Part shown: positions 1 through 64,000 of the stretch, one piece after another
Numbering within the stretch: the first letter of the stretch is position 1
Layout: the number at the start of each line of letters is the position of its first letter
From: an uncultured delta proteobacterium
GTDB taxonomy: Bacteria; Desulfobacterota; RBG-13-43-22
Length of the DNA stretch: 64,000 nt
Assembly (NCBI GenBank): GCA_963790475.1
Contig: CAWBOS010000011.1
Coordinates: 96,001-160,000, forward strand
Direction: 5' to 3'
Translations under genes and position numbers: made by a program
The notes under the pieces: generated by a model
What the model saw: only the letters and a program-made list of their open reading frames with translations
What the model was told of the DNA's origin: nothing
Databases searched by the model: none

Positions 1-1118
1 ACCGTCATATGGTTCTTAATCCCATAAGTTTTTTCACCGCCGGCCCGCAAAGGAGTTTTATGAAAGCTGCGAAACTCCATGGTCCGGAGTACCTTCAGGA
101 TCGCATCCGAATCAAGGCTTTGAGCTTTCTCAATGGCCATTAAAAGGATATGGGGTCCCATAGAATAGGCCATGTCCGTGGTTTTCATATTAGGGCATTG
201 CTTCTCATAATATTTCTCCTGCTCCACACCCAAAGGGCTATTTTCCTCCGGGGAGACCATGATGCCCACAAACCCTTTGGAGGCTTCAACTCCGGCGATA
301 TCCTGCCATTTTTCCAGATCACCGGGCATGGAGGTTGGATAACCGATACGCCCCTTGTACCCCAGTTCCCGCGATTGTTTGACGATCAAGGCCGCCGACC
401 CCGGAGGCACTTTCAAATGTAAATAATCCGGATTAGACTTTAAGGATTTACTTAAGAAAGGATAAAAATCCTTTGTTCCGGGAGGAACCAAAACAAAGTC
501 TTTTATGATCAACCCCCTTTTCTTTTCATTTTTAAGGGCTCCCTCTTTGGCAAGTTTTCCCACCAGATCATCGGTAAAAATATACAAGACACTCTTGCAG
601 CGGAACTTCTCCCTCATCAGAGAACACAAGGCTTCGCTTCTTTCCTCGTCACTGGAGGCCACTCTGAAAAGATAAGGCCACTCCGGTTTTGGGTTCCAGG
701 TCGGCCCTCCGATAACCGCCAATTTTTTTTCTTTGGTGGACAAGGGTGCCCAACCGGAAATCGGTTCGGCCCCGAAAGAACCCACTAAAAAATCGACTTT
801 ATCGGTATAAAGAAGTTTTTCAGCCGCCGTCCGCCCGCCGGCGACGGTATATTTGTCATCGGCAGAGATCATTTCAATCTTGTAATTTTGTCCTTTGACC
901 GTAATCCCCCCCCGGTCATTAAAAAATTTTTGCAGGGATTCCATAGTACACTTGGTATTCAGCCCCCACTGGGCGGCCGGTCCGGTCAGAGGGTTTATCA
1001 CCCCCAATTTGAGGATCTTACTTTCAGCCTGTACGGAGTAAACGACTGCCCACCCCAAGATAAAGGTCCCAATGAACAAACCTCCCATTACCTTCAAGAA
1101 AAACTTTTTCCCTGCCAT
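1..1118 (-). CDS. Branched-chain amino acid-type ABC transporter substrate-binding protein (runs off left edge)
   Basis: Manual translation from ATG 1118: MAGKKFFLKVMGGLFIGTFILGWAVVYSVQAESKILKLGVINPLTGPAAQWG (signal peptide + LivJ-like motif); AAGGAGG RBS upstream; absent from ORF track because it is open-ended. Confidence 0.8.
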   Translation of the reverse strand, partial: MAGKKFFLKVMGGLFIGTFILGWAVVYSVQAESKILKLGVINPLTGPAAQWGLNTKCTMESLQKFFNDRGGITVKGQNYKIEMISADDKYTVAGGRTAAEKLLYTDKVDFLVGSFGAEPISGWAPLSTKEKKLAVIGGPTWNPKPEWPYLFRVASSDEERSEALCSLMREKFRCKSVLYIFTDDLVGKLAKEGALKNEKKRGLIIKDFVLVPPGTKDFYPFLSKSLKSNPDYLHLKVPPGSAALIVKQSRELGYKGRIGYPTSMPGDLEKWQDIAGVEASKGFVGIMVSPEENSPLGVEQEKYYEKQCPNMKTTDMAYSMGPHILLMAIEKAQSLDSDAILKVLRTMEFRSFHKTPLRAGGEKTYGIKNHMT

Positions 1119-2052
1119 GACCCCTCCTTAGAATCTTGATATAGGTTAAGGTGTAAAAACCGAAACACTTCCCAAAAAACTGACTTTGTTTCCCCTCCAC
1201 CATAGAAAACGGCTGGGTGAAATCCAGGTTGTTCCTGATTCCATAAGGTCCGTCCTCACCGAGAAAAACGATGCAACCCTCGCTATTCAAACCGGCCGGT
1301 GATTCCTATCCCCAAGACGAAAAGCATGCTCCCGAGGTTTGAATCAAGACCTTAAAACTCACCCTTAGTAAAGTAATGAAATTGAATTGGTACCTGTAAA
1401 TCTATTTCCAGAGCTCGGTAACAGCCCCGGAAGGGGGAGGGGTTATCACCCATAAATTCTTGGTAACCTGGTCCCCAATCACTTCCCATCGGTGGGGAAG
1501 GGTGGAAAAGAAATGGAGGGTGTCTCCTTTTTTCAAAGGATAAACCTTCCCGTCAATTTCATAGTGTATCTCCCCCTGCAGGCAGAATATGAACTCTTCT
1601 CCTGGATGGGATTCCGGTTTGGCGGAACTCATGGTTCCTTTTTTGAGATGGGTCATCAGGGCCAGCATTTTGGCCCCCTTTAAGCGAAGGGCCAGGTATT
1701 TTATCTGCGTGGTTCCTGAGGTATTTCTAAAAACTTTTCCATTTTCTCTGGGAAGGTATTCAACGTTTTCAACATAATCGAAGGAGCCATTTTTTTCTTC
1801 TAAAAAATAGCCGATCTTTTCCTCCAAAGCATCAGCGATCTTCATCAGAACGGTTACCGTCGGGGTCATCTCACTGCGTTCCAGCTTGTGGTTCAAGTAA
1901 GCCGCTGTGCGGCAGAACCGTTTCTATGTAATCCTTCCTGAAAAATCTCTTCAGAAGTCCATTCGATAGGACGCATACCGTTTAGTCCAGTATGATACTT
2001 CAAACCCCCTCCTCATAGGAAGGGGAAATCCATCCTTATAAGGAGAAGTATC

Positions 2053-2940
2053 ATGATGAACAATTGGTATGACAAAACGATCCAAGCTCTTCAACTCAAC
2101 GGTAAAGGGGAACGCACCCAGGAAGCCTACGCCCGCTCCGTCCGCATGCTCACCCAGTTTTATAACAAAACTCCTGATTCCATCAGCGAACAGGAACTTC
2201 AGGATTATTTTCTTCAACGGAAAAATGTCGATAAGTGGGCCCCCAATACCATGCGGATATGCTATTGCGGCATACGCTTCTTTTTTGAAAAAGTACTCCA
2301 GCGCAACTGGCACATCCTCGGAATCCTCCGAGCCCAAACCGAACGAAGACTCCCGGCCGTCTTGAGCGTTGAAGAAGTCCGTAAACTCCTGGCCCAGGTT
2401 AAAACCTTCCAGAACTATGCCTATCTTTCCACCGTCTACTCCTGCGGTCTGAGACTTCAGGAGGGACTCTATCTCGAAGTCTCCGATATCGATAGTGACC
2501 GGATGATGATCCATATCCACCGGGGCAAAGGCGCCAAAGATCGCTATGTCCCTCTCCCCCAATCCACTCTCAGCCTGCTCCGTCGCTATTGGGTCACCCA
2601 CCGTCATCCTGCCCTCCTTTTTCCAGCCATCGGCCGAACCAGACAAGGCGTCAAGGAAGCTAAAACGCCCATGGCCAAAAGCAGTGTCCAAGGGGCCTTC
2701 CGTCGAGCCAAGTTTGCTGCCGGAATCCACAAAAAAATGGTCTCTGTTCATACCCTCCGGCACTCTTATGCCACCCATCTGCTTGAGGCCGGCGTCAACC
2801 TTCGGGTCATCCAAAGATACATGGGCCACGGCCAATTGGAAACGACCATGGTCTATTTGCATCTCACTCAAAAAGGTCAAGAGGATGCCTGCCAGTTGAT
2901 CAATCAGGTGATGGGGGGCTTAGACCATGACCACCATTAA
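2053..2940 (+). CDS. Tyrosine recombinase (XerD/IntI-like with N-terminal SAM-like domain)
   Basis: YSCGLRLQE, GKGAKDR, HTLRHSYATHLLEAG, MGH...TTMVY catalytic motifs. Confidence 0.93.
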   Translation: MMNNWYDKTIQALQLNGKGERTQEAYARSVRMLTQFYNKTPDSISEQELQDYFLQRKNVDKWAPNTMRICYCGIRFFFEKVLQRNWHILGILRAQTERRLPAVLSVEEVRKLLAQVKTFQNYAYLSTVYSCGLRLQEGLYLEVSDIDSDRMMIHIHRGKGAKDRYVPLPQSTLSLLRRYWVTHRHPALLFPAIGRTRQGVKEAKTPMAKSSVQGAFRRAKFAAGIHKKMVSVHTLRHSYATHLLEAGVNLRVIQRYMGHGQLETTMVYLHLTQKGQEDACQLINQVMGGLDHDHH

Positions 2941-4027
2941 TGAGATCTTTCGAACCTTCGGCCCCCAATACCTGGGGCGCTACGGTCAGACTATGCCTAA
3001 AATACACCGCCAGGTCATCGAGGCCATCATCGGCTGCCGTACCGAAGCCTGCGGCCTCGTCCTATACCAGTGTGAAAAATGCGGCCAGTCCCATCTGATC
3101 TATCGTTCCTGCGGCAATCGCCATTGCCCCACTTGTCAACACCATAAAACCCAACAGTGGTTGGATAAACAGATAAAGCATCAACTTCCCGGACATCATT
3201 TCATGATGACCTTTACCGTCCCCGAACAACTGCGCCGCTTTATACGGAAAAATCAGAGGGTGGCTTATTCCGCCTTGTTCAAAGCCTCCTCCGAGGCCAT
3301 CAAAAAGCTGGCTCCGGACGAAAAATACATCGGCGGTGATCTTCCGGGATTCCTCGGGGTCCTTCATACCTGGGGACGTACCTTGGAGTATCACCCCCAT
3401 ATCCATTACATCGTCCCCGGCGGAGCCCTCTCCACCACTGACGGTCTCTGGCATCCCTCAAGGATCGATTTTTATCTCCCGGTCAGAGCCCTCTCCAAAA
3501 TCTTTAAGGCCAAGTTCAAAAAGGCCATGAAAGAAGTCGGTCTCTTCGAGCAAATCCCTACTGAGGTCTGGCAGATCGACTGGAACGTCAACTCTCAAGC
3601 CGTAGGTTCCTCCGAAGCCAGCCTAAAATACCTCGCCCCTTATGTCTTCAAAGTGGCGATCTCCAATTCCCGCATCCTCAAGGTGGAAAACAACACCGTC
3701 TTCTTCCGATACACCAAACCTCATAGCCATCGGTTGAGGACTATGGCCCTCGGTTCCATGGAATTCCTCCGCCGTTTCCTTCAGCATGTCCTGCCCACCG
3801 GATTCATGAAAATCCGCTATTACGGCTTCATGAACCCCAATTGCTCGGTCCCTTTCGAAAGAATATCTACCCTCATTCAAATGGCCTATTCCTTCGTCTT
3901 GAAGATGCCCGAATATCAGCAAAGCCCTTCTCCAACTCCCATCTGTCCCAACTGCGGCGGAACCCTCAGATACCTCGTATCCTTCATCCCCGGTCTCACT
4001 CCTCAATTGACCCTGGACAGTTCTTGA
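2927..4027 (+). CDS. IS91-family (Y2 HUH) transposase with Zn-binding domain
   Basis: CEKCG...SCGNRHCPTCQ, LHTWG...YHPHIHYIVPGG, YLAPY, FLQHVLP..F.KIRYYG. Confidence 0.92.
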   Translation: MTTINEIFRTFGPQYLGRYGQTMPKIHRQVIEAIIGCRTEACGLVLYQCEKCGQSHLIYRSCGNRHCPTCQHHKTQQWLDKQIKHQLPGHHFMMTFTVPEQLRRFIRKNQRVAYSALFKASSEAIKKLAPDEKYIGGDLPGFLGVLHTWGRTLEYHPHIHYIVPGGALSTTDGLWHPSRIDFYLPVRALSKIFKAKFKKAMKEVGLFEQIPTEVWQIDWNVNSQAVGSSEASLKYLAPYVFKVAISNSRILKVENNTVFFRYTKPHSHRLRTMALGSMEFLRRFLQHVLPTGFMKIRYYGFMNPNCSVPFERISTLIQMAYSFVLKMPEYQQSPSPTPICPNCGGTLRYLVSFIPGLTPQLTLDSS

Positions 4028-4283
4028 ACGGTCTTCCTAAGACCCCCTTCTTAAATCCAAAATGTCAAAGAACTAAAGCGGTAGGGACTCCTATGTCCAG
4101 AGTCCTAAAAATCGATGGGTGCTTTTATCTGATCAGTGAAAAAAGGTATTGCCGTGCTTCGTAAGGTAAGTTCTTAGTCCTTTTCCTGTTCCCTGAGTCT
4201 ATTTATAAGCTTTTTATCCTCTCCTCAGTTCGTCCCCCTTCGAACCTTTACCCTTTATAGATCGTCATTATTTATCCGGGCTT

Positions 4284-4334
4284 CTTGAACAATGGATTGA
4301 AACGACCTTTCAGGATCGTCTCAATCCTTATTGG
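4284..4334 (+). repeat. attC-like hairpin at the right end of the element
   Basis: CTTGAAC-AAT-GGATTGAAACGA...TCGTCTCAATCC-TTATTGG; outer stem completed by TTCAAG from the left end. Confidence 0.7.
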
Positions 4335-4630
4335 ATAGTGGTCACTGAAACCCCTGCCTTTTCAGCCAACTGATTCAAAGACAGGTCTTTTTGTTTTCGA
4401 AGATGGGCGATCTTTCCGCCGATCGATGAAACGATTTTCTCGATTAATATTTCTTTCATTGGTAAACTTGATTATTTGGGATTGGCCATAAAATATAGTA
4501 AATGATTTATTAAATTATAGTTTCTCTTGTCAAGAAAAAAAATGGTCAAATTCTTTGGACAGGCTATTATAGTCCCGGGAGGAAAAGGCTTTTGATTCGC
4601 ACTGAATTTAAATTTACTTTTAATTTGAGA

Positions 4631-4703
4631 TGGTATAAAAGAATCCAGTAGTCAGGGCCAGGGGAAAGGGCGATGTGACCCTCTTCCCGGGCCGGCTCCT
4701 TTT
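4631..4703 (+). promoter_or_regulatory. Putative extended -10 promoter (TGnTATAAA) and GC-rich leader hairpin upstream of glnA
   Basis: TGGTATAAA at 4631-4639; GGCCAGGGGAAAGGG...CCCTCTTCCCGGGCC stem followed by TTTT. Confidence 0.35.
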
Positions 4704-4751
4704 ATTCGTTCGGATTTTTTACCTGTAATAATTGACTTTCTGGAGGTTCCT

Positions 4752-6080
4752 ATGAATGGCCGATCAGTTGAAGACGTGCTCCGTCTGGTGAAGGATAAGA
4801 ATATTAGTTTTATCCAGTTCTGGTTCACCGATATCCTGGGGCTGTTAAAAAGTTTTGCCGTAACCCCTTCGGAATTAGAGGAAGGGATGACCGAGGGCAT
4901 GGGATTTGACGGCTCCTCCATTGAAGGATTCGCCCGGATTGAAGAGTCCGACATGATCGCCAAACCGGACCCGGCCACTTTCCAAATGATTCCCTGGAGG
5001 GCCGGGGAACAACCTGTAGCCCGAATGTTATGCGATATCCTCGAACCGGATGGGACCCCTTATCCCGGCGATCCCCGGTTTGCCTTTAAACGGTTGCTGG
5101 CCAAAGCCAAGGAGAAAGGATTCACCTTATTTATCGGGCCCGAGTTGGAATACTTTTACTTCCAGGACAGTAACGATACCAATTTCCTGGACCTTGGCGG
5201 ATACTTCGATGCCCGTCCCCTCGATTTGGGTGGAGACCTGAGGCGGGAGACCATCTTCGCCCTTCAGTCCATGGGTATCAAAGTCGAATACAGCCACCAT
5301 GAGGTGGCCCCCAGCCAGCATGAAATCGACCTGCGTTACGCCGAGGGGCTTTCCATGGCCGATATGACCATGACCTACCGTCTGGTCGTCAAGGAGATTG
5401 CCCGAACCAAAGGGGTGTATGCCACCTTCATGCCCAAACCGATCTTCGGACAGAACGGCAGCGGCATGCATACCCACCAGTCTTTGTTTTTAGGAGAAAA
5501 GAATGCCTTTTTCGAACCTAGCGATCCTTTCCATCTTTCTCCCATTGCCAAATGTTATATCGCCGGGCTGATGCGACATGCCCGGGAAATGACGGCCATC
5601 AACAACCAATGGGTCAATTCCTATAAACGGCTGGTGCCCGGGTACGAGGCCCCGGTCTATGTCTCCTGGGCCCGAAGGAACCGTTCCACCATGATCCGGG
5701 TACCCATGTACAAACCGGGAAAGGAAAAGGCCACCCGCATTGAATTCCGCTCCCCCGATCCGGCCTGCAATCCCTATCTTTGTTTTGCCGTCCAACTGGC
5801 CGCCGGACTGGCCGGTATTGAAGGAAACTACCCGTTGCCCGATCCGGTGGAAGAAGATATCTTTGAAATGACCCCGGCCGAACGGGAGGGCAGAGGCATC
5901 AACTCTCTTCCCGGTAACCTTTATGCCGCTGTCGAAGAGCTTAAGAAAAGCACTCTGGTCCGGGAGGCTTTGGGGGATCACATTTTTAATAAATTCATTG
6001 CCAATAAAGAGATCGAATGGGACCACTACCGGACGCATGTCAGCCGGTATGAATTGGATAAATATCTGCCGATATTATAA
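4752..6080 (+). CDS. glnA: Glutamine synthetase type I
   Basis: FDGSSIEGF, HHEVAPSQHEI, ATFMPKP, NGSGMHTH, RIEFRSPDP. Confidence 0.95.
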   Translation: MNGRSVEDVLRLVKDKNISFIQFWFTDILGLLKSFAVTPSELEEGMTEGMGFDGSSIEGFARIEESDMIAKPDPATFQMIPWRAGEQPVARMLCDILEPDGTPYPGDPRFAFKRLLAKAKEKGFTLFIGPELEYFYFQDSNDTNFLDLGGYFDARPLDLGGDLRRETIFALQSMGIKVEYSHHEVAPSQHEIDLRYAEGLSMADMTMTYRLVVKEIARTKGVYATFMPKPIFGQNGSGMHTHQSLFLGEKNAFFEPSDPFHLSPIAKCYIAGLMRHAREMTAINNQWVNSYKRLVPGYEAPVYVSWARRNRSTMIRVPMYKPGKEKATRIEFRSPDPACNPYLCFAVQLAAGLAGIEGNYPLPDPVEEDIFEMTPAEREGRGINSLPGNLYAAVEELKKSTLVREALGDHIFNKFIANKEIEWDHYRTHVSRYELDKYLPIL

Positions 6081-6373
6081 TCAGTTGATTATTAAATAGG
6101 TTCCCCTCATACCCTTTTGGTCTCCAAGAGATCTATAGGGTAAATCGGACGGTTTAGATTCCTTCAAACTAACCGAGATAGATTTTTTACATAATTGTTA
6201 TATTTTATATATTATTAGTTACAATTTTGTTAATTATTTTTTTAATTCAGCATCGTTTTCAGCTCAGCTAAAGATCGCTGGAAAATCTTATTATTACTAA
6301 TTTTCAATAAAATTAAATAGGTTGAAATATTTTTCTCTGGAAATTTTATAGAAATTCCTGTATATTTCCACAT

Positions 6374-6389
6374 TGGTAATCTTTTTGCA
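6374..6389 (+). promoter_or_regulatory. Putative sigma-54 promoter for the mvhD-metVF-glt cluster
   Basis: TGGTAATCTTTTTGCA has exact GG-N10-GC spacing; palindrome TTACAA-TT-TTGTAA near 6220-6233 could be an activator site. Confidence 0.5.
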
Positions 6390-6636
6390 TTCCAAGTCTT
6401 CGGGTAGTTGTCGAACAGACCAGCCCTGAACTTTCAGAATCAACAGCCTATTAGGTGGAAAACCTCGTGTATCTGAAAATCCCATCTATGGACTTCCGTT
6501 GCCAATAGTGGGGACGGACTTGGTCTGATGGATCGTATTGAAATAATCTTTTGCAGAAACCTAAGGGCAAAAGTTCAAAGTTGTAATTCTTGCTTTCAGC
6601 CTTGAGCCTGGGGCTGTCAGCCTTAGAAAGACCGGT

Positions 6637-7056
6637 ATGAATAAAGAAAATATGGAATTAAATGTGTCCATCTTTTTTTGCCAGCAATTGGACCCGGATC
6701 AGGACAGCAATCGACGGGTCATCGAAAAAGAATTAGGACCCCGGATCAAATTTTTCCCTCTGCCCTGCAGCGGGCGGATAGAACCGCTCCACTTCCTGCG
6801 GGCCTTTGAGGCAGGAGCGGATCTGGTCTATCTGATCACCTGTCCGATAAAAGTCTGCCGGTATCAGCAGGGCAATGTACGGGCGGGGAAACGGATTGGC
6901 TATGCTAAAAAATTGATCCGTGAAATCGGACTGGATCCGGAACGGTTGATTCTAATAACCACCGATCCTCCTCTGCCCAAAAAAATTGATATACTGACCC
7001 GGGAATTATTAACCAAGGCCCCCGTTACGGGGCATTCTTTGCTGGACCGGTTGTAA
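6637..7056 (+). CDS. mvhD: MvhD/FlpD-like iron-sulfur subunit (divergent N-terminus)
   Basis: LPCSGRIEP..LRAFEAGAD.V...C....C.Y..GN. Confidence 0.75.
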   Translation: MNKENMELNVSIFFCQQLDPDQDSNRRVIEKELGPRIKFFPLPCSGRIEPLHFLRAFEAGADLVYLITCPIKVCRYQQGNVRAGKRIGYAKKLIREIGLDPERLILITTDPPLPKKIDILTRELLTKAPVTGHSLLDRL

Positions 7057-7194
7057 CCGGGCGAGGGGCAGAAAGCAGAGGCCTGGCGTAGGGCTAAGGG
7101 CCAAAACCAAGCATGATATCGTACCTTTGTTTACTGAAAGAGGCCCTGAAAAATAAGAATGGAAGAATCGAATTAGCTGAACGGAGAAAAACCA

Positions 7195-7863
7195 ATGATA
7201 ACTGCCGAGAGAAAACCCATTGATGAGATCATTGCCATGATATCCCCTTTTAAAAAGGTGTTGATCGTCGGCTGCGCCAGTTGCGTGGGCGAGTGTGCCG
7301 CAGGGGGAGAAAAGGAGGTCGGGCTTCTCGGATCGGCCCTGCGGATGGACGCCCGAATGACCACCAGGGAACTGGAAACACGGGAAATGACCTTGGAACG
7401 TCAATGTGTTTATGAATTTATTGATCAACTGACCGGGTTGGCGGACCAATATGACGCCATCCTTTCCTTGGCCTGTGGGGCCGGAGTACAGGCCGTGGCA
7501 GAGGTCTTTCCCAATATTCCTATCCTGCCAGCCCTGAACACTTCTTTCCTGGGACAAACCAAAGAGCCGGGCCTTTGGCTGGAAAATTGCCGAGGCTGCG
7601 GGGATTGCCGACTTCATCTGTTTGCCGATATCTGTCCGGTCACCCGCTGCGCCAAGCAAATCTTTAACGGACCTTGTGGCGGTTCTCAGGACGGGAAGTG
7701 CGAAGTCAATCCGGAGACCCCTTGTGCCTGGCATCTGATCGTGACCCGGCTGGAGGAAAGGAATCAACTGGATCTTCTGGAGGAGGTTTATGCTCCGGCT
7801 GACTGGTCCAAAAAGCAAGGGGCCGGACCTCGAAAAATCATCAGGGAGGATCAACAAAATTGA
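7195..7863 (+). CDS. metV: Methylene-THF reductase small (MetV-like) subunit
   Basis: CRGCGDC...CPVTRCAKQIFNGPCGG...CEV....CAW; adjacent to metF. Confidence 0.85.
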   Translation: MITAERKPIDEIIAMISPFKKVLIVGCASCVGECAAGGEKEVGLLGSALRMDARMTTRELETREMTLERQCVYEFIDQLTGLADQYDAILSLACGAGVQAVAEVFPNIPILPALNTSFLGQTKEPGLWLENCRGCGDCRLHLFADICPVTRCAKQIFNGPCGGSQDGKCEVNPETPCAWHLIVTRLEERNQLDLLEEVYAPADWSKKQGAGPRKIIREDQQN

Positions 7864-8783
7864 AAACCGAAAGTCAACTAAGAAAGGTATTAGCCGCCGG
7901 CCGATTTGCCGTTACCGCCGAATGCGGGCCTCCCAAGGGGGCCGATCCTGAGGCTATCATTAAAAAAGGCCGCATCCTTAAAGGCTATGTGGATAGTGTC
8001 AATGTCACCGATAACCAGACCGGGGTCGTCCGCCTCTCCAGCCTGGCGGCCTGCGTTCTCCTTCTTCAGGAAGGGCTCGATCCTGTGCTCCAGATGGTGG
8101 TCCGGGACCGGAACCGCATCGCCCTCCAGTCCGACATCCTGGGGGCCTCGGCCCTGGGGATCCGGAACGTCCTTTGTTTGAGCGGCGATCATCAATGCTT
8201 CGGCAATCAATCTCAGGCCATTGGGGTGTTTGATCTGGATTCGATCCAATTCATCCAGGCAGTCCGCCGGATGCGGGATGAGGGTCAAATTATCGGCGGC
8301 GTGGCGGTCAGCCCTCCTCCGGACCTTTTTATCGGCGCGGCCGCCAACCCCTTTGCCGACCCCTTTTTCTATCGGGTGATCCGATTGGCCAAGAAGGTCA
8401 AGGCCGGCGCCGAATTTATCCAAACCCAGTGCATTTACAATCTCGACCGCTTTAAAGAGTGGATGGCTCAAGTGGAAGACCGGGGACTTCATGAAAAAGT
8501 GCATGTACTGGGCGGAATCACCCCCTTGAAATCAGCGAAGATGGCTGAATATATGAAAAGTCAGGTAGCCGGAATGGACATCCCGGAGGCATTAATCAAG
8601 CGTATGAAAGCCGCGCCGGCCAAGGGACAAAGACAGGAAGGGATCAAAATCAGCATAGAAACCATCCAGGCCCTTAAAGAACTGGAAGGGGTCCATGGGG
8701 TCCATATCATGGCCATCGAATGGGAAGAGGCCGTTCCCCAAATCGTTGAACAGGCCGGGCTGTTACCAAGGCCAACAATTTAA
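7860..8783 (+). CDS. metF: Methylenetetrahydrofolate reductase
   Basis: VTAECGPPKG, NVTDN, RDRNRIALQS, KKVKAGAEFIQTQ. Confidence 0.92.
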   Translation: MKTESQLRKVLAAGRFAVTAECGPPKGADPEAIIKKGRILKGYVDSVNVTDNQTGVVRLSSLAACVLLLQEGLDPVLQMVVRDRNRIALQSDILGASALGIRNVLCLSGDHQCFGNQSQAIGVFDLDSIQFIQAVRRMRDEGQIIGGVAVSPPPDLFIGAAANPFADPFFYRVIRLAKKVKAGAEFIQTQCIYNLDRFKEWMAQVEDRGLHEKVHVLGGITPLKSAKMAEYMKSQVAGMDIPEALIKRMKAAPAKGQRQEGIKISIETIQALKELEGVHGVHIMAIEWEEAVPQIVEQAGLLPRPTI

Positions 8784-8880
8784 AAAACGGTCCAAGGTGT
8801 AAGGTTAGGGTTTTTTCCTTTCGTGCTTTTACCTTGAACCTTGGACCTTGCACCTTAGATTTTTATACCGAGGTTTTATT

Positions 8881-10263
8881 ATGCCAGCCAAATACCATAT
8901 TCACACGGCGCCGGTACCCAATCGTTTTCCCACCGTCATCCGGTCAGGGGTCATCGCCTGGGAAGAGGGTTGTCTTAAATGTCCCAAATGCGTCAAGCGG
9001 GAATGTGTTTACGGGGTTTATGATAAGCGGGGACTCGATTCTCGTTTGATGTCCGATTCGTTGGACAGTTTATGCAAAGATTGTTTCCGCTGTGTTCAGA
9101 ATTGCCCGAATCGTTTGATCCATAAGGCCTTAAACCCGGACTATAAAAATCTTGGGGATCATTACTGGACGCCGGAGATCATCTCCAAACTCTGGTTTCA
9201 GGCCGAGACCGGTCGTATCCCGGTTTCCGGCGCCGGATACGGGGGACCTTTTTCCGGATCGGGATTTGACGCCATGTGGACCGATATGTCCGAAATCGTT
9301 CGGCCCACCCGGGATGGAATCCATGGCCGGGAGTATATCAGCACCCAGGTCGATCTGGGCCGGAAGCATCAGGCCCTGGAATTTGATGCCCAGGGGAAGC
9401 TCTTGTCTCCGGTCTATCCTTCCGTCGAGATCCCTTTACCGATCATCTTTGACATACTGCCCTGGTCTCCCCCGCGGGACCGCATCAATCACACCTTGCT
9501 TCGGGCGGCAAAAAAGATCAATACCTTCACGATCATTGCCCAGGAGGACTGGCACCCGAGCCTTCATCGCTATCTGAATCACATCATGCTCTACCTGACC
9601 GGCGATCCTGAAGGGTTTGATAGCGCAATCATTAAAAAGCTGCGTTTGATAGAAATCCCGGACGGACCCAAGGTCCTGGAAAAGCTGAAATGGCTTAAAG
9701 GCCAAAATCCCGGGGTCGTGATTAGTGTTCGGATCTCCCTGTCCCCCCAGGCAGCCGGTCGGGCTTTGGAACTCACCCAAGCCGGATTGGAAATCATCCA
9801 TTTTATGGCCGATGAATTCGGCCGCGAACAGGGAGAAGCCCCCTTATTCGTCAAAGATCGAATCAAAGAGGTCCACTTACATCTGGTTAAAAACGGGATT
9901 CGGGATCAGGTTACCATTTTAGCCGGGGGCGGTGTGGCCATGGCCGAAGACCTGGCCAAGCTGATTATTTGCGGGGCCGATGCCGTCACCGTGGACATCC
10001 CCCTCCTGGTAGCTTTGGAGTGCCGTGTTTGCCGGAGGTGCGCGGAAGAGATTCCCTGCCCGGTGAATATCGCCCAGATCTACCCGCCCCGTGGACAGGC
10101 CCGGATCAGGAACCTGATGGCCGGGTGGTACAACCAGCTTTTGGAAGTCATGGGGGCCATGGGCATCCGGGAAGCCCGGCGCCTGCGGGGCGAAATGGGA
10201 AGGGCCATGTTTTTTGAAGACCTGGAAAGGGAGATTTTTCTCCCTCTGCATAAAAGGAATTAA
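8881..10263 (+). CDS. Ferredoxin + degenerate glutamate-synthase FMN-domain protein
   Basis: CLKCPKC..C and CKDCFRCVQNCP clusters; C-terminal ECRVCRRC and MGAMGIREARRLRGE; lacks GGMS and GAKPG motifs. ATG 8881 preferred over ORF-track TTG. Confidence 0.75.
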   Translation: MPAKYHIHTAPVPNRFPTVIRSGVIAWEEGCLKCPKCVKRECVYGVYDKRGLDSRLMSDSLDSLCKDCFRCVQNCPNRLIHKALNPDYKNLGDHYWTPEIISKLWFQAETGRIPVSGAGYGGPFSGSGFDAMWTDMSEIVRPTRDGIHGREYISTQVDLGRKHQALEFDAQGKLLSPVYPSVEIPLPIIFDILPWSPPRDRINHTLLRAAKKINTFTIIAQEDWHPSLHRYLNHIMLYLTGDPEGFDSAIIKKLRLIEIPDGPKVLEKLKWLKGQNPGVVISVRISLSPQAAGRALELTQAGLEIIHFMADEFGREQGEAPLFVKDRIKEVHLHLVKNGIRDQVTILAGGGVAMAEDLAKLIICGADAVTVDIPLLVALECRVCRRCAEEIPCPVNIAQIYPPRGQARIRNLMAGWYNQLLEVMGAMGIREARRLRGEMGRAMFFEDLEREIFLPLHKRN

Positions 10264-10271
10264 CCTATGTC

Positions 10272-10439
10272 TGACGGCTTCGTAAAAAAGCCCCTAAGTC
10301 CCGCGTTTCGCGGGATTGCACTGCGACCTTCCCCGTTTTTTAGCGGGGCAGGCTTATTGCGGCGGACTTCTCTGTACGCCTCATTCCTCAGGACTTTTTA
10401 CTGTGCCGTCCCAACTGATGGGTTTTAACGAGGGTATCA
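10272..10439. mobile_element. 168-bp MITE (family B) with 4-bp TSD TGTC
   Basis: Imperfect TIRs TGACGGCTTCGTAAAA / TTTTAACGAGGGTATCA; TGTC at 10268-10271 and 10440-10443; core shared with 21210-21262. Confidence 0.7.
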
Positions 10440-11953
10440 TGTCTGATGTTTCTCAATTTGTTCCTCCGGAGGTGAAGCCGACACCGACCCGGTTTCGCCA
10501 TGCCATAAGCAAGTATCGCATAACCATCGGAAAGAATTGTGACAATTGTGGCCTTTGTCTGAAGCTTTGCCCTTATGGGGTTTATCAACCGGGTGCCAAA
10601 CGGCCCAAACCCGGCAAGGACTTCCTTTGCCTGGGTCCGGCCTGCCAAAAAAATGATTATTTTTGCAGTACCCGCTGTCCTAAGGAAGCCATCACTATGA
10701 ACCCCAATCCGTCTTTTGAGGTGTTGGGTGATAAAAGGTGGACGGCCGATCTGCTGGCCAGTACCTGGTACATGGCCGAAACCGGAGAAGTCCCTTATCA
10801 AGATCTCAATTACAAGACCGGCGATTCGGGGGGCGGGTTTGACAAGCTTCGGCTCGTTTTTCCTCCCAACAGGGCCTTGGATTGCCGGGATGAAGATATT
10901 TCTCTTTCATTGGAACTCAATCGTACCGGAGATGAGCGGCCTTCCATTACTCTTCCGATTCCCTTTTACCTGGGGGGAATGTCCTTTGGTTCAGTAAGTA
11001 TCAATGCCATTCTCTCCCGGGTTCGGGCAGCCACCGCCTGGGGGACTTTCTGTAGTACCGGGGAAGGGGGGTTCCCTGACGACCTGATCCCCTATGAAGA
11101 TCATATTATCACCCAGGTGGCCACCGGCCTGTTCGGGGTGCGGGAAGAGACCATCCAACGGGTTCGCATTGTGGAATTTAAGTATGCCCAGGGCGCCAAA
11201 CCAGGATTGGGCGGCCATCTGTTGGGCGACAAGGTCACCCCGGAGGTGGCCCGGATGCGGGAGGCCGTGGTGGGAACTTCATTGTTTTCTCCCTTCCCCT
11301 TTCATAGTGTCTATTCCGTGGAGGACCACAAAAAACATATCGATTGGATCAAAGAGACCAATCCCCGAGCCCTGGTTTCCGTCAAGGTCTCTACCCCGAA
11401 TGATGTGGATATGGTGGCCGTCGGGAGCTATTTTGCCGGGGCCCATATACTCCAGTTGGACGGCAGTTACGGGGGCACCGGAGCGGCCCCGGATATTGCC
11501 AAAAAAAATATTGCCATGCCCCTGGAGTATGCCGTTCCCAAAGTGCATAAGTTTCTTAAGGACGAAGGTATCCGGGACAATCTGACCCTGATCGCCAGCG
11601 GCGGGATACGGACCGGGTATGACGTAGCCAAGATCATCGCCCTGGGTGCCAACGGGGTTTGCCTGGGTACCACCGACATGGTCGCTTTGGAATGCCTGCG
11701 TTGTCACAACTGCGAATCCGGCCGCGGATGCGCCCGGGGAATCGCCACCACCGATCCGGAACTGACCAATTTGATGACCCAGGATTGGGGGACCCAGCGG
11801 ATCATCAATGTCTATTCCGCCTGGATGAAACAATTGAGAACCATCCTTAAAAAGTTAGGCATTAGCCATATCCGGGATTTAGTCGGGCGCTGGGATTGCC
11901 TGGCTCATCTGGATTACATAAAGGCCGAAGAAATTGAAGGAGAGTTGGAATAG
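10439..11953 (+). CDS. Ferredoxin + glutamate synthase FMN-binding subunit (GltB2-like)
   Basis: GGMSFGS, STGEGG, QVATGLFGV, KYAQGAKPGLGGHL, GGTGAAP, CLRCHNC...C. Confidence 0.88.
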   Translation: MSDVSQFVPPEVKPTPTRFRHAISKYRITIGKNCDNCGLCLKLCPYGVYQPGAKRPKPGKDFLCLGPACQKNDYFCSTRCPKEAITMNPNPSFEVLGDKRWTADLLASTWYMAETGEVPYQDLNYKTGDSGGGFDKLRLVFPPNRALDCRDEDISLSLELNRTGDERPSITLPIPFYLGGMSFGSVSINAILSRVRAATAWGTFCSTGEGGFPDDLIPYEDHIITQVATGLFGVREETIQRVRIVEFKYAQGAKPGLGGHLLGDKVTPEVARMREAVVGTSLFSPFPFHSVYSVEDHKKHIDWIKETNPRALVSVKVSTPNDVDMVAVGSYFAGAHILQLDGSYGGTGAAPDIAKKNIAMPLEYAVPKVHKFLKDEGIRDNLTLIASGGIRTGYDVAKIIALGANGVCLGTTDMVALECLRCHNCESGRGCARGIATTDPELTNLMTQDWGTQRIINVYSAWMKQLRTILKKLGISHIRDLVGRWDCLAHLDYIKAEEIEGELE

Positions 11954-12090
11954 TAAATAAAAAAAATAGGGTTCAAGGGTTCGAGGCCTGCGGGCAGGCA
12001 GGAGGGTTTCAAGGGTTTTAACTTCCACGCCTTTCACTTGAAACCTTGGCCCCTTGAATCCTAGAACCCATTTCTATTAAGGTTTATCGT

Positions 12091-14721
12091 ATGAATCAAA
12101 AATATATTGCTCAAGCCATTCTTGATTCCCGTGCCCGTTTACTGGAAAAAACCAAGGGGCTTCCCGTCCTCCCTTTACGCACCGAGTCCGAGGAAGGGGG
12201 CTGCGGGGTTACCGGATTTGCCTGTAATATCCCAGTGGGCGGCCGCCACATTTTCGAACCTTCGGTTCAGATGCACAATCGCGGGAATGGAAAAGGGGGC
12301 GGCATCGCCGCCGTCGGCCTGGAGGCCGGTAAATTGGGGGTGGACCAATCCACTCTGGAAACTCATTTTCTGCTCCAGATTGCCTTGTTGGACCCAACGG
12401 TGTTAAAGGAACTGGAAGATCGTTTTGTCCGCCCTTTTTTTAAAATTGCCCAGGAGGATTTTGCCCCGACCGTTGACGATTATCGGGATATCCCCGGTTT
12501 GGAAATTGAACCCCCTCAGGTTAAACGCTATTTTGTCCAGGTCCAACCAAAAGTTCTGGCCTCTTTTCAACAGGAAAGAAATCTGAATAAATTATCCCCT
12601 GAAAAGGCGGCTGAAGAATTCATCTATCAAAACACCTTCCGGTTGAACCAAAACTATTACAGTTCGTTGGGGGAGAAAAAGGCCTTTGTCCTCTCCCACG
12701 GCCGCAATATGATGATCCTGAAGATCGTTGGGTATGCCGAGAAGGTGGCCCAGTATTATCAGTTGGATGATTTCAAGGCCCATGTCTGGATCGCCCATCA
12801 GCGCTATCCAACCAAGGGGCGGGTCTGGCATCCTGGAGGGGCCCATCCCTTTATCGGGCTGGATGAAGCCCTGGTTCATAACGGAGATTTCGCCAATTAT
12901 TATTCGGTCAGCGAATACCTGTATCAGCGAAATGTGGTTCCTCTGTTTTTGACCGATACCGAGGTCTCCGTTCAGGTCTTTGATCTCCTTAACCGGGTCT
13001 ATGGTTATCCTTTGGAATACATCATCGAATCCCTGGCCCCGACCACGGAAATGGATTTTGATAAGCTGCCCCTGGAAAAACAAAGGATTTACCGCCAGAT
13101 CCAGACCACCCAGATCCACGGCTCCCCGGACGGGCCGTGGTTTTTCATCATTGCCCGTAATCTCACCGGGCAAAAAACCTATCAATTGATCGGCATCACC
13201 GATACGGCCATGCTCCGGCCGCAGGTCTTCGCCCTGCAAAAAGGAGAAGTGGAGATCGGACTGATCTGCTCGGAAAAACAGGCCATCGATGCGACCTTGC
13301 AGTCCCTGGCCAGGGAAGATTCCCGGTTCGGCACCGTTGCCGATCGCTATTGGAACGCCAGGGGCGGGAGCTATACCGACGGCGGGGCCTTTATTTTTTC
13401 GGTCAAGGAATCGGAGGCCGGAAATTGGAACCTGAGCTGTCAGGATAAATTCGGCCGGCCCATTGATATCCCGGCCGAGCGGACCCCCCATGATTTTCGC
13501 CTTGAACTTAAGACCGCGCCTTTAAAGACGGCGATGGCTAAAAAGGTCAGGCAGGCCTTGGAATCAGGGAAGATCGTTCCCTTATTTTCTTCCTTAAGGG
13601 GTTCCATCGAAAAATGGGACTATGCCCAGCTCAACAGTTTTTTAGACCACCTGCTGGTTTTGGCCCAAGAGGAAAAGTTAAAGGAAGGGGTAATCGAATT
13701 GTTGACCTTGCTTCTGGATCGCAGGTATCCCACAGGGACGAAACGCCGCCGATCCCTTCTGCAATTGGTCACCCGGTCCCTTGAAAAAATATTTAACGAG
13801 ATTCCTCTTATAAACCAGACCAAAGGAACCTCTTTTCTCAGGATCGATTATGCCCATCGTCAAACGCTTCGTGCCCCGGAAGACGGGGAAAAGGTCCTGG
13901 TCATCAATGCCGGTCAGTTTCAGCCGGAAGGGGAAGACTGCGATGCCCGCCTGGTGGTCAAGGCTTATGAGCTGGGTTGGAAAAGGTTTATCGGCTATGG
14001 GTACCGGGGGCAACGATTTCTGGGTTGCGGCCTGGGGCCGGACACCAAAGGGGTCCGCATCGATGCTTATGGGAGTAGCGGGGATTACCTGGCTTCCGGG
14101 ATCGATGGATTGGAAATTTTGGTTCATGGCAATGCCCAGGACCAATTGGGGCAGATTCTCAAAAGCGGCAAACTGGTGGTCCACGGCGATGTGGGGCAGA
14201 CCTTTTTGTACGGGGCCAAAGGCGGTGAGGTTTATGTGTTGGGTAATGCCGCCGGACGCCCGCTGATTAATGCAGTGGGCAGGCCCAAGGTAGTCATTAA
14301 TGGTACGGCCCTGGATTTTCTGGCCGAATCCTTCATGGCCGGAGACCCCCATAACGGGGGAGGATTTGTCATAGTCAACGGCCTGATTGTTGATACCCAG
14401 GGGAATATAATTCCTCAGGAAACACCTTATCCCGGATCGAACCTCTTTTCTCTGGCCTCCGGCGGGGCCATTTATATCCGGGACCCCCATCAAAAAATAG
14501 TGGCCGAACAGCTTAACGGCGGGGAGATCGTCCCCTTCTCCGAGGAAGATTGGCAACTGATCCTGCCTTATCTGAAGGAGAACGAACGCCTCTTCGGCAT
14601 TTCCATCGAGGATCACCTGTTGACTGTCGATGGTCAAAGAAGCACGCCTTCAAAAGTCTTTCGCACCGTTCAACCGGCTAAACCAACGGTCCTGGCCGAC
14701 GGGTTGGATGAATGGGAATAA
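12091..14721 (+). CDS. Glutamate synthase amidotransferase domain fused to GXGXG domain (GltB1+GltB3-like)
   Basis: EGG|CGVTG Ntn nucleophile, HQRYPT, AHPF, VHNGD, TDTEV; C-terminal GXGXG repeats. Confidence 0.85.
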   Translation: MNQKYIAQAILDSRARLLEKTKGLPVLPLRTESEEGGCGVTGFACNIPVGGRHIFEPSVQMHNRGNGKGGGIAAVGLEAGKLGVDQSTLETHFLLQIALLDPTVLKELEDRFVRPFFKIAQEDFAPTVDDYRDIPGLEIEPPQVKRYFVQVQPKVLASFQQERNLNKLSPEKAAEEFIYQNTFRLNQNYYSSLGEKKAFVLSHGRNMMILKIVGYAEKVAQYYQLDDFKAHVWIAHQRYPTKGRVWHPGGAHPFIGLDEALVHNGDFANYYSVSEYLYQRNVVPLFLTDTEVSVQVFDLLNRVYGYPLEYIIESLAPTTEMDFDKLPLEKQRIYRQIQTTQIHGSPDGPWFFIIARNLTGQKTYQLIGITDTAMLRPQVFALQKGEVEIGLICSEKQAIDATLQSLAREDSRFGTVADRYWNARGGSYTDGGAFIFSVKESEAGNWNLSCQDKFGRPIDIPAERTPHDFRLELKTAPLKTAMAKKVRQALESGKIVPLFSSLRGSIEKWDYAQLNSFLDHLLVLAQEEKLKEGVIELLTLLLDRRYPTGTKRRRSLLQLVTRSLEKIFNEIPLINQTKGTSFLRIDYAHRQTLRAPEDGEKVLVINAGQFQPEGEDCDARLVVKAYELGWKRFIGYGYRGQRFLGCGLGPDTKGVRIDAYGSSGDYLASGIDGLEILVHGNAQDQLGQILKSGKLVVHGDVGQTFLYGAKGGEVYVLGNAAGRPLINAVGRPKVVINGTALDFLAESFMAGDPHNGGGFVIVNGLIVDTQGNIIPQETPYPGSNLFSLASGGAIYIRDPHQKIVAEQLNGGEIVPFSEEDWQLILPYLKENERLFGISIEDHLLTVDGQRSTPSKVFRTVQPAKPTVLADGLDEWE

Positions 14722-14758
14722 AAAAATAGGGAAGGCTGATTTTTCCTCAGCCTTCCCC
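14720..14758. terminator. Intrinsic terminator-like hairpin (U-tract on - strand)
   Basis: A-run then GGGAAGGCTGA-loop-TCAGCCTTCCC. Confidence 0.65.
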
Positions 14759-15254
14759 GCCTCTACAAATCAGGCCCTTCTGAATTCTGACCTCTGAGGT
14801 ACCGATCTTTCCCCCTCGTTTTAGCTTCGAACTCCCAACCCCGAAGTTTCTTTTTCTTGGACCGCTATGATCTGATTTTTTGCACTTTTCAGCAAAAAAA
14901 GAGTTGACTTCCCCCCTTTCCCCTTCGATGATGAAATGGTCATTGCCCTATCGCCGGGTAGGGTTGGGCATGCCGTTGAAGGACTTAAGCAACTTTATGC
15001 CAGGGGGCTGAGATACCCCATGTGGTTCATTGGGATCGAATGCGACCAAAATACATCCACCGAATCCCCGCATCGGTAACAGCTCCCTTTCCCTGTATCT
15101 ATGCACCGTTGGGGGTAGATCTCTTTAATGCCAAGAAAATAGACCTGACCCTAGAGGGGGTACGGAACTATACGAAGTCAGGGGATAAACGATAAAAAAT
15201 TGGCAATTAAGCAATAAGTTGGATTAAGCTTTTAGATATTATTGGAGACCTAAC

Positions 15255-16169
15255 GTGGCAGAAACGATAAAAATCACTTCTGTTTATGGTGTCAAAGATA
15301 ATGGCCAGTTGGTGAACATCGTAGTTGAAGGAAATTCCAATGAAATACCTTATATTTTGATAACTATTTGGGGCAAAAAACAAAATCGCAATATAATAAG
15401 GCAGATTTCTTCAGCAGAGTTTAACGAATCAATTGAACAAGAAATTATTAAAAGTGCTCAATGTGAGTGTGGGGACCAAATAACCATCAAGGCTTTCTGC
15501 TTAGCCAATTCAGCTATTTCCGATACATGGAAAGGAGAGCTTCAATGTATTGAAATAGGGAAGGAAGCAGCGGTTACAGTTGAGGAAGGTCCTGAGGTAG
15601 AAAAGGTTTTAGAGATAGTAGCGGCAGCAGAGGCTGAAGAAGCAGAAGAGGAAAAAGTCAGTCCTCCGGAATCATTGCCTTTGGAGACACCAACTCCCGA
15701 AAAAGAAGAGGAACCAGCGGTTACAGTTGCCGAAGATCATGAGGAAAAGGAAGAAGAGGAAAGTGTTCCGAAATCATTCTTATTCCCAACTATAGGAATC
15801 ACGACTGTTAAAGGTTTCACATATAAGGGAGACTTGGTGGATATCGTTGTTGAAGGTGCCTCCACCGGAAATAAAAGAATTTTAATAAAGATCCAATGGG
15901 GAAACATTAGATACTATAAAATTGTTTCTCCGTCTTCTTCGGGAGAATTCAAGTCATCATTTGAGCAAGATATTAGTAGAAGTGTTAAAAGCGAAGGCGG
16001 GGATCAACTAACCGTTACCGCTTTATCCTTAGCGGACTCAGCGATTTTCGATACATGGCAAGAAAAGTTTCATTGTGTTGAAAAAGTCGGCGTAGCGGCG
16101 AACACTGTTACCGGGAGTGACGGCGTGAAGGAGGATAAAGAGGGAATGGAGTCAGACTATGAAAAGTAG
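15255..16169 (+). CDS. Hypothetical protein with two homologous ~95-aa domains and an acidic linker
   Basis: Internal repeat G.LV.IVVEG.S...I.I.W...S.EF..S.EQ.I......GDQ.T..A..LA.SAI.DTW; GGAG RBS before GTG. Confidence 0.7.
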   Translation: MAETIKITSVYGVKDNGQLVNIVVEGNSNEIPYILITIWGKKQNRNIIRQISSAEFNESIEQEIIKSAQCECGDQITIKAFCLANSAISDTWKGELQCIEIGKEAAVTVEEGPEVEKVLEIVAAAEAEEAEEEKVSPPESLPLETPTPEKEEEPAVTVAEDHEEKEEEESVPKSFLFPTIGITTVKGFTYKGDLVDIVVEGASTGNKRILIKIQWGNIRYYKIVSPSSSGEFKSSFEQDISRSVKSEGGDQLTVTALSLADSAIFDTWQEKFHCVEKVGVAANTVTGSDGVKEDKEGMESDYEK

Positions 16170-16329
16170 TTGATCCGTGAGGATCATTGGGGGTCACCTA
16201 TTAAAAGAGATCAGGTCTATTTTCTTGACATTAAGAATGGTAACCATAGACTGAGACCTCCCATCATCCCTTATTCTAAATTCTAATGAACTGCCCTTGA
16301 TCGTCCCTCTGATCCGCTAAATCTCTCTT

Positions 16330-16794
16330 TCATCGCATATTCAAGATGCCCTTAAGTTCCTCAAGAAAGCCGATCTGACCTTTGTTTATTTTCCGGACGG
16401 CCTCGTCCTCCCCGAACCAAGCCGCCCGGTCTATTTCCGGATACTCCCTTTTTCTGCCGGACCGGGGCGGCCACTCCATGGTAAAGGTATTGCTCTTGAT
16501 CGAAGAAGGGTCGCAGTCCCCGGCAAAGGCCCAGGCGGGAACCCACTTTCCACCCGGCTGCCTGATGGTGGAAAGCGGCTTAAAAACCCCTTCGGCCCTA
16601 AACCCGGTCTCTTCAAAAAATTCCCGTTTGGCAGCTTCCAGCGGGTCCTCATTTTCAGTGTATTCGCCCTTGGGGATCGACCAGGCCCCTTCGTCCTTGC
16701 CCGCCCAGTAAGGGCCCCCGGGGTGAACCAGAAAAACCTCAAGCCCCTTATTCCCAAAACGATACATCAGCAACCCGGCACTCTGTTTAATCAT
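16330..16794 (-). CDS. NUDIX hydrolase
   Basis: WSIPKGEY..NEDPLEAAKREFFEETG Nudix box. Confidence 0.9.
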   Translation of the reverse strand: MIKQSAGLLMYRFGNKGLEVFLVHPGGPYWAGKDEGAWSIPKGEYTENEDPLEAAKREFFEETGFRAEGVFKPLSTIRQPGGKWVPAWAFAGDCDPSSIKSNTFTMEWPPRSGRKREYPEIDRAAWFGEDEAVRKINKGQIGFLEELKGILNMR

Positions 16795-16884
16795 ATCAAT
16801 TTTTCATTCGTTGCCCGTGCCATGGTTCCAGGCAAATCGATTCTTTCATGTTTTGGTAGGGACTCCGGTAAAGAAGTAAAAAAG

Positions 16885-17352
16885 TCAGGTGTCATGCCGC
16901 GCAGGTCGATCTTTCAATTTGTCAAAATCAACAAGATCCTGTGGCTTTCCGCTCGCACGTTTATTGATCAACAAATCGTTCTTGGAGATGAAATTAATTT
17001 TTAATTCACCAAGATCTGCAATAACGCGATTTTTGTAACAGGGATTGAAAAGAACCCCGTCAATAGAAGTAAGGATCTCCAACCGCATTGGAGGAAATCC
17101 CATTCTGATGACCTTTTCTTTTTTTAAAAATAATTCCTTTCTTAATTCCGGAAGATTGAATCCAAAGGCTTTCGAGACATCAACCATTTTCAAGGCATTT
17201 CTCTCGTCGATGGCTATCCAGACATCCAGATCACCGGTTGCCCGGGGGTAACCATGAAAGCCTACGGCATATCCTCCGACTATGAGGTATTTAATTTTCT
17301 TTGAGTTCAGTAATTGTAAGAACTCTTTGAAGTCTTTCGGAAATTCGATCAT
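16885..17352 (-). CDS. Minimal nucleotidyltransferase-family protein
   Basis: IVGGYAVGFHGYPRATGDLD; C-terminal NKRASGKPQDLVD. Confidence 0.8.
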   Translation of the reverse strand: MIEFPKDFKEFLQLLNSKKIKYLIVGGYAVGFHGYPRATGDLDVWIAIDERNALKMVDVSKAFGFNLPELRKELFLKKEKVIRMGFPPMRLEILTSIDGVLFNPCYKNRVIADLGELKINFISKNDLLINKRASGKPQDLVDFDKLKDRPARHDT

Positions 17353-17491
17353 GCCCGAACATCGCCCTTCTTAAGAATTCAATGGTTTCAATTCGTTCAA
17401 GGTAGCTGCGATCCTGCCAGCTGTCTCTATCATCCTCGTCATGCAAATTTCCAACTTCAAAAAAGTTTCTTTGAATTATTTCTTGTATCAT
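17291..17491 (-). CDS. Small protein paired with the nucleotidyltransferase (possible TA-like partner)
   Basis: 66 aa, W....ER...IE.LR...RLQRV pattern; overlaps downstream gene. Confidence 0.55.
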   Translation of the reverse strand: MIQEIIQRNFFEVGNLHDEDDRDSWQDRSYLERIETIEFLRRAMFGHDRISERLQRVLTITELKEN

Positions 17492-17872
17492 TTCATCATA
17501 TTCCTAAATAATTCCCACTTAAAAAGGTGGGGATAACGTTAACACAGACTGTTAGTAAGAAGGAATCTTTGGGGATAGAATACTGGCCATTATTCTCCTC
17601 AAGATCATTGAAAAGAAGACGATAAACCTGAGGCTGTTTGGGTTAAATTAACATAACCACTTAATTTGTCAAGAAAATAGTTTTAAAAGAGGCAAATATC
17701 AGAAGGAAAGTCTGAATAAAATTACTTCTCCGAATTCCTCGGTTATACCCTTAGGCGAATCTTTGGGGGCGGCATATTCATTGTACACGATTTTGGTGGG
17801 AGGAATATATCACGCGCATGACTTGGACTACCCTCAAGTTGCATAATAGACAGGGCGAAGGAGTGATTGAAA

Positions 17873-18706
17873 CTACTGAATCAACCTGCGGACCATCAGG
17901 CGCAAGGACAGGGGCAGGGTGATGAGGCAGAAGATCAGGAGATATAGAAAGTTCCATAGCTGCTGCAGGGAAAGAATATTCAAAGCCAGGGCCCGGGTCA
18001 GCTCCACCACGTGAGTCAGGGGGAAAACCCAAGCCAGCGCTTTGGCCCAGAAAGGGAGCTGATCCAAAGGGAAAAAGGTCCCGGAAAATAAAAACATGGG
18101 AGTGATGAAAAGAAAGACCGGGAGGTTGAAGGCCTCGATGTTCGGCGTCAGAGCGGTAAAACACATACCCACTGCTCCGAAGGCCATCCCCCCGAGCAGG
18201 GAGACCAGGAGTATTCCCAAAGACCAGGGATAGCTTAAAAGTCCGAAGAAAGTAAGGATGATCATCATCAAGGCCGTGGCCATCAACGAGCGGCTGGCTC
18301 CCCAGACCATTTCGCCCAGGATAACCTCTTCCACGGTCAAGGGTGTGGCCATCAGGGCATCGAAGGTTTTTTGATAATACATCCGCACATAAGAAGCATA
18401 AGTGGTTTCAAAAAAGGCATTTTGCATGATATTTATGGCCAGTATCCCCGGGGCGATGAAGGCCGCATAACTGATCAGCCGTCCTCCGAAATTCAGTTTC
18501 CCGACCAGATAACCCAATCCCGCACCAAAAGCCAAAAGATAAAAAATCGGTTCCAAAACCGGGGGCAGAAAATTAATCCTCCAGGTCTTGATATAGACAT
18601 CCCAATTGCGCTGCCAGACCCGGATAAAACGCCAGGTAATCAATTTCGGATTTCGGATTTCGGATTGCGGATTGTCAAAGGCAGGATTTGGAGTCAGGTT
18701 GTTCAT
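17873..18706 (-). CDS. ABC-2 permease (NodJ-like)
   Basis: EPIFYLLAFGAGLG, Y..FIAPG, PMFLFSGTFFP. Confidence 0.88.
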   Translation of the reverse strand: MNNLTPNPAFDNPQSEIRNPKLITWRFIRVWQRNWDVYIKTWRINFLPPVLEPIFYLLAFGAGLGYLVGKLNFGGRLISYAAFIAPGILAINIMQNAFFETTYASYVRMYYQKTFDALMATPLTVEEVILGEMVWGASRSLMATALMMIILTFFGLLSYPWSLGILLVSLLGGMAFGAVGMCFTALTPNIEAFNLPVFLFITPMFLFSGTFFPLDQLPFWAKALAWVFPLTHVVELTRALALNILSLQQLWNFLYLLIFCLITLPLSLRLMVRRLIQ

Positions 18707-19650
18707 TCGCGGAGCCCCCGGCCGGTGAATTTTAAGAACACATCCTCCAGGGTGGCCATACGCAGGGTACAGCCGCCGGTGCAGTATTCATCGGAGATTT
18801 GGCGGAACAATTTTTCTCCTTCCCGGGTGGGGATCAACAGACGATGGGGGAGCTGTTCAAAAGAGATTTGTCGGGTCTTTAGAAAATCTAATAAGGGAGG
18901 AGCGGGATTTTCCACCTCGATCACATTACCGCCGATATGTTGGCGTATCAGGGAAAGGGGAGTTCCCTCCACCAGGATATGCCCCTGATCCATAATCACC
19001 AGACGGTCGCAAATCTGTTCGGCCTCGTCCATATAATGGGTGGTCAAAAGGATACAAAGACCCTTGTTTTTAAGTTGCCAGACCTGCTCCCAAACCTGAT
19101 GTCGGGATTGGGGATCCAGTCCGGTGGTGGGTTCGTCCATAATCAACAACTCGGGATTGTGCATCAGGGCCCGGGCGATGACCAGGCGGCGCATGAGACC
19201 GCCGGAAAGTTCCGGGACCTTGGAATCCCGTTTATGGATCAGGCCCATAAAATTCAGCCATTCTTCAGCCCTTTCCCGGGCGATCTCTTTGGGCAGATTA
19301 AAATACCGGGCGTAGACCAGCAAATTTTCCCATACCGTGAAGTCCGGATCGAGATTGTTTTCCTGATGGCAAACCCCGGTCCTGGTCTTGATTTCCCGAA
19401 AGTGCCGGCGAATATCTTTCCCGAAGACCAGCAGACTTCCTTCCGTGATTGGGGAAAATCCATAAATCATCCGGATGGTGCTGGTTTTGCCCGCGCCGTT
19501 GGGTCCTAAAAATCCAAAGCACTGCCCGGCCTGGATCTCAAACGAGATATGATCCACAGCTACCAGATCGTGAAAACATTTAGTCAGGTTTTCAGCTTTA
19601 ATCACCGGCTGCATTGCAAACTCACTTCGCGTCCCATGAAAAGTTTCCAT
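18703..19650 (-). CDS. ABC ATP-binding protein (NodI-like; alternative start 19614)
   Basis: GPNGAGKT, LSGG, LIMDEPTTGLDPQSR. Confidence 0.9.
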   Translation of the reverse strand: METFHGTRSEFAMQPVIKAENLTKCFHDLVAVDHISFEIQAGQCFGFLGPNGAGKTSTIRMIYGFSPITEGSLLVFGKDIRRHFREIKTRTGVCHQENNLDPDFTVWENLLVYARYFNLPKEIARERAEEWLNFMGLIHKRDSKVPELSGGLMRRLVIARALMHNPELLIMDEPTTGLDPQSRHQVWEQVWQLKNKGLCILLTTHYMDEAEQICDRLVIMDQGHILVEGTPLSLIRQHIGGNVIEVENPAPPLLDFLKTRQISFEQLPHRLLIPTREGEKLFRQISDEYCTGGCTLRMATLEDVFLKFTGRGLRE

Positions 19651-19810
19651 ACATGCAAGACAATCTCAGATGACGATCGGGGTAGTTCGAAGTATTGAGT
19701 TCGGAGTTCGGAGCAAAAAAAATTTCCATCCCTGACTCCGAACTCCGAACTCGTCTTAGAAAATTGCCGAATCCAGGAATCTTTACAATCTTTCTTGATT
19801 GTGAACAATA

Positions 19811-21163
19811 TCAATTTCCCCCTTCTTCCCTTATCGGCACCCACAGCATAAGCAGCATGGCCGGGATTGAGGCGAGGAAGGCCAAGGCAAACAGATTCAA
19901 ATAACCCATATTTTCTACCATAACTCCACCGAATCCGCCGAAAAAAGTGGAGAAGAGGGACATGATGGCCGAACCGACCGCATAGTGAGAGGCCTTGAAT
20001 TCCGGTTTACAGGTGCGCAGGATATAGACGATCAGGACCGCGTTCCCGAGACCGGCGGCCATCTGTTCATAGCAGTGGACCGCGGCAATGAGGGCCAAAC
20101 CGGAGGTTGTCGACGCGGAGGGAAGGGACCAGGCCAGCCAGACATAGGCCCAGATATTGAAGTTCATGATGATGGTCAGGGGCCAGATGGCTTTTTTCAG
20201 CCCCTTTTTCTTGATCCAAATCCCCCCGATGGAAGTCCCGGCAATAGCGCCCAAGGCCCCGAGAATCCCTCCGACCCAGGAAAGCTGGGCCTTGGTTACG
20301 CCCAGTTCCCGCATGAGGAAAGGCGTGCCCATGGAGAACAAAATTTCATCGCCGATTTTATAAGTAATGATGAAGATAATAACCAGGGCCACCCTCTCCT
20401 GATCAAAGTAGGTGCTGAAGGCCCGGGCGAACTCCCGGGTAATTTCGGACAAGGATCGCGTCCCTTGAATACGGTCCTTCTCGAATCGGGGGAGCTGCCA
20501 GACATGGAATAAGGTCAGCAGCAGCATAGTGATAGCCGCGGCCCCGAAGGCATAACCCCAGGGTTGGTATTTATCGGCCCCGCCGAGAAGGGCCGCGGCA
20601 TAAGCCGCCAGGGCCACAAAGCCGCTGCGTACCAGAATAACTGCCATCCGGTAGGCAAAAACACGATAGCCGGTATAAGCGGCCTGCTCCTTGGGATCGG
20701 TCAGACCTTCCATATAGTATCCGTCAATAGCGATGTCATTGGTCGCTGAGAGGAAGGCCAGCAGGATAAAGGTCCCCGAAATAATCGCCAGGATCAAGGC
20801 GGCATCGGCCTGCCTGGCGGCGAAAAAACAACCATAGGAAACACCGACGATTAACAGTGTGATCAGGCCTTGGATGGCGATCATCCAGGTCCTTTTCTTT
20901 CCCAGGATATCGAGAAAAGGGGCCCAAAGGAATTTCAGGTTCCAGGGTATGCCCAGAAAATTCAGATACCCGATGTAACGTTCCTTCATCCCGATGTCGG
21001 TGAAGAAGACCGAAGAAAGGATCCGGATAATCGAATAGGGCAGGCCTTCGGCCAGGTAGGTGCTGAAGACCCAAACCCCTGGTTTTTTAACAGTTTGCTG
21101 AAACCGGGAACCCACCCGAAGGGCGGGATTGAGCCGCGACGTGGGGCGAACAAAAAGGCCCAT
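19811..21163 (-). CDS. AmpG-like MFS permease (ancestral start probably 21337, displaced by a MITE)
   Basis: YLAEGLP, PWNLKFLWAPFLD, SATNDIAIDGYY. Confidence 0.8.
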   Translation of the reverse strand: MGLFVRPTSRLNPALRVGSRFQQTVKKPGVWVFSTYLAEGLPYSIIRILSSVFFTDIGMKERYIGYLNFLGIPWNLKFLWAPFLDILGKKRTWMIAIQGLITLLIVGVSYGCFFAARQADAALILAIISGTFILLAFLSATNDIAIDGYYMEGLTDPKEQAAYTGYRVFAYRMAVILVRSGFVALAAYAAALLGGADKYQPWGYAFGAAAITMLLLTLFHVWQLPRFEKDRIQGTRSLSEITREFARAFSTYFDQERVALVIIFIITYKIGDEILFSMGTPFLMRELGVTKAQLSWVGGILGALGAIAGTSIGGIWIKKKGLKKAIWPLTIIMNFNIWAYVWLAWSLPSASTTSGLALIAAVHCYEQMAAGLGNAVLIVYILRTCKPEFKASHYAVGSAIMSLFSTFFGGFGGVMVENMGYLNLFALAFLASIPAMLLMLWVPIREEGGN

Positions 21164-21328
21164 CTATCCCGCCAACGGCAGGATTGCCCCGCCTCCCTGC
21201 CCGCCTTTCGGCGGGGCAGGCTTATTCCGACGTACTTCTTCGTACGCCTCATTCCTCAGGATTTCGGGCGCCTCGTATCTGGACCTTTTTGAGCTACCTG
21301 TGAAAAACGAGGTTTTTCGCATCCTGTT
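21089..21328. mobile_element. ~240-bp MITE-like insertion (family B core)
   Basis: Ends AACAG...CTGTT; shares GCGGGGCAGGCTTATT...GTACGCCTCATTCCTCAGGA with 10272-10439; removal gives in-frame MNLKKPGVW. Confidence 0.55.
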
Positions 21329-21333
21329 TAGAT

Positions 21334-22005
21334 TCATAGGGAGGGTTGGATCGCTGTTATGGCCGCTGTCAATTCTTCTGAACCGGAAGAAAAGAAGTGA
21401 TCCGCTCCTTTAATAATTTTGATGGGGGGTGGTGTCGGCATGGATTGGACTAAATTCCTTATCTTGGCGACAGGGGTGTAAGGGTCTTGATCCCCGAGCA
21501 CAACCAGACGCGTTTTAGTATCCTGAGATAAAAAGGAAAAATCCATCATGCCCGCCGGAGGAGAAACCAATATCGATCCTTGAACATCCGAAAGGGTCAG
21601 GGCTGCCTGAGCATTGACCCAGGCCCCAAAGGAATAACCGGCCAGAATAATTTTTTGTTCCCCTAATTCTTTCAGATAGGTTACGGCTGCTGAAACATCT
21701 TCCTGCTCCCCCAGCCCTTGATCGAAATCCCCCTGGCTTCGGCCGGTCCCCCGAAAATTAAAACACAGGGTTGTCCAGCCCTGGTCTTCAAAAGCACCGG
21801 CTATCAAACCAACCACATGATTCTGCATGTCTCCGCCGTACAAAGGATGGGGATGGGAGACCACCACGGCCTTGGACAATTTTCCCTGGATCAGCAGACC
21901 TTCCAGAGAAAGGGACCCGGAGGGGAATATTATTTTTTCTGCTATACCGGTTGCCATAATTTTTCCTTCTGAATACTTATCTTTAATTTTTATTTCTTGC
22001 GACAA
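21334..22005 (-). CDS. Alpha/beta hydrolase
   Basis: HPHPLYGGDM, FNFRGTGRSQG, GYSFGA, GADHFF. Confidence 0.9.
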   Translation of the reverse strand: MSQEIKIKDKYSEGKIMATGIAEKIIFPSGSLSLEGLLIQGKLSKAVVVSHPHPLYGGDMQNHVVGLIAGAFEDQGWTTLCFNFRGTGRSQGDFDQGLGEQEDVSAAVTYLKELGEQKIILAGYSFGAWVNAQAALTLSDVQGSILVSPPAGMMDFSFLSQDTKTRLVVLGDQDPYTPVAKIRNLVQSMPTPPPIKIIKGADHFFSSGSEELTAAITAIQPSL

Positions 22006-22283
22006 GTCGGGCTTAGAAAATTAACAATTTTTAGCATCGGCCACTTGTTTTTGCAAGGACAGATTTCTCGAGGAGAGTGATTATCAAATCGAAACAAACT
22101 ACAGGTCCGGGCATGTCAAGGTCAGCCTGTTTTCAAGGGAGACAGGTCCAGCATGAAGAATCCTTCCTCTCTGTATATCATGTCATTTTAAAGGAGATAC
22201 GATATTTACCTTCGGGCAAGAAAAGTAATTTGTAAACATAATAGTCATAGACCTCCGGAAATGTTCAAGAATCCATTTGGAAT

Positions 22284-22826
22284 TTGGTAATAGGGCACTT
22301 GGATTGGGATGGAGAAGGCAGAGCTTTGGACATTGGATGCGGAAACGGTGCCCTGGCGATCAAGCTGGCTCTGAAGCACCGTAAGGCACAGATCCTCGGC
22401 ATAGACTATTGGGGAAAGAAGTGGGATTACTCCAAGAGCGTCTGTGAGCGAAACGCAGCGATTGAGGGAGTAAGTGACCGCGTTGTGTTTCAGAGAGCAA
22501 GCGCCGCGTCATTGCCCTTTGCTGACGGGTACTTCGATGCCGCGTTGGGCAATTTTGTTTTCCATGAGGTCGGCGGTGTCAAAGACAAGCGTGACGTTAT
22601 TCGTGAGGGACTAAGGGTTCTCAAGAAAGGGGGTAGGTTTGCCTTTCAAGACGAATTCCTCATCAAGAAGATGTACGGCGATCCAGAGGCATTGATTGCG
22701 ACTATTAATAGCTGGGGAATAGCCAAAGTAGAGTTCATTGAAACCAGAGACTTACCCTTTATCCCACGCTTGTTGAAAGCACCGTTTATTTTAGGAACTA
22801 TGGCGATGATACGGGGGGAAAAGTGA
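22284..22826 (+). CDS. Class I SAM-dependent methyltransferase (possibly 5'-truncated)
   Basis: ALDIGCGNG, LPFADGYFDA, LRVLKKGG. Confidence 0.8.
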   Translation: MVIGHLDWDGEGRALDIGCGNGALAIKLALKHRKAQILGIDYWGKKWDYSKSVCERNAAIEGVSDRVVFQRASAASLPFADGYFDAALGNFVFHEVGGVKDKRDVIREGLRVLKKGGRFAFQDEFLIKKMYGDPEALIATINSWGIAKVEFIETRDLPFIPRLLKAPFILGTMAMIRGEK

Positions 22827-23174
22827 ATAAGAACAGCCCAACCAGGCCATTAGACGCCGATGGCCCTTGCTTGCCGGTCCGACCCCAATTAAAGCAAATA
22901 ACAATTAAACATGACCAGGGGGCGATCGAGATGAATTTTGAAGCGAAGGCCGCCGTCACGCGGAAGCACTTTACGGAGATCGATGCCAGCGACGTCCTTT
23001 ACGCCTTCGTGCCGATGGGGTACGCGGGGATCAGCGTAGTCGAGATGTCGTACGCGTTCGCCAAGGGCAAGCGCGTCGTTGTCTCGGAGCCTTGCTCAAG
23101 GTGCAATTTAGTCCTTGACCTTCGGAGTCTATCGTATATACTATTGGTATTACCTGCTTGAAGGGAGGATTGTC

Positions 23175-23414
23175 ATGTCCAGGACGCTATCGCTTAAAAT
23201 GCGAGATGACATTTTTTCAGAAACCGAAGAGGTTATCGACACGATCCATACATCGAGAAATGCATACATTAACGATGCCTTGAGCTTTTACAATAAGTTT
23301 ATGAAGCGACGCATCCTGAAGAAGCTGCTAAAAAAAGAGTCTATTTTGGTATCGAAGACATCACTTGAGGCGCTACAGGAATTAGAACTTATTGAAGACA
23401 AACTGCCCAAATGA
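23175..23414 (+). CDS. Antitoxin (RHH-like)
   Basis: GGGAGG RBS; SRNAYINDAL; ATGA overlap with toxin. Confidence 0.7.
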   Translation: MSRTLSLKMRDDIFSETEEVIDTIHTSRNAYINDALSFYNKFMKRRILKKLLKKESILVSKTSLEALQELELIEDKLPK

Positions 23415-23752
23415 AGCCGATCAAATTTCATGTATATAAAGCCGACCTCAATCCCCGCTTCGGCACTGAACCAGGCAAGATCCGGCCGGTGATCGTCGTC
23501 CAAACGAATCTCTTGAATGAGAACCATCCCAGCACCATCATTTGCCCCATCACCACAAAAATTCAAATGGGGGCAGACATTCTGCGCATTCATCTGAAAA
23601 AAGGCGAGGCGGGACTTGAGCATGATTCAGATATTATCGTCGATCAGATACGTTCGATCGACAACCGGAGGTTTCTTGATCATCTTGGAGCGATTTCGGA
23701 TAAAAACAAACGACTTTTGCTGTCCAGCCTTCAAATTGTGATCCTTGAATAG
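23411..23752 (+). CDS. PemK/MazF family toxin
   Basis: ADLNPRFGTEPGKIRPVIVVQ, DQIRSIDNRR. Confidence 0.9.
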   Translation: MKPIKFHVYKADLNPRFGTEPGKIRPVIVVQTNLLNENHPSTIICPITTKIQMGADILRIHLKKGEAGLEHDSDIIVDQIRSIDNRRFLDHLGAISDKNKRLLLSSLQIVILE

Positions 23753-23922
23753 GAGGAGTACCTAAGGTGATCGACCCTCTGATTTGGTGATCTGAGGAAT
23801 ATATGGGTTCGCCCAACCAGTCGTTCAAGCGGCCATACCGCTTAAATCATCGTGCCGGCAGGGCTCGAGATTAGATAAGTGATAATCAGGACGCCATACA
23901 TATTTCCGGACACTAAGAAATA

Positions 23923-25506
23923 TTAACAACTTTCAGTGAGGATTTTTATCTCCAATATCCGATCTATCCGAAAATGTCGTAAATCCTGGCGTTCATGACA
24001 GTAGGCGCGCAGGCCTTCAAAGGGTTTCCCCTTATATTCGAGCAGGGCAATGGCTTCGGGACGAATCCGGCGGCGGGATTTGGTGTCATCGGGCTTGAGA
24101 TAAACGATTTCCAGGTCCTGTCTCTCTCCCATGGCCGTTTCGATCATTCGCACCTTGTCCGCATAAGCCAGCCGCTCTTCTGATTTTTCATATTGAAAAC
24201 GGGTCAGGAATTGGATAACCCGGTAATCCATGAGAATATGCTGTTTTCTTATGGGTTGGCGAAGGACGATGCCTTGAAGACTGGTACAGCGGCTCAGGGC
24301 CACGTAAACTTGTCCATGGGCGAAGGTCCCCCGGCCGATATCAATAACCACCCGGTCGAAGGTTTTCCCCTGACTCTTATGGATGGTAATGGCCCAGGCC
24401 AGCTTTATGGGATATTGAGTAAAGGAGCCCATGGGTTCGGAATAAATTTTCCGGACTTTCTCATCAAAGCCATATCGGAAGATATTCCAGGTATAGGGGG
24501 TAACCGGCACGATAAAATTACCCGGAAGTTCGACCTTGATAATATCCTCTTCCCCTTTTTGGTGAATGATCTCGTTGACCTTGCCGATGGAACCGTTGAC
24601 CCAGCGGCCCAAAGGATCATTATTGAGCAGCATGACCTGAGCCCCGGCTTTAAGTTCCAGGTCCTTGTCTGTAGGGATGGCCGATTTTTCGAATTCTCCT
24701 TCAACGAGACCCTGATAGGTATATACCTTGCCGGGAAGATGTTTCAATTTCTCCTGGTTTTGCCGAAAAGCCTGATCGTTGGTGCTCGTCAAATAAAGGT
24801 ACAAATCTTCTTCGGGTGGGACGAAATCCGGGAGGCAATTTTGGTTGAGACGGACGATATCCGAGTCGGTTACCGAGCGGTTCCGGATGGCATTGAGCAG
24901 GGCTATGAAATCCTCTTCGGTTTGACGATAGATTTTTTACAACTCCACGAATTCCATTTTGAATTTCGGGTCCAAAAAAATTTGGGAGGAAAAGAAATAA
25001 GGAGATTCATATTGAAGGCGGAAGATATCTTTTTCGGTCGAGGTAACCACCGGAGGGAGTTGGTACAGGTCTCCGATAAAAATCATCTGGATCCCGCCGA
25101 AATGTTTTTTAGGCTGTGGCCCATTTAGACGAAGGAATTTTTCCACGCAATCCAGAAGGTCGGCCCGCACCATAGAGATTTCGTCAATGATGATGGTATC
25201 CAGCTTTTTATAAATGGAGGGGCGGTCTTTGTCTTTCTGGGCCTTTTTTTTGACTTTATCCAGGGCAATGTCCGGCCTGAAGCCGCAGAAGGAATGGATG
25301 GTCTGCCCCTGGACATTGAGGGCCGCCACCCCGGTTGGGGCCAGAACGGCGACACGCTTGCGGGTCACTTTTCGAAAATAATTAAGGAGGGTCGATTTGC
25401 CCGTACCGGCCTTCCCGGTAATGAAAACAGGGTGGTCGGTGTTCTCCATCAGGTCCAGGGCCTGCTGAAACTGTTCGTTGATTTCTATGGACAAGGTGTC
25501 GGGCAT
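23923..25506 (-). pseudogene. Pif1-family helicase with C-terminal WYL domain, in-frame TAA at 24937-24939
   Basis: GKAGTGKS, DEISMV, GDLYQLPPV, AWAITIHKSQG, YVALSR; WYL-like end AYCHERQDLRHFRIDRI; both ORFs share one frame. Confidence 0.85.
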
Positions 25507-25628
25507 GATAGGCCTTTGATATATCAGTAAAGCAAATATCGGTCCGGTTTGTATTATTTTTGTACCATAAACTAAAGGGATTTAAGGTCAAGGGAAAAAG
25601 AGGAAAATAATCCGGAAATAATGACGGA

Positions 25629-26621
25629 TCAGATCGATACCGGTAAAAGCAGGATCAAGGGATCGGGGCCTCTTTGGCCTGATGAAGACCGAGGGTCCGG
25701 CAAGGGAGATGAGTTGGGTGGAAAGACGAGACGGTATTTACCCTCAGACGGCAAATCTAATGATAAAAGGGATTTCTGAAAATCATCGACAGCACTTTTT
25801 GAAGCGGATCCAATAGGAAGAAATAAAACCGCATCCATCTTTTCCCGGATGAGGCCATTGATGCCCGGATTATTAAAAGCTGCCCCGGCCAGGGAACTCA
25901 AATCCGGCAAGGGAATGGAGTTAGTCCGGCCTTCTTCCGGATCCAGGCCGTAATGTTCGGCCCGGACCCACTGCTGGGTGGTAAAAAGGGTGAAGGGTTC
26001 AGGAACCAAGGTATTCTTTAATTCCCTCCAGGCGGACAGAGCCGGGGGACAGTTGATCTCCGTTTCAATCCTTTTTAATACCAGCGGGTCGGTCGATTTC
26101 CAAATCGATACCTCCTCCTGGTTTTCTTGCCAGCCCTGGACCAAAATTTTTTCCTGCTCCTCGATTTCGGCGAGGGAGTTCTCCACTTCCCGTTCCTGCA
26201 TCATCCATTCATGAATCAGACAAAGGAGAATCGGGCCGCTGACCAGAGGGGAATCGCTTTGGCGCTTTTTTAAAGGCCGCCCCATCATCAATCCGGCAAT
26301 CTCTTCTTGAGTTTCCATTTCTTCTTGAGCAGCCGCCTCCATAAGGTATTTCAGAAAACCCCTTCCGGGATTATTCGCCACATAATACTCCAACTCCCTC
26401 AACAGGATATCTTTTTCCTTGATCTCCTCCCGAGTTCGCACCGGAGACCGGGCCTGAATCAATCCCTGATCCGCCAGAGATTGGAAAGAGACCGGTAAAG
26501 GTAATGGATAAGGGTGCAGTAATAGGGCTTGCCGAAATAATAAGATGGCCCAGGCCAGGGCCTCTTCCTCCATCAGGGTATAGGGACAAATCAGGGCGGG
26601 GCGTACTACATAGGAACTCAT
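25629..26621 (-). CDS. Hypothetical protein
   Basis: 330-aa ORF, no motif recognised. Confidence 0.6.
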   Translation of the reverse strand: MSSYVVRPALICPYTLMEEEALAWAILLFRQALLLHPYPLPLPVSFQSLADQGLIQARSPVRTREEIKEKDILLRELEYYVANNPGRGFLKYLMEAAAQEEMETQEEIAGLMMGRPLKKRQSDSPLVSGPILLCLIHEWMMQEREVENSLAEIEEQEKILVQGWQENQEEVSIWKSTDPLVLKRIETEINCPPALSAWRELKNTLVPEPFTLFTTQQWVRAEHYGLDPEEGRTNSIPLPDLSSLAGAAFNNPGINGLIREKMDAVLFLPIGSASKSAVDDFQKSLLSLDLPSEGKYRLVFPPNSSPLPDPRSSSGQRGPDPLILLLPVSI

Positions 26622-26738
26622 GATTAACCTTTATATTGTTTTAATAGAAAATTATTTTAGTTCGGAGTATTGAGTTCGGAGTGAAATCTCCTTACTCCAA
26701 ACTCCGAACTCGAAACTCAAAACTCAAAACTTTTGGTC

Positions 26739-27365
26739 TCAATCCGTAGCGGTTCTTTTCTTCACCCCGGCGGCCTCCAAAAACGCGGCTATTTTTTCAT
26801 AGGGTTGGGCACCCACCAAAAAACGTTCCTCTAAAAGAAAGGTCGGGACGGCCTGAACCCCTTTTTGACGGGAACGAACCCAGTCTGAATCCACCGCTTC
26901 TTTAAAAACCCTTTTTCGCAGCACTTCCTGAGCTTCGTCTTCGGAAAGCCCGATGTCCCCGGCCAAAGAAGTGAGTTCCGAAATTTTTCCGATGTTGATT
27001 CCGTCGACAAAATAGGCTTTAAAAACCCGGTGGTGGAATTCGGTTCCTTTGCCTTTGGACTCAGCCCATTTACCCAACTCCTGGGCCAAGCGGCTGTTAT
27101 AGGTCATCTTCCGGTCTCCGAAAGGCAGGCCCGCATCCCGGGCCGCCTGTTTCAACCGGGCCCTGATCTGATCTATATCCAGACGACCGGCGAAAAGTTC
27201 TTCAATGGATTGTCCGTCTTCCGGAGTTTCGGGATGAAGAGGAAAAGCGGTCCAGCGGATATCTATTTCAAAGGCCTTGTGCAATCGTTCAATACGCCCG
27301 GTAATGAAATAACACCAGGGTCAGACATAGTCGGAAAAAATTTCAAGAATTGGGATCTCCATCAT
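26739..27365 (-). CDS. DsbA/FrnE-family oxidoreductase, probable selenoprotein (UPWC)
   Basis: MMEIPILEIFSDYV-TGA-PWCYF in frame with the 181-aa ORF; RBS before ATG 27365; GVQAVPTF...GAQP. Confidence 0.82.
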
Positions 27366-27608
27366 CGGTTTCCTTTCCAATAGGCTGCGGGTTGTTGAAA
27401 CCGTCGCCGTTTTCAGAATCTAAGGCACGGACACGGCCTTAGTTCGTCAAAGTTTCGATGCAGACAACACCGATAGCTTAACATGTAAGCGGAAAAGGTG
27501 TAAAGGACAAAAGGGTTAAGGAAGGCAATCCGGACACCGGGGGGGAATAGGACTGGTCTTGATCGAAAAATTAAAATTCAACGGAATCCCGGGGGATCTT
27601 CAGGTCAA

Positions 27609-29489
27609 TTATATTATCTCTTTGGTCAGAAGAATATCGGCCTTGATATGATTCATCGTAAACACTCCGGGCAGATATCGGTTGCGGTCGATGGCTTGAT
27701 CACCCAGATAAGGTTGAAGGTACTGGAGGGTATGATCTATCATCTTTTCATAAACGGCATCATTATGGAAGTAGGAGGGAAAATCAACGATGGCATTGTT
27801 GAAGACCGAGTAAATAGGGGAGTTCTTATAATCCAAAGCCTCCAGATGACTGAAGGTGGCTATAATCTGCCCATCGAAAGTACCCCATAACTTTAAAAAG
27901 GAATTGAGGTGGGGTGCCGGGAGCTTATGGATCTCCCTGAATATGATGAGGTCGAAATAGGCAAAGTCCTTGATATACCATTGATCGCTTGAAACGTTTC
28001 GGCAAGGGACTACACATAGGGTCTTGGAATTCAAATCAAAGCTTTCCGAGTTTATCAGTTTGCCCAGTATAAAATGGGCATATCCGGCGTCCTCATAGCG
28101 CAAGACCATCCTTTTAACCTGCCCGCGGTCGAAATTTCGGAATACCTGAATCAGATATTCAAACCGGATATCCCTTCCCAGATAACTTTCAATGGGAATG
28201 AACCCATCCGGTAATAAAGGCTTGGAGAGGGTTCCTTTCAATTTCAGATTGCGTAAGATGGTTTTAGTATCAGTAACCGATTGCTCCAGAAACTGATCGA
28301 TCTTTCTATCATCCATCCCCCGCCCTTTTAACCTTTTGGAAAGGGCAAAACCGCTTTCCCGGTCTTTGTCCATAAGAAATTGAATAGCCAGGAAGGTCAG
28401 GCAGGCCAGGTAGGAAAAGATAAGCCCGTCCTTGTTCAATGTTATTTTCAAAGCTTCCGAGGCGAAATAGTGGGGATTAAGGGTGTGATGGGCCAGGATA
28501 TAACCATTGAAAAGATCCCCCAAGGTGTTAAGACCTTTTTCAAGGTAGTACTGGTTTATCTGGAGGGGGTCCACGGCGAAAAATGCCCTTTCATACATCC
28601 GGGAAAATTCTGAATACAACCGGGAGGGGGATTTGTAATAGGTGTCCAGGATACCGCTGCTCTCCTTAATCAACAGGTCGACCCCGGTGGTTTCCAGGGA
28701 AAGAAGGGTGCTGCCTTCCTGTTGAATATCCTGCAATCCGAAAAAGCGGCATAAATTTTTAAACACCACGGATTTCAGGACATTAAACGTCTCATAATTT
28801 TCAAAAAGAGGCGTGGAGGCCTCCGATTGAAAAACCCTTTTATTAATATGGTCCTGAATAATGTCGCCCACCTTGGAAAGCCCCAGAATGGTAATCGCAA
28901 AATCAACCCCCATCTCTTGGGGCTCTTCCCGCCTCTGTAAACCGATCGCCCTGGCGATTAATTCCTCTTTAAAGGTTTTTTCTTTTTCGCCTTTCTGGTC
29001 TTCCTCCCCGTCCTTTATCTCGGGCTGGATCTCCATTTCCTGCAGGCTGCTGATCTCGTCGATATATCGGCCTATCTTCCTTATATCCGGCTCAGAACTA
29101 TCTACCTCCATGAGCAGATTGATCATGCCAATCAATCCCTCGTCCTTTTTATATTGAGCCATGGCCTTATCCAGGTGGATCTTCATCTGAGCCGGGGCGA
29201 TGATTTCTTTGGCCCTTTTTATGATTTGAATAAATAATGCCGGATCATTGAAAGAGGTGGCTGATTGCAATCCAAGAAAAGTTTTGTCCTGCCAACGAAT
29301 GTTGGCCTTAATTTCCTGACCGAAGATGGGAATTGTTAGGGTGGGGTCTTCAGGGACAAAGCCGGGGGCTTTCTTTACTTTCAGGCCGTTTTTACTGATC
29401 TCAATGATGGTCCCGATCCCTTCCAGGGGGATCTCATCGATCAGATATCGATCATCCTTTCTTCGATTCAGGGGCCGCTCTCTTTCCAT
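27609..29489 (-). CDS. PilZ-domain-containing protein with uncharacterised C-terminal region
   Basis: RRKDDR ... EISKNG (RxxxR, D/ExSxxG) at N-terminus. Confidence 0.6.
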   Translation of the reverse strand: MERERPLNRRKDDRYLIDEIPLEGIGTIIEISKNGLKVKKAPGFVPEDPTLTIPIFGQEIKANIRWQDKTFLGLQSATSFNDPALFIQIIKRAKEIIAPAQMKIHLDKAMAQYKKDEGLIGMINLLMEVDSSEPDIRKIGRYIDEISSLQEMEIQPEIKDGEEDQKGEKEKTFKEELIARAIGLQRREEPQEMGVDFAITILGLSKVGDIIQDHINKRVFQSEASTPLFENYETFNVLKSVVFKNLCRFFGLQDIQQEGSTLLSLETTGVDLLIKESSGILDTYYKSPSRLYSEFSRMYERAFFAVDPLQINQYYLEKGLNTLGDLFNGYILAHHTLNPHYFASEALKITLNKDGLIFSYLACLTFLAIQFLMDKDRESGFALSKRLKGRGMDDRKIDQFLEQSVTDTKTILRNLKLKGTLSKPLLPDGFIPIESYLGRDIRFEYLIQVFRNFDRGQVKRMVLRYEDAGYAHFILGKLINSESFDLNSKTLCVVPCRNVSSDQWYIKDFAYFDLIIFREIHKLPAPHLNSFLKLWGTFDGQIIATFSHLEALDYKNSPIYSVFNNAIVDFPSYFHNDAVYEKMIDHTLQYLQPYLGDQAIDRNRYLPGVFTMNHIKADILLTKEII

Positions 29490-29601
29490 GGCCGGTGCCT
29501 CCCGGTATTGAAAGGAGTTTGAAGAAAACTCGTGGAGAATGGTTACTTATTAAACAGGCTCTGTCAAGGGGAAAAAGGTCTCCTTCGGTCTTGAAGGACT
29601 A

Positions 29602-29745
29602 GAGACCTTTGAAAAACATCCCCTTTTGCGCAATCCCCGCGTCAGACTCAAATTTCAATCCTCGAAATACTAATTGTCTTCCGGTGGTTAAAATATTTGT
29701 CTTCGTTGACCTTGGGCAAAAATTGGAATATTTTTCAAAGGTCTC
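29602..29745. mobile_element. 144-bp MITE (family A), ACTA flanking duplication
   Basis: TIR GAGACCTTTGAAAAA/TTTTTCAAAGGTCTC; similar to 39448-39590 and 43786-43927. Confidence 0.85.
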
Positions 29746-29790
29746 ACTAATTAGGGTTCAATCCACTAAGGTCTTAGGACTTAACCGGTT

Positions 29791-30792
29791 CTAAGCCGGG
29801 ACAAACTCTGCCGGCCGGGCTTCCTCCAGGGAAATGGACTCTGTTGGGCAGGTCACCAGACAGAGACCACAGCCCATACACTTCTCAGGATTGACAACCG
29901 CGGTATCCCCTTCCCCCTCCATACTGATCGCCTCGAAATAACATCGATCCAGGCAGGATTCACATGAGGTGCATTCTTCAGAATCCACTTTGGCCCTGAA
30001 CCGGCTCGGCACGACGAATTTTCCCAAGCCGGTCCGGACCGAAGGCCAGTTCAGACAACAATCGCTGCAGCAGTTACAAATCACATGGCCCAAGGTCCTC
30101 TTGTTTCCGGTGACGTGGATCAGTCCCTCCTCTTCGCACATCTTCATCATCTGGAGGGCTTCCTCCTTTTCCAGCTTTCGACCGGTTCCGCGTTCTATCG
30201 AGTAATCGGCCGCCTTGTCGATCTGCACGCAGACCTCAATGGGCTTGCCGCATTCTCCGTCTATGGCCCGGCAGGAGCAGGGGGTAACTGCCAGGTTTCT
30301 GGCCTCGGCAATAATGCTCTTGACATCGTCGAAAGCCAGGATTTGAGTCTCGTTCTGGACGGACACATTGACCGGGATCACACGGATCACCGCCGAGGGC
30401 AGCATTTGCTCTAACTTCCGGCTGTATTCATCGAACTCGTTTTTCATGAAGGCTTTCCACAGGTCCAGCATCTTCCGAGGCGCATTAACAATAACTGCTG
30501 TGGAATCATGCATCTGAAGTACTTGCCTGACCCGATAATATCGGGTTCCGTCCGCTTTTTTCGACTTAAAGAGCAGACCCTTTTTGAAAAGCGGGTCAAT
30601 GGTCGCCTCAACCTCTTTCTCCTTCAGGCCGGTTTTTTGGGCGAGTTCCTGGATGGTTGCCGGTGGTGCGGCAGCCAACAGGACTTTGGCTTCTTTTTCA
30701 TCGGCTAAGGTTTCAAAAATTCCGGGAATGTATTTCGAGCCCCCGGCCCCAACTGCTTCCGCCAGTTTTTGATACAATGTTTCTTCTGCCAT
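29791..30792 (-). CDS. 4Fe-4S dicluster protein with N-terminal wHTH-like region
   Basis: CSCR, ICNCCSDCC, CTSCESCLDRC, CMGCGLCLVTCP. Confidence 0.85.
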   Translation of the reverse strand: MAEETLYQKLAEAVGAGGSKYIPGIFETLADEKEAKVLLAAAPPATIQELAQKTGLKEKEVEATIDPLFKKGLLFKSKKADGTRYYRVRQVLQMHDSTAVIVNAPRKMLDLWKAFMKNEFDEYSRKLEQMLPSAVIRVIPVNVSVQNETQILAFDDVKSIIAEARNLAVTPCSCRAIDGECGKPIEVCVQIDKAADYSIERGTGRKLEKEEALQMMKMCEEEGLIHVTGNKRTLGHVICNCCSDCCLNWPSVRTGLGKFVVPSRFRAKVDSEECTSCESCLDRCYFEAISMEGEGDTAVVNPEKCMGCGLCLVTCPTESISLEEARPAEFVPA

Positions 30793-30836
30793 TGGATTGT
30801 TTCTCCTTCTTTTTTATAATGTTTGTTAGAGAAATT

Positions 30837-31172
30837 TCAAAATCGAATATTGTTAACCCAAAGTTTCTGTAAAATAGGCCTTATCCCCAAGTATCCTTTC
30901 CGGATCAGGTCCTTTTTAATCTCCGGGAAATTGGCTGGAATTTCCCTTTTTAAAAAAGACTTAGGTTTCCGGATAATGGCCGGGTGGGATTTGATATAAA
31001 CATGCCGGTGATCCGAGGCCAGCCAAAGCAGACCGGCCATTCCTCGTGAAATATTCTCCCAACTATTAATTGTTTCCAGGATAAAATCAAGATATTCTTT
31101 TTCAGGAAGAAAAAGGGGTTTTTTGTATATGAAAAATTTTGATATCGTAGTCATTTCTGGAGTGAATATCAT
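30837..31172 (-). pseudogene. Possible decayed IS200-like Y1 transposase fragment
   Basis: LWLASDHRHVYI (HUH-like) ... FPEIKK ... KGY; weak. Confidence 0.3.
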
Positions 31173-31300
31173 GAATCTAAAAAGGTTTTAAGGTTTCAAC
31201 TTTCAAATTGACAAGGCATAAGATAGTAGAGTACATTTTGGCAGTATTAAATTATGGTTAAACTATTTCAAGGGGTCAAGGGATCAAAAGACGGGATGAC

Positions 31301-32224
31301 ATGAAGAACATTTTTGGACCGGTACCCTCCCGCCGGTTGGGATTTTCCCTGGGGGTGGATATCATCCCCTATAAAACCTGCTCATTTGACTGCATTTATT
31401 GTGAGTTGGGGAGAACCGACTGCAAAACCATTGAACCCGTTGAAGTGATACAACCGGATGACGTTCTGAAGGAATTGGACCAGGTATTGTCCGCCTCTCC
31501 CTTGACATTGGATTTTATCACCGTTTCGGGATCGGGGGAGCCGACCTTGCATCCCCAGCTGGGCTTGATCATCAAAGAGATCAAAAAAATGGGATCGGTG
31601 CCCGTTGCCCTGCTCACTAACGGTTCCCTGCTTTTTAACGATGAAGTCCTGGAAAGGGTTCTGGCGGCCGATGTAGTCGTCCCATCCCTGGATGCGGCGG
31701 ATCGGGTTGTTTTTCAAACCGTCAATCGCCCTCATCCGTCTTTGAGCTTTGACCAGTTGATTGACGGTTTGATCAAGCTGGGAAAATCCAAAGGTCCACG
31801 GATCTGGCTGGAAGTGCTGCTTCTTCGGGGGATTAACGATACCCCGGAACAGATTAAAGGTTTTGGACAATATATTGAAAAAATCAATCCGGAAAAAATA
31901 CACCTCAACACTGTAGTTCGCCCTCCGGTAGAAGATTACGCCGTCCCGTTGTCGGACGGGCGTTTGAAAGAGATCCAAAAAACCTGGGGACCTTGGGCTG
32001 AAATCATTTCCGGTCCGGCCCAGGACAAGGTTCAGACCAAAGGGGTTCTACAGGATTCTAAGATTTGCGACCTGGTGTCCCGCCGGCCCTGTACGGCCGA
32101 AGATATCGCCCGATTTCTGGGCCTTTCCCTGGAAGAAACGGTTCCTATCTTGGACCGGCTGATTCAGGAAAAAAAAATTAATTATGACCTGTTTAATCGA
32201 CAAGGCTTCTACCGGGGCAAATAG
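31301..32224 (+). CDS. Radical SAM protein
   Basis: FGPVPSRRLGFSLG, CSFDCIYC, SGSGEPTLHP. Confidence 0.9.
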   Translation: MKNIFGPVPSRRLGFSLGVDIIPYKTCSFDCIYCELGRTDCKTIEPVEVIQPDDVLKELDQVLSASPLTLDFITVSGSGEPTLHPQLGLIIKEIKKMGSVPVALLTNGSLLFNDEVLERVLAADVVVPSLDAADRVVFQTVNRPHPSLSFDQLIDGLIKLGKSKGPRIWLEVLLLRGINDTPEQIKGFGQYIEKINPEKIHLNTVVRPPVEDYAVPLSDGRLKEIQKTWGPWAEIISGPAQDKVQTKGVLQDSKICDLVSRRPCTAEDIARFLGLSLEETVPILDRLIQEKKINYDLFNRQGFYRGK

Positions 32225-32250
32225 CCCCGTATAATTTTTGGAGGAGATGA

Positions 32251-35200
32251 ATGAAGGATTTACATCTGGGAATGGATATCGGCTCGGTGAGCGTCAACAC
32301 CATTATAATAAGCAGCCAAGGAGAGATCCTCAAAGATGATTATCGCCGCACCAAGGGCCAGCCAATGGAAACCGCTCTGGAGGCTTTTAATGAATTTTTT
32401 TCAGAATTCCCTCCGGAGCAGATCCGGTCCATCGCCCTGACCGGGACGGCCGGGAAAAAAGTGGCCGACCTGCTCAGGGTCCCTTTTGTCAACGAGATCA
32501 TTGCCCAGGCCCGGGCCATAGAACGGTTTCACCCTCAGGTCCGAACTATTATTGAAATGGGCGGGGAGGACTCCAAGCTGATCCTGCTTTCTCCGGAAGA
32601 TGGGGGCCGCCTGGTCATCCAGGATTTCGCCATGAACACCCTTTGTGCCGCGGGTACCGGCTCATTTTTAGACCAGCAGGCCCATCGTCTGGGCCTGACT
32701 ATTGAAGAATTCAGCCAACTGGCCTTAAAGTCCCAGACACCTCCCCGGATCGCCGGCCGCTGCACGGTTTTTGCCAAAACCGACATGATCCACCTCCAGC
32801 AGGAGGCCACCCCGGATTACGACATCATCGCCGGGTTATGTTTTGCCGTGGCCAGGAACCTCAAGAGTAATATCGCCAAAGGTAAGAACATCCTCAAACC
32901 CGTTTCCTTCCAGGGGGGGGTGGCGGCCAACCGGGGGGTGCGGCGGGCCTTTTCCGAGGTCCTGGAGCTTAAAGAAGGGGAATTGGTCATCCCGGATCAC
33001 TTTTTTTCCATGGGGGCCATTGGGGCCTCTTTGATCGTTCAGGAAGACCCGGCCGCCCTCAATCAATTTAAGGGGTTGGAGCCTCTCAAAGATTATTTAA
33101 AAACTCAAACCTCAGAGGCCCGGCGGCTGGATGCTTTAAAATTAAGAGACGATTATATCCAGCCATTTTTCACCGGGCAGGCCCCGGTTCCGACGCAGGG
33201 GAAAAAGGTCGAAGCCTATCTGGGGGTCGATGTCGGGTCCATCAGCACCAACGTGGTGGTCATCGATAAGGAGATGCGGGTTTTATCCAAACAATATCTG
33301 ATGACCGCCGGCCGGCCGCTGGAAGCCATTCGACAAGGGTTGGAGGCGGCCGGGAAAGAAGTGGGGGACCGGGTCATCATCAAGGGGGCGGCTACCACCG
33401 GTTCAGGCCGGTATCTGACCGGGGATTTCATCGGAGCTGATATCGTCCGCAATGAGATCACGGCCCAGGCTACGGCAGCGGCGGCCATCGATCCTCTGGT
33501 AGATACCATTTTTGAAATCGGCGGCCAGGATTCAAAGTATATCAGTTTGGAAAACGGGGCCATCGTGGATTTTATGATGAATAAAGTCTGCGCCGCCGGA
33601 ACCGGTTCTTTTCTGGAGGAACAGGCCGAGAAGCTGGGCATCTCCATCAAAGATGAATTCGGGGCCCTGGCCCTGGATTCGGAGAGCCCGATCCGTTTGG
33701 GAGAACGCTGCACGGTCTTTATGGAATCCGACCTGGTCCACCACCAACAGAAGGGCCTGGATAAGAAGGACCTGGTGGCGGGCTTAAGTTATTCGATTGT
33801 CGAAAATTATCTCAACAAGGTCGTAGAAGACCGCCGGATCGGCAAACGGATCTTTTACCAGGGAGCCACGGCCTTCAACAAGGGGATTGTAGCCGCCTTT
33901 GAAAAAATCGTCGGCAAACCCATCACCGTACCCGAGCATAATGATGTGACCGGGGCCATCGGCGTGGCCATCCTGGCCATGCGGGAGCGAACCTGGGAGG
34001 AAAGCCGGTTCAAGGGGTTTGACTTGGCCCGGATCCATTATGAAATTTCCTCTTTTGAATGCAAAGGATGCCCCAATCAATGTGACATCAATAAGGTCAG
34101 CATTGAAGGAGAGAAACCCCTCTTCTACGGAAGCCGTTGTGACAAATATGATGTGGACACCAAAAAAACCGTCCAAAAGCCCATGCCCGACCTCTTTGCC
34201 GAGAGGGAGGCCTGGATGGCAGGGCAGTCCGAAGACTTGAATCCAGGAGGGAAACGGGGAAAAATCGGTATTCCCAGGGCTATGTTTTTCAGGGAGCTTC
34301 TGCCTTTTTTCCGTACTTTTTTCACCCAGCTTGGGTTTGAAGTGGTCATCTCCGGTGTAACCAACAAATCGATCATCCATCAGGGCGTGGAAAGCATGGC
34401 CGCCGAGACCTGCCTGCCCGTCAAGGTGGTCAACGGGCATATCCTGGAACTGATCCAGCAGGGAGTGGACCGGATTTTCCTGCCCAGCATCGTCGATTTG
34501 AAAACCGACAACCCGGATTATCCGCAGGGTGTGGTCTGTCCCCTGGCCCAAACCCTGGCCTACACAGTTCATTCTTCCTTCAACTTTCAGGATAAAGGGG
34601 TCCAAGTTTATTCACCGGTTCTCTATTTCGGAAGAGGAGAAAGGATCTTAAGACAGGGACTGATGAAAATGGGCCGTTCCCTGGGGATTATCAATCCATT
34701 TCTGATTTCCGGGGCCATGAAAAAAGGACTAACCGCCCAGGAAGATTTTTACAAAAAAATGCAGGATCGTGGCCGGGAGGTCATGGCCGCCTTAGGGCCG
34801 GAGGAGATCGCCATGATGGTCGTCAGCCGTCCCTATAACGGTGTTGATCCCGGCATTAACTTGAATATCCCCAAAAAACTGCGGGATCTCGGGGTCCTGG
34901 CCATCCCCATGGATTTTTTCCCCCTGGATCAAAAAAACGAGACCGAGGACCCTAAATACCACTACTGGCGGTTCGGTCAGAAGATCATGGGGGCTGCGGA
35001 AATACTCATCAAAGATCCAAGACTATATGGAATTTACGTCACTAATTTTAGCTGCGGCCCCGATTCCTTCATTCTTCATTTTTTCCGCGACGTTTTGAAA
35101 GGGAAACCCTATCTGGAAATCGAGATCGACGAACATAGCGCCGACGCCGGCGTGGTGACCAGATTGGAGGCCTTTTTGGATAGTCTAAGAAACAGTAAGA

Positions 35201-36456
35201 CCGCAGCCCTCCCGCTCCTGAAAAAACGAACGGACTTCCGTCTTCCATCCGGGAACCACCGAAAAATTTATATCCCGCCCATGACCGATCACACCCTGGC
35301 TGTGGCCGCGGCCTTTAAGGCCTGCGGCGTGGAGGCCGAGGTCCTGCCTGATTCGGATCAGGAAACACTGATCTGGGGCCGGAAATTGACCTCCGGTAAA
35401 GAATGTTATCCCTGCATCCTGACCACCGGAGACATGGTCAAGTTGATCAACCGAAAGAACTTTGATCCCGACCGTTCGGCTTTTTTTATGCCTTCGGGAA
35501 CGGGTCCCTGCCGGTTCGGGCAATACCACCGTTTTCATCGTCTGGTCCTGGACGACTTAGGTTTTCCTCAGGTGCCGGTCTATGCCCCGGATCAGAGCGA
35601 AACCCTTTATCGGGAATTGGGTATGGTCGGGGGTAGTGACTTTACCCGTCTCGGCTGGCAGGGAGTCGTAGCGGTGGATTGTTTGGAAAAGAAACTTCGG
35701 GAGACTAGGCCCTATGAAAAAAATCCGGGGAAGACTAACGGGGTTTACCACACCTATTTAAGTAAAGTTGCGGAGACCATTGCCTCCCGAGGGGATCTGG
35801 TGGAAGTCCTGCAGGCGGCAAGAACAGCCTTTGATGCCATTCCTGTAGAAAACCCCGGTTCCAAGCCGGTCATCGGCATGGTCGGAGAAATCTATACCCG
35901 GGCCAACAAATTTGCCAATGAAGATGTGGTCCTGGAGGTCGAGGCCCTGGGAGGAGAAGCCTGGCTGCCTCCGATTGCCGAATGGATTCTCTATACCAAT
36001 CACACCGCGATCTGGAGAGCTATTTGGCTTCGAAAGTATTCCAATCTCCTTGAACTCCTTTTAACTCACAGGATTCAGGTCAAACTGGAGCACGAACTGG
36101 AACATACTTTTAAAGGATCGATTCGTAACTACGGTGAGCCCCCCATTCGGACCACCCTGAAGAACGCCCATCCTTATCTGCATCCTTCCTTTGAGGGTGA
36201 GGCCATCCTGAGTCTGGGCAAGTCCAAGGACTACTGGTCCAAAGGGGCTTGCGGATTGATCAACATCATGCCCTTCACCTGTATGCCGGGGACCATCGTT
36301 AATGCCCTGCTGAAGCGGTTTCGGGAGGATCATCAGAACATTCCCTTCCTGAATCTTTCCTATGACGGACAGGAACAAACCAATACCCGTACTCGTCTTG
36401 AGGCATTCATGTATCAGGTGCAGCAGGTTAAGGCCGGAAAAGAAAAAGTGAGGTAA
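32251..36456 (+). CDS. 2-hydroxyacyl-CoA dehydratase activase-related protein (two BadF/BcrA ATPase domains + DUF2229-like)
   Basis: Two GxDxGS / GGxDSK / CAAGTGSFL modules; TCLPVK, FSCGPDS, PFTCMPG. Confidence 0.88.
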   Translation: MKDLHLGMDIGSVSVNTIIISSQGEILKDDYRRTKGQPMETALEAFNEFFSEFPPEQIRSIALTGTAGKKVADLLRVPFVNEIIAQARAIERFHPQVRTIIEMGGEDSKLILLSPEDGGRLVIQDFAMNTLCAAGTGSFLDQQAHRLGLTIEEFSQLALKSQTPPRIAGRCTVFAKTDMIHLQQEATPDYDIIAGLCFAVARNLKSNIAKGKNILKPVSFQGGVAANRGVRRAFSEVLELKEGELVIPDHFFSMGAIGASLIVQEDPAALNQFKGLEPLKDYLKTQTSEARRLDALKLRDDYIQPFFTGQAPVPTQGKKVEAYLGVDVGSISTNVVVIDKEMRVLSKQYLMTAGRPLEAIRQGLEAAGKEVGDRVIIKGAATTGSGRYLTGDFIGADIVRNEITAQATAAAAIDPLVDTIFEIGGQDSKYISLENGAIVDFMMNKVCAAGTGSFLEEQAEKLGISIKDEFGALALDSESPIRLGERCTVFMESDLVHHQQKGLDKKDLVAGLSYSIVENYLNKVVEDRRIGKRIFYQGATAFNKGIVAAFEKIVGKPITVPEHNDVTGAIGVAILAMRERTWEESRFKGFDLARIHYEISSFECKGCPNQCDINKVSIEGEKPLFYGSRCDKYDVDTKKTVQKPMPDLFAEREAWMAGQSEDLNPGGKRGKIGIPRAMFFRELLPFFRTFFTQLGFEVVISGVTNKSIIHQGVESMAAETCLPVKVVNGHILELIQQGVDRIFLPSIVDLKTDNPDYPQGVVCPLAQTLAYTVHSSFNFQDKGVQVYSPVLYFGRGERILRQGLMKMGRSLGIINPFLISGAMKKGLTAQEDFYKKMQDRGREVMAALGPEEIAMMVVSRPYNGVDPGINLNIPKKLRDLGVLAIPMDFFPLDQKNETEDPKYHYWRFGQKIMGAAEILIKDPRLYGIYVTNFSCGPDSFILHFFRDVLKGKPYLEIEIDEHSADAGVVTRLEAFLDSLRNSKTAALPLLKKRTDFRLPSGNHRKIYIPPMTDHTLAVAAAFKACGVEAEVLPDSDQETLIWGRKLTSGKECYPCILTTGDMVKLINRKNFDPDRSAFFMPSGTGPCRFGQYHRFHRLVLDDLGFPQVPVYAPDQSETLYRELGMVGGSDFTRLGWQGVVAVDCLEKKLRETRPYEKNPGKTNGVYHTYLSKVAETIASRGDLVEVLQAARTAFDAIPVENPGSKPVIGMVGEIYTRANKFANEDVVLEVEALGGEAWLPPIAEWILYTNHTAIWRAIWLRKYSNLLELLLTHRIQVKLEHELEHTFKGSIRNYGEPPIRTTLKNAHPYLHPSFEGEAILSLGKSKDYWSKGACGLINIMPFTCMPGTIVNALLKRFREDHQNIPFLNLSYDGQEQTNTRTRLEAFMYQVQQVKAGKEKVR

Positions 36457-36458
36457 GC

Positions 36459-38147
36459 ATGCCCCCAGTCAAAAAACTCCTGATCAATGCCGTCGATCCG
36501 GAAGAGTATCGGATCGCTCTGATCGAAGACGGCATCCTGGAAGAATTTTATATCGAGACCACGGCCAAAGAACAGATTCGAGGCAACATTTATAAGGGCG
36601 TGGTGGCCCATATCGAACCCGCCTTGCAGGCCGCCTTTGTGGATTACGGGAGCGAAAAAAACGGATTTCTCCAAGCGGACGAGATCCATCCGGAGTATCA
36701 CCTCGAACCTTCGGAACCCTCCGATTCCCACAAACACGGCCGACTCCCTATTCAGAAAATAATCCATCGCGGGCAGGAAATTCTGGTTCAGGTGACCAAG
36801 GAAGAGTCCGGGACCAAAGGGGTGGCCTTGACCACCTATATCTCTCTTCCGGGGCGGGATCTGGTTTTAACACCCGGCCAACCCGGCATAGGCGTTTCCC
36901 GCAAAATAGAAGATGAAGCCGAACGGGAACGACTGAAAACCATTCTGACCCAATTGAAAGCACCCGGAGAAATCGGCACCATTGTACGAACGGCCGGAGC
37001 GGGAAAGAAAAAGCAGGAACTGGCTGCCAACATGGAATCCCTGATGCGCCTGTGGGAAGAGATCCGGAGCCGGGCCATGGAACAACCGGCCCCTTCTCTG
37101 GTTTATAAGGAAATGGATCTGGCTATCCGGACCATCCGGGATCTTTTTACTCCCGACATCCAGGAGATACTGATCGACAATAAAGACATTTATAAACAGG
37201 TCCGGGATTTTCTGGGAATTATCGCCCCCCGCCAACGCAACCAGGTCAAACTCTACAAAGAGACCCGGCCGATCTTTTCCAAACACCAGATTGAAAACCA
37301 GATTGAAACCATTTTTCAAAACCGAGTCAAATTAAAATCCGGCGGGCAGATTGTTATCGATTCCACCGAAGCCCTGGTGGCGGTGGATGTCAATTCCGGG
37401 CGTTCAATCAAAGAACGACAGATCGAAGAAACGGCCTTCAAAACCAATCTGGAAGCAGCCGAAGAGATCGCCCGGCAATTGCGGTTAAGAGATTTGGGCG
37501 GATTGATCGTCATTGATTTCATCGATATGAAGGGGACCAAAAATCAAAACGAAGTGGTCAAGGTCATCAAGAATCACCTTAAAAGGGATAAGGCCCGAAC
37601 CACGGTCTCCAGGATTTCAAAATTCGGATTGCTGGAACTTTCGCGTCAGCGAATCCGGCCTCCGATCCAGTTCGGCACCTATTATACCTGTCCCGCCTGT
37701 CAAGGGAAAGGCCAGGTCCGGTCCATAGAAACCCTGGCCCTGATGTACCTTAGAAAGATTTCGCTGGGGATTTCCAAAGGAACTGTGGCCTCGGTCCATG
37801 GAGACCTTCCTCTGGAAGTAGCCAATTATCTGTTGAACCGGAAACGGGAAGAGCTGGCCCGTTTGGAAGAACGGCACCGGGTATCCATTTTTCTGGAAGG
37901 TCGTCCCCATCTGATGCCTGAAGAAGGGAAACTGGAGTTTTTGAAAAAGAAAAAAGAGGAACCCAAGGAGCCTGAGCCTCGAGGCAGGAGGCCGGGGCCG
38001 GAACTGGAGCCGGGGCCGGAAGGCCACGGGCATGAGGCCCGAGGAGGGAGGCTGGAGGAGGAAGGCGAAAAATACGACACCCAGGATATAAAAGTAGAAG
38101 AGGAAAAGGAAGAGGAAAATCAAAGCACCCTTGGTTGGACGGATTAA
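36459..38147 (+). CDS. Rne/Rng family ribonuclease (RNase E/G)
   Basis: GNIYKG, AAFVDYG, TEALVAVDVNSG, LRDLGGLIVIDFIDM, CPACQG. Confidence 0.92.
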   Translation: MPPVKKLLINAVDPEEYRIALIEDGILEEFYIETTAKEQIRGNIYKGVVAHIEPALQAAFVDYGSEKNGFLQADEIHPEYHLEPSEPSDSHKHGRLPIQKIIHRGQEILVQVTKEESGTKGVALTTYISLPGRDLVLTPGQPGIGVSRKIEDEAERERLKTILTQLKAPGEIGTIVRTAGAGKKKQELAANMESLMRLWEEIRSRAMEQPAPSLVYKEMDLAIRTIRDLFTPDIQEILIDNKDIYKQVRDFLGIIAPRQRNQVKLYKETRPIFSKHQIENQIETIFQNRVKLKSGGQIVIDSTEALVAVDVNSGRSIKERQIEETAFKTNLEAAEEIARQLRLRDLGGLIVIDFIDMKGTKNQNEVVKVIKNHLKRDKARTTVSRISKFGLLELSRQRIRPPIQFGTYYTCPACQGKGQVRSIETLALMYLRKISLGISKGTVASVHGDLPLEVANYLLNRKREELARLEERHRVSIFLEGRPHLMPEEGKLEFLKKKKEEPKEPEPRGRRPGPELEPGPEGHGHEARGGRLEEEGEKYDTQDIKVEEEKEEENQSTLGWTD

Positions 38148-38162
38148 ATAGAGAGCCCCCTC

Positions 38163-39041
38163 ATGCCTCACCCTTCATCCCTCAGGCCTTTAATCATCGA
38201 CATCCATACCCACATTTTCCCCCCTGAAATCTGCCGGGGCAGGCAATCTTTTTTTCCCGGAGAGCCGGCCTTCGAGCTTCTGTATAAGGATGAAAAAAAG
38301 GCCCCCTTATCGACTGCCGGGGGGCTCATTAGAGCCATGGACCGGGATGGCATCCAGGGCTCGGTAACCTTCGGGTTTCCCTGGAGGCAACAGGAATTGG
38401 TGCGTCGATCCAATGACTATGTCCTGGAGGCCATGGCCAGGTATCCGGAGCGTTTGTTGGGCTTTGCCTGTTTGAATCCGGAACTGCCCGAGGCCCTTGA
38501 AGAAGGGGAACGCTGTCTAAAGGCGGGGATGAAGGGTCTGGGAGAGATTGCCCTTTATTCTCCTTTGACCGGAGGTTCCTGGCGGGAAAGAATGAGTCCT
38601 TTGGTCGAACTGGCCCAGGGGTGGGAAGTCCCGATCCTGCTCCATATTAACGAACCGGTGGGACACCAGTATCCTGGGAAGGGGCAGCAGCCCTTCGGGG
38701 AGCTTTATGATTTAATCAAGGCCTTTCCGAAAACCCTTTTTATCCTGGCCCATTGGGGTGGAGGTCTGTGGTGGTATCAGTTGATGAAACGGGAAGTCAA
38801 AGAGGTCCTGGCCAACACCTATTTCGATACCGCCGCTTCCCCTTTCCTTTACCGGCCGGAGATTTACGAATTTGCAGTCAAAATCATCGGTACGGAAAAG
38901 ATCCTCTACGGCAGCGATTACCCGCTCCTGGGCCTTCAAAGGTATTTGAAAGAATTGGATCAGACCGGGTTGACCCCGGAACAACGAGGGGCCATTTTGG
39001 GCGGGAACAGTCAAAGGGTTCTGGGATGGCCTGTTTTATAA
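38163..39041 (+). CDS. Amidohydrolase family 2 protein
   Basis: IIDIHTH, ILAHWGG, YFDTAASP, YGSDYP. Confidence 0.88.
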   Translation: MPHPSSLRPLIIDIHTHIFPPEICRGRQSFFPGEPAFELLYKDEKKAPLSTAGGLIRAMDRDGIQGSVTFGFPWRQQELVRRSNDYVLEAMARYPERLLGFACLNPELPEALEEGERCLKAGMKGLGEIALYSPLTGGSWRERMSPLVELAQGWEVPILLHINEPVGHQYPGKGQQPFGELYDLIKAFPKTLFILAHWGGGLWWYQLMKREVKEVLANTYFDTAASPFLYRPEIYEFAVKIIGTEKILYGSDYPLLGLQRYLKELDQTGLTPEQRGAILGGNSQRVLGWPVL

Positions 39042-39104
39042 CTTAATCTTTTGACCAAGGGCCTCGTGCGGGTGCATTTTCAATTGATGAATTAAGATTT
39101 TACA

Positions 39105-39150
39105 TGGTGGGCGATGCGGGACTTGAACCCACGGCCTTTGGTTCCGGAGA
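39105..39150 (-). other. 3' half of tRNA-Arg(CCG), probable att-site duplication at a genomic island end
   Basis: CTCCGGA loop, ACCAA, AGGCC, GTGGG-TTCAAGT-CCCGC, ATCGCCC-A-CCA; no D-arm or 5' acceptor strand upstream. Confidence 0.85.
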
Positions 39151-39267
39151 CTCTCCTGAAGAATCAGATAATATAAAGGAACAAACAAAAAAAGAAGGGA
39201 ACTCAACCCCTTAACTAATAAGGGGGGTTCCCTTTTTTTATGTTGTTTTTGGGTATTTGATAATGGT

Positions 39268-39289
39268 CCGTTAGAAAACCGTTAGAAAA
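39268..39289 (+). repeat. Tandem 11-bp repeat CCGTTAGAAAA x2 (possible integrase arm-type sites)
   Basis: Direct repeat ~120 bp inside the tRNA fragment. Confidence 0.55.
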
Positions 39290-39447
39290 TCTATTCCTAT
39301 GGGAGGCGGTTACCTCTTATCCGGCGGCCCCACTTATTGATAGAGTTCGACGAGTCAAGTTTTCGGATCTGGGGACAACCCTTCCATCCGGCATAAGAAA
39401 AATGAGAGGCATCAAAAATAAAAGTCCCACACCAAAGGCAATCCTAA

Positions 39448-39590
39448 GAGAACTTTGAAAAATGTTCAATTTTGTTTAAGTTCAAGAAAGACGAAAATTT
39501 TAACCACAGGAATACATTTAGTATTTCGAGAATTAAAATTTGAGCCTCACACAGAAATAGGGGCAAAAGGGGACGTTTTTCAAAGCTCTC
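39448..39590. mobile_element. 143-bp MITE (family A), reverse orientation, no clear TSD
   Basis: Ends GAGAACTTTGAAAAA / TTTTTCAAAGCTCTC. Confidence 0.8.
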
Positions 39591-39619
39591 TTTAAAGCGT
39601 TGGCGGGAGTGAAACTCAA

Positions 39620-40306
39620 ATGGAGCGAAGAAGATTTTACTTCTTATTATTGGGTGGACTTCTGGTCCTGGGACTGTTGGTTTTTTCTCCGCCGGTCTTG
39701 AGGGGGTTGGGCCGTTTTATGGCCCCCCAAGGAACAGGAAAAGCCGATGCGGTGGTGGTGGAAGGGGACCAAGTGGTCCGGGAGGGGGCGGTGCGGGCCG
39801 GGGTGGCGCTTATTAAAGAGGGCCGGGCGAAGCAGCTCATTCTGGTGCTTCACCGATATTCCGAAAATGAAAAACTTTTCGCTATCCAGGATAAATACCA
39901 GGGGTGGTTGGAAGCGGAATTAGAACAGGGGGGATTGAGAAAAAACCAATACCATATTTGGATATTACCCATCAACGGTCATCCCATAACCCTCAGCGAA
40001 GCCCGTTACGTGGTGTCCAGGCTTTCTCTGGCAGGCATCCATAAAGCACTTCTCCTTTGCCTGAGCTTTCATACCCGGCGCAGCCTGCTGGTCTATCAAA
40101 ATCAGGGGGATGCTTTGGGGGTCCGTTTTATCCCCTATCCCTACTTCCCTTCCTACGGCCGGGATAACTGGTGGAAGGATACGGAAGGTATTAAGGACTT
40201 CGGTTCCGAGGCTATAAAACTGGGATATTATCTGATAAAGGGATATATTTCTTTCTATAAACTTTTCAGGGGATGCCCGGGTGGTCTGTCGGCTGCACTA
40301 TTGTAG
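39620..40306 (+). CDS. YdcF/DUF218-like membrane-anchored protein
   Basis: N-terminal TM, ADAVVV, T.SEA, SFHTRRS, WW...SE.IKLGYY. Confidence 0.7.
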   Translation: MERRRFYFLLLGGLLVLGLLVFSPPVLRGLGRFMAPQGTGKADAVVVEGDQVVREGAVRAGVALIKEGRAKQLILVLHRYSENEKLFAIQDKYQGWLEAELEQGGLRKNQYHIWILPINGHPITLSEARYVVSRLSLAGIHKALLLCLSFHTRRSLLVYQNQGDALGVRFIPYPYFPSYGRDNWWKDTEGIKDFGSEAIKLGYYLIKGYISFYKLFRGCPGGLSAALL

Positions 40307-40471
40307 GTTTGACCAGACCTCAAATATATGGCGCTCGATATTATAGGGAGAAAGATCAAAAACTGAAAAAGTTGCTAAGCTGTGTCGAGCAGAAATGTCA
40401 ACAACGAAGATTTGACCGCATGAAATTCTGCAGAAAAGAGATTTCTCCTCTCTACCCCTTTACTACTGTTG

Positions 40472-40515
40472 GTAAGAAAAAAGTATTGACAAATTCTTAC
40501 TCTTTCCCTTAAGCT
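40472..40515 (+). promoter_or_regulatory. Putative sigma-70 promoter with inverted-repeat operator for the TA operon
   Basis: TTGACA...TAAGCT; GTAAGAA/TTCTTAC flank the -35. Confidence 0.45.
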
Positions 40516-40553
40516 GACTCTCAGCAACCAAAAAGACCAGACGGAGGAAACAG

Positions 40554-40814
40554 GTGGAGGCAGGTAAATCCAGGGTAACATCAAAAGGTCAGATTGTGAT
40601 CCCAAAGAGATTACGGGAAAAGTACGCCATTGCTCCGGCAATGACGATTCGGTGGATCCCCAAGGAGGAAGGCTTGTTAATGGTTCCTGAAAAGGATGAT
40701 GCCATCAAAGCCGCTAGGGGAATGCTAAAGAGGTCGGGCCTACTGAAGACCTATCTGAAAGAGAAGCAACTGGAAAAAAGGAGGGAGAACAGAAGGCTTG
40801 GCAAAAGGCACTAA
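40554..40814 (+). CDS. AbrB/MazE/SpoVT-family antitoxin
   Basis: SRVTSKGQIVIPKRLREKY. Confidence 0.88.
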   Translation: MEAGKSRVTSKGQIVIPKRLREKYAIAPAMTIRWIPKEEGLLMVPEKDDAIKAARGMLKRSGLLKTYLKEKQLEKRRENRRLGKRH

Positions 40815-41217
40815 TTATGTGTTGGACAGTTTTGCCCTCATAGGCTATCTCGAAAATGAACCATTCGCCCAAGAAATAGAAGACCTTCTCCATCAGGCCG
40901 AGAAGGGAGTTTGCCGTCTCTATTTACATGCCCTTCATCTGGGAGAGGTTTACTATATTACCCTTCGAGAACAGGGTCAAGATGTGGCGGATCTGGCTTA
41001 TGCCCGGATCAAGAGATTTCCAATAAAATTCGTCGAAACTATAAATGAGGAACTTCTCTTGACCGCAGCGGCACTTAAAGCCATCTATCCGATCTCTTAT
41101 GCGGATTCCTTTGCAGCGGCCCTGGCCAAGGTTAACAACGCCTTGCTCCTAACTGGAGACCCCGAATTTCGTACCCTTGAAGAAGATAGAATCCTGGAAA
41201 TCACTTGGCTCACATAA
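40798..41217 (+). CDS. VapC/PIN toxin
   Basis: YVLDSFA, LGEVYY, ISYADSFAAA, LLTGDPEF. Confidence 0.88.
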   Translation: MAKGTNYVLDSFALIGYLENEPFAQEIEDLLHQAEKGVCRLYLHALHLGEVYYITLREQGQDVADLAYARIKRFPIKFVETINEELLLTAAALKAIYPISYADSFAAALAKVNNALLLTGDPEFRTLEEDRILEITWLT

Positions 41218-41648
41218 CTAGGATGTTGCCCCAGGCTGTGCCTGTTTTCATTGCGGTCTCTCTCGACCGCGCTGAAAAATTCAATTCTTCTCCGTGTCCT
41301 CCGCGATCTCGAGCGTAGCGGACGAGAGGCAATAACTGAATGGAGTGGACAACGTCCCGCGATTCATAAAACAGAAATGAGAATCGAACTTCCAATTATT
41401 CCTGTAGAGTTTTGAACCCCATTTTTATCTCAAAAAAAAGCGCCTGTCGGGCCGGCCGATGGGCGCTCTGCTGCATAGGGTGTTCGGAGAGACTATGTCT
41501 TTGCCTTTTTCGTCTTTCTGAAAAGGACCAGACTAAAAAGCCCTGCATAATCAGGGGCCGCGATGTTTGCAACGCCTCCAGTTAAGACAATGCCGATGTC
41601 CCACGTGTCTCAATCGTGGTCCACGTTCTGGCCCGGAGAGTGGTTATC

Positions 41649-41888
41649 CTACTTATCTTTACGTTGCTTCCCTTCCCTCTTGCCGGTCAGCATTAAGACA
41701 CCGCCTACAAGAAGGCCGATCGCGCCTGAGGCCAGACCCGGGTCGATCTCCGGAACGCAGCCACCACCACCATTTCCACCTCCGTTACCTCCGCCGTTGC
41801 CCCCTCCGTTACCTGCTAAGGCCAGCGGTACCACCACCATAAAAAGGATACAGACAACCACTGCCATAATTCTTAAGAAATTTTTCAT
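41649..41888 (-). CDS. Small Gly/Asn-rich VPEID-CTERM protein
   Basis: Signal peptide, (NGGG)x4, C-VPEIDPG, TM helix, basic tail; AAGGAGG RBS. Confidence 0.88.
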   Translation of the reverse strand: MKNFLRIMAVVVCILFMVVVPLALAGNGGGNGGGNGGGNGGGGCVPEIDPGLASGAIGLLVGGVLMLTGKREGKQRKDK

Positions 41889-42162
41889 TCTTCCCTCCTT
41901 TGACGGTTGTTGTTTGTTGATCATGAACTGCTATAACCATGAAAAGAATTTTATTGGCACGGATTTCACGGGTTGCCACGGTTAAAGGGCATTGGGTTTT
42001 CAGGAAATCTAACATCCGATTTCCCGACCACTTCCGTCCGCCCACCGGCTGAGGGATTTTTATTCATCAATCAGAGGCCTGATTGATGGATAATCAATTT
42101 GTCTTACCGTGTCATCCGTGTCCATCCGTGCCAAAAAATATTCAGGTGGTAAAAAAAAGCAA

Positions 42163-43934
42163 TTAACTCCACAAGTTCCAATTTCCCAAAATTAGAACAT
42201 CCGCGGCAATAAGTGCGTTAGTGGTGGCGTGGGCCATGACGGCATCAGCCATCCTCCCGCGCCGGACCATCGCCAAGGCATAGCACATACCGGCTATAGT
42301 TCCGGCCAGCCAGCGCCCATGCAGGGCCCCGAAAAGGACCGAGGAAACGAGAAACGAAAGCCAGGTAAACCTCACTGAAGAGAGTTGATCGAAGTCGGCC
42401 GAGATGAGCCGTCGGAGCAGGTAGCCGCGAAAGGCGAGTTCCTCGGCTATGGGCGTGGTCACTACAGAACCGGCCACACGGAACAATACCCAGGTCATTG
42501 CCAGGCCAACCGGCATCTCCCCCAGTCCTTTGGCCATGGAGGAGCCTGCGCCCGCTCTGCCTGTTACCTTTTCCAACCCTATCCAGATGGCGAAGACCAC
42601 CACGCCGATCGCGATTGCACCCCATGACCAGCTACCCGCCGGATTGCGCCACAAAGACCGTCGCCAGAAGAGCCAGATTACCGCCGCCGTTCCCAGCACA
42701 CGCGCCGGATACAGCCAGTCAAACCCGCTCGAAAAAAGGCCGGTTATCATGCTGAGGGCCAGCAAAGGCCATCAGGGGCGCCAGGTAGGCGATTGTCGGG
42801 TTGCCCTCCTGGCCCTTATCCTCGAAACCGGATTGGCTCGCAGCGAAAAGGGGCAGGCGCTGGGTCAGTGCCACCATACCTAAGGCGATTCCGATAAAGC
42901 CAAGCCAGCCAAGCTGGGAGTGAAAGCCTCCCATCGCAATCTGAGGGGAAACGTAAGTACCGACCAGGACCAGCAGGGCCATCCTTAGCGCGTTGATGAG
43001 CCAGATGGCGAGGGACAGCGCCGGGTAGAAGAAGGTAAGCCTGAGGAAACCTTAGTCTGCGCCAGAAAAGCCATAGGTAGACGCCTGCAAACAAGACCAT
43101 CAGGCCTATGCCCTCATATCCGGCACAGGCGGGGTAGATGCCCACGCTGAACTGCTTCGTGCCAAGCTCGTAATGAGCCGGTTGGCTGACGACGTCCTGC
43201 CCGAAGGCCGTAAGCAGCCAGCGCACCAGCAGGAACGTCGGCCCACGGAGCGGCCTCCAGGCCCTGCCGGCAAAGAACCCCCAGACCACGGATGCCGTTA
43301 CGATGATGAACCCGGCCGAGACGACAGAGACATTGGTGCGGATAAGGCGTATCCAGGCCCGCGCCGGCATTGCGGCCAGCAGCCAGAAAACACCCGTAGC
43401 CAAGCCGGCCGCGGCCCAGGTGAGAAACCAAAACAGGGGAGCAGTCGAAGAGGCCCCTTCACCTTCGAACACCCAAATGGTGAGCCAGAAGAACGTGGCG
43501 AAGCCACCTAAATGGGCCAGGACCATCAACCAGGATGCCAGCCCTGCCTCATGGAAGACCGAAAGCTCGCGCACTCTGCCGTAGGAACGCGCCCAGCCCA
43601 AGATCAAGGCGACCGCTAGAGAAGTAATAAAAATGGAAGGAAAGCCCTTAGTGTAAGTAAGGAGCCCAGTGGAAGGCGCCTCGATCCGGATGGCCAGCCA
43701 GGTCACTTCCCCCAAGGCAATTACTACCAACCCAGCCCATCGCATCAGGGGGGAGGTTATGATTCCACTATTCACAGTCTTCTTCGAGACCTTTGAAAAA
43801 CACCCCTTTTTGCCCAATCTCTGCGTCAGACTCAAATTTTAATCCTCGAAATACTAAATGTATTCCTGTGGTTAAAATTTTCGTCTTCCTTGACCTTGGA
43901 CAAAATTGAACATTTTTCAAAGGTCTCTCTTCAT
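42163..43934 (-). pseudogene. xrtE: Exosortase E/CAAX-protease fusion (VPEID-CTERM system), two frameshifts and a MITE at the start
   Basis: ACAGYEG, INALR, FHSQLGW, PIAEELAFRGYL, HATTN across three ORFs; shifts near 43012 and 42765. Confidence 0.85.
43786..43927. mobile_element. 142-bp MITE (family A) with 5-bp TSD TCTTC
   Basis: 15-bp TIRs; TCTTC at 43781-43785 and 43928-43932. Confidence 0.9.
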
Positions 43935-44132
43935 TGAATAAATGCTGGCAATGAAAAACCAGTCAGGTGCTTCGCGTGCCCTGTGCGAAGCCGGAGGTTG
44001 CCCTTGGGGAATATCGCCCAAGGGCAAATATCCCCATAACCCAGGTAATCAAACAACGGAGGAGGGAGCGGTTTAATAAAATTATTACCGATTTTGTCTT
44101 TGAGTGGAAATCGGGATCTTATGATTCAAGAC

Positions 44133-45047
44133 CTAACCCCGGACATTGTTGTAAACTGTCTTCACCGAAACTCCCAGCCGGTCTGCAATCTCATTTCTTT
44201 TAAATCCTCTGGCTATCAACTGCTCAATTAAGTATTTCCGGGCTTGCCGGCTTTCGGCCTGACCCAGGCGGCTTTTCCGGTTTAGGGTTTCAATCCTTCG
44301 AGATAATTCCTCGCTATCCAATAGGTCGATCCCCTTCGGGTTTCTCAACCGGCCCAGGGTGATTCCATTCCAAACGGTTGGAACCAACCTTTTCAGCTTT
44401 TCCTGCAGTCGGTTGATGGCCCCTTCCACCTCCAGGACTTCGTCTACTTTCAAGCCGGAAGCTTGCTGCAAGAGTAGCTTATAGGTCCGTCGGGCAGTGG
44501 CGTAATTGTCCGAAATCAACCCCAGGATAAACGAGCTGTCGACAAAAGAGTTGGCCGTCATCCTATCACTATACAATCGGTCGGAAGACCAGCGATAGGC
44601 ATCGGGGCTTGCGGCCAGGCCGGCTCGGACAGGGTTCAGATGAATATAAACGGAGGCGGCCAGCAGGTATTTCTCATCCATACAAACCGATTGTCGGTAG
44701 GGGCTCCCAAAAAGATGGCCTTTTCTTTCATATTTTCGGTTAAAGTATCGGGCATATCGGGAGAAGAGATCCCGCATGGCCCCGTAGAGGTTGTCCTGCT
44801 GGGGACTGATCAGTAGATGGACATGGTTGGGCATGAAGCAGAAGGCATAGAGGACGACCTCTGCCTGTTGAACCCAGTCTTTCAGCCAGCCGAGCAGGAA
44901 CAGATAATCCTGATCCTCGACAAACAGCGGTTCCCGACCGGCAGCACGTTGGGTAATGTGGGAGACCAATTGGGCCTGGTTGAGTTTCCGGGTGGACCGG
45001 AAGAAGCGACTCTTCCCACTCCGTTTACTAATATCCTCCAAAGCCAT
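44133..45047 (-). CDS. RAYT/TnpA(REP)-like Y1 HUH endonuclease with C-terminal HTH
   Basis: HITQR...LF, YAFCFMPNHVHLL, RKGHLF, YIHLNPVRAGL, YRWSS; EIADRLGVSVKTVY HTH. Confidence 0.88.
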   Translation of the reverse strand: MALEDISKRSGKSRFFRSTRKLNQAQLVSHITQRAAGREPLFVEDQDYLFLLGWLKDWVQQAEVVLYAFCFMPNHVHLLISPQQDNLYGAMRDLFSRYARYFNRKYERKGHLFGSPYRQSVCMDEKYLLAASVYIHLNPVRAGLAASPDAYRWSSDRLYSDRMTANSFVDSSFILGLISDNYATARRTYKLLLQQASGLKVDEVLEVEGAINRLQEKLKRLVPTVWNGITLGRLRNPKGIDLLDSEELSRRIETLNRKSRLGQAESRQARKYLIEQLIARGFKRNEIADRLGVSVKTVYNNVRG

Positions 45048-45501
45048 ACTGGATACCCCTTTCCTGAATCTAACACCGGGTGTTAATCAGGTGAGATTAA
45101 CTATGGGCGGATCGGCCTTCCGGATTAGGTCCTTGAGAACCTATAGCCAGACTTCCTTTCTTAATTTACCATAAATTGCTTTAAGAAAAAATGGGAAGGA
45201 TCAGGCTTGCCGGAGAGGGATGACGGCCTTTTTACCGATTTTATCTTTGAGTAAAAATCGGTAAAAACCCTAAGGTTCGCTGCCTGAGTTGGAATAAGCC
45301 GCGGATAGAGCGAATTTACCGATTTTGTCTTTGAGTGGAAATCGGTAAAGCAACTTAAAGCCAATGTTCCCTGCTTCTCTTTTTCTTGACGACAGGATGG
45401 AAACTCTGATAGTGGCATCATCTGGCTCTATCGTGAATCCCATTACCGATTTTGTCCTTGAGTGCAATTCGGTAAAGATGATGTCATGGTGAAGATATAA
45501 A

Positions 45502-46322
45502 TCATGAGGGTATTCATTTTTTTGTCTGAACTGCCTTTTTTTGCAAGGATTTCTATGGCCCAAGGTATTTCTGCCATTGCTTATAAAGATAACCAATATA
45601 AATCATCGAGATATATTATTTCCTTTGTTCTTGGCTTAAAAATTGCTTCATAATATATTATAAAATAAGGTCGTTTTCCGATAAGATAGTTATAATAGGT
45701 CGTGAAGCTCAACCGAGGTGCCTAAATGCCAACTTCCACCATGAACAAAATTAGGAATTAAGGGAAGGAAGCTTTGATAGGGCCATCATCAGGCTTCAGC
45801 GCAAATGATTTTGCCGATTTCGTCTTTGAGTGGAAATCGGTAGAACCAATGTTTTCTAATTTTTGGCACGGATTACACGGATGGCCACGGATGGCGGGCA
45901 TAGAGCATAAAGCATAAGGCCAAGAAACCGGCATTGGGGTAATCAGGAAATCGGAGAGCCGATTTCTTGAGGACTGCCGTCCGCCTGGGCGGAAAGAGAA
46001 TGCAAAAGACTAGGGCTTCTCTTTGGCACGGATTGCACGGATGACACGGATGTAATATTTATTCTCCTGCCGATAAAACGCAGGGGAATAAATCATTCTG
46101 CCCACCGGGGGCGGAACAAAAGAAAACAAAAAGACAAAGGTTTTTACCGATTTCGTCCTTGAGTGGAAATCGGTAAAGGGATAAGTGAATCTTGAAGGAC
46201 AACTTAGGTGCTAAAATGTCAATTCCCAATTTAGAAATAGTCAAAAAGCCAGGGCAAGTAATCCCAGTTTTAATCGGCTTGCTCTTTTTGCTTGCCTTCT
46301 CCCCAGCCCTTTATGCCGCAAC
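45502..46322 (+). repeat. 821-bp direct repeat, copy 1
   Basis: Identical by eye to 47642-48462 (offset 2140). Confidence 0.9.
45632..45647 (+). promoter_or_regulatory. Putative sigma-54 promoter (copy 1)
   Basis: TGGCTTAAAAATTGCT, GG-N10-GC; AT-rich IHF-like tract upstream. Confidence 0.55.
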
Positions 46323-46507
46323 TTATTACGTCGATGCAACAAGCGGGCAGGACAACAATGAGGGCCTTTCGGACGCCACCCCCTGGAAAACCATCGCTAA
46401 AGTTAATGCTTCAAGGTTTGCACCGGGAGATCAGATACTCTTCAAACGGGGGAGACTTGGAGGGAAACTTTGATAGTGCCATCATTTGTCTCCGGCGCAA
46501 ATCATTT
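46216..46507 (+). pseudogene. Signal peptide + N-terminus of a secreted right-handed beta-helix-type protein (fragment 1)
   Basis: ATYYVDATSGQDNNEGLSDATPWKTIAKVN...GDQILFKRG then frameshifted ETWRETLIVPS; ends at a palindrome. Confidence 0.75.
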
Positions 46508-46686
46508 TACTGATTTCGTCCTTGAGTGGTAATCAGGAATCTTATAATTCAAGGCCCATTTCCCACAAAGGTGCAAACCTAAAAAATCGGGCCGCCGGTA
46601 ACCAGAATGCGTTTGTTTTGATGCAGGTTCAACTGTCTGCCTCCGGGAATGTGGTTAATTAGGAAGATCGGCTGTCCTGAGCGATT

Positions 46687-47013
46687 TTAGGCGGGATCTG
46701 GCTCTACTGCAGCAATCCCGGAAAGAATGACCGGCTTCCGGTCGGGGAATTCGGCGACGAGGGACAGGTTGCCTCCCATGGCCTCAACGCTCTTTCTCAT
46801 GGTCGAAAGCAGAAGGTCACTTCGCTTTTCGAGACGGGATACGCCGTCCTGGCTGATGCCGAGGGCTTTTGCCAGGTGTACCTGAGTGATCTTACGCGCT
46901 CGTCGAAGTTCCTGAAGGGTCATCTCCTCCCCAATGAGAGCAGTGGCGCGGGCCTCGATCTTCTTCCGACGCCTGGCGCTGAGGCTTTTCATCTTCTGGT
47001 TTATGGTCTTCAT
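46687..47013 (-). CDS. XRE-HTH antitoxin (HigA-like)
   Basis: TLQELRRARKITQ..LAKALGISQDGVSRLEKRSDLLLST. Confidence 0.88.
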   Translation of the reverse strand: MKTINQKMKSLSARRRKKIEARATALIGEEMTLQELRRARKITQVHLAKALGISQDGVSRLEKRSDLLLSTMRKSVEAMGGNLSLVAEFPDRKPVILSGIAAVEPDPA

Positions 47014-47378
47014 GGTTTATGCTTCCTTTCCTTAAAACGGGCCAGGTGGCTGTCAAATCGTTTGTCGGCTTTTGCGATGAGATTTCTGTAGAATCTTTTT
47101 TCGCTGACCCCTGATTTATCCCCGGCGACAAGCAGAATAGCTTGCCTTCTCGGATCGAACGCGAAGGCAACCCGCCATACCCCATCAGCGGCGGCGAAAC
47201 GCAGTTCCTTCATGTTCGCATGGCGGGAATCGTTTAGGGTATCGCCGCGGGGGCGGCCCAGCTGAGGCCCAAAATGTCCGAGTAATTTGGCATGAGCCAG
47301 CAATTCATCCTGCACTTCTTCCGGCAAGGCATCAAACTCCGGTTCAAAATCCTCATGAAACAGAATTCTCCAATTCAT
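47010..47378 (-). CDS. RelE/HigB-family toxin
   Basis: GPQLGRP..DTL..SRHANMKELR...WRVAFAFDP.R.AILLVAGDK. Confidence 0.88.
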   Translation of the reverse strand: MNWRILFHEDFEPEFDALPEEVQDELLAHAKLLGHFGPQLGRPRGDTLNDSRHANMKELRFAAADGVWRVAFAFDPRRQAILLVAGDKSGVSEKRFYRNLIAKADKRFDSHLARFKERKHKP

Positions 47379-47641
47379 GGTAATATTATGTCTCTTAATA
47401 CATATGTTGTCAAGTACATATTCGGGACTCCCCTAAACCCGAAATCCGATTGATTTCCAATGTTATCCGCTCCGGCCGCCGTTTGCCCTCCCTGGAACCA
47501 GCAATCTTCTGATTGAACGGTCCATCTTTCAGAACAAATTCCAACGCTTATGAATGGTGCCTATCAATCCAAGACTACTATGGTGTCACCGGAATTACTA
47601 GTAATTTTACCGGTTTCGTCCTTGAGTGAAAATCAGTAGAT

Positions 47642-48462
47642 TCATGAGGGTATTCATTTTTTTGTCTGAACTGCCTTTTTTTGCAAGGATTTCTATGGCC
47701 CAAGGTATTTCTGCCATTGCTTATAAAGATAACCAATATAAATCATCGAGATATATTATTTCCTTTGTTCTTGGCTTAAAAATTGCTTCATAATATATTA
47801 TAAAATAAGGTCGTTTTCCGATAAGATAGTTATAATAGGTCGTGAAGCTCAACCGAGGTGCCTAAATGCCAACTTCCACCATGAACAAAATTAGGAATTA
47901 AGGGAAGGAAGCTTTGATAGGGCCATCATCAGGCTTCAGCGCAAATGATTTTGCCGATTTCGTCTTTGAGTGGAAATCGGTAGAACCAATGTTTTCTAAT
48001 TTTTGGCACGGATTACACGGATGGCCACGGATGGCGGGCATAGAGCATAAAGCATAAGGCCAAGAAACCGGCATTGGGGTAATCAGGAAATCGGAGAGCC
48101 GATTTCTTGAGGACTGCCGTCCGCCTGGGCGGAAAGAGAATGCAAAAGACTAGGGCTTCTCTTTGGCACGGATTGCACGGATGACACGGATGTAATATTT
48201 ATTCTCCTGCCGATAAAACGCAGGGGAATAAATCATTCTGCCCACCGGGGGCGGAACAAAAGAAAACAAAAAGACAAAGGTTTTTACCGATTTCGTCCTT
48301 GAGTGGAAATCGGTAAAGGGATAAGTGAATCTTGAAGGACAACTTAGGTGCTAAAATGTCAATTCCCAATTTAGAAATAGTCAAAAAGCCAGGGCAAGTA
48401 ATCCCAGTTTTAATCGGCTTGCTCTTTTTGCTTGCCTTCTCCCCAGCCCTTTATGCCGCAAC
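47642..48462 (+). repeat. 821-bp direct repeat, copy 2 (includes sigma-54 motif at 47772-47787)
   Basis: Matches 45502-46322. Confidence 0.9.
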
Positions 48463-48648
48463 CTACTACGTCTCTGCCATAAATGGGCAAGATACCAATG
48501 ATGGCCTGTCGCAGACTACCCCCTGGAAAACCATCGCCAAAGTGAATGGGTCAACTTTCCAGCCGAGTGATCAGATTCTGTTCAAGGGGTGGTAGATTTG
48601 AAGGAAAATTTCGGTAGAGCCGTCATCCCGCTCCAGGGCAAATGATTT
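48356..48648 (+). pseudogene. Signal peptide + beta-helix-type N-terminus (fragment 2)
   Basis: ATYYVSAINGQDTNDGLSQTTPWKTIAKVN...DQILFK then stop; ends at a palindrome. Confidence 0.75.
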
Positions 48649-48832
48649 TACCGATTTTGTCCTTGAGTGGAAATCGGTAAAGCAACTTGGTGAAGATATA
48701 AATCATGAGGGTATTCATTTTTTTGTCTGAACTGCCTTTTTTTGCAGGGATTTCCACGACCCAAAGTCTTTCTGCCCTTGGTTATAAAGATAACCAATAT
48801 AAATCATTTAGATATATTATTTCCTTGGGCCT

Positions 48833-48847
48833 TGGCATCAAATTTGC
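48833..48847 (+). promoter_or_regulatory. Putative sigma-54 promoter (diverged copy 3) upstream of the glycoside hydrolase
   Basis: TGGCATCAAATTTGC, GG-N10-GC conserved despite flank divergence. Confidence 0.6.
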
Positions 48848-49316
48848 GTAATAATTAGTAAAATTAGTTTTCCCCCCGATGAGATAGTTATAATTAGGTC
48901 GTGAAGCTCCACTTGGGATGGAGGAGAGTTGGAGGGAAACTTTGATTTTGCTACACTCTGCCTCCAACACAAATAAACTTACCGATTTCGTCCTTGAGTG
49001 AAAATCGGTAAAGGTACCTAAAGGCTAATTTCCCCCATGAAAAAAATTAGAAATTCTGGTCAAGTAATCATAGTTTTAATTGGCTTACTCTTTTTTCTTG
49101 CCTTCTTTGCCGTCGAACCATTACCTTGGGCCGCAACTAATACCGCGCAAAACATACTCACACGTTCAACTGATGATATTGTTCCCCCAACTTTCTTTGG
49201 GATGCACATTCATAATGCTACTACAAACACGCCTTGGCCCGCTATTCCATTCGGCATGTTGCGGTTGTGGGATGCAGATGTCATCTGGGCCACTCTGGAA
49301 TCGAATAAGGGGGAAT

Positions 49317-50578
49317 TGATCTGGTCAAGTAAAAATAGACACCTGGTTAAGCAATTTTTTCCAAAGCAAGGTTCATTTCAAAATCATTCGGAGCCATATA
49401 GCCCAGGGAGGAATGAAGTCGGTAGCTGTTGTAATACATCTCGATGTAATCAACAACCTCCTGACGGGCTTCTTCCCGGGTGGGATATGCTTGGTCCTCC
49501 CATTGGTCATATTTTAGGGTATGGAAGAAACTTTCTACTACGGCGTTATCATAGCAGTTCCCTTTGTCGCTCATACTGGGGATCATGCCGAAGGTTTTTA
49601 ACTGCTGTTGGTAATCAGAGGCAGCATATTGGCTACCCCGATCGGAATGATGGATTAACCCCTTGGCCGGTTTTCGACGCCAATAAGCCATACGGAGGGC
49701 CTCCAGGACCAAGGAAGTCTTGAGATGGCTGTCCAAGGCCCAACCGACCACCTTGCGCGAATACAGGTCGATAATGACGGCCAGATACAGCCATCCTTCC
49801 CGGGTCCAGAGATAGGTGATGTCCCCACACCAGATAGAATCCGGTTGATCTACCTGAAACTGCTGGTTCAACCGATTGGGAGCCACAGGCAACTGATGAT
49901 GACTATCGGTCGTTTTCTTAAATTTCTTAGGCCATTTGACCGAAAGACCCGCTTTCTTCATCAGACTCCTGGCTCGAAAGCGGCCAATGTTGTATCCCTC
50001 ATCCCGGAGGCCTTTCGACATCCGGCGGGATCCATAGGTCCTTCTGGATCTTTGATGAATATGGCGGACCAGAGATAACAATTTAAAATCCTTATCAACT
50101 TGCTTATGGCTTTTTTTCAAATACTTATAATATCCGCTCCGGCTAACTTCCATAACCCGGCACAAAACGGTTATGGGATAGGCCTTCTGTTGCTGCCGGA
50201 CAAAGTCGTATCTTACCTCGACTCTTTGGCAAAGAAGGCCGTGGCCTTTTTTAAGATGTCACGCTCCATCCTAAGCCTTTGGTTTTCTTTGCGGAGTCTC
50301 TGTAGTTCTTCTTTTTCCGGGGTCAAACGGCCCTTGCCGGGAAAGGCGTTTCCCCCCTCCAAGGCCATTTCTTTTTTCCAACGATTCAATACACCGGGGT
50401 GGATGCCTAAATTCCGGGCAGCCTCGCTGGTCTTGTACCCCTGTTCGGTTACCAAGCGCACCGCATCCATTTTAAACTCGGGGGTATACTTCTTTTTCTC
50501 TTTGGTCATGGGTCACCTCCAAAAGCTCTTTTATTTTATCACGCTTTTCTTGGTGTCCACAATTACTATACCAGTTCA
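49317..50578 (-). mobile_element. IS3-family element, 1262 bp, TSD AAT
   Basis: TG...CA ends with imperfect IRs; AAT at 49314-49316 and 50579-50581. Confidence 0.92.
49347..50509 (-). CDS. IS3 transposase OrfA (50213-50509) / OrfB (49347-50165), -1 frameshift fusion
   Basis: WCGDITY, HSDRGSQY, DNAVVESFF; A6G motif near end of orfA. Confidence 0.92.
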
Positions 50579-52003
50579 AATGGCATTTTGAAAAATTGGA
50601 TACAAATGTCGACTTAGCCGAAGCCCATAACGTTGAAGTCCTCTTGACACTTGGCCAATCTCCTGCTTGGGCTTCGGCACGACCTTCAGAACCTTCTCCT
50701 TATAAGCCTGGAGCTGCAGCCGAACCGGCAAACATTGAAGATTGGAGAAATTACGTCCGATCAGTTGCTACACGCTATAAAGGGCGCATTCATTATTACG
50801 AAATTTGGAATGAACCTAATCTATCCGAATTCTATACTGGAACAGTAGACCAAATGGTCACACTGGCACGGGAAGCGTACGCAATTCTTAAGGAAGTAGA
50901 TCCCACAGTAAAAGTCGTCTCTCCTTCCGTCACCATGGCCGCGGGAATTCCGTGGCTGGGGCAATATTTCATTAAGGGGGGTGCTACCTATGCAGACATT
51001 ATTGGCTATCACTTTTACGTGTTTCCCGACCTACCCGAAGCAATGGTGCCGGTCATTAACAATGTTAGACAGACTATGACAAAATATGGTATTAGCAATA
51101 AACCTCTATGGGATACTGAGGCAGGTTGGAGCAGACCCAAGCTTTTTTCTTCGGATAGTGAGGCATCTGCGTACGTAGCCAGGTCATACATCCTTAACTG
51201 GGCTACCGGGGTAGATCGGTTATTTTGGTATGCATGGGATAACCATTGGTGGGTGACTTTGGAAATGACCCAGAGTGACAGTACAACTCTGAAGCCTGCT
51301 GCTATTGCCTACAGAGAGGTCCAGAAGTGGATCGTTGGTGCCAAGTTACTGTCATGTGACTTAGACAGCCAAGGAACCTGGCTTGCCCAGATAGCACGAG
51401 ACAACGGTTACAAAGGTTTCATCATCTGGAACCCAGATAAGACTATAAACTTTGCAATCCCAACAGAATACAACGTTAGACAGATGAAGGACTTGGCAGG
51501 TACTATAACCAATATCACGGGAGCGAGTCTATTGAGCGTAGGCATGGAACCCATTTTGCTGGAAAATGCTTCAACTAAGCCGCCCCGGAACGTACATTTG
51601 ATCTATTGACGGATCATAAAATTAATCTTATCATGTTAGCAACTCATAAATCAAGCGAAATGTTCTTATGAATTATAGGAGTTAGGTCTCTGCTATAGTA
51701 AAATGTGTTGCCACGCGCATCGTGCAGAGGAGACAGTTAGTATAGGGATTGGCTACAACACGCGTCTTGGTCTCTATGGCGACTATAGGGTTCGATATCA
51801 TCGTCCCGAAAACGCTGGTAGCGAGTAGGCTCATGAACCTATGGGTTAGAAGAAGAGAAAGTCCTATTGCGGGGGACCCGCATGATGGGTCGACGAGGTG
51901 GGGTCTGGAAACTAACACAGTTGAGATCGTGTGACATTCATATATAATAGCAAGAGGGTGAGACAACCGAGAATACAAACCTCAACCAAAACTGACGCGC
52001 TAA

Positions 52004-53986
52004 CCCATCTTCCGCAGTTTGGAGAAAAAATCAAGAAAAACGTGATGAATTTTCAGGAATTGTTAAATGATTTCAAGTCCTGATCTTTGAAAATTGGATG
52101 TAGTGAAGACCACCCCCTTGCCAGGTGCTGTGGGAACGGAGATAATGGGGTTATGTATCTCCGGCGTGCAACCAAAAAGAAAGGTGGAGCGGAGTACGAG
52201 AGCTGGCTTTTAGTTGAGTCGGTCCGTACTGCCCGAGGGCCCCGTCAGCGAGTAGTGGCGACGATAGGGAAACTTCCTGGCCTTGATCGGGAAGAGCGGA
52301 TAGGTTGGGAGGAGATCGGACGGATTCTTTCCGGAAAGCCTCTACCTGGACCTGAACTGTTTGAGCAGGGGGAAGACCCCCCATCTTGGGCCACGGTCAA
52401 TATCCATGGCGTAAGCGTCGAGCGACTCAGAGGCTTCGGCGATGTCTATTTGGGGTTGCTTTTGTGGAACAAACTGGGGCTTGCCAGGTTCTGCCGAGAT
52501 CATATTCCTTCCAACCGGGAAGAGATTCCTTGGTCGATCATGGCGTCTATTTTAGTTCTTGGACGCTTTTGCGCCCCATCGTCGGAATTACAGATGGCCG
52601 AGTTTTGGTATGGCCAGACGGCCTTAGACGATCTGCTGGGAGTGGCCGACTATAAGATCAATGAGGATCGGCTTTATCGTGCCCTGGATGCCTTGCTTCC
52701 CCACAAGGATGCCTTAAGCCGTCACCTTCAGGAGCGTTATGGGGAACTGTTCGGCAGTAGCTTTGATTTTTTGTTTTATGACATAACCTCCACCTATTTT
52801 GAGGGGACCGCCAAGGGCAATGCCCAGGCCAAGAGGGGTTACAGCCGGGACAGTCGTCCAGATTGTCCCCAGGTCTGCATCGGCCTGGTGGCCACCCGAG
52901 AGGGCTTTCCCATAGCCTTTGAGGTTTTTGACGGCAATCGACCGGATGTCACGACGACCCAAGAGATGGTTCAGATGATGGAGGCCAAATACGGCCAAGC
53001 CAACCGGATCTGGGTTATGGATCGCGGCATGGTGAGTGAGGAGAATCTGGAGTTTATGCGCAAAGTCGGTGCCCGCTATTTGGTCGGCACCCCAAAAGTG
53101 ATGCTGAAGAAGTTTGAGCAGCAGCTTTTCGAACAGAACTGGGAAGCGGTCCAACCTGGTGTTGAGGTCAAGCTCTGTTGCTCGCCGGAAGGAACGGATG
53201 AAATCTTTGTCCTGTGCCGGTCTCAAGGCCGGAAGGAGAAAGAAAACGCCATTCTAAACCACTTTTTGACCCGACTGGAAAGCCAACTGGATCACCTGGC
53301 CCGCCAGGCCGAAACCGGCAAGCTCCGAGACAAGCAGAAAGTCGAGCGGAGAATAGGGCGACTGCTGGAACAAAATAAACGTGCGGCCTCGTTGTTCAAT
53401 ATTACAGTCATAGAGACCGGTACCGGAAAAGACGCACCGCTTTCCCTAGAAGTCAAGAAGAACGAACAACGGCAACAGTGGGCCTTGGAGACCGGCGGTA
53501 GCTACATCCTGCGCACCAACTGGACCGAAAGTGACCCGAAAGTCCTATGGAATACCTACATCCAACTGACGGAAGTGGAAGATTCATTCCGTACCGAGAA
53601 ACATGATCTGGGAATGCGACCGATCTTCCATCAAAAACAGGAACGGACCCAGGCTCATATCCTGGTCTGCTTCTTGGCGCTGACTATGTGGCGAACGCTC
53701 CAGCAATGGATGAAAGCCTCGGGACTCGGTACCGCCCCAAGAAAGCTGTTGGAGGAGTTGCGGGAATTGAAATCTTTGGATGTGCTACTACCGGCGCGGG
53801 AGAGAACCCTCCGGCTCAGAATGGTGGCTACTCCCTCAAAGGAACTCAAAGTGCTGCTTCAGAGATTGAAAATTCTGCTCCCCAACAAACCAAAAATTAT
53901 TGAAAATGTAGTGAAGAAAATGCCCTAATTCTTGTCGTAACTATTTGATATCGCGTCTTCCATGCTTTCTAACTGCGGAAGATGGG
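52004..53986 (+). mobile_element. IS1634-family element
   Basis: Perfect 16-bp TIR CCCATCTTCCGCAGTT; no clear TSD. Confidence 0.88.
52153..53928 (+). CDS. IS1634-family DDE transposase
   Basis: YDITSTYFEG, GYSRDSRPD, VMDRGM, VEDSFR..K..L.MRPIFH. Confidence 0.92.
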   Translation: MYLRRATKKKGGAEYESWLLVESVRTARGPRQRVVATIGKLPGLDREERIGWEEIGRILSGKPLPGPELFEQGEDPPSWATVNIHGVSVERLRGFGDVYLGLLLWNKLGLARFCRDHIPSNREEIPWSIMASILVLGRFCAPSSELQMAEFWYGQTALDDLLGVADYKINEDRLYRALDALLPHKDALSRHLQERYGELFGSSFDFLFYDITSTYFEGTAKGNAQAKRGYSRDSRPDCPQVCIGLVATREGFPIAFEVFDGNRPDVTTTQEMVQMMEAKYGQANRIWVMDRGMVSEENLEFMRKVGARYLVGTPKVMLKKFEQQLFEQNWEAVQPGVEVKLCCSPEGTDEIFVLCRSQGRKEKENAILNHFLTRLESQLDHLARQAETGKLRDKQKVERRIGRLLEQNKRAASLFNITVIETGTGKDAPLSLEVKKNEQRQQWALETGGSYILRTNWTESDPKVLWNTYIQLTEVEDSFRTEKHDLGMRPIFHQKQERTQAHILVCFLALTMWRTLQQWMKASGLGTAPRKLLEELRELKSLDVLLPARERTLRLRMVATPSKELKVLLQRLKILLPNKPKIIENVVKKMP

Positions 53987-54122
53987 CTACTCTTTGCCCC
54001 TATTGAAAATGGGCAGTGGAAGCCCCCGACCACCATAGTTCTTGGTAGATGCGGTGTTCCGAAGGATTCAAAAACGGCCCAACTTTCCAGTCTAATCCGA
54101 ATTTACATACGCGTAGCAAATC

Positions 54123-54905
54123 TCATTTTCTTTTCAGTTTAAGGCGGTCGAAGATAACCTGCTTGCCAAGGTGATATAAAAATCTTGGATTGTTATAGAG
54201 GTATCTTTTCCACAGTCTCCGTTGTTCCACACACAATCTGAATACCCACTCCAAGCCGCGATTCTGCATCCATTGTGGTGCTTGTTTTACACGGCCAGCG
54301 TGGAAATCGAATGCCGCCCCGACCCCCACCATGACAGGTGTACTAATACGGCTGACGTGGCTTGCCATCCAGTACTCTTGTTTCGGCGCCCCGAGGCCGA
54401 CCCAAAGAATGTTTGCTCCGCTTGCGTTTATTGTTTTCACCACCTGCTCGTCCTCAATGTCTGTCAGGGACCTAAACGGAGGCGAGTACCAACCAGCGAT
54501 TCTAATGCCAGGGAAACGACTAGACAGGTTTTCCGCGAGCCGTTCCGGTACACCCTGCCCGCCGCCGTAGAAAAAGTGAGAGTAGCCTTTCTCAACACTC
54601 CTTTCGCAAACGGTCAAAAGCAAATCGGGACCATAGACTCTCTCCCGTTGGTCAAAGCCAAGCAGTCTCGCAGCCCATACTAATGGCATTCCATCCGGCA
54701 CCGCCAAGGTGGCATTATTGTTGATTTGCTGAAACTTTTTATCATCCACTCCTGTCATAACAGTATGCACGTTACACACACAAAGATAATGCTTGCCCCC
54801 GGAGACGATCAGGCTTTCAATAGATTGCGCCGTTTGTTCGAGTGTAAGAAGGTTAATCTTCATATTTAGTATAGATACACTAATCGGTATGATAGGAGTC
54901 TTCAA
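54123..54905 (-). CDS. WecB/TagA/CpsF glycosyltransferase
   Basis: PDGMPLVW, RVYGPDL, WVGLGAPKQE, GAAFDF, LEWVFRL. Confidence 0.92.
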   Translation of the reverse strand: MKTPIIPISVSILNMKINLLTLEQTAQSIESLIVSGGKHYLCVCNVHTVMTGVDDKKFQQINNNATLAVPDGMPLVWAARLLGFDQRERVYGPDLLLTVCERSVEKGYSHFFYGGGQGVPERLAENLSSRFPGIRIAGWYSPPFRSLTDIEDEQVVKTINASGANILWVGLGAPKQEYWMASHVSRISTPVMVGVGAAFDFHAGRVKQAPQWMQNRGLEWVFRLCVEQRRLWKRYLYNNPRFLYHLGKQVIFDRLKLKRK

Positions 54906-55083
54906 GATACATCCTTTTTAGAGTGTCGTTCTAGTGCCAACCGGGATAAGGCTAAAGAACCCACACGAAACACATCCCCTTACTCATTTCTCGCCGCCAT
55001 CAGTTAAAGCTGAGTCTATTTACATAAGATGTTTGAAACTCATCACAGAAACAGTCAAGATAAAAACTCGTGAGTTTATCAAT

Positions 55084-56058
55084 TCAACCTCTCAAGCCAG
55101 TCATTTTGGGTTGATTCGATTCTGTGCTCCTTTTAAAAGTCCGTCCTATTCGTTGAAAGGTCATCTTAGGTGAACAGAGGCTGGAATAAATTAAACGGGT
55201 AATACCTCTGGCCAGCTTGGCATTAAGAATGTCGATAAGAGCCATTCGGTATTGGATACTGGCGTAAACTTCCATGGCCTCAGCCAACCGAATCAACCAA
55301 GGCCGTTTCTGATACACAGCGTGAAACTCATCAAAAGTTATTTCTGACTCATGAAGCTGTCTTCTCACAGCACACCCAGTTGCGTAAGCGTATTGCTCTT
55401 TGACTTCACCTAATTTTCTGGAGTTAATGCTATTCGAATGCAGCCGATAGCAATGAAGCACATCTCTTAAATTGTGAAGTTCCGCCACCTCGCCCACGCG
55501 TAGAAAAAAATCTAGGTCCTCTCCTACACCATCCGTTCGGTAGCCTCCGACTTTTTTTGCCAAAACTGTCCGAAACATTATACTGGGATGACAAATTCCG
55601 TGCCTACCACTGAGAAGATTTGAATAAATCCGTCCATGATTTAGAGCAAGCGGCGGTGAAAATCCACTTCTTCCTGACCCCGTGAAATACTTTATCTGCG
55701 TGCCCACCAACCCTACATGTGGATGTTCCAATAAGAAGCCTAATTGTGTTTCCAACATGGTCGATAGTGCTATGTCATCTGCATCCATTCGCGCTATAAA
55801 TTCCGTGCTACAAAGCTCCAAGCCGACGTTTAATACAGCACCAAGACCTCGTTTCGGCTGTGTCACAACTTGAACTCGTTTATCGGTCAAATTGCTAAGG
55901 TAAATGGCGGATCCATCCGTCGAGCCATCGTTAATTATCAAGAAAAGAAAATCCTGTAACGTCTGTGATAAAATAGAGTCAACTGCTTCAATCAAATAGG
56001 GCATGCCATTATAAACGGGCATAAGCACAGTTACTATTGGGCGCAATCTCTTGACCAA
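55084..56058 (-). CDS. GT2 glycosyltransferase
   Basis: VLMPVYN, INDGSTD, ARMDADD, EDLDF. Confidence 0.9.
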   Translation of the reverse strand: MVKRLRPIVTVLMPVYNGMPYLIEAVDSILSQTLQDFLFLIINDGSTDGSAIYLSNLTDKRVQVVTQPKRGLGAVLNVGLELCSTEFIARMDADDIALSTMLETQLGFLLEHPHVGLVGTQIKYFTGSGRSGFSPPLALNHGRIYSNLLSGRHGICHPSIMFRTVLAKKVGGYRTDGVGEDLDFFLRVGEVAELHNLRDVLHCYRLHSNSINSRKLGEVKEQYAYATGCAVRRQLHESEITFDEFHAVYQKRPWLIRLAEAMEVYASIQYRMALIDILNAKLARGITRLIYSSLCSPKMTFQRIGRTFKRSTESNQPKMTGLRG

Positions 56059-56201
56059 TTAGCCCTTCAACGATGCATAGTCCTTAATGGCCAATTTCTT
56101 TTTCCGATGTGAAAGATAGGCTTTGTGATTTCTCATTTGGATCCAGTGTACGAGTTCCAAGGTGGTCTGGATGGTAAATTTCCGCAAAGTCAACACATAT
56201 T

Positions 56202-57624
56202 GAGAGCTTTGAATTTATAGTTTATGATAGTCCTATTTCAATAAGTGCAATTTTAAAAAATTTGATTTAAATTTTTGACTCAACGGCCACTAAATGGGCT
56301 AATAACAATAGTCAAGAGGGTTATTTTAGGACTCTGAGAGCCCCCGGAGACCCTCTTGGGTCGCCCTGGTCCTGCCTTGGGCGAACCCTCTCCCCCGATT
56401 TAGGTAGCCAGTATGATCTTTGAACCTCGAAAAAGATTAAAGGCCATCTGCCGGAACATCGCGTCCATTGCATTCTTGAACAGGGTGGTAAACCGAGCCC
56501 GGTAAGCTCTTTGATGTAAATGGCTTAAACCAAAGTACTGCTCAACGATATAGCGTTTTTGAGATATCTTCTTATTTCGTTCTTTCTCATATGCGGTTAA
56601 TTTGGCCGTGATCGTATCTTTCCGCATAATCCCGTCTTTGATCTGATTCAGACTGAGAAAGCTGCGGTTCGGTCCTCCGAAGTAACCCTTATCCGCATAA
56701 ATGATTTTAATCGGCTGATCCGTATGGCAACTGGCTTCGGCACAAAGAGGCAGATAGGGAGAATCGTGATGGGATGCCGGCGTAAGCTCCGTGGCCAAGA
56801 CAAACCCATTATCAACATCCACTGAGGCATGTTCTTTAAGACCATAATGGGGAATATCATTCTTAACCATCCAATCGGATTCTATATCTCGGAAGAATTT
56901 AAGCGGCTTCCCATTTTTATCCCGTTGACCCTCGGCAGTCTCTTTCTTTTCCTTTTGTTCCTTCAGTTCTTCAGCGCTAAGAGGATGGCTGGCCGATTGG
57001 ATCAACCGGGCATCTATGGCGATCCCTTCATTGATGGTTAATCCCTGCCGGGAAAACTGTTGCAACACTTCATTGTTAACCCAGGTCATCGCTTCTTTCG
57101 ACAGCCGACTCCGAAATCGGGAAAACGTAGAATGATCGGGAGAGGAATGATCAAAGGGTAAGCCTAAAACTTCTTAAAGGATAGACGATCGTTGATCTGG
57201 TTCTCTAATTCAGGATCTGACGGAATGTGAAACCATTTCTGCAGTAATAAAGCTTTCAAAAGCATTAATGGCGGGTAGGCATCGGCCCCTTCTTCCTGCC
57301 TTCCAACCACGTAATAGTCCATCAGCCGTTCTTCTACTTTAGTCCAGTCGATTACTCTGTTGATCCATTCCATGGTTTTCAGGCTTCGGTTTTTCTCCAT
57401 CGACCTGCTCAACCCGATATCCCCAAAGCTGACATTCTGATTCCACTTTTTATAGCCCATTTCTCCCCCTTGTAATGCCTTCGGTGGAGAAATCTTATTC
57501 TTTTTATGCATCTTTGTAAAGTTATTTCAGTTAGTTATTTTATATCTTGACTGTTTTTTGCTTCCTATTAAAGCTTTTTCAAATCCTCTTTTCACTCACT
57601 TTGGCATGGTTGTGCAAAGGTCTC
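56202..57624 (-). mobile_element. IS5-family element copy A, TSD ATATT
   Basis: Ends GAGAGCTTTG / CAAAGGTCTC; ATATT on both sides. Confidence 0.9.
56400..57511 (-). pseudogene. IS5 transposase with a 1-nt frameshift near 57165
   Basis: GCCTAAAAC versus GCTTAAAAAC in the intact copy B. Confidence 0.85.
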
Positions 57625-57631
57625 ATATTGT

Positions 57632-59071
57632 GAGAGCTTTGAATTTATAGGTTATGAGAGTCTTATTTCAAAAAGGGCCATTTTAAAAAAATTCTAATTT
57701 AAATTTTCAACTCAACGGCCACTAAATGGGCCAATAACAATAACCACGAGGTTGTTTTAGGACTCTGAGAACTCCCGGAGCCCCTCTTGGGTCGCCCTGA
57801 CCCTGCCTTGGGCGAACCCTCTCCCCCGATTTAGGTAGCCAGTATGATCTTTGAACCCCGAAAGAGATTAAAGGCCATTTGCCTAAACATGGCATCCATT
57901 ACATTTTTAAAGATCGTTGTAAATCGAGCTCGTTTCGCTCCCGTATGTAAATGGCTCAAACCAAAATACTGCTCAACGATGTATCGCTTTTGGGATATCT
58001 TCTTGTTTCGGTCTATCTCATATTCGGTCAGCTTGGCCGTGGTCGTATCCTTCCGCATAATCCCATCTTTGATGTGATTCAGGCTAAGAAAGCTGCGATT
58101 GGGTTCCCCGAAGTAACCCTTATCAGCATAAATTATTTTAATCGGTTCTTCCGTATGATCACGCCTCGGCGTGACTGCACAAAGAGGCAGATAGGGGGAA
58201 TCGTGATGGGAGGCCGGGGTTAGTTCCGTAGCCAAAACCAGTCCGTTATTGATATCTACTGAAGCATGTTCTTTTAGCCCATAATGGGGAATATCATTCT
58301 TAACGGTCCAATCGGATTCTATATCTCTCCCAAATTTAAGCGGCTTCCCATTCTTATCCACTTGACCTTCAGGGGAGATTCTTTTTTCTTTTTGCTTTTC
58401 CAGTTCATCATTGCTTAAAGGATGACTGGCCGATTGGATCAACCGAGCATCTATGGCGATCCCTTCATTGATAGTTAATCCCTGCCGGGAAAACTGTTGT
58501 AACACTTCATTGTTTATCCAGGTCATCGCTTCTTTCGACAGCCGACTCCGAAACCGGGAAAATGTGGAATGATCGGGAGAGATATGATCAAAGGGTAAGC
58601 TTAAAAACTTCTTAAAGGACAGACGATCGTTAATCTGGTTCTCCAATTCAGGATCAGAGGGAATATGAAACCATTTCTGCAGCAGTAAGGCCTTCAAAAG
58701 CATCAAGGGCGGGTAGGCATCGGCCCCTTCCTCCTGCCTTCCAACCTCGTAATAGTCCATCAACCGTTCTTCCACTTTAGTCCAGTCAATCACTCGGTTG
58801 ATACGATCCATGGTTTTCAGGCTTCGGTTTTTCTCCATCGATCTGCTTAACCCGATATCTACGAAACTGACATTCTGATTCCACTTTTTATAACCCATTT
58901 CTCCCCCTGGTATTGATTTCAGTGGAGAAATTATATTCTTTTTATGCTTCTTTGTCAAGTTATTCCAATTAGTTAATTAATTCTTTTAATTGTTTTTCTG
59001 CTTCCTTTTAATCTTTTTCCGGCTTCTCTATCTTCTTTCCACAAACTTTGGCACGGTTATGCAAAGGTCTC
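57632..59071 (-). mobile_element. IS5-family element copy B, TSD ATTGT
   Basis: Same ends; ATTGT at 57627-57631 and 59072-59076. Confidence 0.9.
57831..58958 (-). CDS. IS5-family transposase
   Basis: LLQKWF..SD, PDHSTFSRFR, AIDARL, YADKGY, RYIVEQYFG. Confidence 0.9.
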   Translation of the reverse strand: MTKKHKKNIISPLKSIPGGEMGYKKWNQNVSFVDIGLSRSMEKNRSLKTMDRINRVIDWTKVEERLMDYYEVGRQEEGADAYPPLMLLKALLLQKWFHIPSDPELENQINDRLSFKKFLSLPFDHISPDHSTFSRFRSRLSKEAMTWINNEVLQQFSRQGLTINEGIAIDARLIQSASHPLSNDELEKQKEKRISPEGQVDKNGKPLKFGRDIESDWTVKNDIPHYGLKEHASVDINNGLVLATELTPASHHDSPYLPLCAVTPRRDHTEEPIKIIYADKGYFGEPNRSFLSLNHIKDGIMRKDTTTAKLTEYEIDRNKKISQKRYIVEQYFGLSHLHTGAKRARFTTIFKNVMDAMFRQMAFNLFRGSKIILAT

Positions 59072-59239
59072 ATTGTATCAGAGCCCTAAGCTGCGAAAGC
59101 TTAATAGACGGCGCTTTTTCCCCCAACCAGGGTGTGTGATAAGGTTGGCTCGGCGTCAGTCGGTGTTATCTTAATGATTCCTGACCGCCCAGTGGTCACC
59201 GGATGTCCCCTAAGGAACTATTTACCTTCTCGTCTGCCT

Positions 59240-60501
59240 TGAAATGGTAAAGTAATTGTGGACACCAAGAAAAGCGTGATAAAATAAAAGAGCTTTTGGA
59301 GGTGACCCATGATCAAAGAGAAAAAGAAGTATACCCCCGAGTTTAAGATGGATGCCGTACGTTTGGTAACCGAGCAGGGGTACAAAACGACAGAAGCCGC
59401 CCGGAATTTAGGAATCCATCCCGGTGTATTGAACCGCTGGAAACAACAATTGGCCTCTGATGGGAAGAATGCCTTCCCCGGCAAGGGGCATCTGATCCCG
59501 GAAAAGGAAGAACTGCAGCGACTCCGGAAGGAAAACCAGCGGCTGAGAATGGAGCGTGACATCTTAAAAAAGGCCACGGCCTTCTTTGCCAAAGAGTCGA
59601 GGTAAGATACGACTTTGTCCGGCAGCAACAGAAGGCCTATCCCGTAACCGTTTTGTGCCGGGTTATGGAAGTCAGCCGGAGTGGATATTATAAGTTTTTG
59701 AAAAAAAGCCATAAGCAAGTTGATAAGGATTTTAAATTGTTATCCCTGGTTCGCCATATCCATCAAAAATATCGAGGGACCTATGGTTCCCGCCGAATGT
59801 CCAAAGAGCTTCGAGCCAGGGGATACGATGTGGGGCGTTCCCGGGCCGGGAGTCTAATGAAGAAAGCCGGTTTGGAAGTGAACCGTCCCAAGAAATTCAA
59901 AAGAACGACCGATAGTCGTCATCATCTGCCAGTGGCCCCCAATTTGGTGAACCAGCAGTTCCAGGTCGATCAACCGGATTCTATCTGGTGTGGCGACATC
60001 ACCTATCTCTGGACCCTGGAGGGATGGTTGTATCTGGCTGTCATTATTGACCTGTATTCACGCAAAGTAGTCGGTTGGGCCTTGGATAGTCATTTGAAGA
60101 CGACCTTGGTTCTGGAGGCCCTCCGCATGGCTTATTGGCGTCGAAAACCGGCCAAAGGGTTAATCCATCATTCCGATCGGGGCAGCCAATATGCTGCCTA
60201 TGAATACCAACAACAATTAAAAACCTTCGGCATGATCCCCAGTATGAGCCGAAAAGGGGACTGTTATGATAATGCCGTGGTAGAAAGTTTTTTTCACACC
60301 TTAAAAAATGAACAGTTGGGGGATCAGGTCTATCCAACCCGTGAAGAAGCCCGTCGGGAAGTTATCGACTATATCGAGATGTTTTACAACAGCTACCGGC
60401 TCCATTCGTCCCTGGGTTACCTGGCCCCTAATGATTTTGAACTGACCTTTGTTTCGAAAAAAATTGCTTAACCCAGTGTCCATTTTTACTTGACCAGATC
60501 A
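59240..60501 (+). mobile_element. IS3-family element, 1262 bp, TSD CCT
   Basis: TG...CA ends; CCT at 59237-59239 and 60502-60504; diverged isoform of 49317-50578. Confidence 0.92.
59309..60471 (+). CDS. IS3 transposase OrfA (59309-59605) / OrfB (59653-60471)
   Basis: DDE motifs; AAAAAAG at 59566-59572. Confidence 0.92.
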
Positions 60502-61581
60502 CCTTACAACTTGAAGCGGATTGATGCCCATACTCTCTACACATGATTTACAGGGCAAAAACAGATCACCTTCCAAATGTCTTCTCCTTAAATCCTTGTA
60601 ATACTCATTATTCCAAGGGTCGTCATCGTAAACCTTTCCATTGTCGTGCATATTAAGCACCTGCATGGGGCAGCCTCCAACGTTTCCATCCCCATCAACC
60701 TGCAATATGCTAAACGGCCATCTGCAGACGACTCTTTCTTTATCAGCACCTTTCAGGAGATAAGGCCACGTTACATCGCAACGATATTTCCTCGACATAA
60801 GTCCCTTGAATGTGTCAAGTACCCCAGCATCATCGAGACAAACGCATCGCTCTTCTGGGAAAAAACCAGGGTAGGGTGCCGGCTGGATATGGAGGAACAC
60901 AACTTCATCAACCCCCAAGTCCTCTGCAAAAGCAATCATATCTGCCATGTACCAGAAGTTGCACTTGTCCACGATAAATGAGACTTCAATCCGAATGGCA
61001 GTTTTGTTTCGACGTTTACCATGAACCAAAGCCTCAATATTACTTACTATTTTCGAATGAGACTCTTTTGCATTCCCAGTCATACGGTGGAATTCTTGAG
61101 ACGTATGTCCATTGAGGCTTACAGATATCCTGTCAAGTCCGCTGCCCACAATATCCTTGACAAAATTATCCAGGATAAGTCCATTGGAAATCGTATTCAC
61201 CACCATTCGCCGTTTGGTGGCTTCACTTATCATGTCAAATAGGCAAGCATTGAGGAGAGGTTCCCCGGTACCGATCAAGCTCAGTCTTACGGTCCGGGGA
61301 TAACGATCCAAAACAAAACGCAATAGTTCAACAGACGCGTCTTGGCTTGGGCGGTGACGATGCAAATAATTCTCTGGAATCTTGCCGGAATGAGTCGGAC
61401 ACATATCGCAGCGCAAATTGCAGCTGTCAGTCGCAAAAATTGATATGTGAGTGGGCATCCAAGATACCAGCTCGGTTCGAGGAGAAAAACGACTGTGCGC
61501 TAGATTCGCGAGCTGGCCGAGGCCCACCCTTCCTGCAAGCACTCTCAAAGTATAATCCAAGTATCTGCTTCGTATTCCCAT
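60499..61581 (-). CDS. Radical SAM/SPASM(twitch) protein; last four codons cut off by IS3
   Basis: CNLRCDMC, GTGEPLL, CRWPF...DGNVGGC...CKSC; native tail QTRR-stop lies at 59222-59236. Confidence 0.88.
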   Translation of the reverse strand: MGIRSRYLDYTLRVLAGRVGLGQLANLAHSRFSPRTELVSWMPTHISIFATDSCNLRCDMCPTHSGKIPENYLHRHRPSQDASVELLRFVLDRYPRTVRLSLIGTGEPLLNACLFDMISEATKRRMVVNTISNGLILDNFVKDIVGSGLDRISVSLNGHTSQEFHRMTGNAKESHSKIVSNIEALVHGKRRNKTAIRIEVSFIVDKCNFWYMADMIAFAEDLGVDEVVFLHIQPAPYPGFFPEERCVCLDDAGVLDTFKGLMSRKYRCDVTWPYLLKGADKERVVCRWPFSILQVDGDGNVGGCPMQVLNMHDNGKVYDDDPWNNEYYKDLRRRHLEGDLFLPCKSCVESMGINPLQVVR

Positions 61582-62117
61582 TGTTACCTTCCTTTATGCA
61601 AGCCACTTGCAATCATTACATTGGCCCTGTGATCTTGGCTATCTGTCTTCACCTTGAGAATTACCACGCCCTGAAAATCCTATATTCCACCATTTTGATC
61701 GTGAACCAACAGCTTTGTGGCAATACCTCGGGTTATTCCCGCGTGCCCTGAGATGGCGGAATAAGTTTTCCAGAAGACTTGGACGGGGCTCTCATCTTAA
61801 CCATTTAGTCATACTCGGGCTCATCGCACAGGGCTTGCTTCAGATTCTCTCGGTCACGGTTACGGAGTTGATCTGCCGCTCGTTCGGCTCCTGGATTCGC
61901 ACCATCAGACTCGGTCTCGCCCCCTCCGAACAGGTCGCGGTCATCGCCCTGCGACATAGCCTTCCGCCTTTTCATGCGGATGATGAAAATGCCTCGATCT
62001 TTACGAAATTCCTGCGGGCGAGGATCGATGACACTCGATTCGAGGGAATCCGACTGATCACGTAACAACCTTCTCCGCAGAAAGCGGTACTCTCAAGATG
62101 CTAACATTTCTCCTGGA

Positions 62118-63422
62118 TCAGATTGCGTGGGTCAGGGCAACCGTGAGTGACGCATAGAAACCTGCACTCGTACGGGCAATCGAGGGCCAAGAAAAAGCCA
62201 TAGCCGCTTTCAGCGCCCTTACCTTCATTTGTTCCTTCAGCTCCTCCGACATTAGGACGCCCTTAAGACATGTGCTTAGGGCCAACACATTCTGAGCCGG
62301 AACTAACGCGACCCCGAATTGTTCGTCGAACCCGTCTGGTGTATCCACGCCACGCGTTGTGACCACTGGAAGCCCATGAGCGATCGCTGTAAGAAGACTC
62401 GAACGATTGGATCTAGCACCGCGGATAAACGGGAACACGGCTACATCTGACGCGTGGAGGTACTGCGAGACGACACTGGGAGATGACTTCTCCACTAACT
62501 TCACCCAACCCGTCTCAACCCCTCCCATAAGGACCTCACTCTCATAATGCGACTTCCATCTATACCACGGTTCAAAACGTCCGATAACCAGAAGACACAG
62601 TGGCAAGTCGGCTTCTCGCAGATTCTTCACACTTTTGAGGAGATCAAAGAAACCTTTGCCTGGCTCAATACTCCCAAAGAAAACGACAATCGGGCGGTCA
62701 TCTACCACGCCCAGGTTTTGTCGCCATGTTCTACGCTGAGCACTGGTGACCGGTACGGGGGGAATGGTCGGCGCAATCGGAATGCACTTGATTCTAGGTC
62801 GTCTCAAAGTAGTCCAGCGCGCCAGGAGTTTCCTGTCGGGGGGATCAACGAAAATCAGTCCATGGGCCGCGAGAGGCATCGGCACAGTCCACATCCGCCA
62901 ACGGAGGCGCTGTCCCCGGAATTCATGCAGCGTAACGACGACACGACAGTGCGGTCGCAGTAATCTTAAGATTGCCGGAAGCAAAGTCACCATTGGGCGC
63001 CGTTGAGTCGCATAGCCTCCATACTGCAGGTTGACTATCGTGCCTGGGCCCATTTCGTCAATGATGTTGAGGATGAATCTAACTTCCCGCATCCGCCACT
63101 TTGACATGATACGTCGCACATCCACGCCTTCATCGAACGATTCCCTGGCAAAACTGTTCACTTTTGTAGTCACAACCACGACTCGAATCCCAAGCTTTAC
63201 AAACTCCTTGGCAAGGAAGGCCGTGTAGTCAGAAATTCCCCCAAACAGGGGAGGAAATTCACCGACCACCATCACGACCTTTATCTGAGTCTGGCAGGCG
63301 AAGGAACCGTCGCTTGGACACTCTTCGTTTATCATTATTGTGCTCTTTCTCCGATTGATTGGACAGAAAACAGCCTGGACTAAGCCAAAGAAGTCGTGTC
63401 GCTTCTTCTCCTTCCTCTGCAT
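62118..63422 (-). CDS. GT4 glycosyltransferase (true start probably ~63335)
   Basis: FPPLFGGISDYT, FFGSIEPGKG, SSLLTAIAHGLPVVTT, FSWPSIA. Confidence 0.88.
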   Translation of the reverse strand: MQRKEKKRHDFFGLVQAVFCPINRRKSTIMINEECPSDGSFACQTQIKVVMVVGEFPPLFGGISDYTAFLAKEFVKLGIRVVVVTTKVNSFARESFDEGVDVRRIMSKWRMREVRFILNIIDEMGPGTIVNLQYGGYATQRRPMVTLLPAILRLLRPHCRVVVTLHEFRGQRLRWRMWTVPMPLAAHGLIFVDPPDRKLLARWTTLRRPRIKCIPIAPTIPPVPVTSAQRRTWRQNLGVVDDRPIVVFFGSIEPGKGFFDLLKSVKNLREADLPLCLLVIGRFEPWYRWKSHYESEVLMGGVETGWVKLVEKSSPSVVSQYLHASDVAVFPFIRGARSNRSSLLTAIAHGLPVVTTRGVDTPDGFDEQFGVALVPAQNVLALSTCLKGVLMSEELKEQMKVRALKAAMAFSWPSIARTSAGFYASLTVALTHAI

Positions 63423-64000
63423 ATTCCGTTCGTGCGGGCTTGGGGAAAAGTAAACCCCAGGTGCGCCAAAGCAACCATGGTTACGAATGAAAACATGCCT
63501 GGGTGGGCGGCCGCTGACTCCAAAATCCCGTCCAGTAAGCAGAAGACGAATATCGCAACAAAGGACGCAAAGCCGGGATTCAACGAGGCTCTATAGTGGA
63601 CAATGGAGCGTTTAATGCCGAGAACCAGAATCAGCACGAAGGAAACCATCCCAACCAGCCCTGTGCCTAATAGGAGTTCAAGATAAGCCGAGTGAGCCTC
63701 ACCTATGGCCCATCCCTCAGTCGCCGAGATTTTGGCTATGTGGGTTGGGGTGAAGAAACTATTGTATCCGTAACCTCCAAGCGGACGCCTTGCTGCATAG
63801 TCCAGACATTCTTTCCATAAAGGGATACGGCCAGTAAAGCTGGACATGTCGGAGTCTGTCCTTCCAAGCAGGACGCCCTGCCAGAGGCCCGTAAAGAAGT
63901 CGTTTTCGACAAACAGAACGAGAAGGCACACACCTGCAGCTATACTGAGACCGAGAAGCCAGGCCAGCTTGGGGGAGCGTGATAATACCAAAACCCAGTA
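63380..64000 (-). CDS. O-antigen ligase/Wzy-family membrane protein (runs off right edge)
   Basis: FTGRIPLW, PLGGYGY, AHSAYLELLLGTGLVG. Confidence 0.85.
   Translation of the reverse strand, partial: YWVLVLSRSPKLAWLLGLSIAAGVCLLVLFVENDFFTGLWQGVLLGRTDSDMSSFTGRIPLWKECLDYAARRPLGGYGYNSFFTPTHIAKISATEGWAIGEAHSAYLELLLGTGLVGMVSFVLILVLGIKRSIVHYRASLNPGFASFVAIFVFCLLDGILESAAAHPGMFSFVTMVALAHLGFTFPQARTNGICRGRRRSDTTSLA

Follow-up and report, generated by a model that had tools for sequence, protein, structure and literature searches.

A 2,443-bp element that encodes a tyrosine recombinase and an IS91-family transposase is present on the plus strand at positions 1892-4334 of the window, that is, of the whole 64,000-nucleotide stretch of DNA analysed here. 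This element and its relatives insert at a break between G and TT without duplicating the target. The preferred targets, GTTAGGC or GTTATGC, are mostly boxes of integron attC sites. Such use of attC sites by IS91-integrase elements is new here, and the literature that we searched contained no description of attC-like ends or of attC targeting in these elements. Our tentative interpretation, to which we give somewhat less than an even chance together with the pathway proposed below, is that the element is active, belongs to the branch of the IS91 family that carries an integrase, and moves as a TTCAAG...hairpin...G unit.

Boundaries, copies and genes of the element

The element interrupts an XRE-cupin regulator gene on the minus strand, as the original prediction had stated. 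The C-terminal cupin part of this gene (1405-1891, with a Cupin_2 match) lies on one side of the insert and the N-terminal helix-turn-helix part (4335-4459; 41 codons and 2 nt) on the other, such that an Ile codon is split by the insertion. The gene is uninterrupted in two orthologues, L087 (86% amino acid identity) and L088 (82%), in which both flanks of the window copy abut base for base (...TTTGTGG|ATGGTC...). Hence, the insert is exactly 1892-4334, with nothing duplicated or lost, and the boundaries of 1889 and 4340 that were first proposed are corrected accordingly. A second copy (L002; G000:C10:1651179-1653621) is 100% identical to the window copy over 2,443 bp. Genome G000 carries two near-identical copies and one Nitrospirota genome carries 10; the Nitrospirota copies are at least 99.9% identical, indicating that they have spread recently. 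The IS91-integrase families of Mesorhizobium have ends that differ from those of the window element.

Within the element, the recombinase gene precedes the transposase gene, and both are intact and conserved. The first of these (2053-2940, plus strand) encodes Int, a 295-amino-acid tyrosine recombinase of the Xer/IntI type with matches to PF00589 and PF13495. The second (2927-4027, plus strand) encodes Tnp, a 366-amino-acid IS91-family Y2 HUH transposase with matches to PF14319 (6.5e-29) and PF04986 (2.8e-54) and a score of 373.8 bits on NCBIfam NF033538, for which the cut-off is 125. The two reading frames overlap by 14 nt in the window element, and Int abuts tnp in 41 of 63 loci when gaps of -10 to +15 nt and matches of at least 250 amino acids are counted; the two genes are probably translationally coupled.

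The best match of Int in the PDB is 2a3v, the integron integrase IntI4 (VchIntIA), an affinity that goes beyond the original prediction. The IntI-specific insert is absent from Int, which has 34 residues where 2a3v has 68 (approximately 34 amino acids fewer). The IntI model TIGR02249 has a cut-off of 265 bits, of which Int reaches 175.8, with a match broken into two stretches that leave out model positions 178-234; the score of Int on NCBIfam XerA, 180.7 bits, is likewise below the cut-off of that model. The two Int copies are the best TIGR02249 matches in G000, and no protein above the IntI cut-off was found in either G000 or the Nitrospirota genome. Among the catalytic residues R-K-H-R-H-Y, five positions are kept in all 19 Ints compared and the lysine in 18, with all six kept in 18 of the 19 family members, which indicates that the chemistry of Int is under selection. 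In a recombinase tree, the IS91 Ints form a clade (support 83/92) that is weakly joined to IntI and two other recombinases (83/67); this tree includes two unreliable rows (L098 and L100) and carries no conclusion on the ancestry of Int.

Break position and folded ends

Both junctions were available for 53 distinct insertions. The base at the left junction is G in 50 and A in 3 of these insertions, and the dinucleotide at the right junction is TT in 50, AT in 2 and GT in 1, in agreement with the original prediction of a break at G|TT; G|AT is the chief alternative. A 3-nt ambiguity over a shared TGG, which accompanied that prediction, is real for the window copy and is settled by L002 and L024. 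The junctions of L002 read AAATG|TTCAAG ... TTATTGG|TTAGGCC; those of L024 are A|TTCAAG on the left and G|TT on the right, and those of the window copy are G|TT on the left and G|AT on the right. L024 and the window copy vary exactly where bases should derive from the target, and G|TT alone fits all three copies; the break therefore lies between G and TT. An A at both junctions in L031 and in the diverged second copy in L023 leaves a 1-nt ambiguity on the terminal G. The cross-over is single and sharp, and no overlap longer than GTT is shared, which excludes site-specific recombination of the ordinary two-strand kind. We also considered insertion as in canonical IS91, where the cut follows a tetranucleotide, CTTG or GTTC (or GTCC), that adjoins the ori end. 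The empty sites and the attC reconstructions rule this out, as these tetranucleotides are not used as targets: the empty sites have neither GTTC nor CTTG at the ori-side junction, and a distance of 3 nt separates the break from the GTTC| of the left box.

The left end (1892-1916, plus strand) consists of TTCAAG, which is completed to a GTTCAAG box by the flanking G, and a small hairpin, GCCGC-TGT-GCGGC (1901-1913), which is an inverted repeat of 4278-4290. All 53 distinct insertions have the same left end, the left ends having been located with that very motif, and the hairpin is compensatorily changed to GCTGC/GCAGC in the Cloacimonadales family. This GCCGC-NNN-GCGGC palindrome is 9 nt from the break, and the right hairpin is 7 nt from it. 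On the right side, the inner inverted repeat GGGCTTCTTGAAC (4278-4290, plus strand) is invariant in 12 of 13 columns of a 17-sequence alignment (A1), and more than 120 metagenome contigs contain an exact match to it. The last 7 nt of this repeat form an R''-like box that pairs with G+TTCAAG; in the Nitrospirota and L017 families, the repeat contains a further palindrome. It is followed by a hairpin (4294-4327, plus strand) that has a conserved base, GGATTGA/TCAATCC, a tip that varies, and an A.C mismatch, which is G.T when read on the minus strand. Next comes the tail TTATTGG (4328-4334, plus strand), with the break after the last G. The right end of relatives always comprises the right inverted-repeat box CTTGAAC, a hairpin with a conserved base and a variable tip, and approximately 7 nt ending in G.

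The joined ends form an attC-like hairpin, as had been predicted, with folding energies of -20.0 (top strand) and -20.8 (bottom strand) kcal/mol under DNA parameters and a z of approximately -7.4 that was equalled by none of 500 mononucleotide shuffles. The right end alone has a z of -4.66, equalled by none of 200 dinucleotide shuffles. The attC-like layout combines two 7-bp boxes, the second of them conserved, with an unpaired spacer of 3 nt versus 6-7 nt, a mismatch or extra base in the 5' arm, and a tip whose length varies from 27 to 67 nt. Homologues keep the hairpin, in 27 distinct versions, and no complete copies lacking it were seen. The covariation that was expected in the stem is weak (a score at the stem base of 0.071 versus 0.040, equalled by 21 of 500 shuffles). 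The AAT/ATT pairing that had been envisaged within the hairpin is not conserved: across 17 sequences, 47% of the cells are paired. A Rfam scan of eight loci matched no attC-like family; the sole match was a group II intron in L032, which adjoins the insertion.

The hairpin also occurs in other contexts. The 51-nt hairpin unit is tandemly duplicated in L049 and L040, and short hairpin modules were found alone next to genes, as MITEs, and in tandem. The abundance of this module without genes suggests that it may spread on its own. In one contig, a toxin-antitoxin pair and a membrane ORF, which have their own attC-like repeats, lie between the two ends of the element.

Target preference and integron attC sites

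Examination of 120 distinct right flanks found A at +3 in 84, G or T at +4 in 64 and 38, respectively, G at +5 in 67 and C at +6 in 57, with TTAGGC occurring 21 times and TTATGC nine times, which gives the target G|TTA(G/T)GC. In G000, the sequence GTTAGGC is rare (the 6.34 Mb contain 235 sites, both strands counted), yet it accounts for two of the five right flanks read there. AttC-like hairpins of integron cassette arrays were detected at 11 of 47 reconstructed targets, in comparison to 369 of 8,181 control GTT sites (4.5%), using a crude finder that accepted boxes matching at least 5 of 7 positions, including AAC, and folds of -0.30 kcal/mol per nt or better. The clearest attC targets are those of L010, L012, L021, L034 and L065. 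The presence of many relatives in real attC sites or at GTTAGGC was not part of the original prediction. Many insertions lie outside attC, and a bona fide IntI was found in three of five host genomes tested.

Most of the attC insertions occupy the side with GTTAGGC, the sequence complementary to the inverse core, which adjoins the stop of the cassette ORF, and most are inverted relative to the cassettes; the flanking ORFs are opposite to the element in L002, L010, L021 and L034. This location and orientation indicate that the element is not simply a cassette in register, a candidate that we dropped on the orientation of the ORFs and the polarity of the bulges. Insertions occur at either end of attC, as L120 and L127 are inserted at GTTGGGC. 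We also rejected the idea that the TAA of the target is always the stop codon of the neighbouring gene, which is true at 17 of 71 junctions versus 9% of control triplets.

The joining step and related systems

We propose, a little short of even confidence, that Int makes the G|TT join while Tnp supplies the single-stranded DNA; we infer both the single-stranded circle and the assignment of the enzymes to these steps. The Y2 HUH transposase would copy the element out as single-stranded DNA by a rolling-circle process, and on the closed strand the inverted boxes CTTGAAC and GTTCAAG would pair around the hairpin to produce an attC-like fold. The IntI/Xer-like recombinase of the element would then exchange one strand at AA|C with a GTTRRRY box in the target, and replication would complete the insertion, as for integron cassettes and the CTX phage, placing it without duplication between G and TT, which corresponds to AA|C on the opposite strand. 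GTTRRRY and GWT are the consensus forms of integron recombination boxes and secondary sites. In this scheme, the window copy landed in a weaker G|AT site of the XRE-cupin gene, inactivating this gene. Several features count against joining by Int. The element's own box, GTTCAAG, does not fit GTTRRRY; Int is without the IntI insert and falls below the TIGR02249 and XerA cut-offs; a preference for the inverse-core side, in inverted orientation, is not expected of an IntI-like enzyme; and every feature of the ends also fits the canonical IS91 layout. None of the 20 sequencing runs listed was of RNA. Neither a circle joint nor an empty-site joint was present in the contigs of four sequencing runs, in which contigs stop at the element ends.

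It is also quite conceivable, if at rather longer odds, that the Y2 transposase alone cuts and joins as in IS91, on the strand antisense to tnp, with Int as an accessory that acts, for example, in resolution, termination accuracy or targeting. Tnp would cut twice, first at an AA|C situated approximately 7 nt to the 5' side of the ori hairpin and then after CTTGAA at ter, and would close a single-stranded circle that enters another AA|C, preferably one followed by a hairpin, as in attC. A study of IS91 (PMC13181058) describes a TnpA that alone inserts a bottom-strand single-stranded circle, a terIS-orf121-tnpA-oriIS layout, two ori palindromes in IS91 and IS801 and one in IS1294, one ter palindrome adjoining the cut, no target duplication, a short target that resembles the ter cut site, and an upstream overlapping accessory ORF that tunes termination. 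The window element has this canonical layout, with a ter side upstream that has one palindrome, an ori side downstream of tnp that has two, and int in place of orf121. The target attCs mimic the ori junction (AA|C, 4-6 nt, hairpin), the tandem hairpin units resemble premature termination at the inner box GTTCAA|, and pairing of the inverted boxes would place the 5' end beside the ter cut. However, action by Tnp alone does not account for the family-wide retention of a recombinase that is catalytically intact and so often abuts tnp. Moreover, AA|C is all that the extended target GTTAGGC has in common with the ter site CTTGAA|C, both the GWT alternatives and the integron-type box would match by mere chance an element that encodes an IntI-like protein, and the canonical tetranucleotides GTTC| and CTTG| inside the boxes are not the observed breakpoints.

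Other explanations are less probable. ICEs divide labour between a recombinase and an HUH protein, and by analogy Int may excise and integrate the element while the transposase, serving only as a Rep, multiplies the excised circle through rolling-circle replication. The conservation and probable coupling of both genes agree with this arrangement, and the two hybrid hairpins flanking the element at attC targets would permit cassette-like excision; however, copies without a flanking hairpin (the window copy and the 10 Nitrospirota copies) would be trapped, yet the latter have spread recently. Replication from the canonical nicks would also meet a ter-like box 49 nt before completion of the circle and so lose the hairpin, yet no complete copy was seen without it, and we regard this arrangement as unlikely. 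Movement of the element as an ordinary passenger cassette by a host integron integrase is very unlikely: the cassette-like outline, the attC locations and the presence of IntI in some hosts are in its favour, but G000 and the Nitrospirota genome have two and 10 copies without a protein above the IntI cut-off, most attC insertions are on the GTTAGGC side and inverted to the cassette ORFs, and many are outside attC. Classical transposition with a target duplication of 3 bp (GTT) or 1 bp (G) is the most improbable of all. GTT is present at both junctions in most copies, and A at both in L031 and the second copy in L023, but the window copy has GTT on the left and GAT on the right despite its identity to L002, L024 reads ATT and GTT, and the orthologue empty sites hold a single GAT; L002, L024 and these empty sites rule out the 3-bp duplication, and variable 3-bp duplications, which had been raised as a contrary outcome, were not found.

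If Int performs the join, as we propose, the element would be a minimal two-enzyme single-strand transposon in which an HUH protein makes the strand and an integron-like recombinase places it, and a relative of IntI without the strand-reading insert could use GTTRRRY boxes on either arm of attC. Whichever enzyme joins, these elements bring the classes of mobile element that home to integron attC sites to three, and their insertion there separates cassette ORFs from recombination sites, which is relevant to the shuffling, freezing and seeding of environmental cassette arrays. A much more speculative notion, which we consider improbable, is that the elements are a living link between IS91-type rolling-circle transposons and integrons, with a proto-IntI that lacks the strand-selecting insert acting on an ori hairpin that would already be an attC, and with shed hairpin modules able to turn ordinary genes into mobile cassettes. 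Such a link would bear on the unsolved origin of attC sites.

The element shares with the IS91 family (IS91, IS801 and IS1294) a Y2 HUH transposase, insertion without duplication, a short specific target, subterminal palindromes at both ends, with two downstream of tnp, and an upstream ORF overlapping the start of tnp. It differs in breaking at G|TT (AA|C) and not after CTTG or GTTC, in a target that extends to GTTAGGC, in the replacement of orf121 by a full tyrosine recombinase, and in the position of the right inverted repeat, 44 nt in from the end and behind an additional hairpin. It is a member of the known group of IS91-plus-integrase (ISAzo26-like) elements, which, following the ISfinder grouping, we take to be IS91 members with an upstream tyrosine recombinase. 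ISAzo26 has the same int-then-tnp order, a transposase 34.5% identical to Tnp, a small GC hairpin beside a G|TT box at the left end, and a long hairpin after an inner repeat on the right; in the one copy compared, the sequences of the boxes and the hairpin differ. The likeness to integron cassettes and attC sites lies in the two 7-bp inverted boxes, one ending in AAC and the other starting with GTT, the G|TT cross-over with GAT as an alternative, the unpaired spacer, the second box, the extra base in the 5' arm and the variable tip. Unlike cassettes, the element encodes its own enzymes, has a box that is off consensus, and is mostly inverted and on the inverse-core side.

The CTX phage, which combines the HUH Rep protein RstA with XerCD acting on a folded single strand, is a precedent for the production of single-stranded DNA by an HUH enzyme and integration of a folded hairpin by a Xer-type recombinase through one strand exchange, but in the present case a single 2.4-kb element encodes both enzymes, and dif is not the target. 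Homing to attC sites that leaves cassette ORFs intact is also known from IS1111-attC elements and group IIC-attC introns; the present element shares this homing, whereas those elements depend on unrelated enzymes, namely a DEDD transposase or a reverse transcriptase and ribozyme.

Element boundaries and the position of the break

The element encodes Int, a 295-aa tyrosine recombinase (window positions 2053-2940, + strand; PF00589, PF13495), and Tnp, a 366-aa IS91 Y2 transposase (2927-4027, + strand; PF14319, PF04986; 373.8 bits to NF033538, whose cut-off is 125), whose genes overlap by 14 nt. It splits a minus-strand XRE-cupin gene in two (4335-4459 and 1405-1891), and this gene is uninterrupted in two genomes of the same genus (86% and 82% amino acid identity). 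As the left flank (to G1891) and the right flank (from A4335) are neighbouring bases in both orthologues, the insert must span 1892-4334 (2,443 bp), with zero duplication and zero loss. A second, 100% identical copy lies on contig C10 of the same genome, similarity between the two extending from TTCAAG, preceded by one common G, to ...CCTTATTGG. Other remnants in this genome are a deletion derivative of 410 bp that keeps both ends, one 3' partial copy and two solitary right-end modules.

The original prediction placed the break at G|TT with a 3-nt ambiguity. This ambiguity is present in the window copy, due to a common TGG, and G|TT proved to be the sole position left after adding the C10 copy (L002; AAATG|TTCAAG ... 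TTATTGG|TTAGG) and a Nitrospirota copy (L024; AAGA|TTCAAG ... TTTGG|TTTTAT). A 3-bp target duplication is ruled out by L024 and by the window copy (GTT versus GAT, otherwise the same as its twin). Of 53 distinct insertions with both junctions known, 50 have G and 3 have A immediately 5' of the element, and the dinucleotide 3' of it is TT in 50, AT in 2 and GT in 1. Two old copies (L031 and the diverged second copy in L023) have A at both junctions; the assignment of the terminal G to the element is therefore ambiguous by one base.

Conserved ends, relatives and derivatives

Scanning a single genome for each species yielded 63 loci with a transposase 41-90% identical to Tnp, in Desulfobacterota-type MAGs, Nitrospirota, Cloacimonadales and others. 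There are 10 copies (at least 99.9% identical) in one Nitrospirota genome and 13 in one Cloacimonadales genome. Int, matched over 250 aa or more, adjoins tnp in 41 of the 63 loci, with gaps of -10 to +15 nt; the other loci are mostly decayed or cut by contig ends. L029 has a full-length tnp match and no adjoining Int, and in L033 the sole recombinase is 30% identical and lies 445 nt upstream of tnp. The catalytic R, H, R, H and Y are kept in 19/19 Ints compared, and the lysine in 18/19, a set that includes ISAzo26 of Aromatoleum and one Mesorhizobium element. NCBIfam scores for Int were 180.7 (XerA), 175.8 (IntI), 152 (XerD) and 140.5 bits (XerC), all under the respective cut-offs, the IntI match omitting model positions 178-234. 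The top solved structure was VchIntIA (2a3v, 118 bits), followed by XerA (4a8e, 107 bits), and Int has 34 residues at the place of 68 in IntI. Profile scores and the comparison with 2a3v thus identify Int as a predicted enzyme of the IntI/Xer type that lacks the insert characteristic of IntI. Clusters of adjoining tyrosine-recombinase genes at three places in the window's genome (C13:39964-41528, C13:166296-167859 and C10:824457-826020) look like recombinase-in-trio type elements, unrelated to this one.

The left end consists of TTCAAG, TAA and a small hairpin, GCCGC-NNN-GCGGC, whose stem differs in the Cloacimonadales family by a compensatory change to GCTGC/GCAGC. At the right end the inverted repeat GGGCTTCTTGAAC lies innermost, followed by a spacer of 3 nt, a hairpin and, as the fourth part, a tail of 6-7 nt with a final G. 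The 27 distinct right-end hairpins are 27 to 67 nt long; pairs 1-7 are Watson-Crick in 25-27 of them, and pairs 5, 6 and 7 show compensatory changes. At pair 8, 10 of 27 hairpins have A.C on the top strand, hence G.T on the bottom strand, and other lineages have an extra base in the 5' arm. The fold is better on the bottom strand in 17 of 25 hairpins, although these sequences are kin. In an alignment of 17 sequences, pairing in the conserved stem is 91% and covariation is modest (0.071 versus 0.040; 21 of 500 shuffles reached as much); the AAT/ATT pairing originally proposed is not supported, being just 47% paired. CTTGAAC is complementary to G+TTCAAG, and the Cloacimonadales boxes GTTCAAC and G+TTGAAC likewise match in full. 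Pairing of abutted ends is expected of any element with terminal inverted repeats; the distinctive feature is the asymmetric hairpin between the boxes together with the break position.

More than 120 metagenome contigs contain the exact right-end motif; the following counts come from 80 of them. In those with at least 700 nt upstream, tnp precedes the motif in only 23 of 49. Of the 26 tnp-less contigs, four (L120, L135, L154 and L175) have the left-end motif 251 to 416 nt upstream and look like MITE-sized derivatives, judged by their ends, and one (L157) has it 1,587 nt upstream; it was not found in the other 21. In L157 (6711-8353) left and right family ends flank 1.6 kb without int or tnp. 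This stretch contains an Unstab_antitox/ParE pair and, on the opposite strand, a membrane ORF of 141 aa, separated by attC-like repeats; either it is cargo, or the two ends belong to separate partial insertions in a cassette array. Summed contig depth over window 4282-4388 was 248 and 40 in sequencing runs X3 and X4, versus roughly 10-90 over the genes, which fits an abundance of solitary modules or of relatives in groundwater. Tandem duplication of the hairpin unit at the end, starting TTGAAC, is seen in two unrelated genomes (L049:5370-5473, unit of about 51 nt, and L040:2420-2571, longer unit); as the joint is G|TTGAAC, a break can occur at the inner box. The right end of L057 lacks 4 nt.

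Insertion into attC sites

The consensus 3' of the break in 120 distinct right flanks from genome and metagenome loci is TTA(G/T)G(C/T), led by TTAGGC (21), TTATGC (9) and TTGGGC (4); the register was set by G then TT or AT, so that +1 and +2 are partly by construction and +3 to +6 are not. With the element deleted in silico, L010, L012, L021, L034 and L065 have their junctions within textbook attC hairpins (GCCCAAC, GTCTAAC or CCCTAAC to G|TTAGGC, G|TTATGC or G|TTAGGT) of 59-88 nt, with folding energies of -20 to -57 kcal/mol. Fixed criteria classed 11 of 47 junctions as attC-like, versus 369 of 8,181 control GTT sites. A protein above the IntI cut-off is encoded in three of five host genomes tested; none was found in the window's genome or the Nitrospirota genome.

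In L002, L021 and L034 the TAA of a minus-strand ORF, a SelR/MsrB gene in L021, falls exactly on the junction, and in three target attCs the bulge arm identifies our plus strand as the attC bottom strand. Most attC insertions therefore lie at the inverse-core complement, between cassette ORF and attC, inverted relative to cassettes. Insertion at the other box, GTTGGGC, is seen in L120 and L127; both arms are thus used, with TTA preferred over TTG. Non-attC sites comprise G|ATAGTGG of the window copy, GTTAGGC without a hairpin in L013 and L020, and those of all 10 Nitrospirota copies (L022-L030 and L045; flanks at about 2950-2990 and 5421-5460), whose repeated, partly palindromic target, ...ATTCAGG|TTGAAAT...GGAAAC, is not attC-like by our test. 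Several of the 13 Cloacimonadales copies (L052-L064) have common flanks, ...ATAAGATTGTATCTTG|TTATATCC...GTTTGCAAC, indicating a repeated landing site in that genome too. In L032 group II intron domains (2497-2804, - strand; RF02001 at 127.8 bits, RF01998 at 49.7 bits) adjoin the left flank of the element at G|TTAGGC and may represent a second attC-homing element at the same site.

Mechanism and relation to known elements

Ordinary two-strand site-specific recombination is excluded because there is a single sharp cross-over without a common overlap. We tentatively favour, at somewhat less than an even chance, a mechanism in which Tnp would supply single-stranded DNA of the element and Int would exchange one strand between AA|C of the folded joint and a GTTRRRY box. 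Integron cassettes and CTX phage set the precedent for one-strand exchange on a folded joint. This reading draws on the G|TT and G|AT pattern, a target box of integron type, a joint laid out like attC, and the conservation of catalytic residues in an enzyme that resembles IntI.

A somewhat less likely alternative is that Tnp alone performs every step. The element has the layout of IS91, with int in the position of orf121, the preference for attC could arise because attC imitates the ori junction (AA|C, then a few bases and a hairpin), and the tandem 51-nt duplications could be premature terminations; IS91 TnpA by itself inserts a bottom-strand circle, as a 2026 study shows (PMC13181058). However, a catalytically intact recombinase has been retained, and the target has only AA|C in common with the ter site. 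The canonical GTTC| and CTTG| within the boxes were rejected as working cut sites, since progeny would be hairpin-less; none such occurs among complete copies.

The int-tnp group is already known and forms a grouping in ISfinder; the targeting of attC sites is the new finding, and the literature searched contained no account of a G|TT break, an attC-like joint or attC targeting for this group. ISAzo26 is a named int-tnp element in the database record. On Aromatoleum plasmid 2 (L098:1400-1460) it is preceded by a perfect 30-nt palindrome ending ...GGGTCG|TTGGAC; ISAzo26 may thus likewise have landed beside a hairpin at G|TT. According to the 2026 study (PMC13181058), the order in IS91 is terIS-orf121-tnpA-oriIS, and ter has one palindrome where ori has two; the present element shares this layout, with int where IS91 has orf121.

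Follow-up and report, generated by a model that had tools for sequence, protein, structure and literature searches.

What is a nuclease gene doing beside an array of hairpin repeats at the edge of a sugar-polymer (polysaccharide) locus? The original prediction for the window, which is the whole 64,000-nt stretch of delta-proteobacterial DNA analysed here, was an undescribed HUH-driven system that shuffles promoter and export-signal modules. As a whole, this interpretation is partly supported. We propose that the locus is probably REPtron-like, consisting of a single-copy Y1 HUH nuclease of the TnpA_REP/RAYT kind (subclass 2.1-like) and its cognate 33-nt hairpin, and that the array is mainly the by-product of a semi-selfish element.

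The nuclease and its hairpin array

The nuclease gene (44133..45047, minus strand) is intact and codes for 304 amino acids. Its product matches the Pfam families Y1_Tnp (4.8e-10) and HTH_23 (2.6e-5) and contains the HUH residues H75/H77 (NHVH), the tyrosine Y134 (YIHLNP), a subsequent YRWSS motif and a C-terminal HTH at residues 268-302. The HUH, Tyr and YRWSS residues are invariant across 20 homologues and the HTH is conserved. With the NCBIfam RAYT model REP_Tyr_transpos, the protein scores 67.6 bits, which is under the cut-off of 80. The best fold match of an AlphaFold model (pLDDT 70.3) was 4er8_A (E 1.8e-5), TnpA_REP bound to REP, followed by the IS200, IS608 and ISDra2 TnpA proteins. The domain, motif and fold matches agree with the RAYT-like HUH nuclease that had been predicted; as modelled, the protein has the fold of E. 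coli TnpA_REP, and judged by its motifs it is like TnpA_REP subclass 2.1 (RAYT group 1).

Twelve co-oriented hairpin copies, all direct on the plus strand, are found between 44085 and 49011, as had been claimed; in the feature coordinates given here, hp1 to hp8, hp11 and hp12 are entered on the minus strand. The repeat was indeed a hairpin, but its unit is read as 33 nt and not 31 bp, with a stem of 10-11 bp and a loop of 11-13 nt. The nuclease ORF lies between the first two copies, hp1 (44085..44117; 35.0 bits; dG -4.6, z -3.0), which lies 15 nt past its stop codon, and hp2 (45232..45264; 42.4 bits). A possible degenerate 13th copy (45117..45150, minus strand; the reference copy of family D6), located approximately 70 nt upstream of the nuclease start, retains the loop CTCAAGGAC on the nuclease-sense strand, but its stem differs and is weak (z -0.48, not above shuffles). 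The remaining copies are hp3 (45316..45348), whose plus-strand 3' flank is similar to the 5'UTR after hp12, hp4 (45443..45475), hp5 (45811..45843), hp6 (46144..46176; 47.2 bits), hp7 (46507..46539), hp8 (47607..47639), hp9 (47951-47983), hp10 (48284-48316), hp11 (48648..48680) and hp12 (48979..49011). Start-to-start spacings from hp1 to hp12 are 1147, 84, 127, 368, 333, 363, 1100, 344, 333, 364 and 331 nt, and those reported from copy 4 onwards were reproduced exactly. An additional 60-75 nt on the plus-strand 5' side is common to six copies (hp4, 5, 7, 9, 11 and 12), and the 17 nt following hp7 on the plus strand correspond to the sequence flanking hp1, namely the 3' end of the nuclease gene. 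Ten of the 12 copies were folded as single-stranded DNA; hp9 and hp10 have the same sequences as hp5 and hp6, respectively, and were omitted for this reason. Eight of these ten have a dG of -4.6 to -8.7 kcal/mol with z-scores of -3.0 to -5.7, whereas hp7 and hp8, on either side of the toxin-antitoxin (TA) pair, are degenerate (z -0.87 and +0.41).

The module order P-C-S-TA-P-C-S'-P'-glycoside hydrolase (GH) was correctly described, but the P-C-S block is a duplication and the GH gene is split. Module P (45476..45810, plus strand) is AT-rich and carries a candidate sigma-54-like TGGC-N7-TTGC motif, read by eye, at 45632-45646; further copies are present only at 47642-47950 and 48688-48912. Module C (45844..46143, plus strand) contains two triple CACGGAT motifs, is similar to the region upstream of a VPEID-CTERM substrate gene and has around 28 further blast matches at C11:162-177 kb. 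Module S (46177..46506, plus strand; ORF 46192-46473) comprises a 5'UTR, a signal peptide and approximately 50 residues of a beta-helix/pectate-lyase-like N-terminus matching the PelN/LnbX N-terminal region, and is truncated at the extended repeat; a search of the genome for a full-length paralogue found none. The TA pair (46687..47378, minus strand) codes for a Gp49/HigB-like toxin (47010-47378; Gp49 2.7e-21) and an HTH_3 antitoxin (46687-47013; HTH_3 4.3e-6). The second block, P-hp9-C-hp10-S' (47640..48647, plus strand), repeats P, C and the 5' part of S at +2140 nt. Here, 45502-45801 (family D5) is 100% identical to 47642-47941, and the first ~95 nt from 46206 (family D7, 46206-46300) are 100% identical to 48346-48440, including the first 28 codons, which extend from the start codon across most of the signal peptide. 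Downstream of this segment S' diverges, resulting in 85.5% identity between S and S' overall. Module P' (48681..48978, plus strand) is 85% identical to P, with a candidate TGGC-N7-TTGC, also found by eye, at 48833-48847. The GH39-like gene (49037..51609, plus strand), whose start codon lies 25 nt downstream of hp12, is split by an IS3-family element (ORFs 49347-50165 and 50213-50509, minus strand), with its 3' part at 50596-51609.

Pairing of nuclease and hairpin across genomes

The original prediction expected the repeat to be confined to the vicinity of the nuclease, and for this genome (G000) the expectation was borne out. All 12 matches to an IUPAC pattern with up to 3 mismatches lie at the nuclease locus, with none on the reverse strand and none elsewhere in 6,340,213 bases; a reversed control pattern gave no matches, and allowing 6 substitutions added a single, unrelated one. 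A covariance model search, which scored 150 of 5264 first-look candidates, found one divergent solo copy (C12:1297778) and a weak match (C11:175486), so that 12 of 13 copies in the 6.34-Mb genome are local. Matches in G000, G001, G007, G009, G094 and G088 likewise occur on no other contigs than those of the nuclease or a few short ones. In G114, on the other hand, at least 50 hairpin sites occupy ordinary intergenic DNA on at least 14 contigs, frequently as doublets ~57 nt apart and in some cases beside housekeeping genes, at odds with a role as cassette borders only. The hairpins thus cluster locally in some genomes and are dispersed genome-wide in another, and in this they behave like REPs.

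A survey of 80 metagenomic loci with 270 hairpins revealed that the gene-hairpin pairing holds across the family and, in keeping with the prediction, that homologous nucleases lie beside co-varying arrays. A hairpin is found at most 45 nt past the nuclease stop in 65 of 78 loci and at most 300 nt upstream of the gene in 63 of 64, and 255 of the 270 hairpins are on the nuclease sense strand according to a PWM derived from the same 80 loci. Among 148 distinct hairpins, stem pair 6-28 is C-G in 86 and G-C in 57, and the stem type changes only twice on the nuclease tree, compared with 20.2 times in shuffles (0/500 as low). The hairpin stem type is thus co-inherited with the nuclease clade. Such covariation in a near-palindrome suits a double-stranded site for a dimer as well as it suits a single-stranded hairpin. 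We count as a sign of single-strand exposure that, in six distinct loci, the loop hosts other small elements at one fixed position.

The proposed module size of ~330-370 bp did not hold up: due to the duplication of the P-C-S block, the module lengths give just three independent values, and none of 128 family spacings is 300-400 nt long, the commonest arrangement being ~60-nt tandem hairpins with nothing in between. Conservation of the flanks has no general polarity in the family (11 pairs on one side and 12 on the other, of 392). TA pairs recur as array content, in line with the TA cassette seen in the window; TA genes are present in 11-12 of the 14 long loci, where hairpins often bracket them, and 12 of the 14 lie in polysaccharide clusters.

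Rearrangements and their possible causes

Close relatives differ by segments permuted at or near hairpins, as the suggestion of duplicated, deleted or swapped segments had implied. Three blocks of the window recur in G009 in a changed order, the TA pair at 95%, S at 81% and the 3' half of the nuclease at 94%, with a hairpin where the two alignments overlap. L042 and L066 (~97% identical) share a 918-bp TA cassette that has the nuclease unit on one side in L042 and on the other in L066, the position of the unit relative to shared flanks varies among L051, L072, L075, L082 and L092, and a number of segments found upstream of the nuclease in one locus are downstream of it in another. In L051, L092 and L082, a 1-kb cassette begins directly past a hairpin. 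Public short assembled contigs break at hairpins and so carry no information on heterogeneity. However, the left end of the L042/L066 cassette lies away from a hairpin, the distances from the ends of the window TA block to hp7 and hp8 are 145 and 178 nt, respectively, and the recent window duplication terminates inside S, which points to homologous recombination over site-specific cutting.

One might imagine a dedicated, integron-like cassette platform run by the HUH enzyme. In a peel-and-paste or rolling-circle manner, any segment lying between two co-oriented hairpins would be turned into a single-stranded circle, through excision or copying, and then inserted at a different hairpin. To the advantage of the host, TA pairs would be captured and surface-glycan genes supplied with different promoters and 5' ends. 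The co-orientation of the hairpins, the TA-rich polysaccharide setting of the long loci and the same cassette in differing positions fit this, as do the presence of one TA pair per hairpin-bounded interval in L108 (3 pairs), L097 (2), L126 (3) and the window (1), and of gene 5' fragments after hairpins (S and S' in the window, VanZ in L042). Yet small operons look bracketed because REP-like elements insert between genes anyway, cassette boundaries are often away from hairpins, and the spacings are irregular with empty tandems commonest. Moreover, hairpins adjoin housekeeping genes in G114, the two hairpins around the window TA pair have decayed and an IS interrupts the GH gene that follows the array. 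Module shuffling as a dedicated function is possible, but we consider such a platform unlikely.

An autonomous IS200-like insertion sequence, in which hairpin-nuclease-hairpin (~1.15 kb) is mobile and extra hairpins are solo ends from local hops, would account for the varying position of the unit against the same flanks (L042/L066 and the L051 group), for hairpins on one strand on both sides, like IS200/IS605 ends, and for the patchy distribution of the nuclease, found in 10 of 401 sampled genomes of the phylum (E <= 1e-70). But each of these ten genomes has a single match, and no second copy was found in G000, where four paralogue-like matches are 24-33% identical and without nuclease-type hairpins within 8 kb. 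The context is also orthologous across species, as in G009, which makes this reading quite improbable. L016, a paralogue in the same genome, has 39-nt TIRs. We give even less credence to purely regulatory hairpins, acting as operators for the nuclease HTH or as 5'UTR RNA stem-loops that tune stability or translation, with the nuclease domain uninvolved in the array. The position of hp6 and hp12, which precede the start codons of S and GH by 25-40 nt and lie within likely 5'UTRs, the conserved HTH and a palindrome that fits a dimeric binder agree with such a role. It is hard to reconcile with the family-wide invariant HUH and Tyr residues, the absence of Rfam matches in 41000-52000, the varying orientation to neighbouring genes (opposite strand to the nuclease here, same strand in L042), and the ~60-nt tandem runs and genome-wide spread.

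We therefore favour the REPtron-like reading. As E. coli TnpA_REP and IS200/IS605 TnpA suggest by analogy, the nuclease may bind the hairpin where it folds in single-stranded DNA, such as at the replication fork, and nick and rejoin there, and hairpins would consequently be copied nearby. The co-oriented copies could then act as breakpoints, either through nuclease-made joints or through ordinary homologous recombination, and their use would duplicate, delete and permute the intervening DNA, here a promoter segment, a regulatory segment, 5' gene fragments and a TA pair. The element would be a semi-selfish resident of a tolerant, variable polysaccharide locus and not a machine for module swapping.

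Relation to known systems

In integrons, a resident tyrosine recombinase gene adjoins an array of small cassettes, promoterless or carrying TA genes, that are separated by folded recombination sites of one orientation. The present locus is laid out similarly, but its enzyme is a HUH nuclease, its sites are 33 nt long without attC core sites, its boundaries are imprecise, and an attI-like site was not identified at the locus. IS200/IS605 elements, which have non-autonomous PATE derivatives, share the Y1 HUH core and one-strand hairpins on both gene sides, and a single-stranded mechanism such as theirs would account for the co-orientation. In contrast to them, there is one copy per genome here, the left and right hairpins are identical and not distinct, and the nuclease has an HTH extension, no TnpB and a Y---NP instead of a Y---Q motif.

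REPtrons of the E. coli type are described as a TnpA_REP (RAYT) gene flanked by REP/BIME sequences (Ton-Hoang 2012, PMC3333891; Messing 2012, PDB 4ER8; Corneloup 2021, PMC8266576; Quentin 2018, PMC6006769). Common to both are a single-copy Y1 HUH gene with a RAYT fold, a cognate short hairpin at both flanks that co-varies with the enzyme, the ability of the repeat to spread in intergenic DNA (here in G114) and tandem hairpin-plus-linker runs that recall BIMEs. Unlike REPs, which typically occur in inverted pairs, the hairpins here are co-oriented and lack a GT[AG]G foot, having an AT-rich stem base (TTAC...GTAA); in this genome they are local, and the enzyme is twice as long, HTH-bearing and below the RAYT cut-off.

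The enzyme itself is closest to TnpA_Y1 subclass 2.1, RAYT group 1 or TIRYT of TIRtrons, for which 'REP: no' and a TIR consensus GGGGWSAS have been published (Quentin 2018, PMC6006769; Bertels 2017, PMC5581495; Di Nocera 2013, PMC3733652). It shares with them the NHVH, Y[IV]HLNP and SS motifs, an HTH_23-like C-terminal domain, low copy number and, going by Table 1 of Quentin 2018 (PMC6006769), prevalence in delta-proteobacteria; it differs by its clear hairpin family, and GGGGWSAS is absent within 43501-45700. The same subclass co-localises with prochlorosin (procA) clusters in marine picocyanobacteria, for which diversifying recombination was proposed; in a later note, the authors state that they found causality neither strongly supported nor strongly contradicted (Laurenceau et al., bioRxiv 10.1101/2020.03.09.984088). 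There, too, nearby repeated genes have a conserved 5' leader and variable downstream parts, as in S and S', and truncated C-terminal nuclease-gene fragments lie among the repeats, similar to the hp7 flank. However, the cargo there consists of peptide genes and not of TA pairs and glycan-locus fragments, and a repeated cognate hairpin family is unreported in that study (10.1101/2020.03.09.984088).

The locus is thus probably a REPtron/TIRtron-type arrangement and not a system undescribed in kind, although its enzyme subclass is listed as REP-less in the literature. The hairpin finder behind that listing demanded GC-rich stem bases and would therefore miss the present hairpin with its AT-rich stem base.

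The nuclease and its hairpin array

The nuclease gene lies at 44133-45047 on the minus strand and encodes a protein of 304 amino acids. The protein matches the Pfam family Y1_Tnp (4.8e-10, 40.1 bits against a cut-off of 23), and residues H75-V-H77 (NHVH) and Y134 (YIHLNP) are invariant in all 20 aligned homologues, in which YRWSS and the helix-turn-helix (HTH) are conserved as well. The best Foldseek match of its AlphaFold model (pLDDT 70.3, pTM 0.65) is 4er8_A, the E. coli TnpA_REP bound to a REP hairpin (E 1.8e-5, probability 1.0), followed by 2ec2, 2f4f, 2xo6 and 2vhg, which are IS200, IS608 and ISDra2 transposases; a PDB sequence search with the family profile returned no TnpA and only an HTH repeat protein. 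With an HUH motif, a single catalytic tyrosine on the next helix and a TnpA-like beta-sheet core with helices, the protein is an HUH Y1 endonuclease. At the C-terminus, residues 268-302 match HTH_23 (E 2.6e-5) with 24.3 bits, slightly below the gathering score of 24.6, and PF13384 is precomputed on many homologues.

Several features place the protein with the TnpA_REP/RAYT transposases. The class 2 tyrosine motif Y---NP is present as YIHLNP, a cognate hairpin is found on either side of the gene (hp1 and hp2), and the genome contains a single copy of the nuclease and no near-identical ones, the four further matches having 24-33% identity (three with E <= 6.2e-22, one weak at 8.1e-6). The score against NCBIfam NF047646 (REP-associated tyrosine transposase) is 67.6 bits, under the cut-off of 80. 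According to Quentin 2018 (PMC6006769), the key motifs of subclass 2.1 are NHVH or NH[YF]H, YIELNP or Y[IV]HLNP, and SS in the proximal tail; NHVH, YIHLNP and SS (as YRWSS) are all found here, as is the C-terminal HTH (Bac_DnaA_C, HTH_23 or HTH_28). Judged by motifs and domain layout, the nuclease thus fits TnpA_Y1 subclass 2.1, which corresponds to RAYT group 1 of Bertels and is described as long, carrying an HTH tail, common in delta-proteobacteria and low in copy number (PMC6006769, PMC5581495); the median length given for the subclass is 238 amino acids (PMC6006769), compared with 304 for the protein studied here.

The array itself spans 44085-49011 and consists of twelve direct copies (hp1-hp12) of a 33-nt near-palindrome, all on the plus strand, on which the unit reads TTACCGATTTYGTCYTTGAGTGGAAATCGGTAA. 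Start-to-start spacings are 1147, 84, 127, 368, 333, 363, 1100, 344, 333, 364 and 331 nt, and our recount agrees with the original prediction in coordinates, copy number, orientation and spacing. A degenerate pattern with up to three mismatches matched only the twelve array copies in the 6.34-Mb assembly, with no match on the other strand and none for a reversed control; allowing six substitutions added one further, unrelated site. A covariance model of the hairpin, R1, scored hp1-hp12 at 31-47 bits on the minus strand. Among the 150 of 5264 first-look candidates scored with R1, the genome holds 13 copies, the additional one being a divergent solo copy on another contig (G000:C12:1297778-1297810, L116:3779-3811) with a C-type stem and 40.4 bits, which is intergenic and remote from nuclease genes, between a short ORF and a PIN-like toxin-antitoxin (TA) pair and near an IS4-like element; the model also gave one weak match at C11:175486.

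When folded as single-stranded DNA, eight of the ten copies analysed fold well (dG -4.6 to -8.7 kcal/mol, z -3.0 to -5.7), hp9 and hp10 having been omitted since they are identical to hp5 and hp6. The two copies either side of the TA pair, hp7 and hp8, are decayed, and a possible 13th copy about 70 nt upstream of the nuclease start has kept the loop but lost the stem and folds at the level of shuffled sequence. In six copies (hp4, 5, 7, 9, 11 and 12) the similarity extends for another 60-75 nt on one side. The flank of hp3 corresponds to the 5'UTR that follows hp12, so that the hp3-hp4 interval is a heavily deleted module of the S/GH type. Readings of the array as a CRISPR, of the hairpins as integron attC sites and of the hairpins as intrinsic terminators were rejected because of spacings and content, the lack of an integrase and the absence of a T-run after the stem, respectively. 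Rfam gave nothing at E <= 0.1 on window positions 41000-52000, and the GC skew of contig C11, calculated to assign the array to the leading or lagging strand, showed no trend.

Pairing of nuclease and hairpin across the family

Database searches at E <= 0.001 give 2,672 relatives of the nuclease, mostly of about 307 amino acids and many on short contigs. A metagenome scan with the nuclease yielded 80 loci at 53-89% identity; a single-protein scan of genome contigs yielded one locus only, that of G009, a different species of the same genus. In the 80 loci a position-weight scan found 270 hairpins, compared with none in 200 kb of shuffled sequence, and 255 of them lie on the sense strand of the nuclease and 15 on the opposite strand, orientation calls that are partly circular as the weight matrix was derived from the same loci. 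A hairpin is located within 45 nt past the nuclease stop codon in 65 of the 78 loci with enough sequence and within 300 nt upstream of the start in 63 of 64; two of the 80 loci are without any hairpin.

The family consensus, TTACC[C/G]ATTTC-NGC-YCAAG-GCN-GTTTT[C/G]GGTAA, forms a 7-bp basal stem, a T-T internal loop, a short apical stem and a pentaloop, the internal segment being paired in the clade of the window. Among 148 distinct hairpins, the basal pair 6-28 is C-G in 86 and G-C in 57. On a quick tree of 70 nucleases, with SH-aLRT support only, this stem type changes twice, compared with 20.2 times in shuffles, none of 500 being as low. These sequence data show that hairpin stem type is co-inherited with the nuclease clade, which is not proof of co-adaptation because labels cluster through relatedness alone. 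The anticipated co-varying arrays beside homologous nucleases are therefore borne out. In some hairpins the T-rich arms are kept and the apical 11 nt are inverted, and hairpins joined by a 27-nt linker form tandem runs, for instance in locus L064.

How far the hairpin spreads differs between hosts, as judged from 150 candidates scored per genome. R1 matches are confined to the nuclease contig or a few short contigs in three nuclease carriers of the same genus (G001, G007, G009) and in G094 and G088, and are found on several other contigs too in G202 and G083. In G114 the matches amount to at least 50 sites, spread over at least 14 contigs and often paired as doublets with a distance of about 57 nt; they lie in ordinary intergenic DNA, near housekeeping genes as well as near TA and defence genes. 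By its distribution, the hairpin is a REP-like repeat able to proliferate, and confinement in the genome of the window is therefore a state and not a rule: the proposed restriction to the neighbourhood of the nuclease holds for this genome, with 12 of 13 copies at the locus, but not for the family. An empty-site comparison between the highly diverged G114 and G083 gave one case with one flank matching at 84% and a second in which nothing matched.

Among known systems, the REPtron and the TIRtron come closest. Whereas a canonical REP has a GT[AG]G foot, a GC-rich stem, inverted doublets and high copy number, the hairpins here have the foot TTAC...GTAA and no GT[AG]G, are co-oriented, are few in the genome of the window and reach high copy number only in G114. 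Quentin 2018 (PMC6006769) reports automatic and manual searches without REP-like sequences for subclass 2.1, regards it as equivalent to the TIR-flanked TIRYTs of Di Nocera et al. 2013, and describes a hairpin finder that required GC-rich stem bases, so that the AT-rich TTAC...GTAA stem would fail it. The TIRtrons of that 2013 study are flanked by TIRs, many with GGGGWSAS, and self-complementary hairpin flanks are a minority case (Di Nocera 2013, PMC3733652); the window locus instead has self-complementary hairpins, and GGGGWSAS is absent from both strands of window positions 43501-45700. A distant paralogue with 31% identity elsewhere in the genome (L016; G000:C6, ~806051-806593) has 39-nt inverted repeats at 1050-1088 and 2100-2138 of its locus, 1011 nt apart, in a TIRtron-like layout, so both layouts occur within one genome. 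An integron would have a tyrosine-recombinase integrase, attI and attC, whereas the HUH nuclease is the only recombinase-like gene in the array. The 33-nt hairpins also appear to lack the attC core sites.

Modules, neighbouring genes and rearrangements

Beyond hp2-hp3-hp4 the order is P, hp5, C, hp6, S, hp7, TA, hp8, P, hp9, C, hp10, S', hp11, P', hp12 and a GH39-like gene. P is AT-rich, and P and P' each contain TGGC-N7-TTGC, by eye a putative sigma-54 promoter. In S and S', the coding sequence ends after a signal peptide and about 50 residues of a beta-helix-type N-terminus, and the genome has no full-length paralogue of their product. The TA pair consists of a Gp49/HigB-like toxin and an HTH_3 antitoxin. 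The C module has two triple CACGGAT motifs and is similar to the sequence preceding the VPEID-CTERM substrate gene (41649-41924); it is also similar to about 28 more blast matches, all on the same contig at 162-177 kb, outside the window. The 30-nt motif TTTTGGCACGGATTRCACGGATGGACACGG, containing the triple CACGGAT, is found at window positions 41954, 42124 (minus strand), 45863, 46023, 48003 and 48163 and at G000:C11:162453-176577, and its 11-base core occurs 22 times forward and once in reverse inside 40 kb of this contig and once on C10. The motif is probably a shared regulatory site for the gene cluster just outside the window. Some triple-CACGGAT copies are followed by CTCAAGAAATCGG, which resembles the hairpin loop plus 3' arm.

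The block P-hp-C-hp-S (5' part) is duplicated at +2140 nt, with 45502-45801 (family D5) and 46206-46300 (family D7) 100% identical to their copies; identity stops within S, and S and S' are 85.5% identical overall. Because the right end of the block is not at a hairpin, this looks like a recent duplication by gene conversion or homologous recombination. As the block is duplicated, the similar module lengths rest on three independent values (P 331-368, C 333, S 363). Across the family, inter-hairpin spacings are irregular (n=128): 48 are below 70 nt, 37 at 70-150, 14 at 150-300, none at 300-400, 13 at 400-1000 and 16 longer. The predicted module size of ~330-370 bp is thus not general.

On one side, the array is bordered by a VPEID-CTERM sorting system (41649-43835) with an exosortase-like protein (42816-43835), a CAAX protease-related protein (42163-42765) and a glycine-rich substrate of 91 amino acids that ends in VPEIDP, a transmembrane stretch and a basic tail, and on the other by WecG, GT2, GT1 and Wzy_C genes and further IS copies, which places it at the edge of a surface-polysaccharide locus. 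The GH39-like gene downstream of hp12 is split by an IS3-family element at 49347-50509 (orfA 50213-50509, orfB 49347-50165, minus strand); a second IS3-type orfB lies at 59653-60471, and an IS4-like DDE transposase of 613 amino acids at 52087-53928 has a near-identical copy (L116:606-2447) beside the solo hairpin. A 143-bp MITE-like palindromic element at 43783-43927, with inverted ends GAGACCTTTGAAAAA.../...TTTTTCAAAGGTCTC, has 69 blast hits over the contigs of the genome and three copies on G001:C147, and shows no relation to the hairpin family.

Similar cargo is found elsewhere, with polysaccharide-biosynthesis genes (including GT1, GT2, GT4, Bac_transf, Polysacc_synt_2, epimerases, Wzy_C, NTP_transf_5, VanZ and DegT) in 12 of the 14 long metagenomic loci and TA genes (including PIN, MazE, HEPN/NTase, UPF0175, DUF433/DUF5615, MqsR, ParE, Fic and DUF4160/DUF2442) in 11-12 of them. 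TA pairs frequently occupy one interval between hairpins each (L108 has three such pairs, L097 two, G094 three and the window one), and truncated gene pieces abut or overlap hairpins, namely DegT in L050, GT1 in L076 and an epimerase stub in G094.

As regards REARRANGEMENTS between relatives, G009 has the TA pair (95%), S with the extended repeat (81%) and the 3' half of the nuclease (94%) in the order TA - hairpin - C-like - hairpin - S - hairpin - truncated nuclease, whereas the window has the TA pair after S-hp7 and the intact nuclease elsewhere; a hairpin lies within the overlap of the alignments between the two. The 17 nt following hp7 match the flank of hp1, that is, the 3' end of the nuclease, and this relic fits an ancestral S-hairpin-nuclease junction. 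A GC-rich, structured-looking segment of ~900 nt separates the TA pair of the G009 locus (L027, G009:C6) from the hairpin at 13356-13388; the window has nothing equivalent. L042 and L066, which are ~97% identical, share a 918-bp PIN cassette but have the hairpin-nuclease-hairpin unit on opposite sides of it; a further MazE cassette is present in L066, and in L042 a hairpin and the first ~110 nt of VanZ are duplicated. In a group of eight loci (L051, L052, L072, L075, L078, L082, L092 and L104), several segments of 300-1000 nt occur on the upstream side of the nuclease in one locus but on the downstream side in another, at 92-99% identity (one at 82-84% against L104), and a 1-kb cassette starts directly after a hairpin in three contexts. 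Flank conservation in 392 pairs had no general polarity (11 vs 12), and a general rule that joins a hairpin to the segment downstream of it was therefore dropped. Among the public sequencing runs compared as Logan contigs, the best, X1, contains 0.61 of the words, in short unitigs ending at hairpins; the joints in X2 and X3, with sides below 50 nt and 90-95% likeness, derive from relatives.

Other small palindromic elements, 24-65 nt long, are nested in the hairpin at six distinct loci; in every case they directly follow CAAGG(C)/CAAAG(C), on the 3' side of the apical loop (L079:1041-1080; L063:111-180 and 418-487; L064:2411-2467; L052:3330-3386 and ~7510; L051:2290-2354 and 3553-3617; L126:734-803). 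L079 can be compared with its intact counterpart L074, the loci being 99.3% identical, and the 65-nt element is found at three places. The fixed insertion point of these foreign elements suggests that the hairpin loop is exposed as single-stranded DNA in vivo, and this point is a candidate cleavage position.

Mechanism and significance

We propose that the locus is best read as REPtron-like, which we consider probable. The reading builds on points that we regard as established, namely the enzyme family and fold, the pairing of gene and hairpin with its strand rule, the co-inheritance of hairpin type and clade, the local or dispersed copies and the rearrangements at or near hairpins. In this scheme, the nuclease would bind the folded hairpin on the strand of its own sense and would nick and rejoin DNA at the hairpin, leading to the multiplication of hairpins nearby. 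The co-oriented hairpins could then act as breakpoints, through nuclease joints or homologous recombination, resulting in duplication, deletion and permutation of the intervening DNA. Alternatively, the co-oriented hairpins might be origin and terminus of HUH-catalysed excision or copying in a dedicated single-stranded DNA cassette platform, whereby the nuclease captures, duplicates and permutes TA pairs, promoters and 5' gene ends in polysaccharide loci. If true, such a system would diversify surface-glycan gene clusters as an HUH counterpart of the integron. Several rearrangement boundaries lie away from hairpins and count against a site-specific reading, and we regard the platform as rather unlikely. 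That the locus is an autonomous IS seems improbable. The nuclease gene is rare and single-copy, with one match each in 10 of the 401 genomes sampled from the phylum (E <= 1e-70). A purely regulatory element is the least credible of these explanations.

Conceptually, the nearest precedent is that subclass 2.1 TnpA_REP has been proposed to be linked to prochlorosin gene diversification, a link which its authors now consider unproven (Laurenceau et al., bioRxiv 10.1101/2020.03.09.984088). A literature search found no prior account of the hairpin family or of RAYT-linked TA cassette arrays, subscription journals being mostly uncovered, and the supplementary tables of Quentin 2018 and Di Nocera 2013 may list related cases. 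RAYT group 1 is described as the largest RAYT group (Bertels 2017, PMC5581495) and subclass 2.1 as the second-largest TnpA_Y1 subclass, present in 14.9% of sampled strains (Quentin 2018, PMC6006769).

Taken together, what is new is a subclass 2.1 clade of more than 2,600 relatives (E <= 0.001) with a sharply defined 33-nt hairpin partner at a fixed position relative to the gene. To our knowledge, no DNA partner or role is known for RAYT group 1/subclass 2.1. The clade offers natural variants, with two stem types, internal loops that are paired or T-T-mismatched, and hosts in which the hairpin is local or dispersed, and this makes the biochemistry directly testable, including the strand bound, the cut position and the role of the HTH. 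The polysaccharide clusters, the TA pairs between hairpins and the rearranged close relatives provide a lead on how variable loci are reshuffled.
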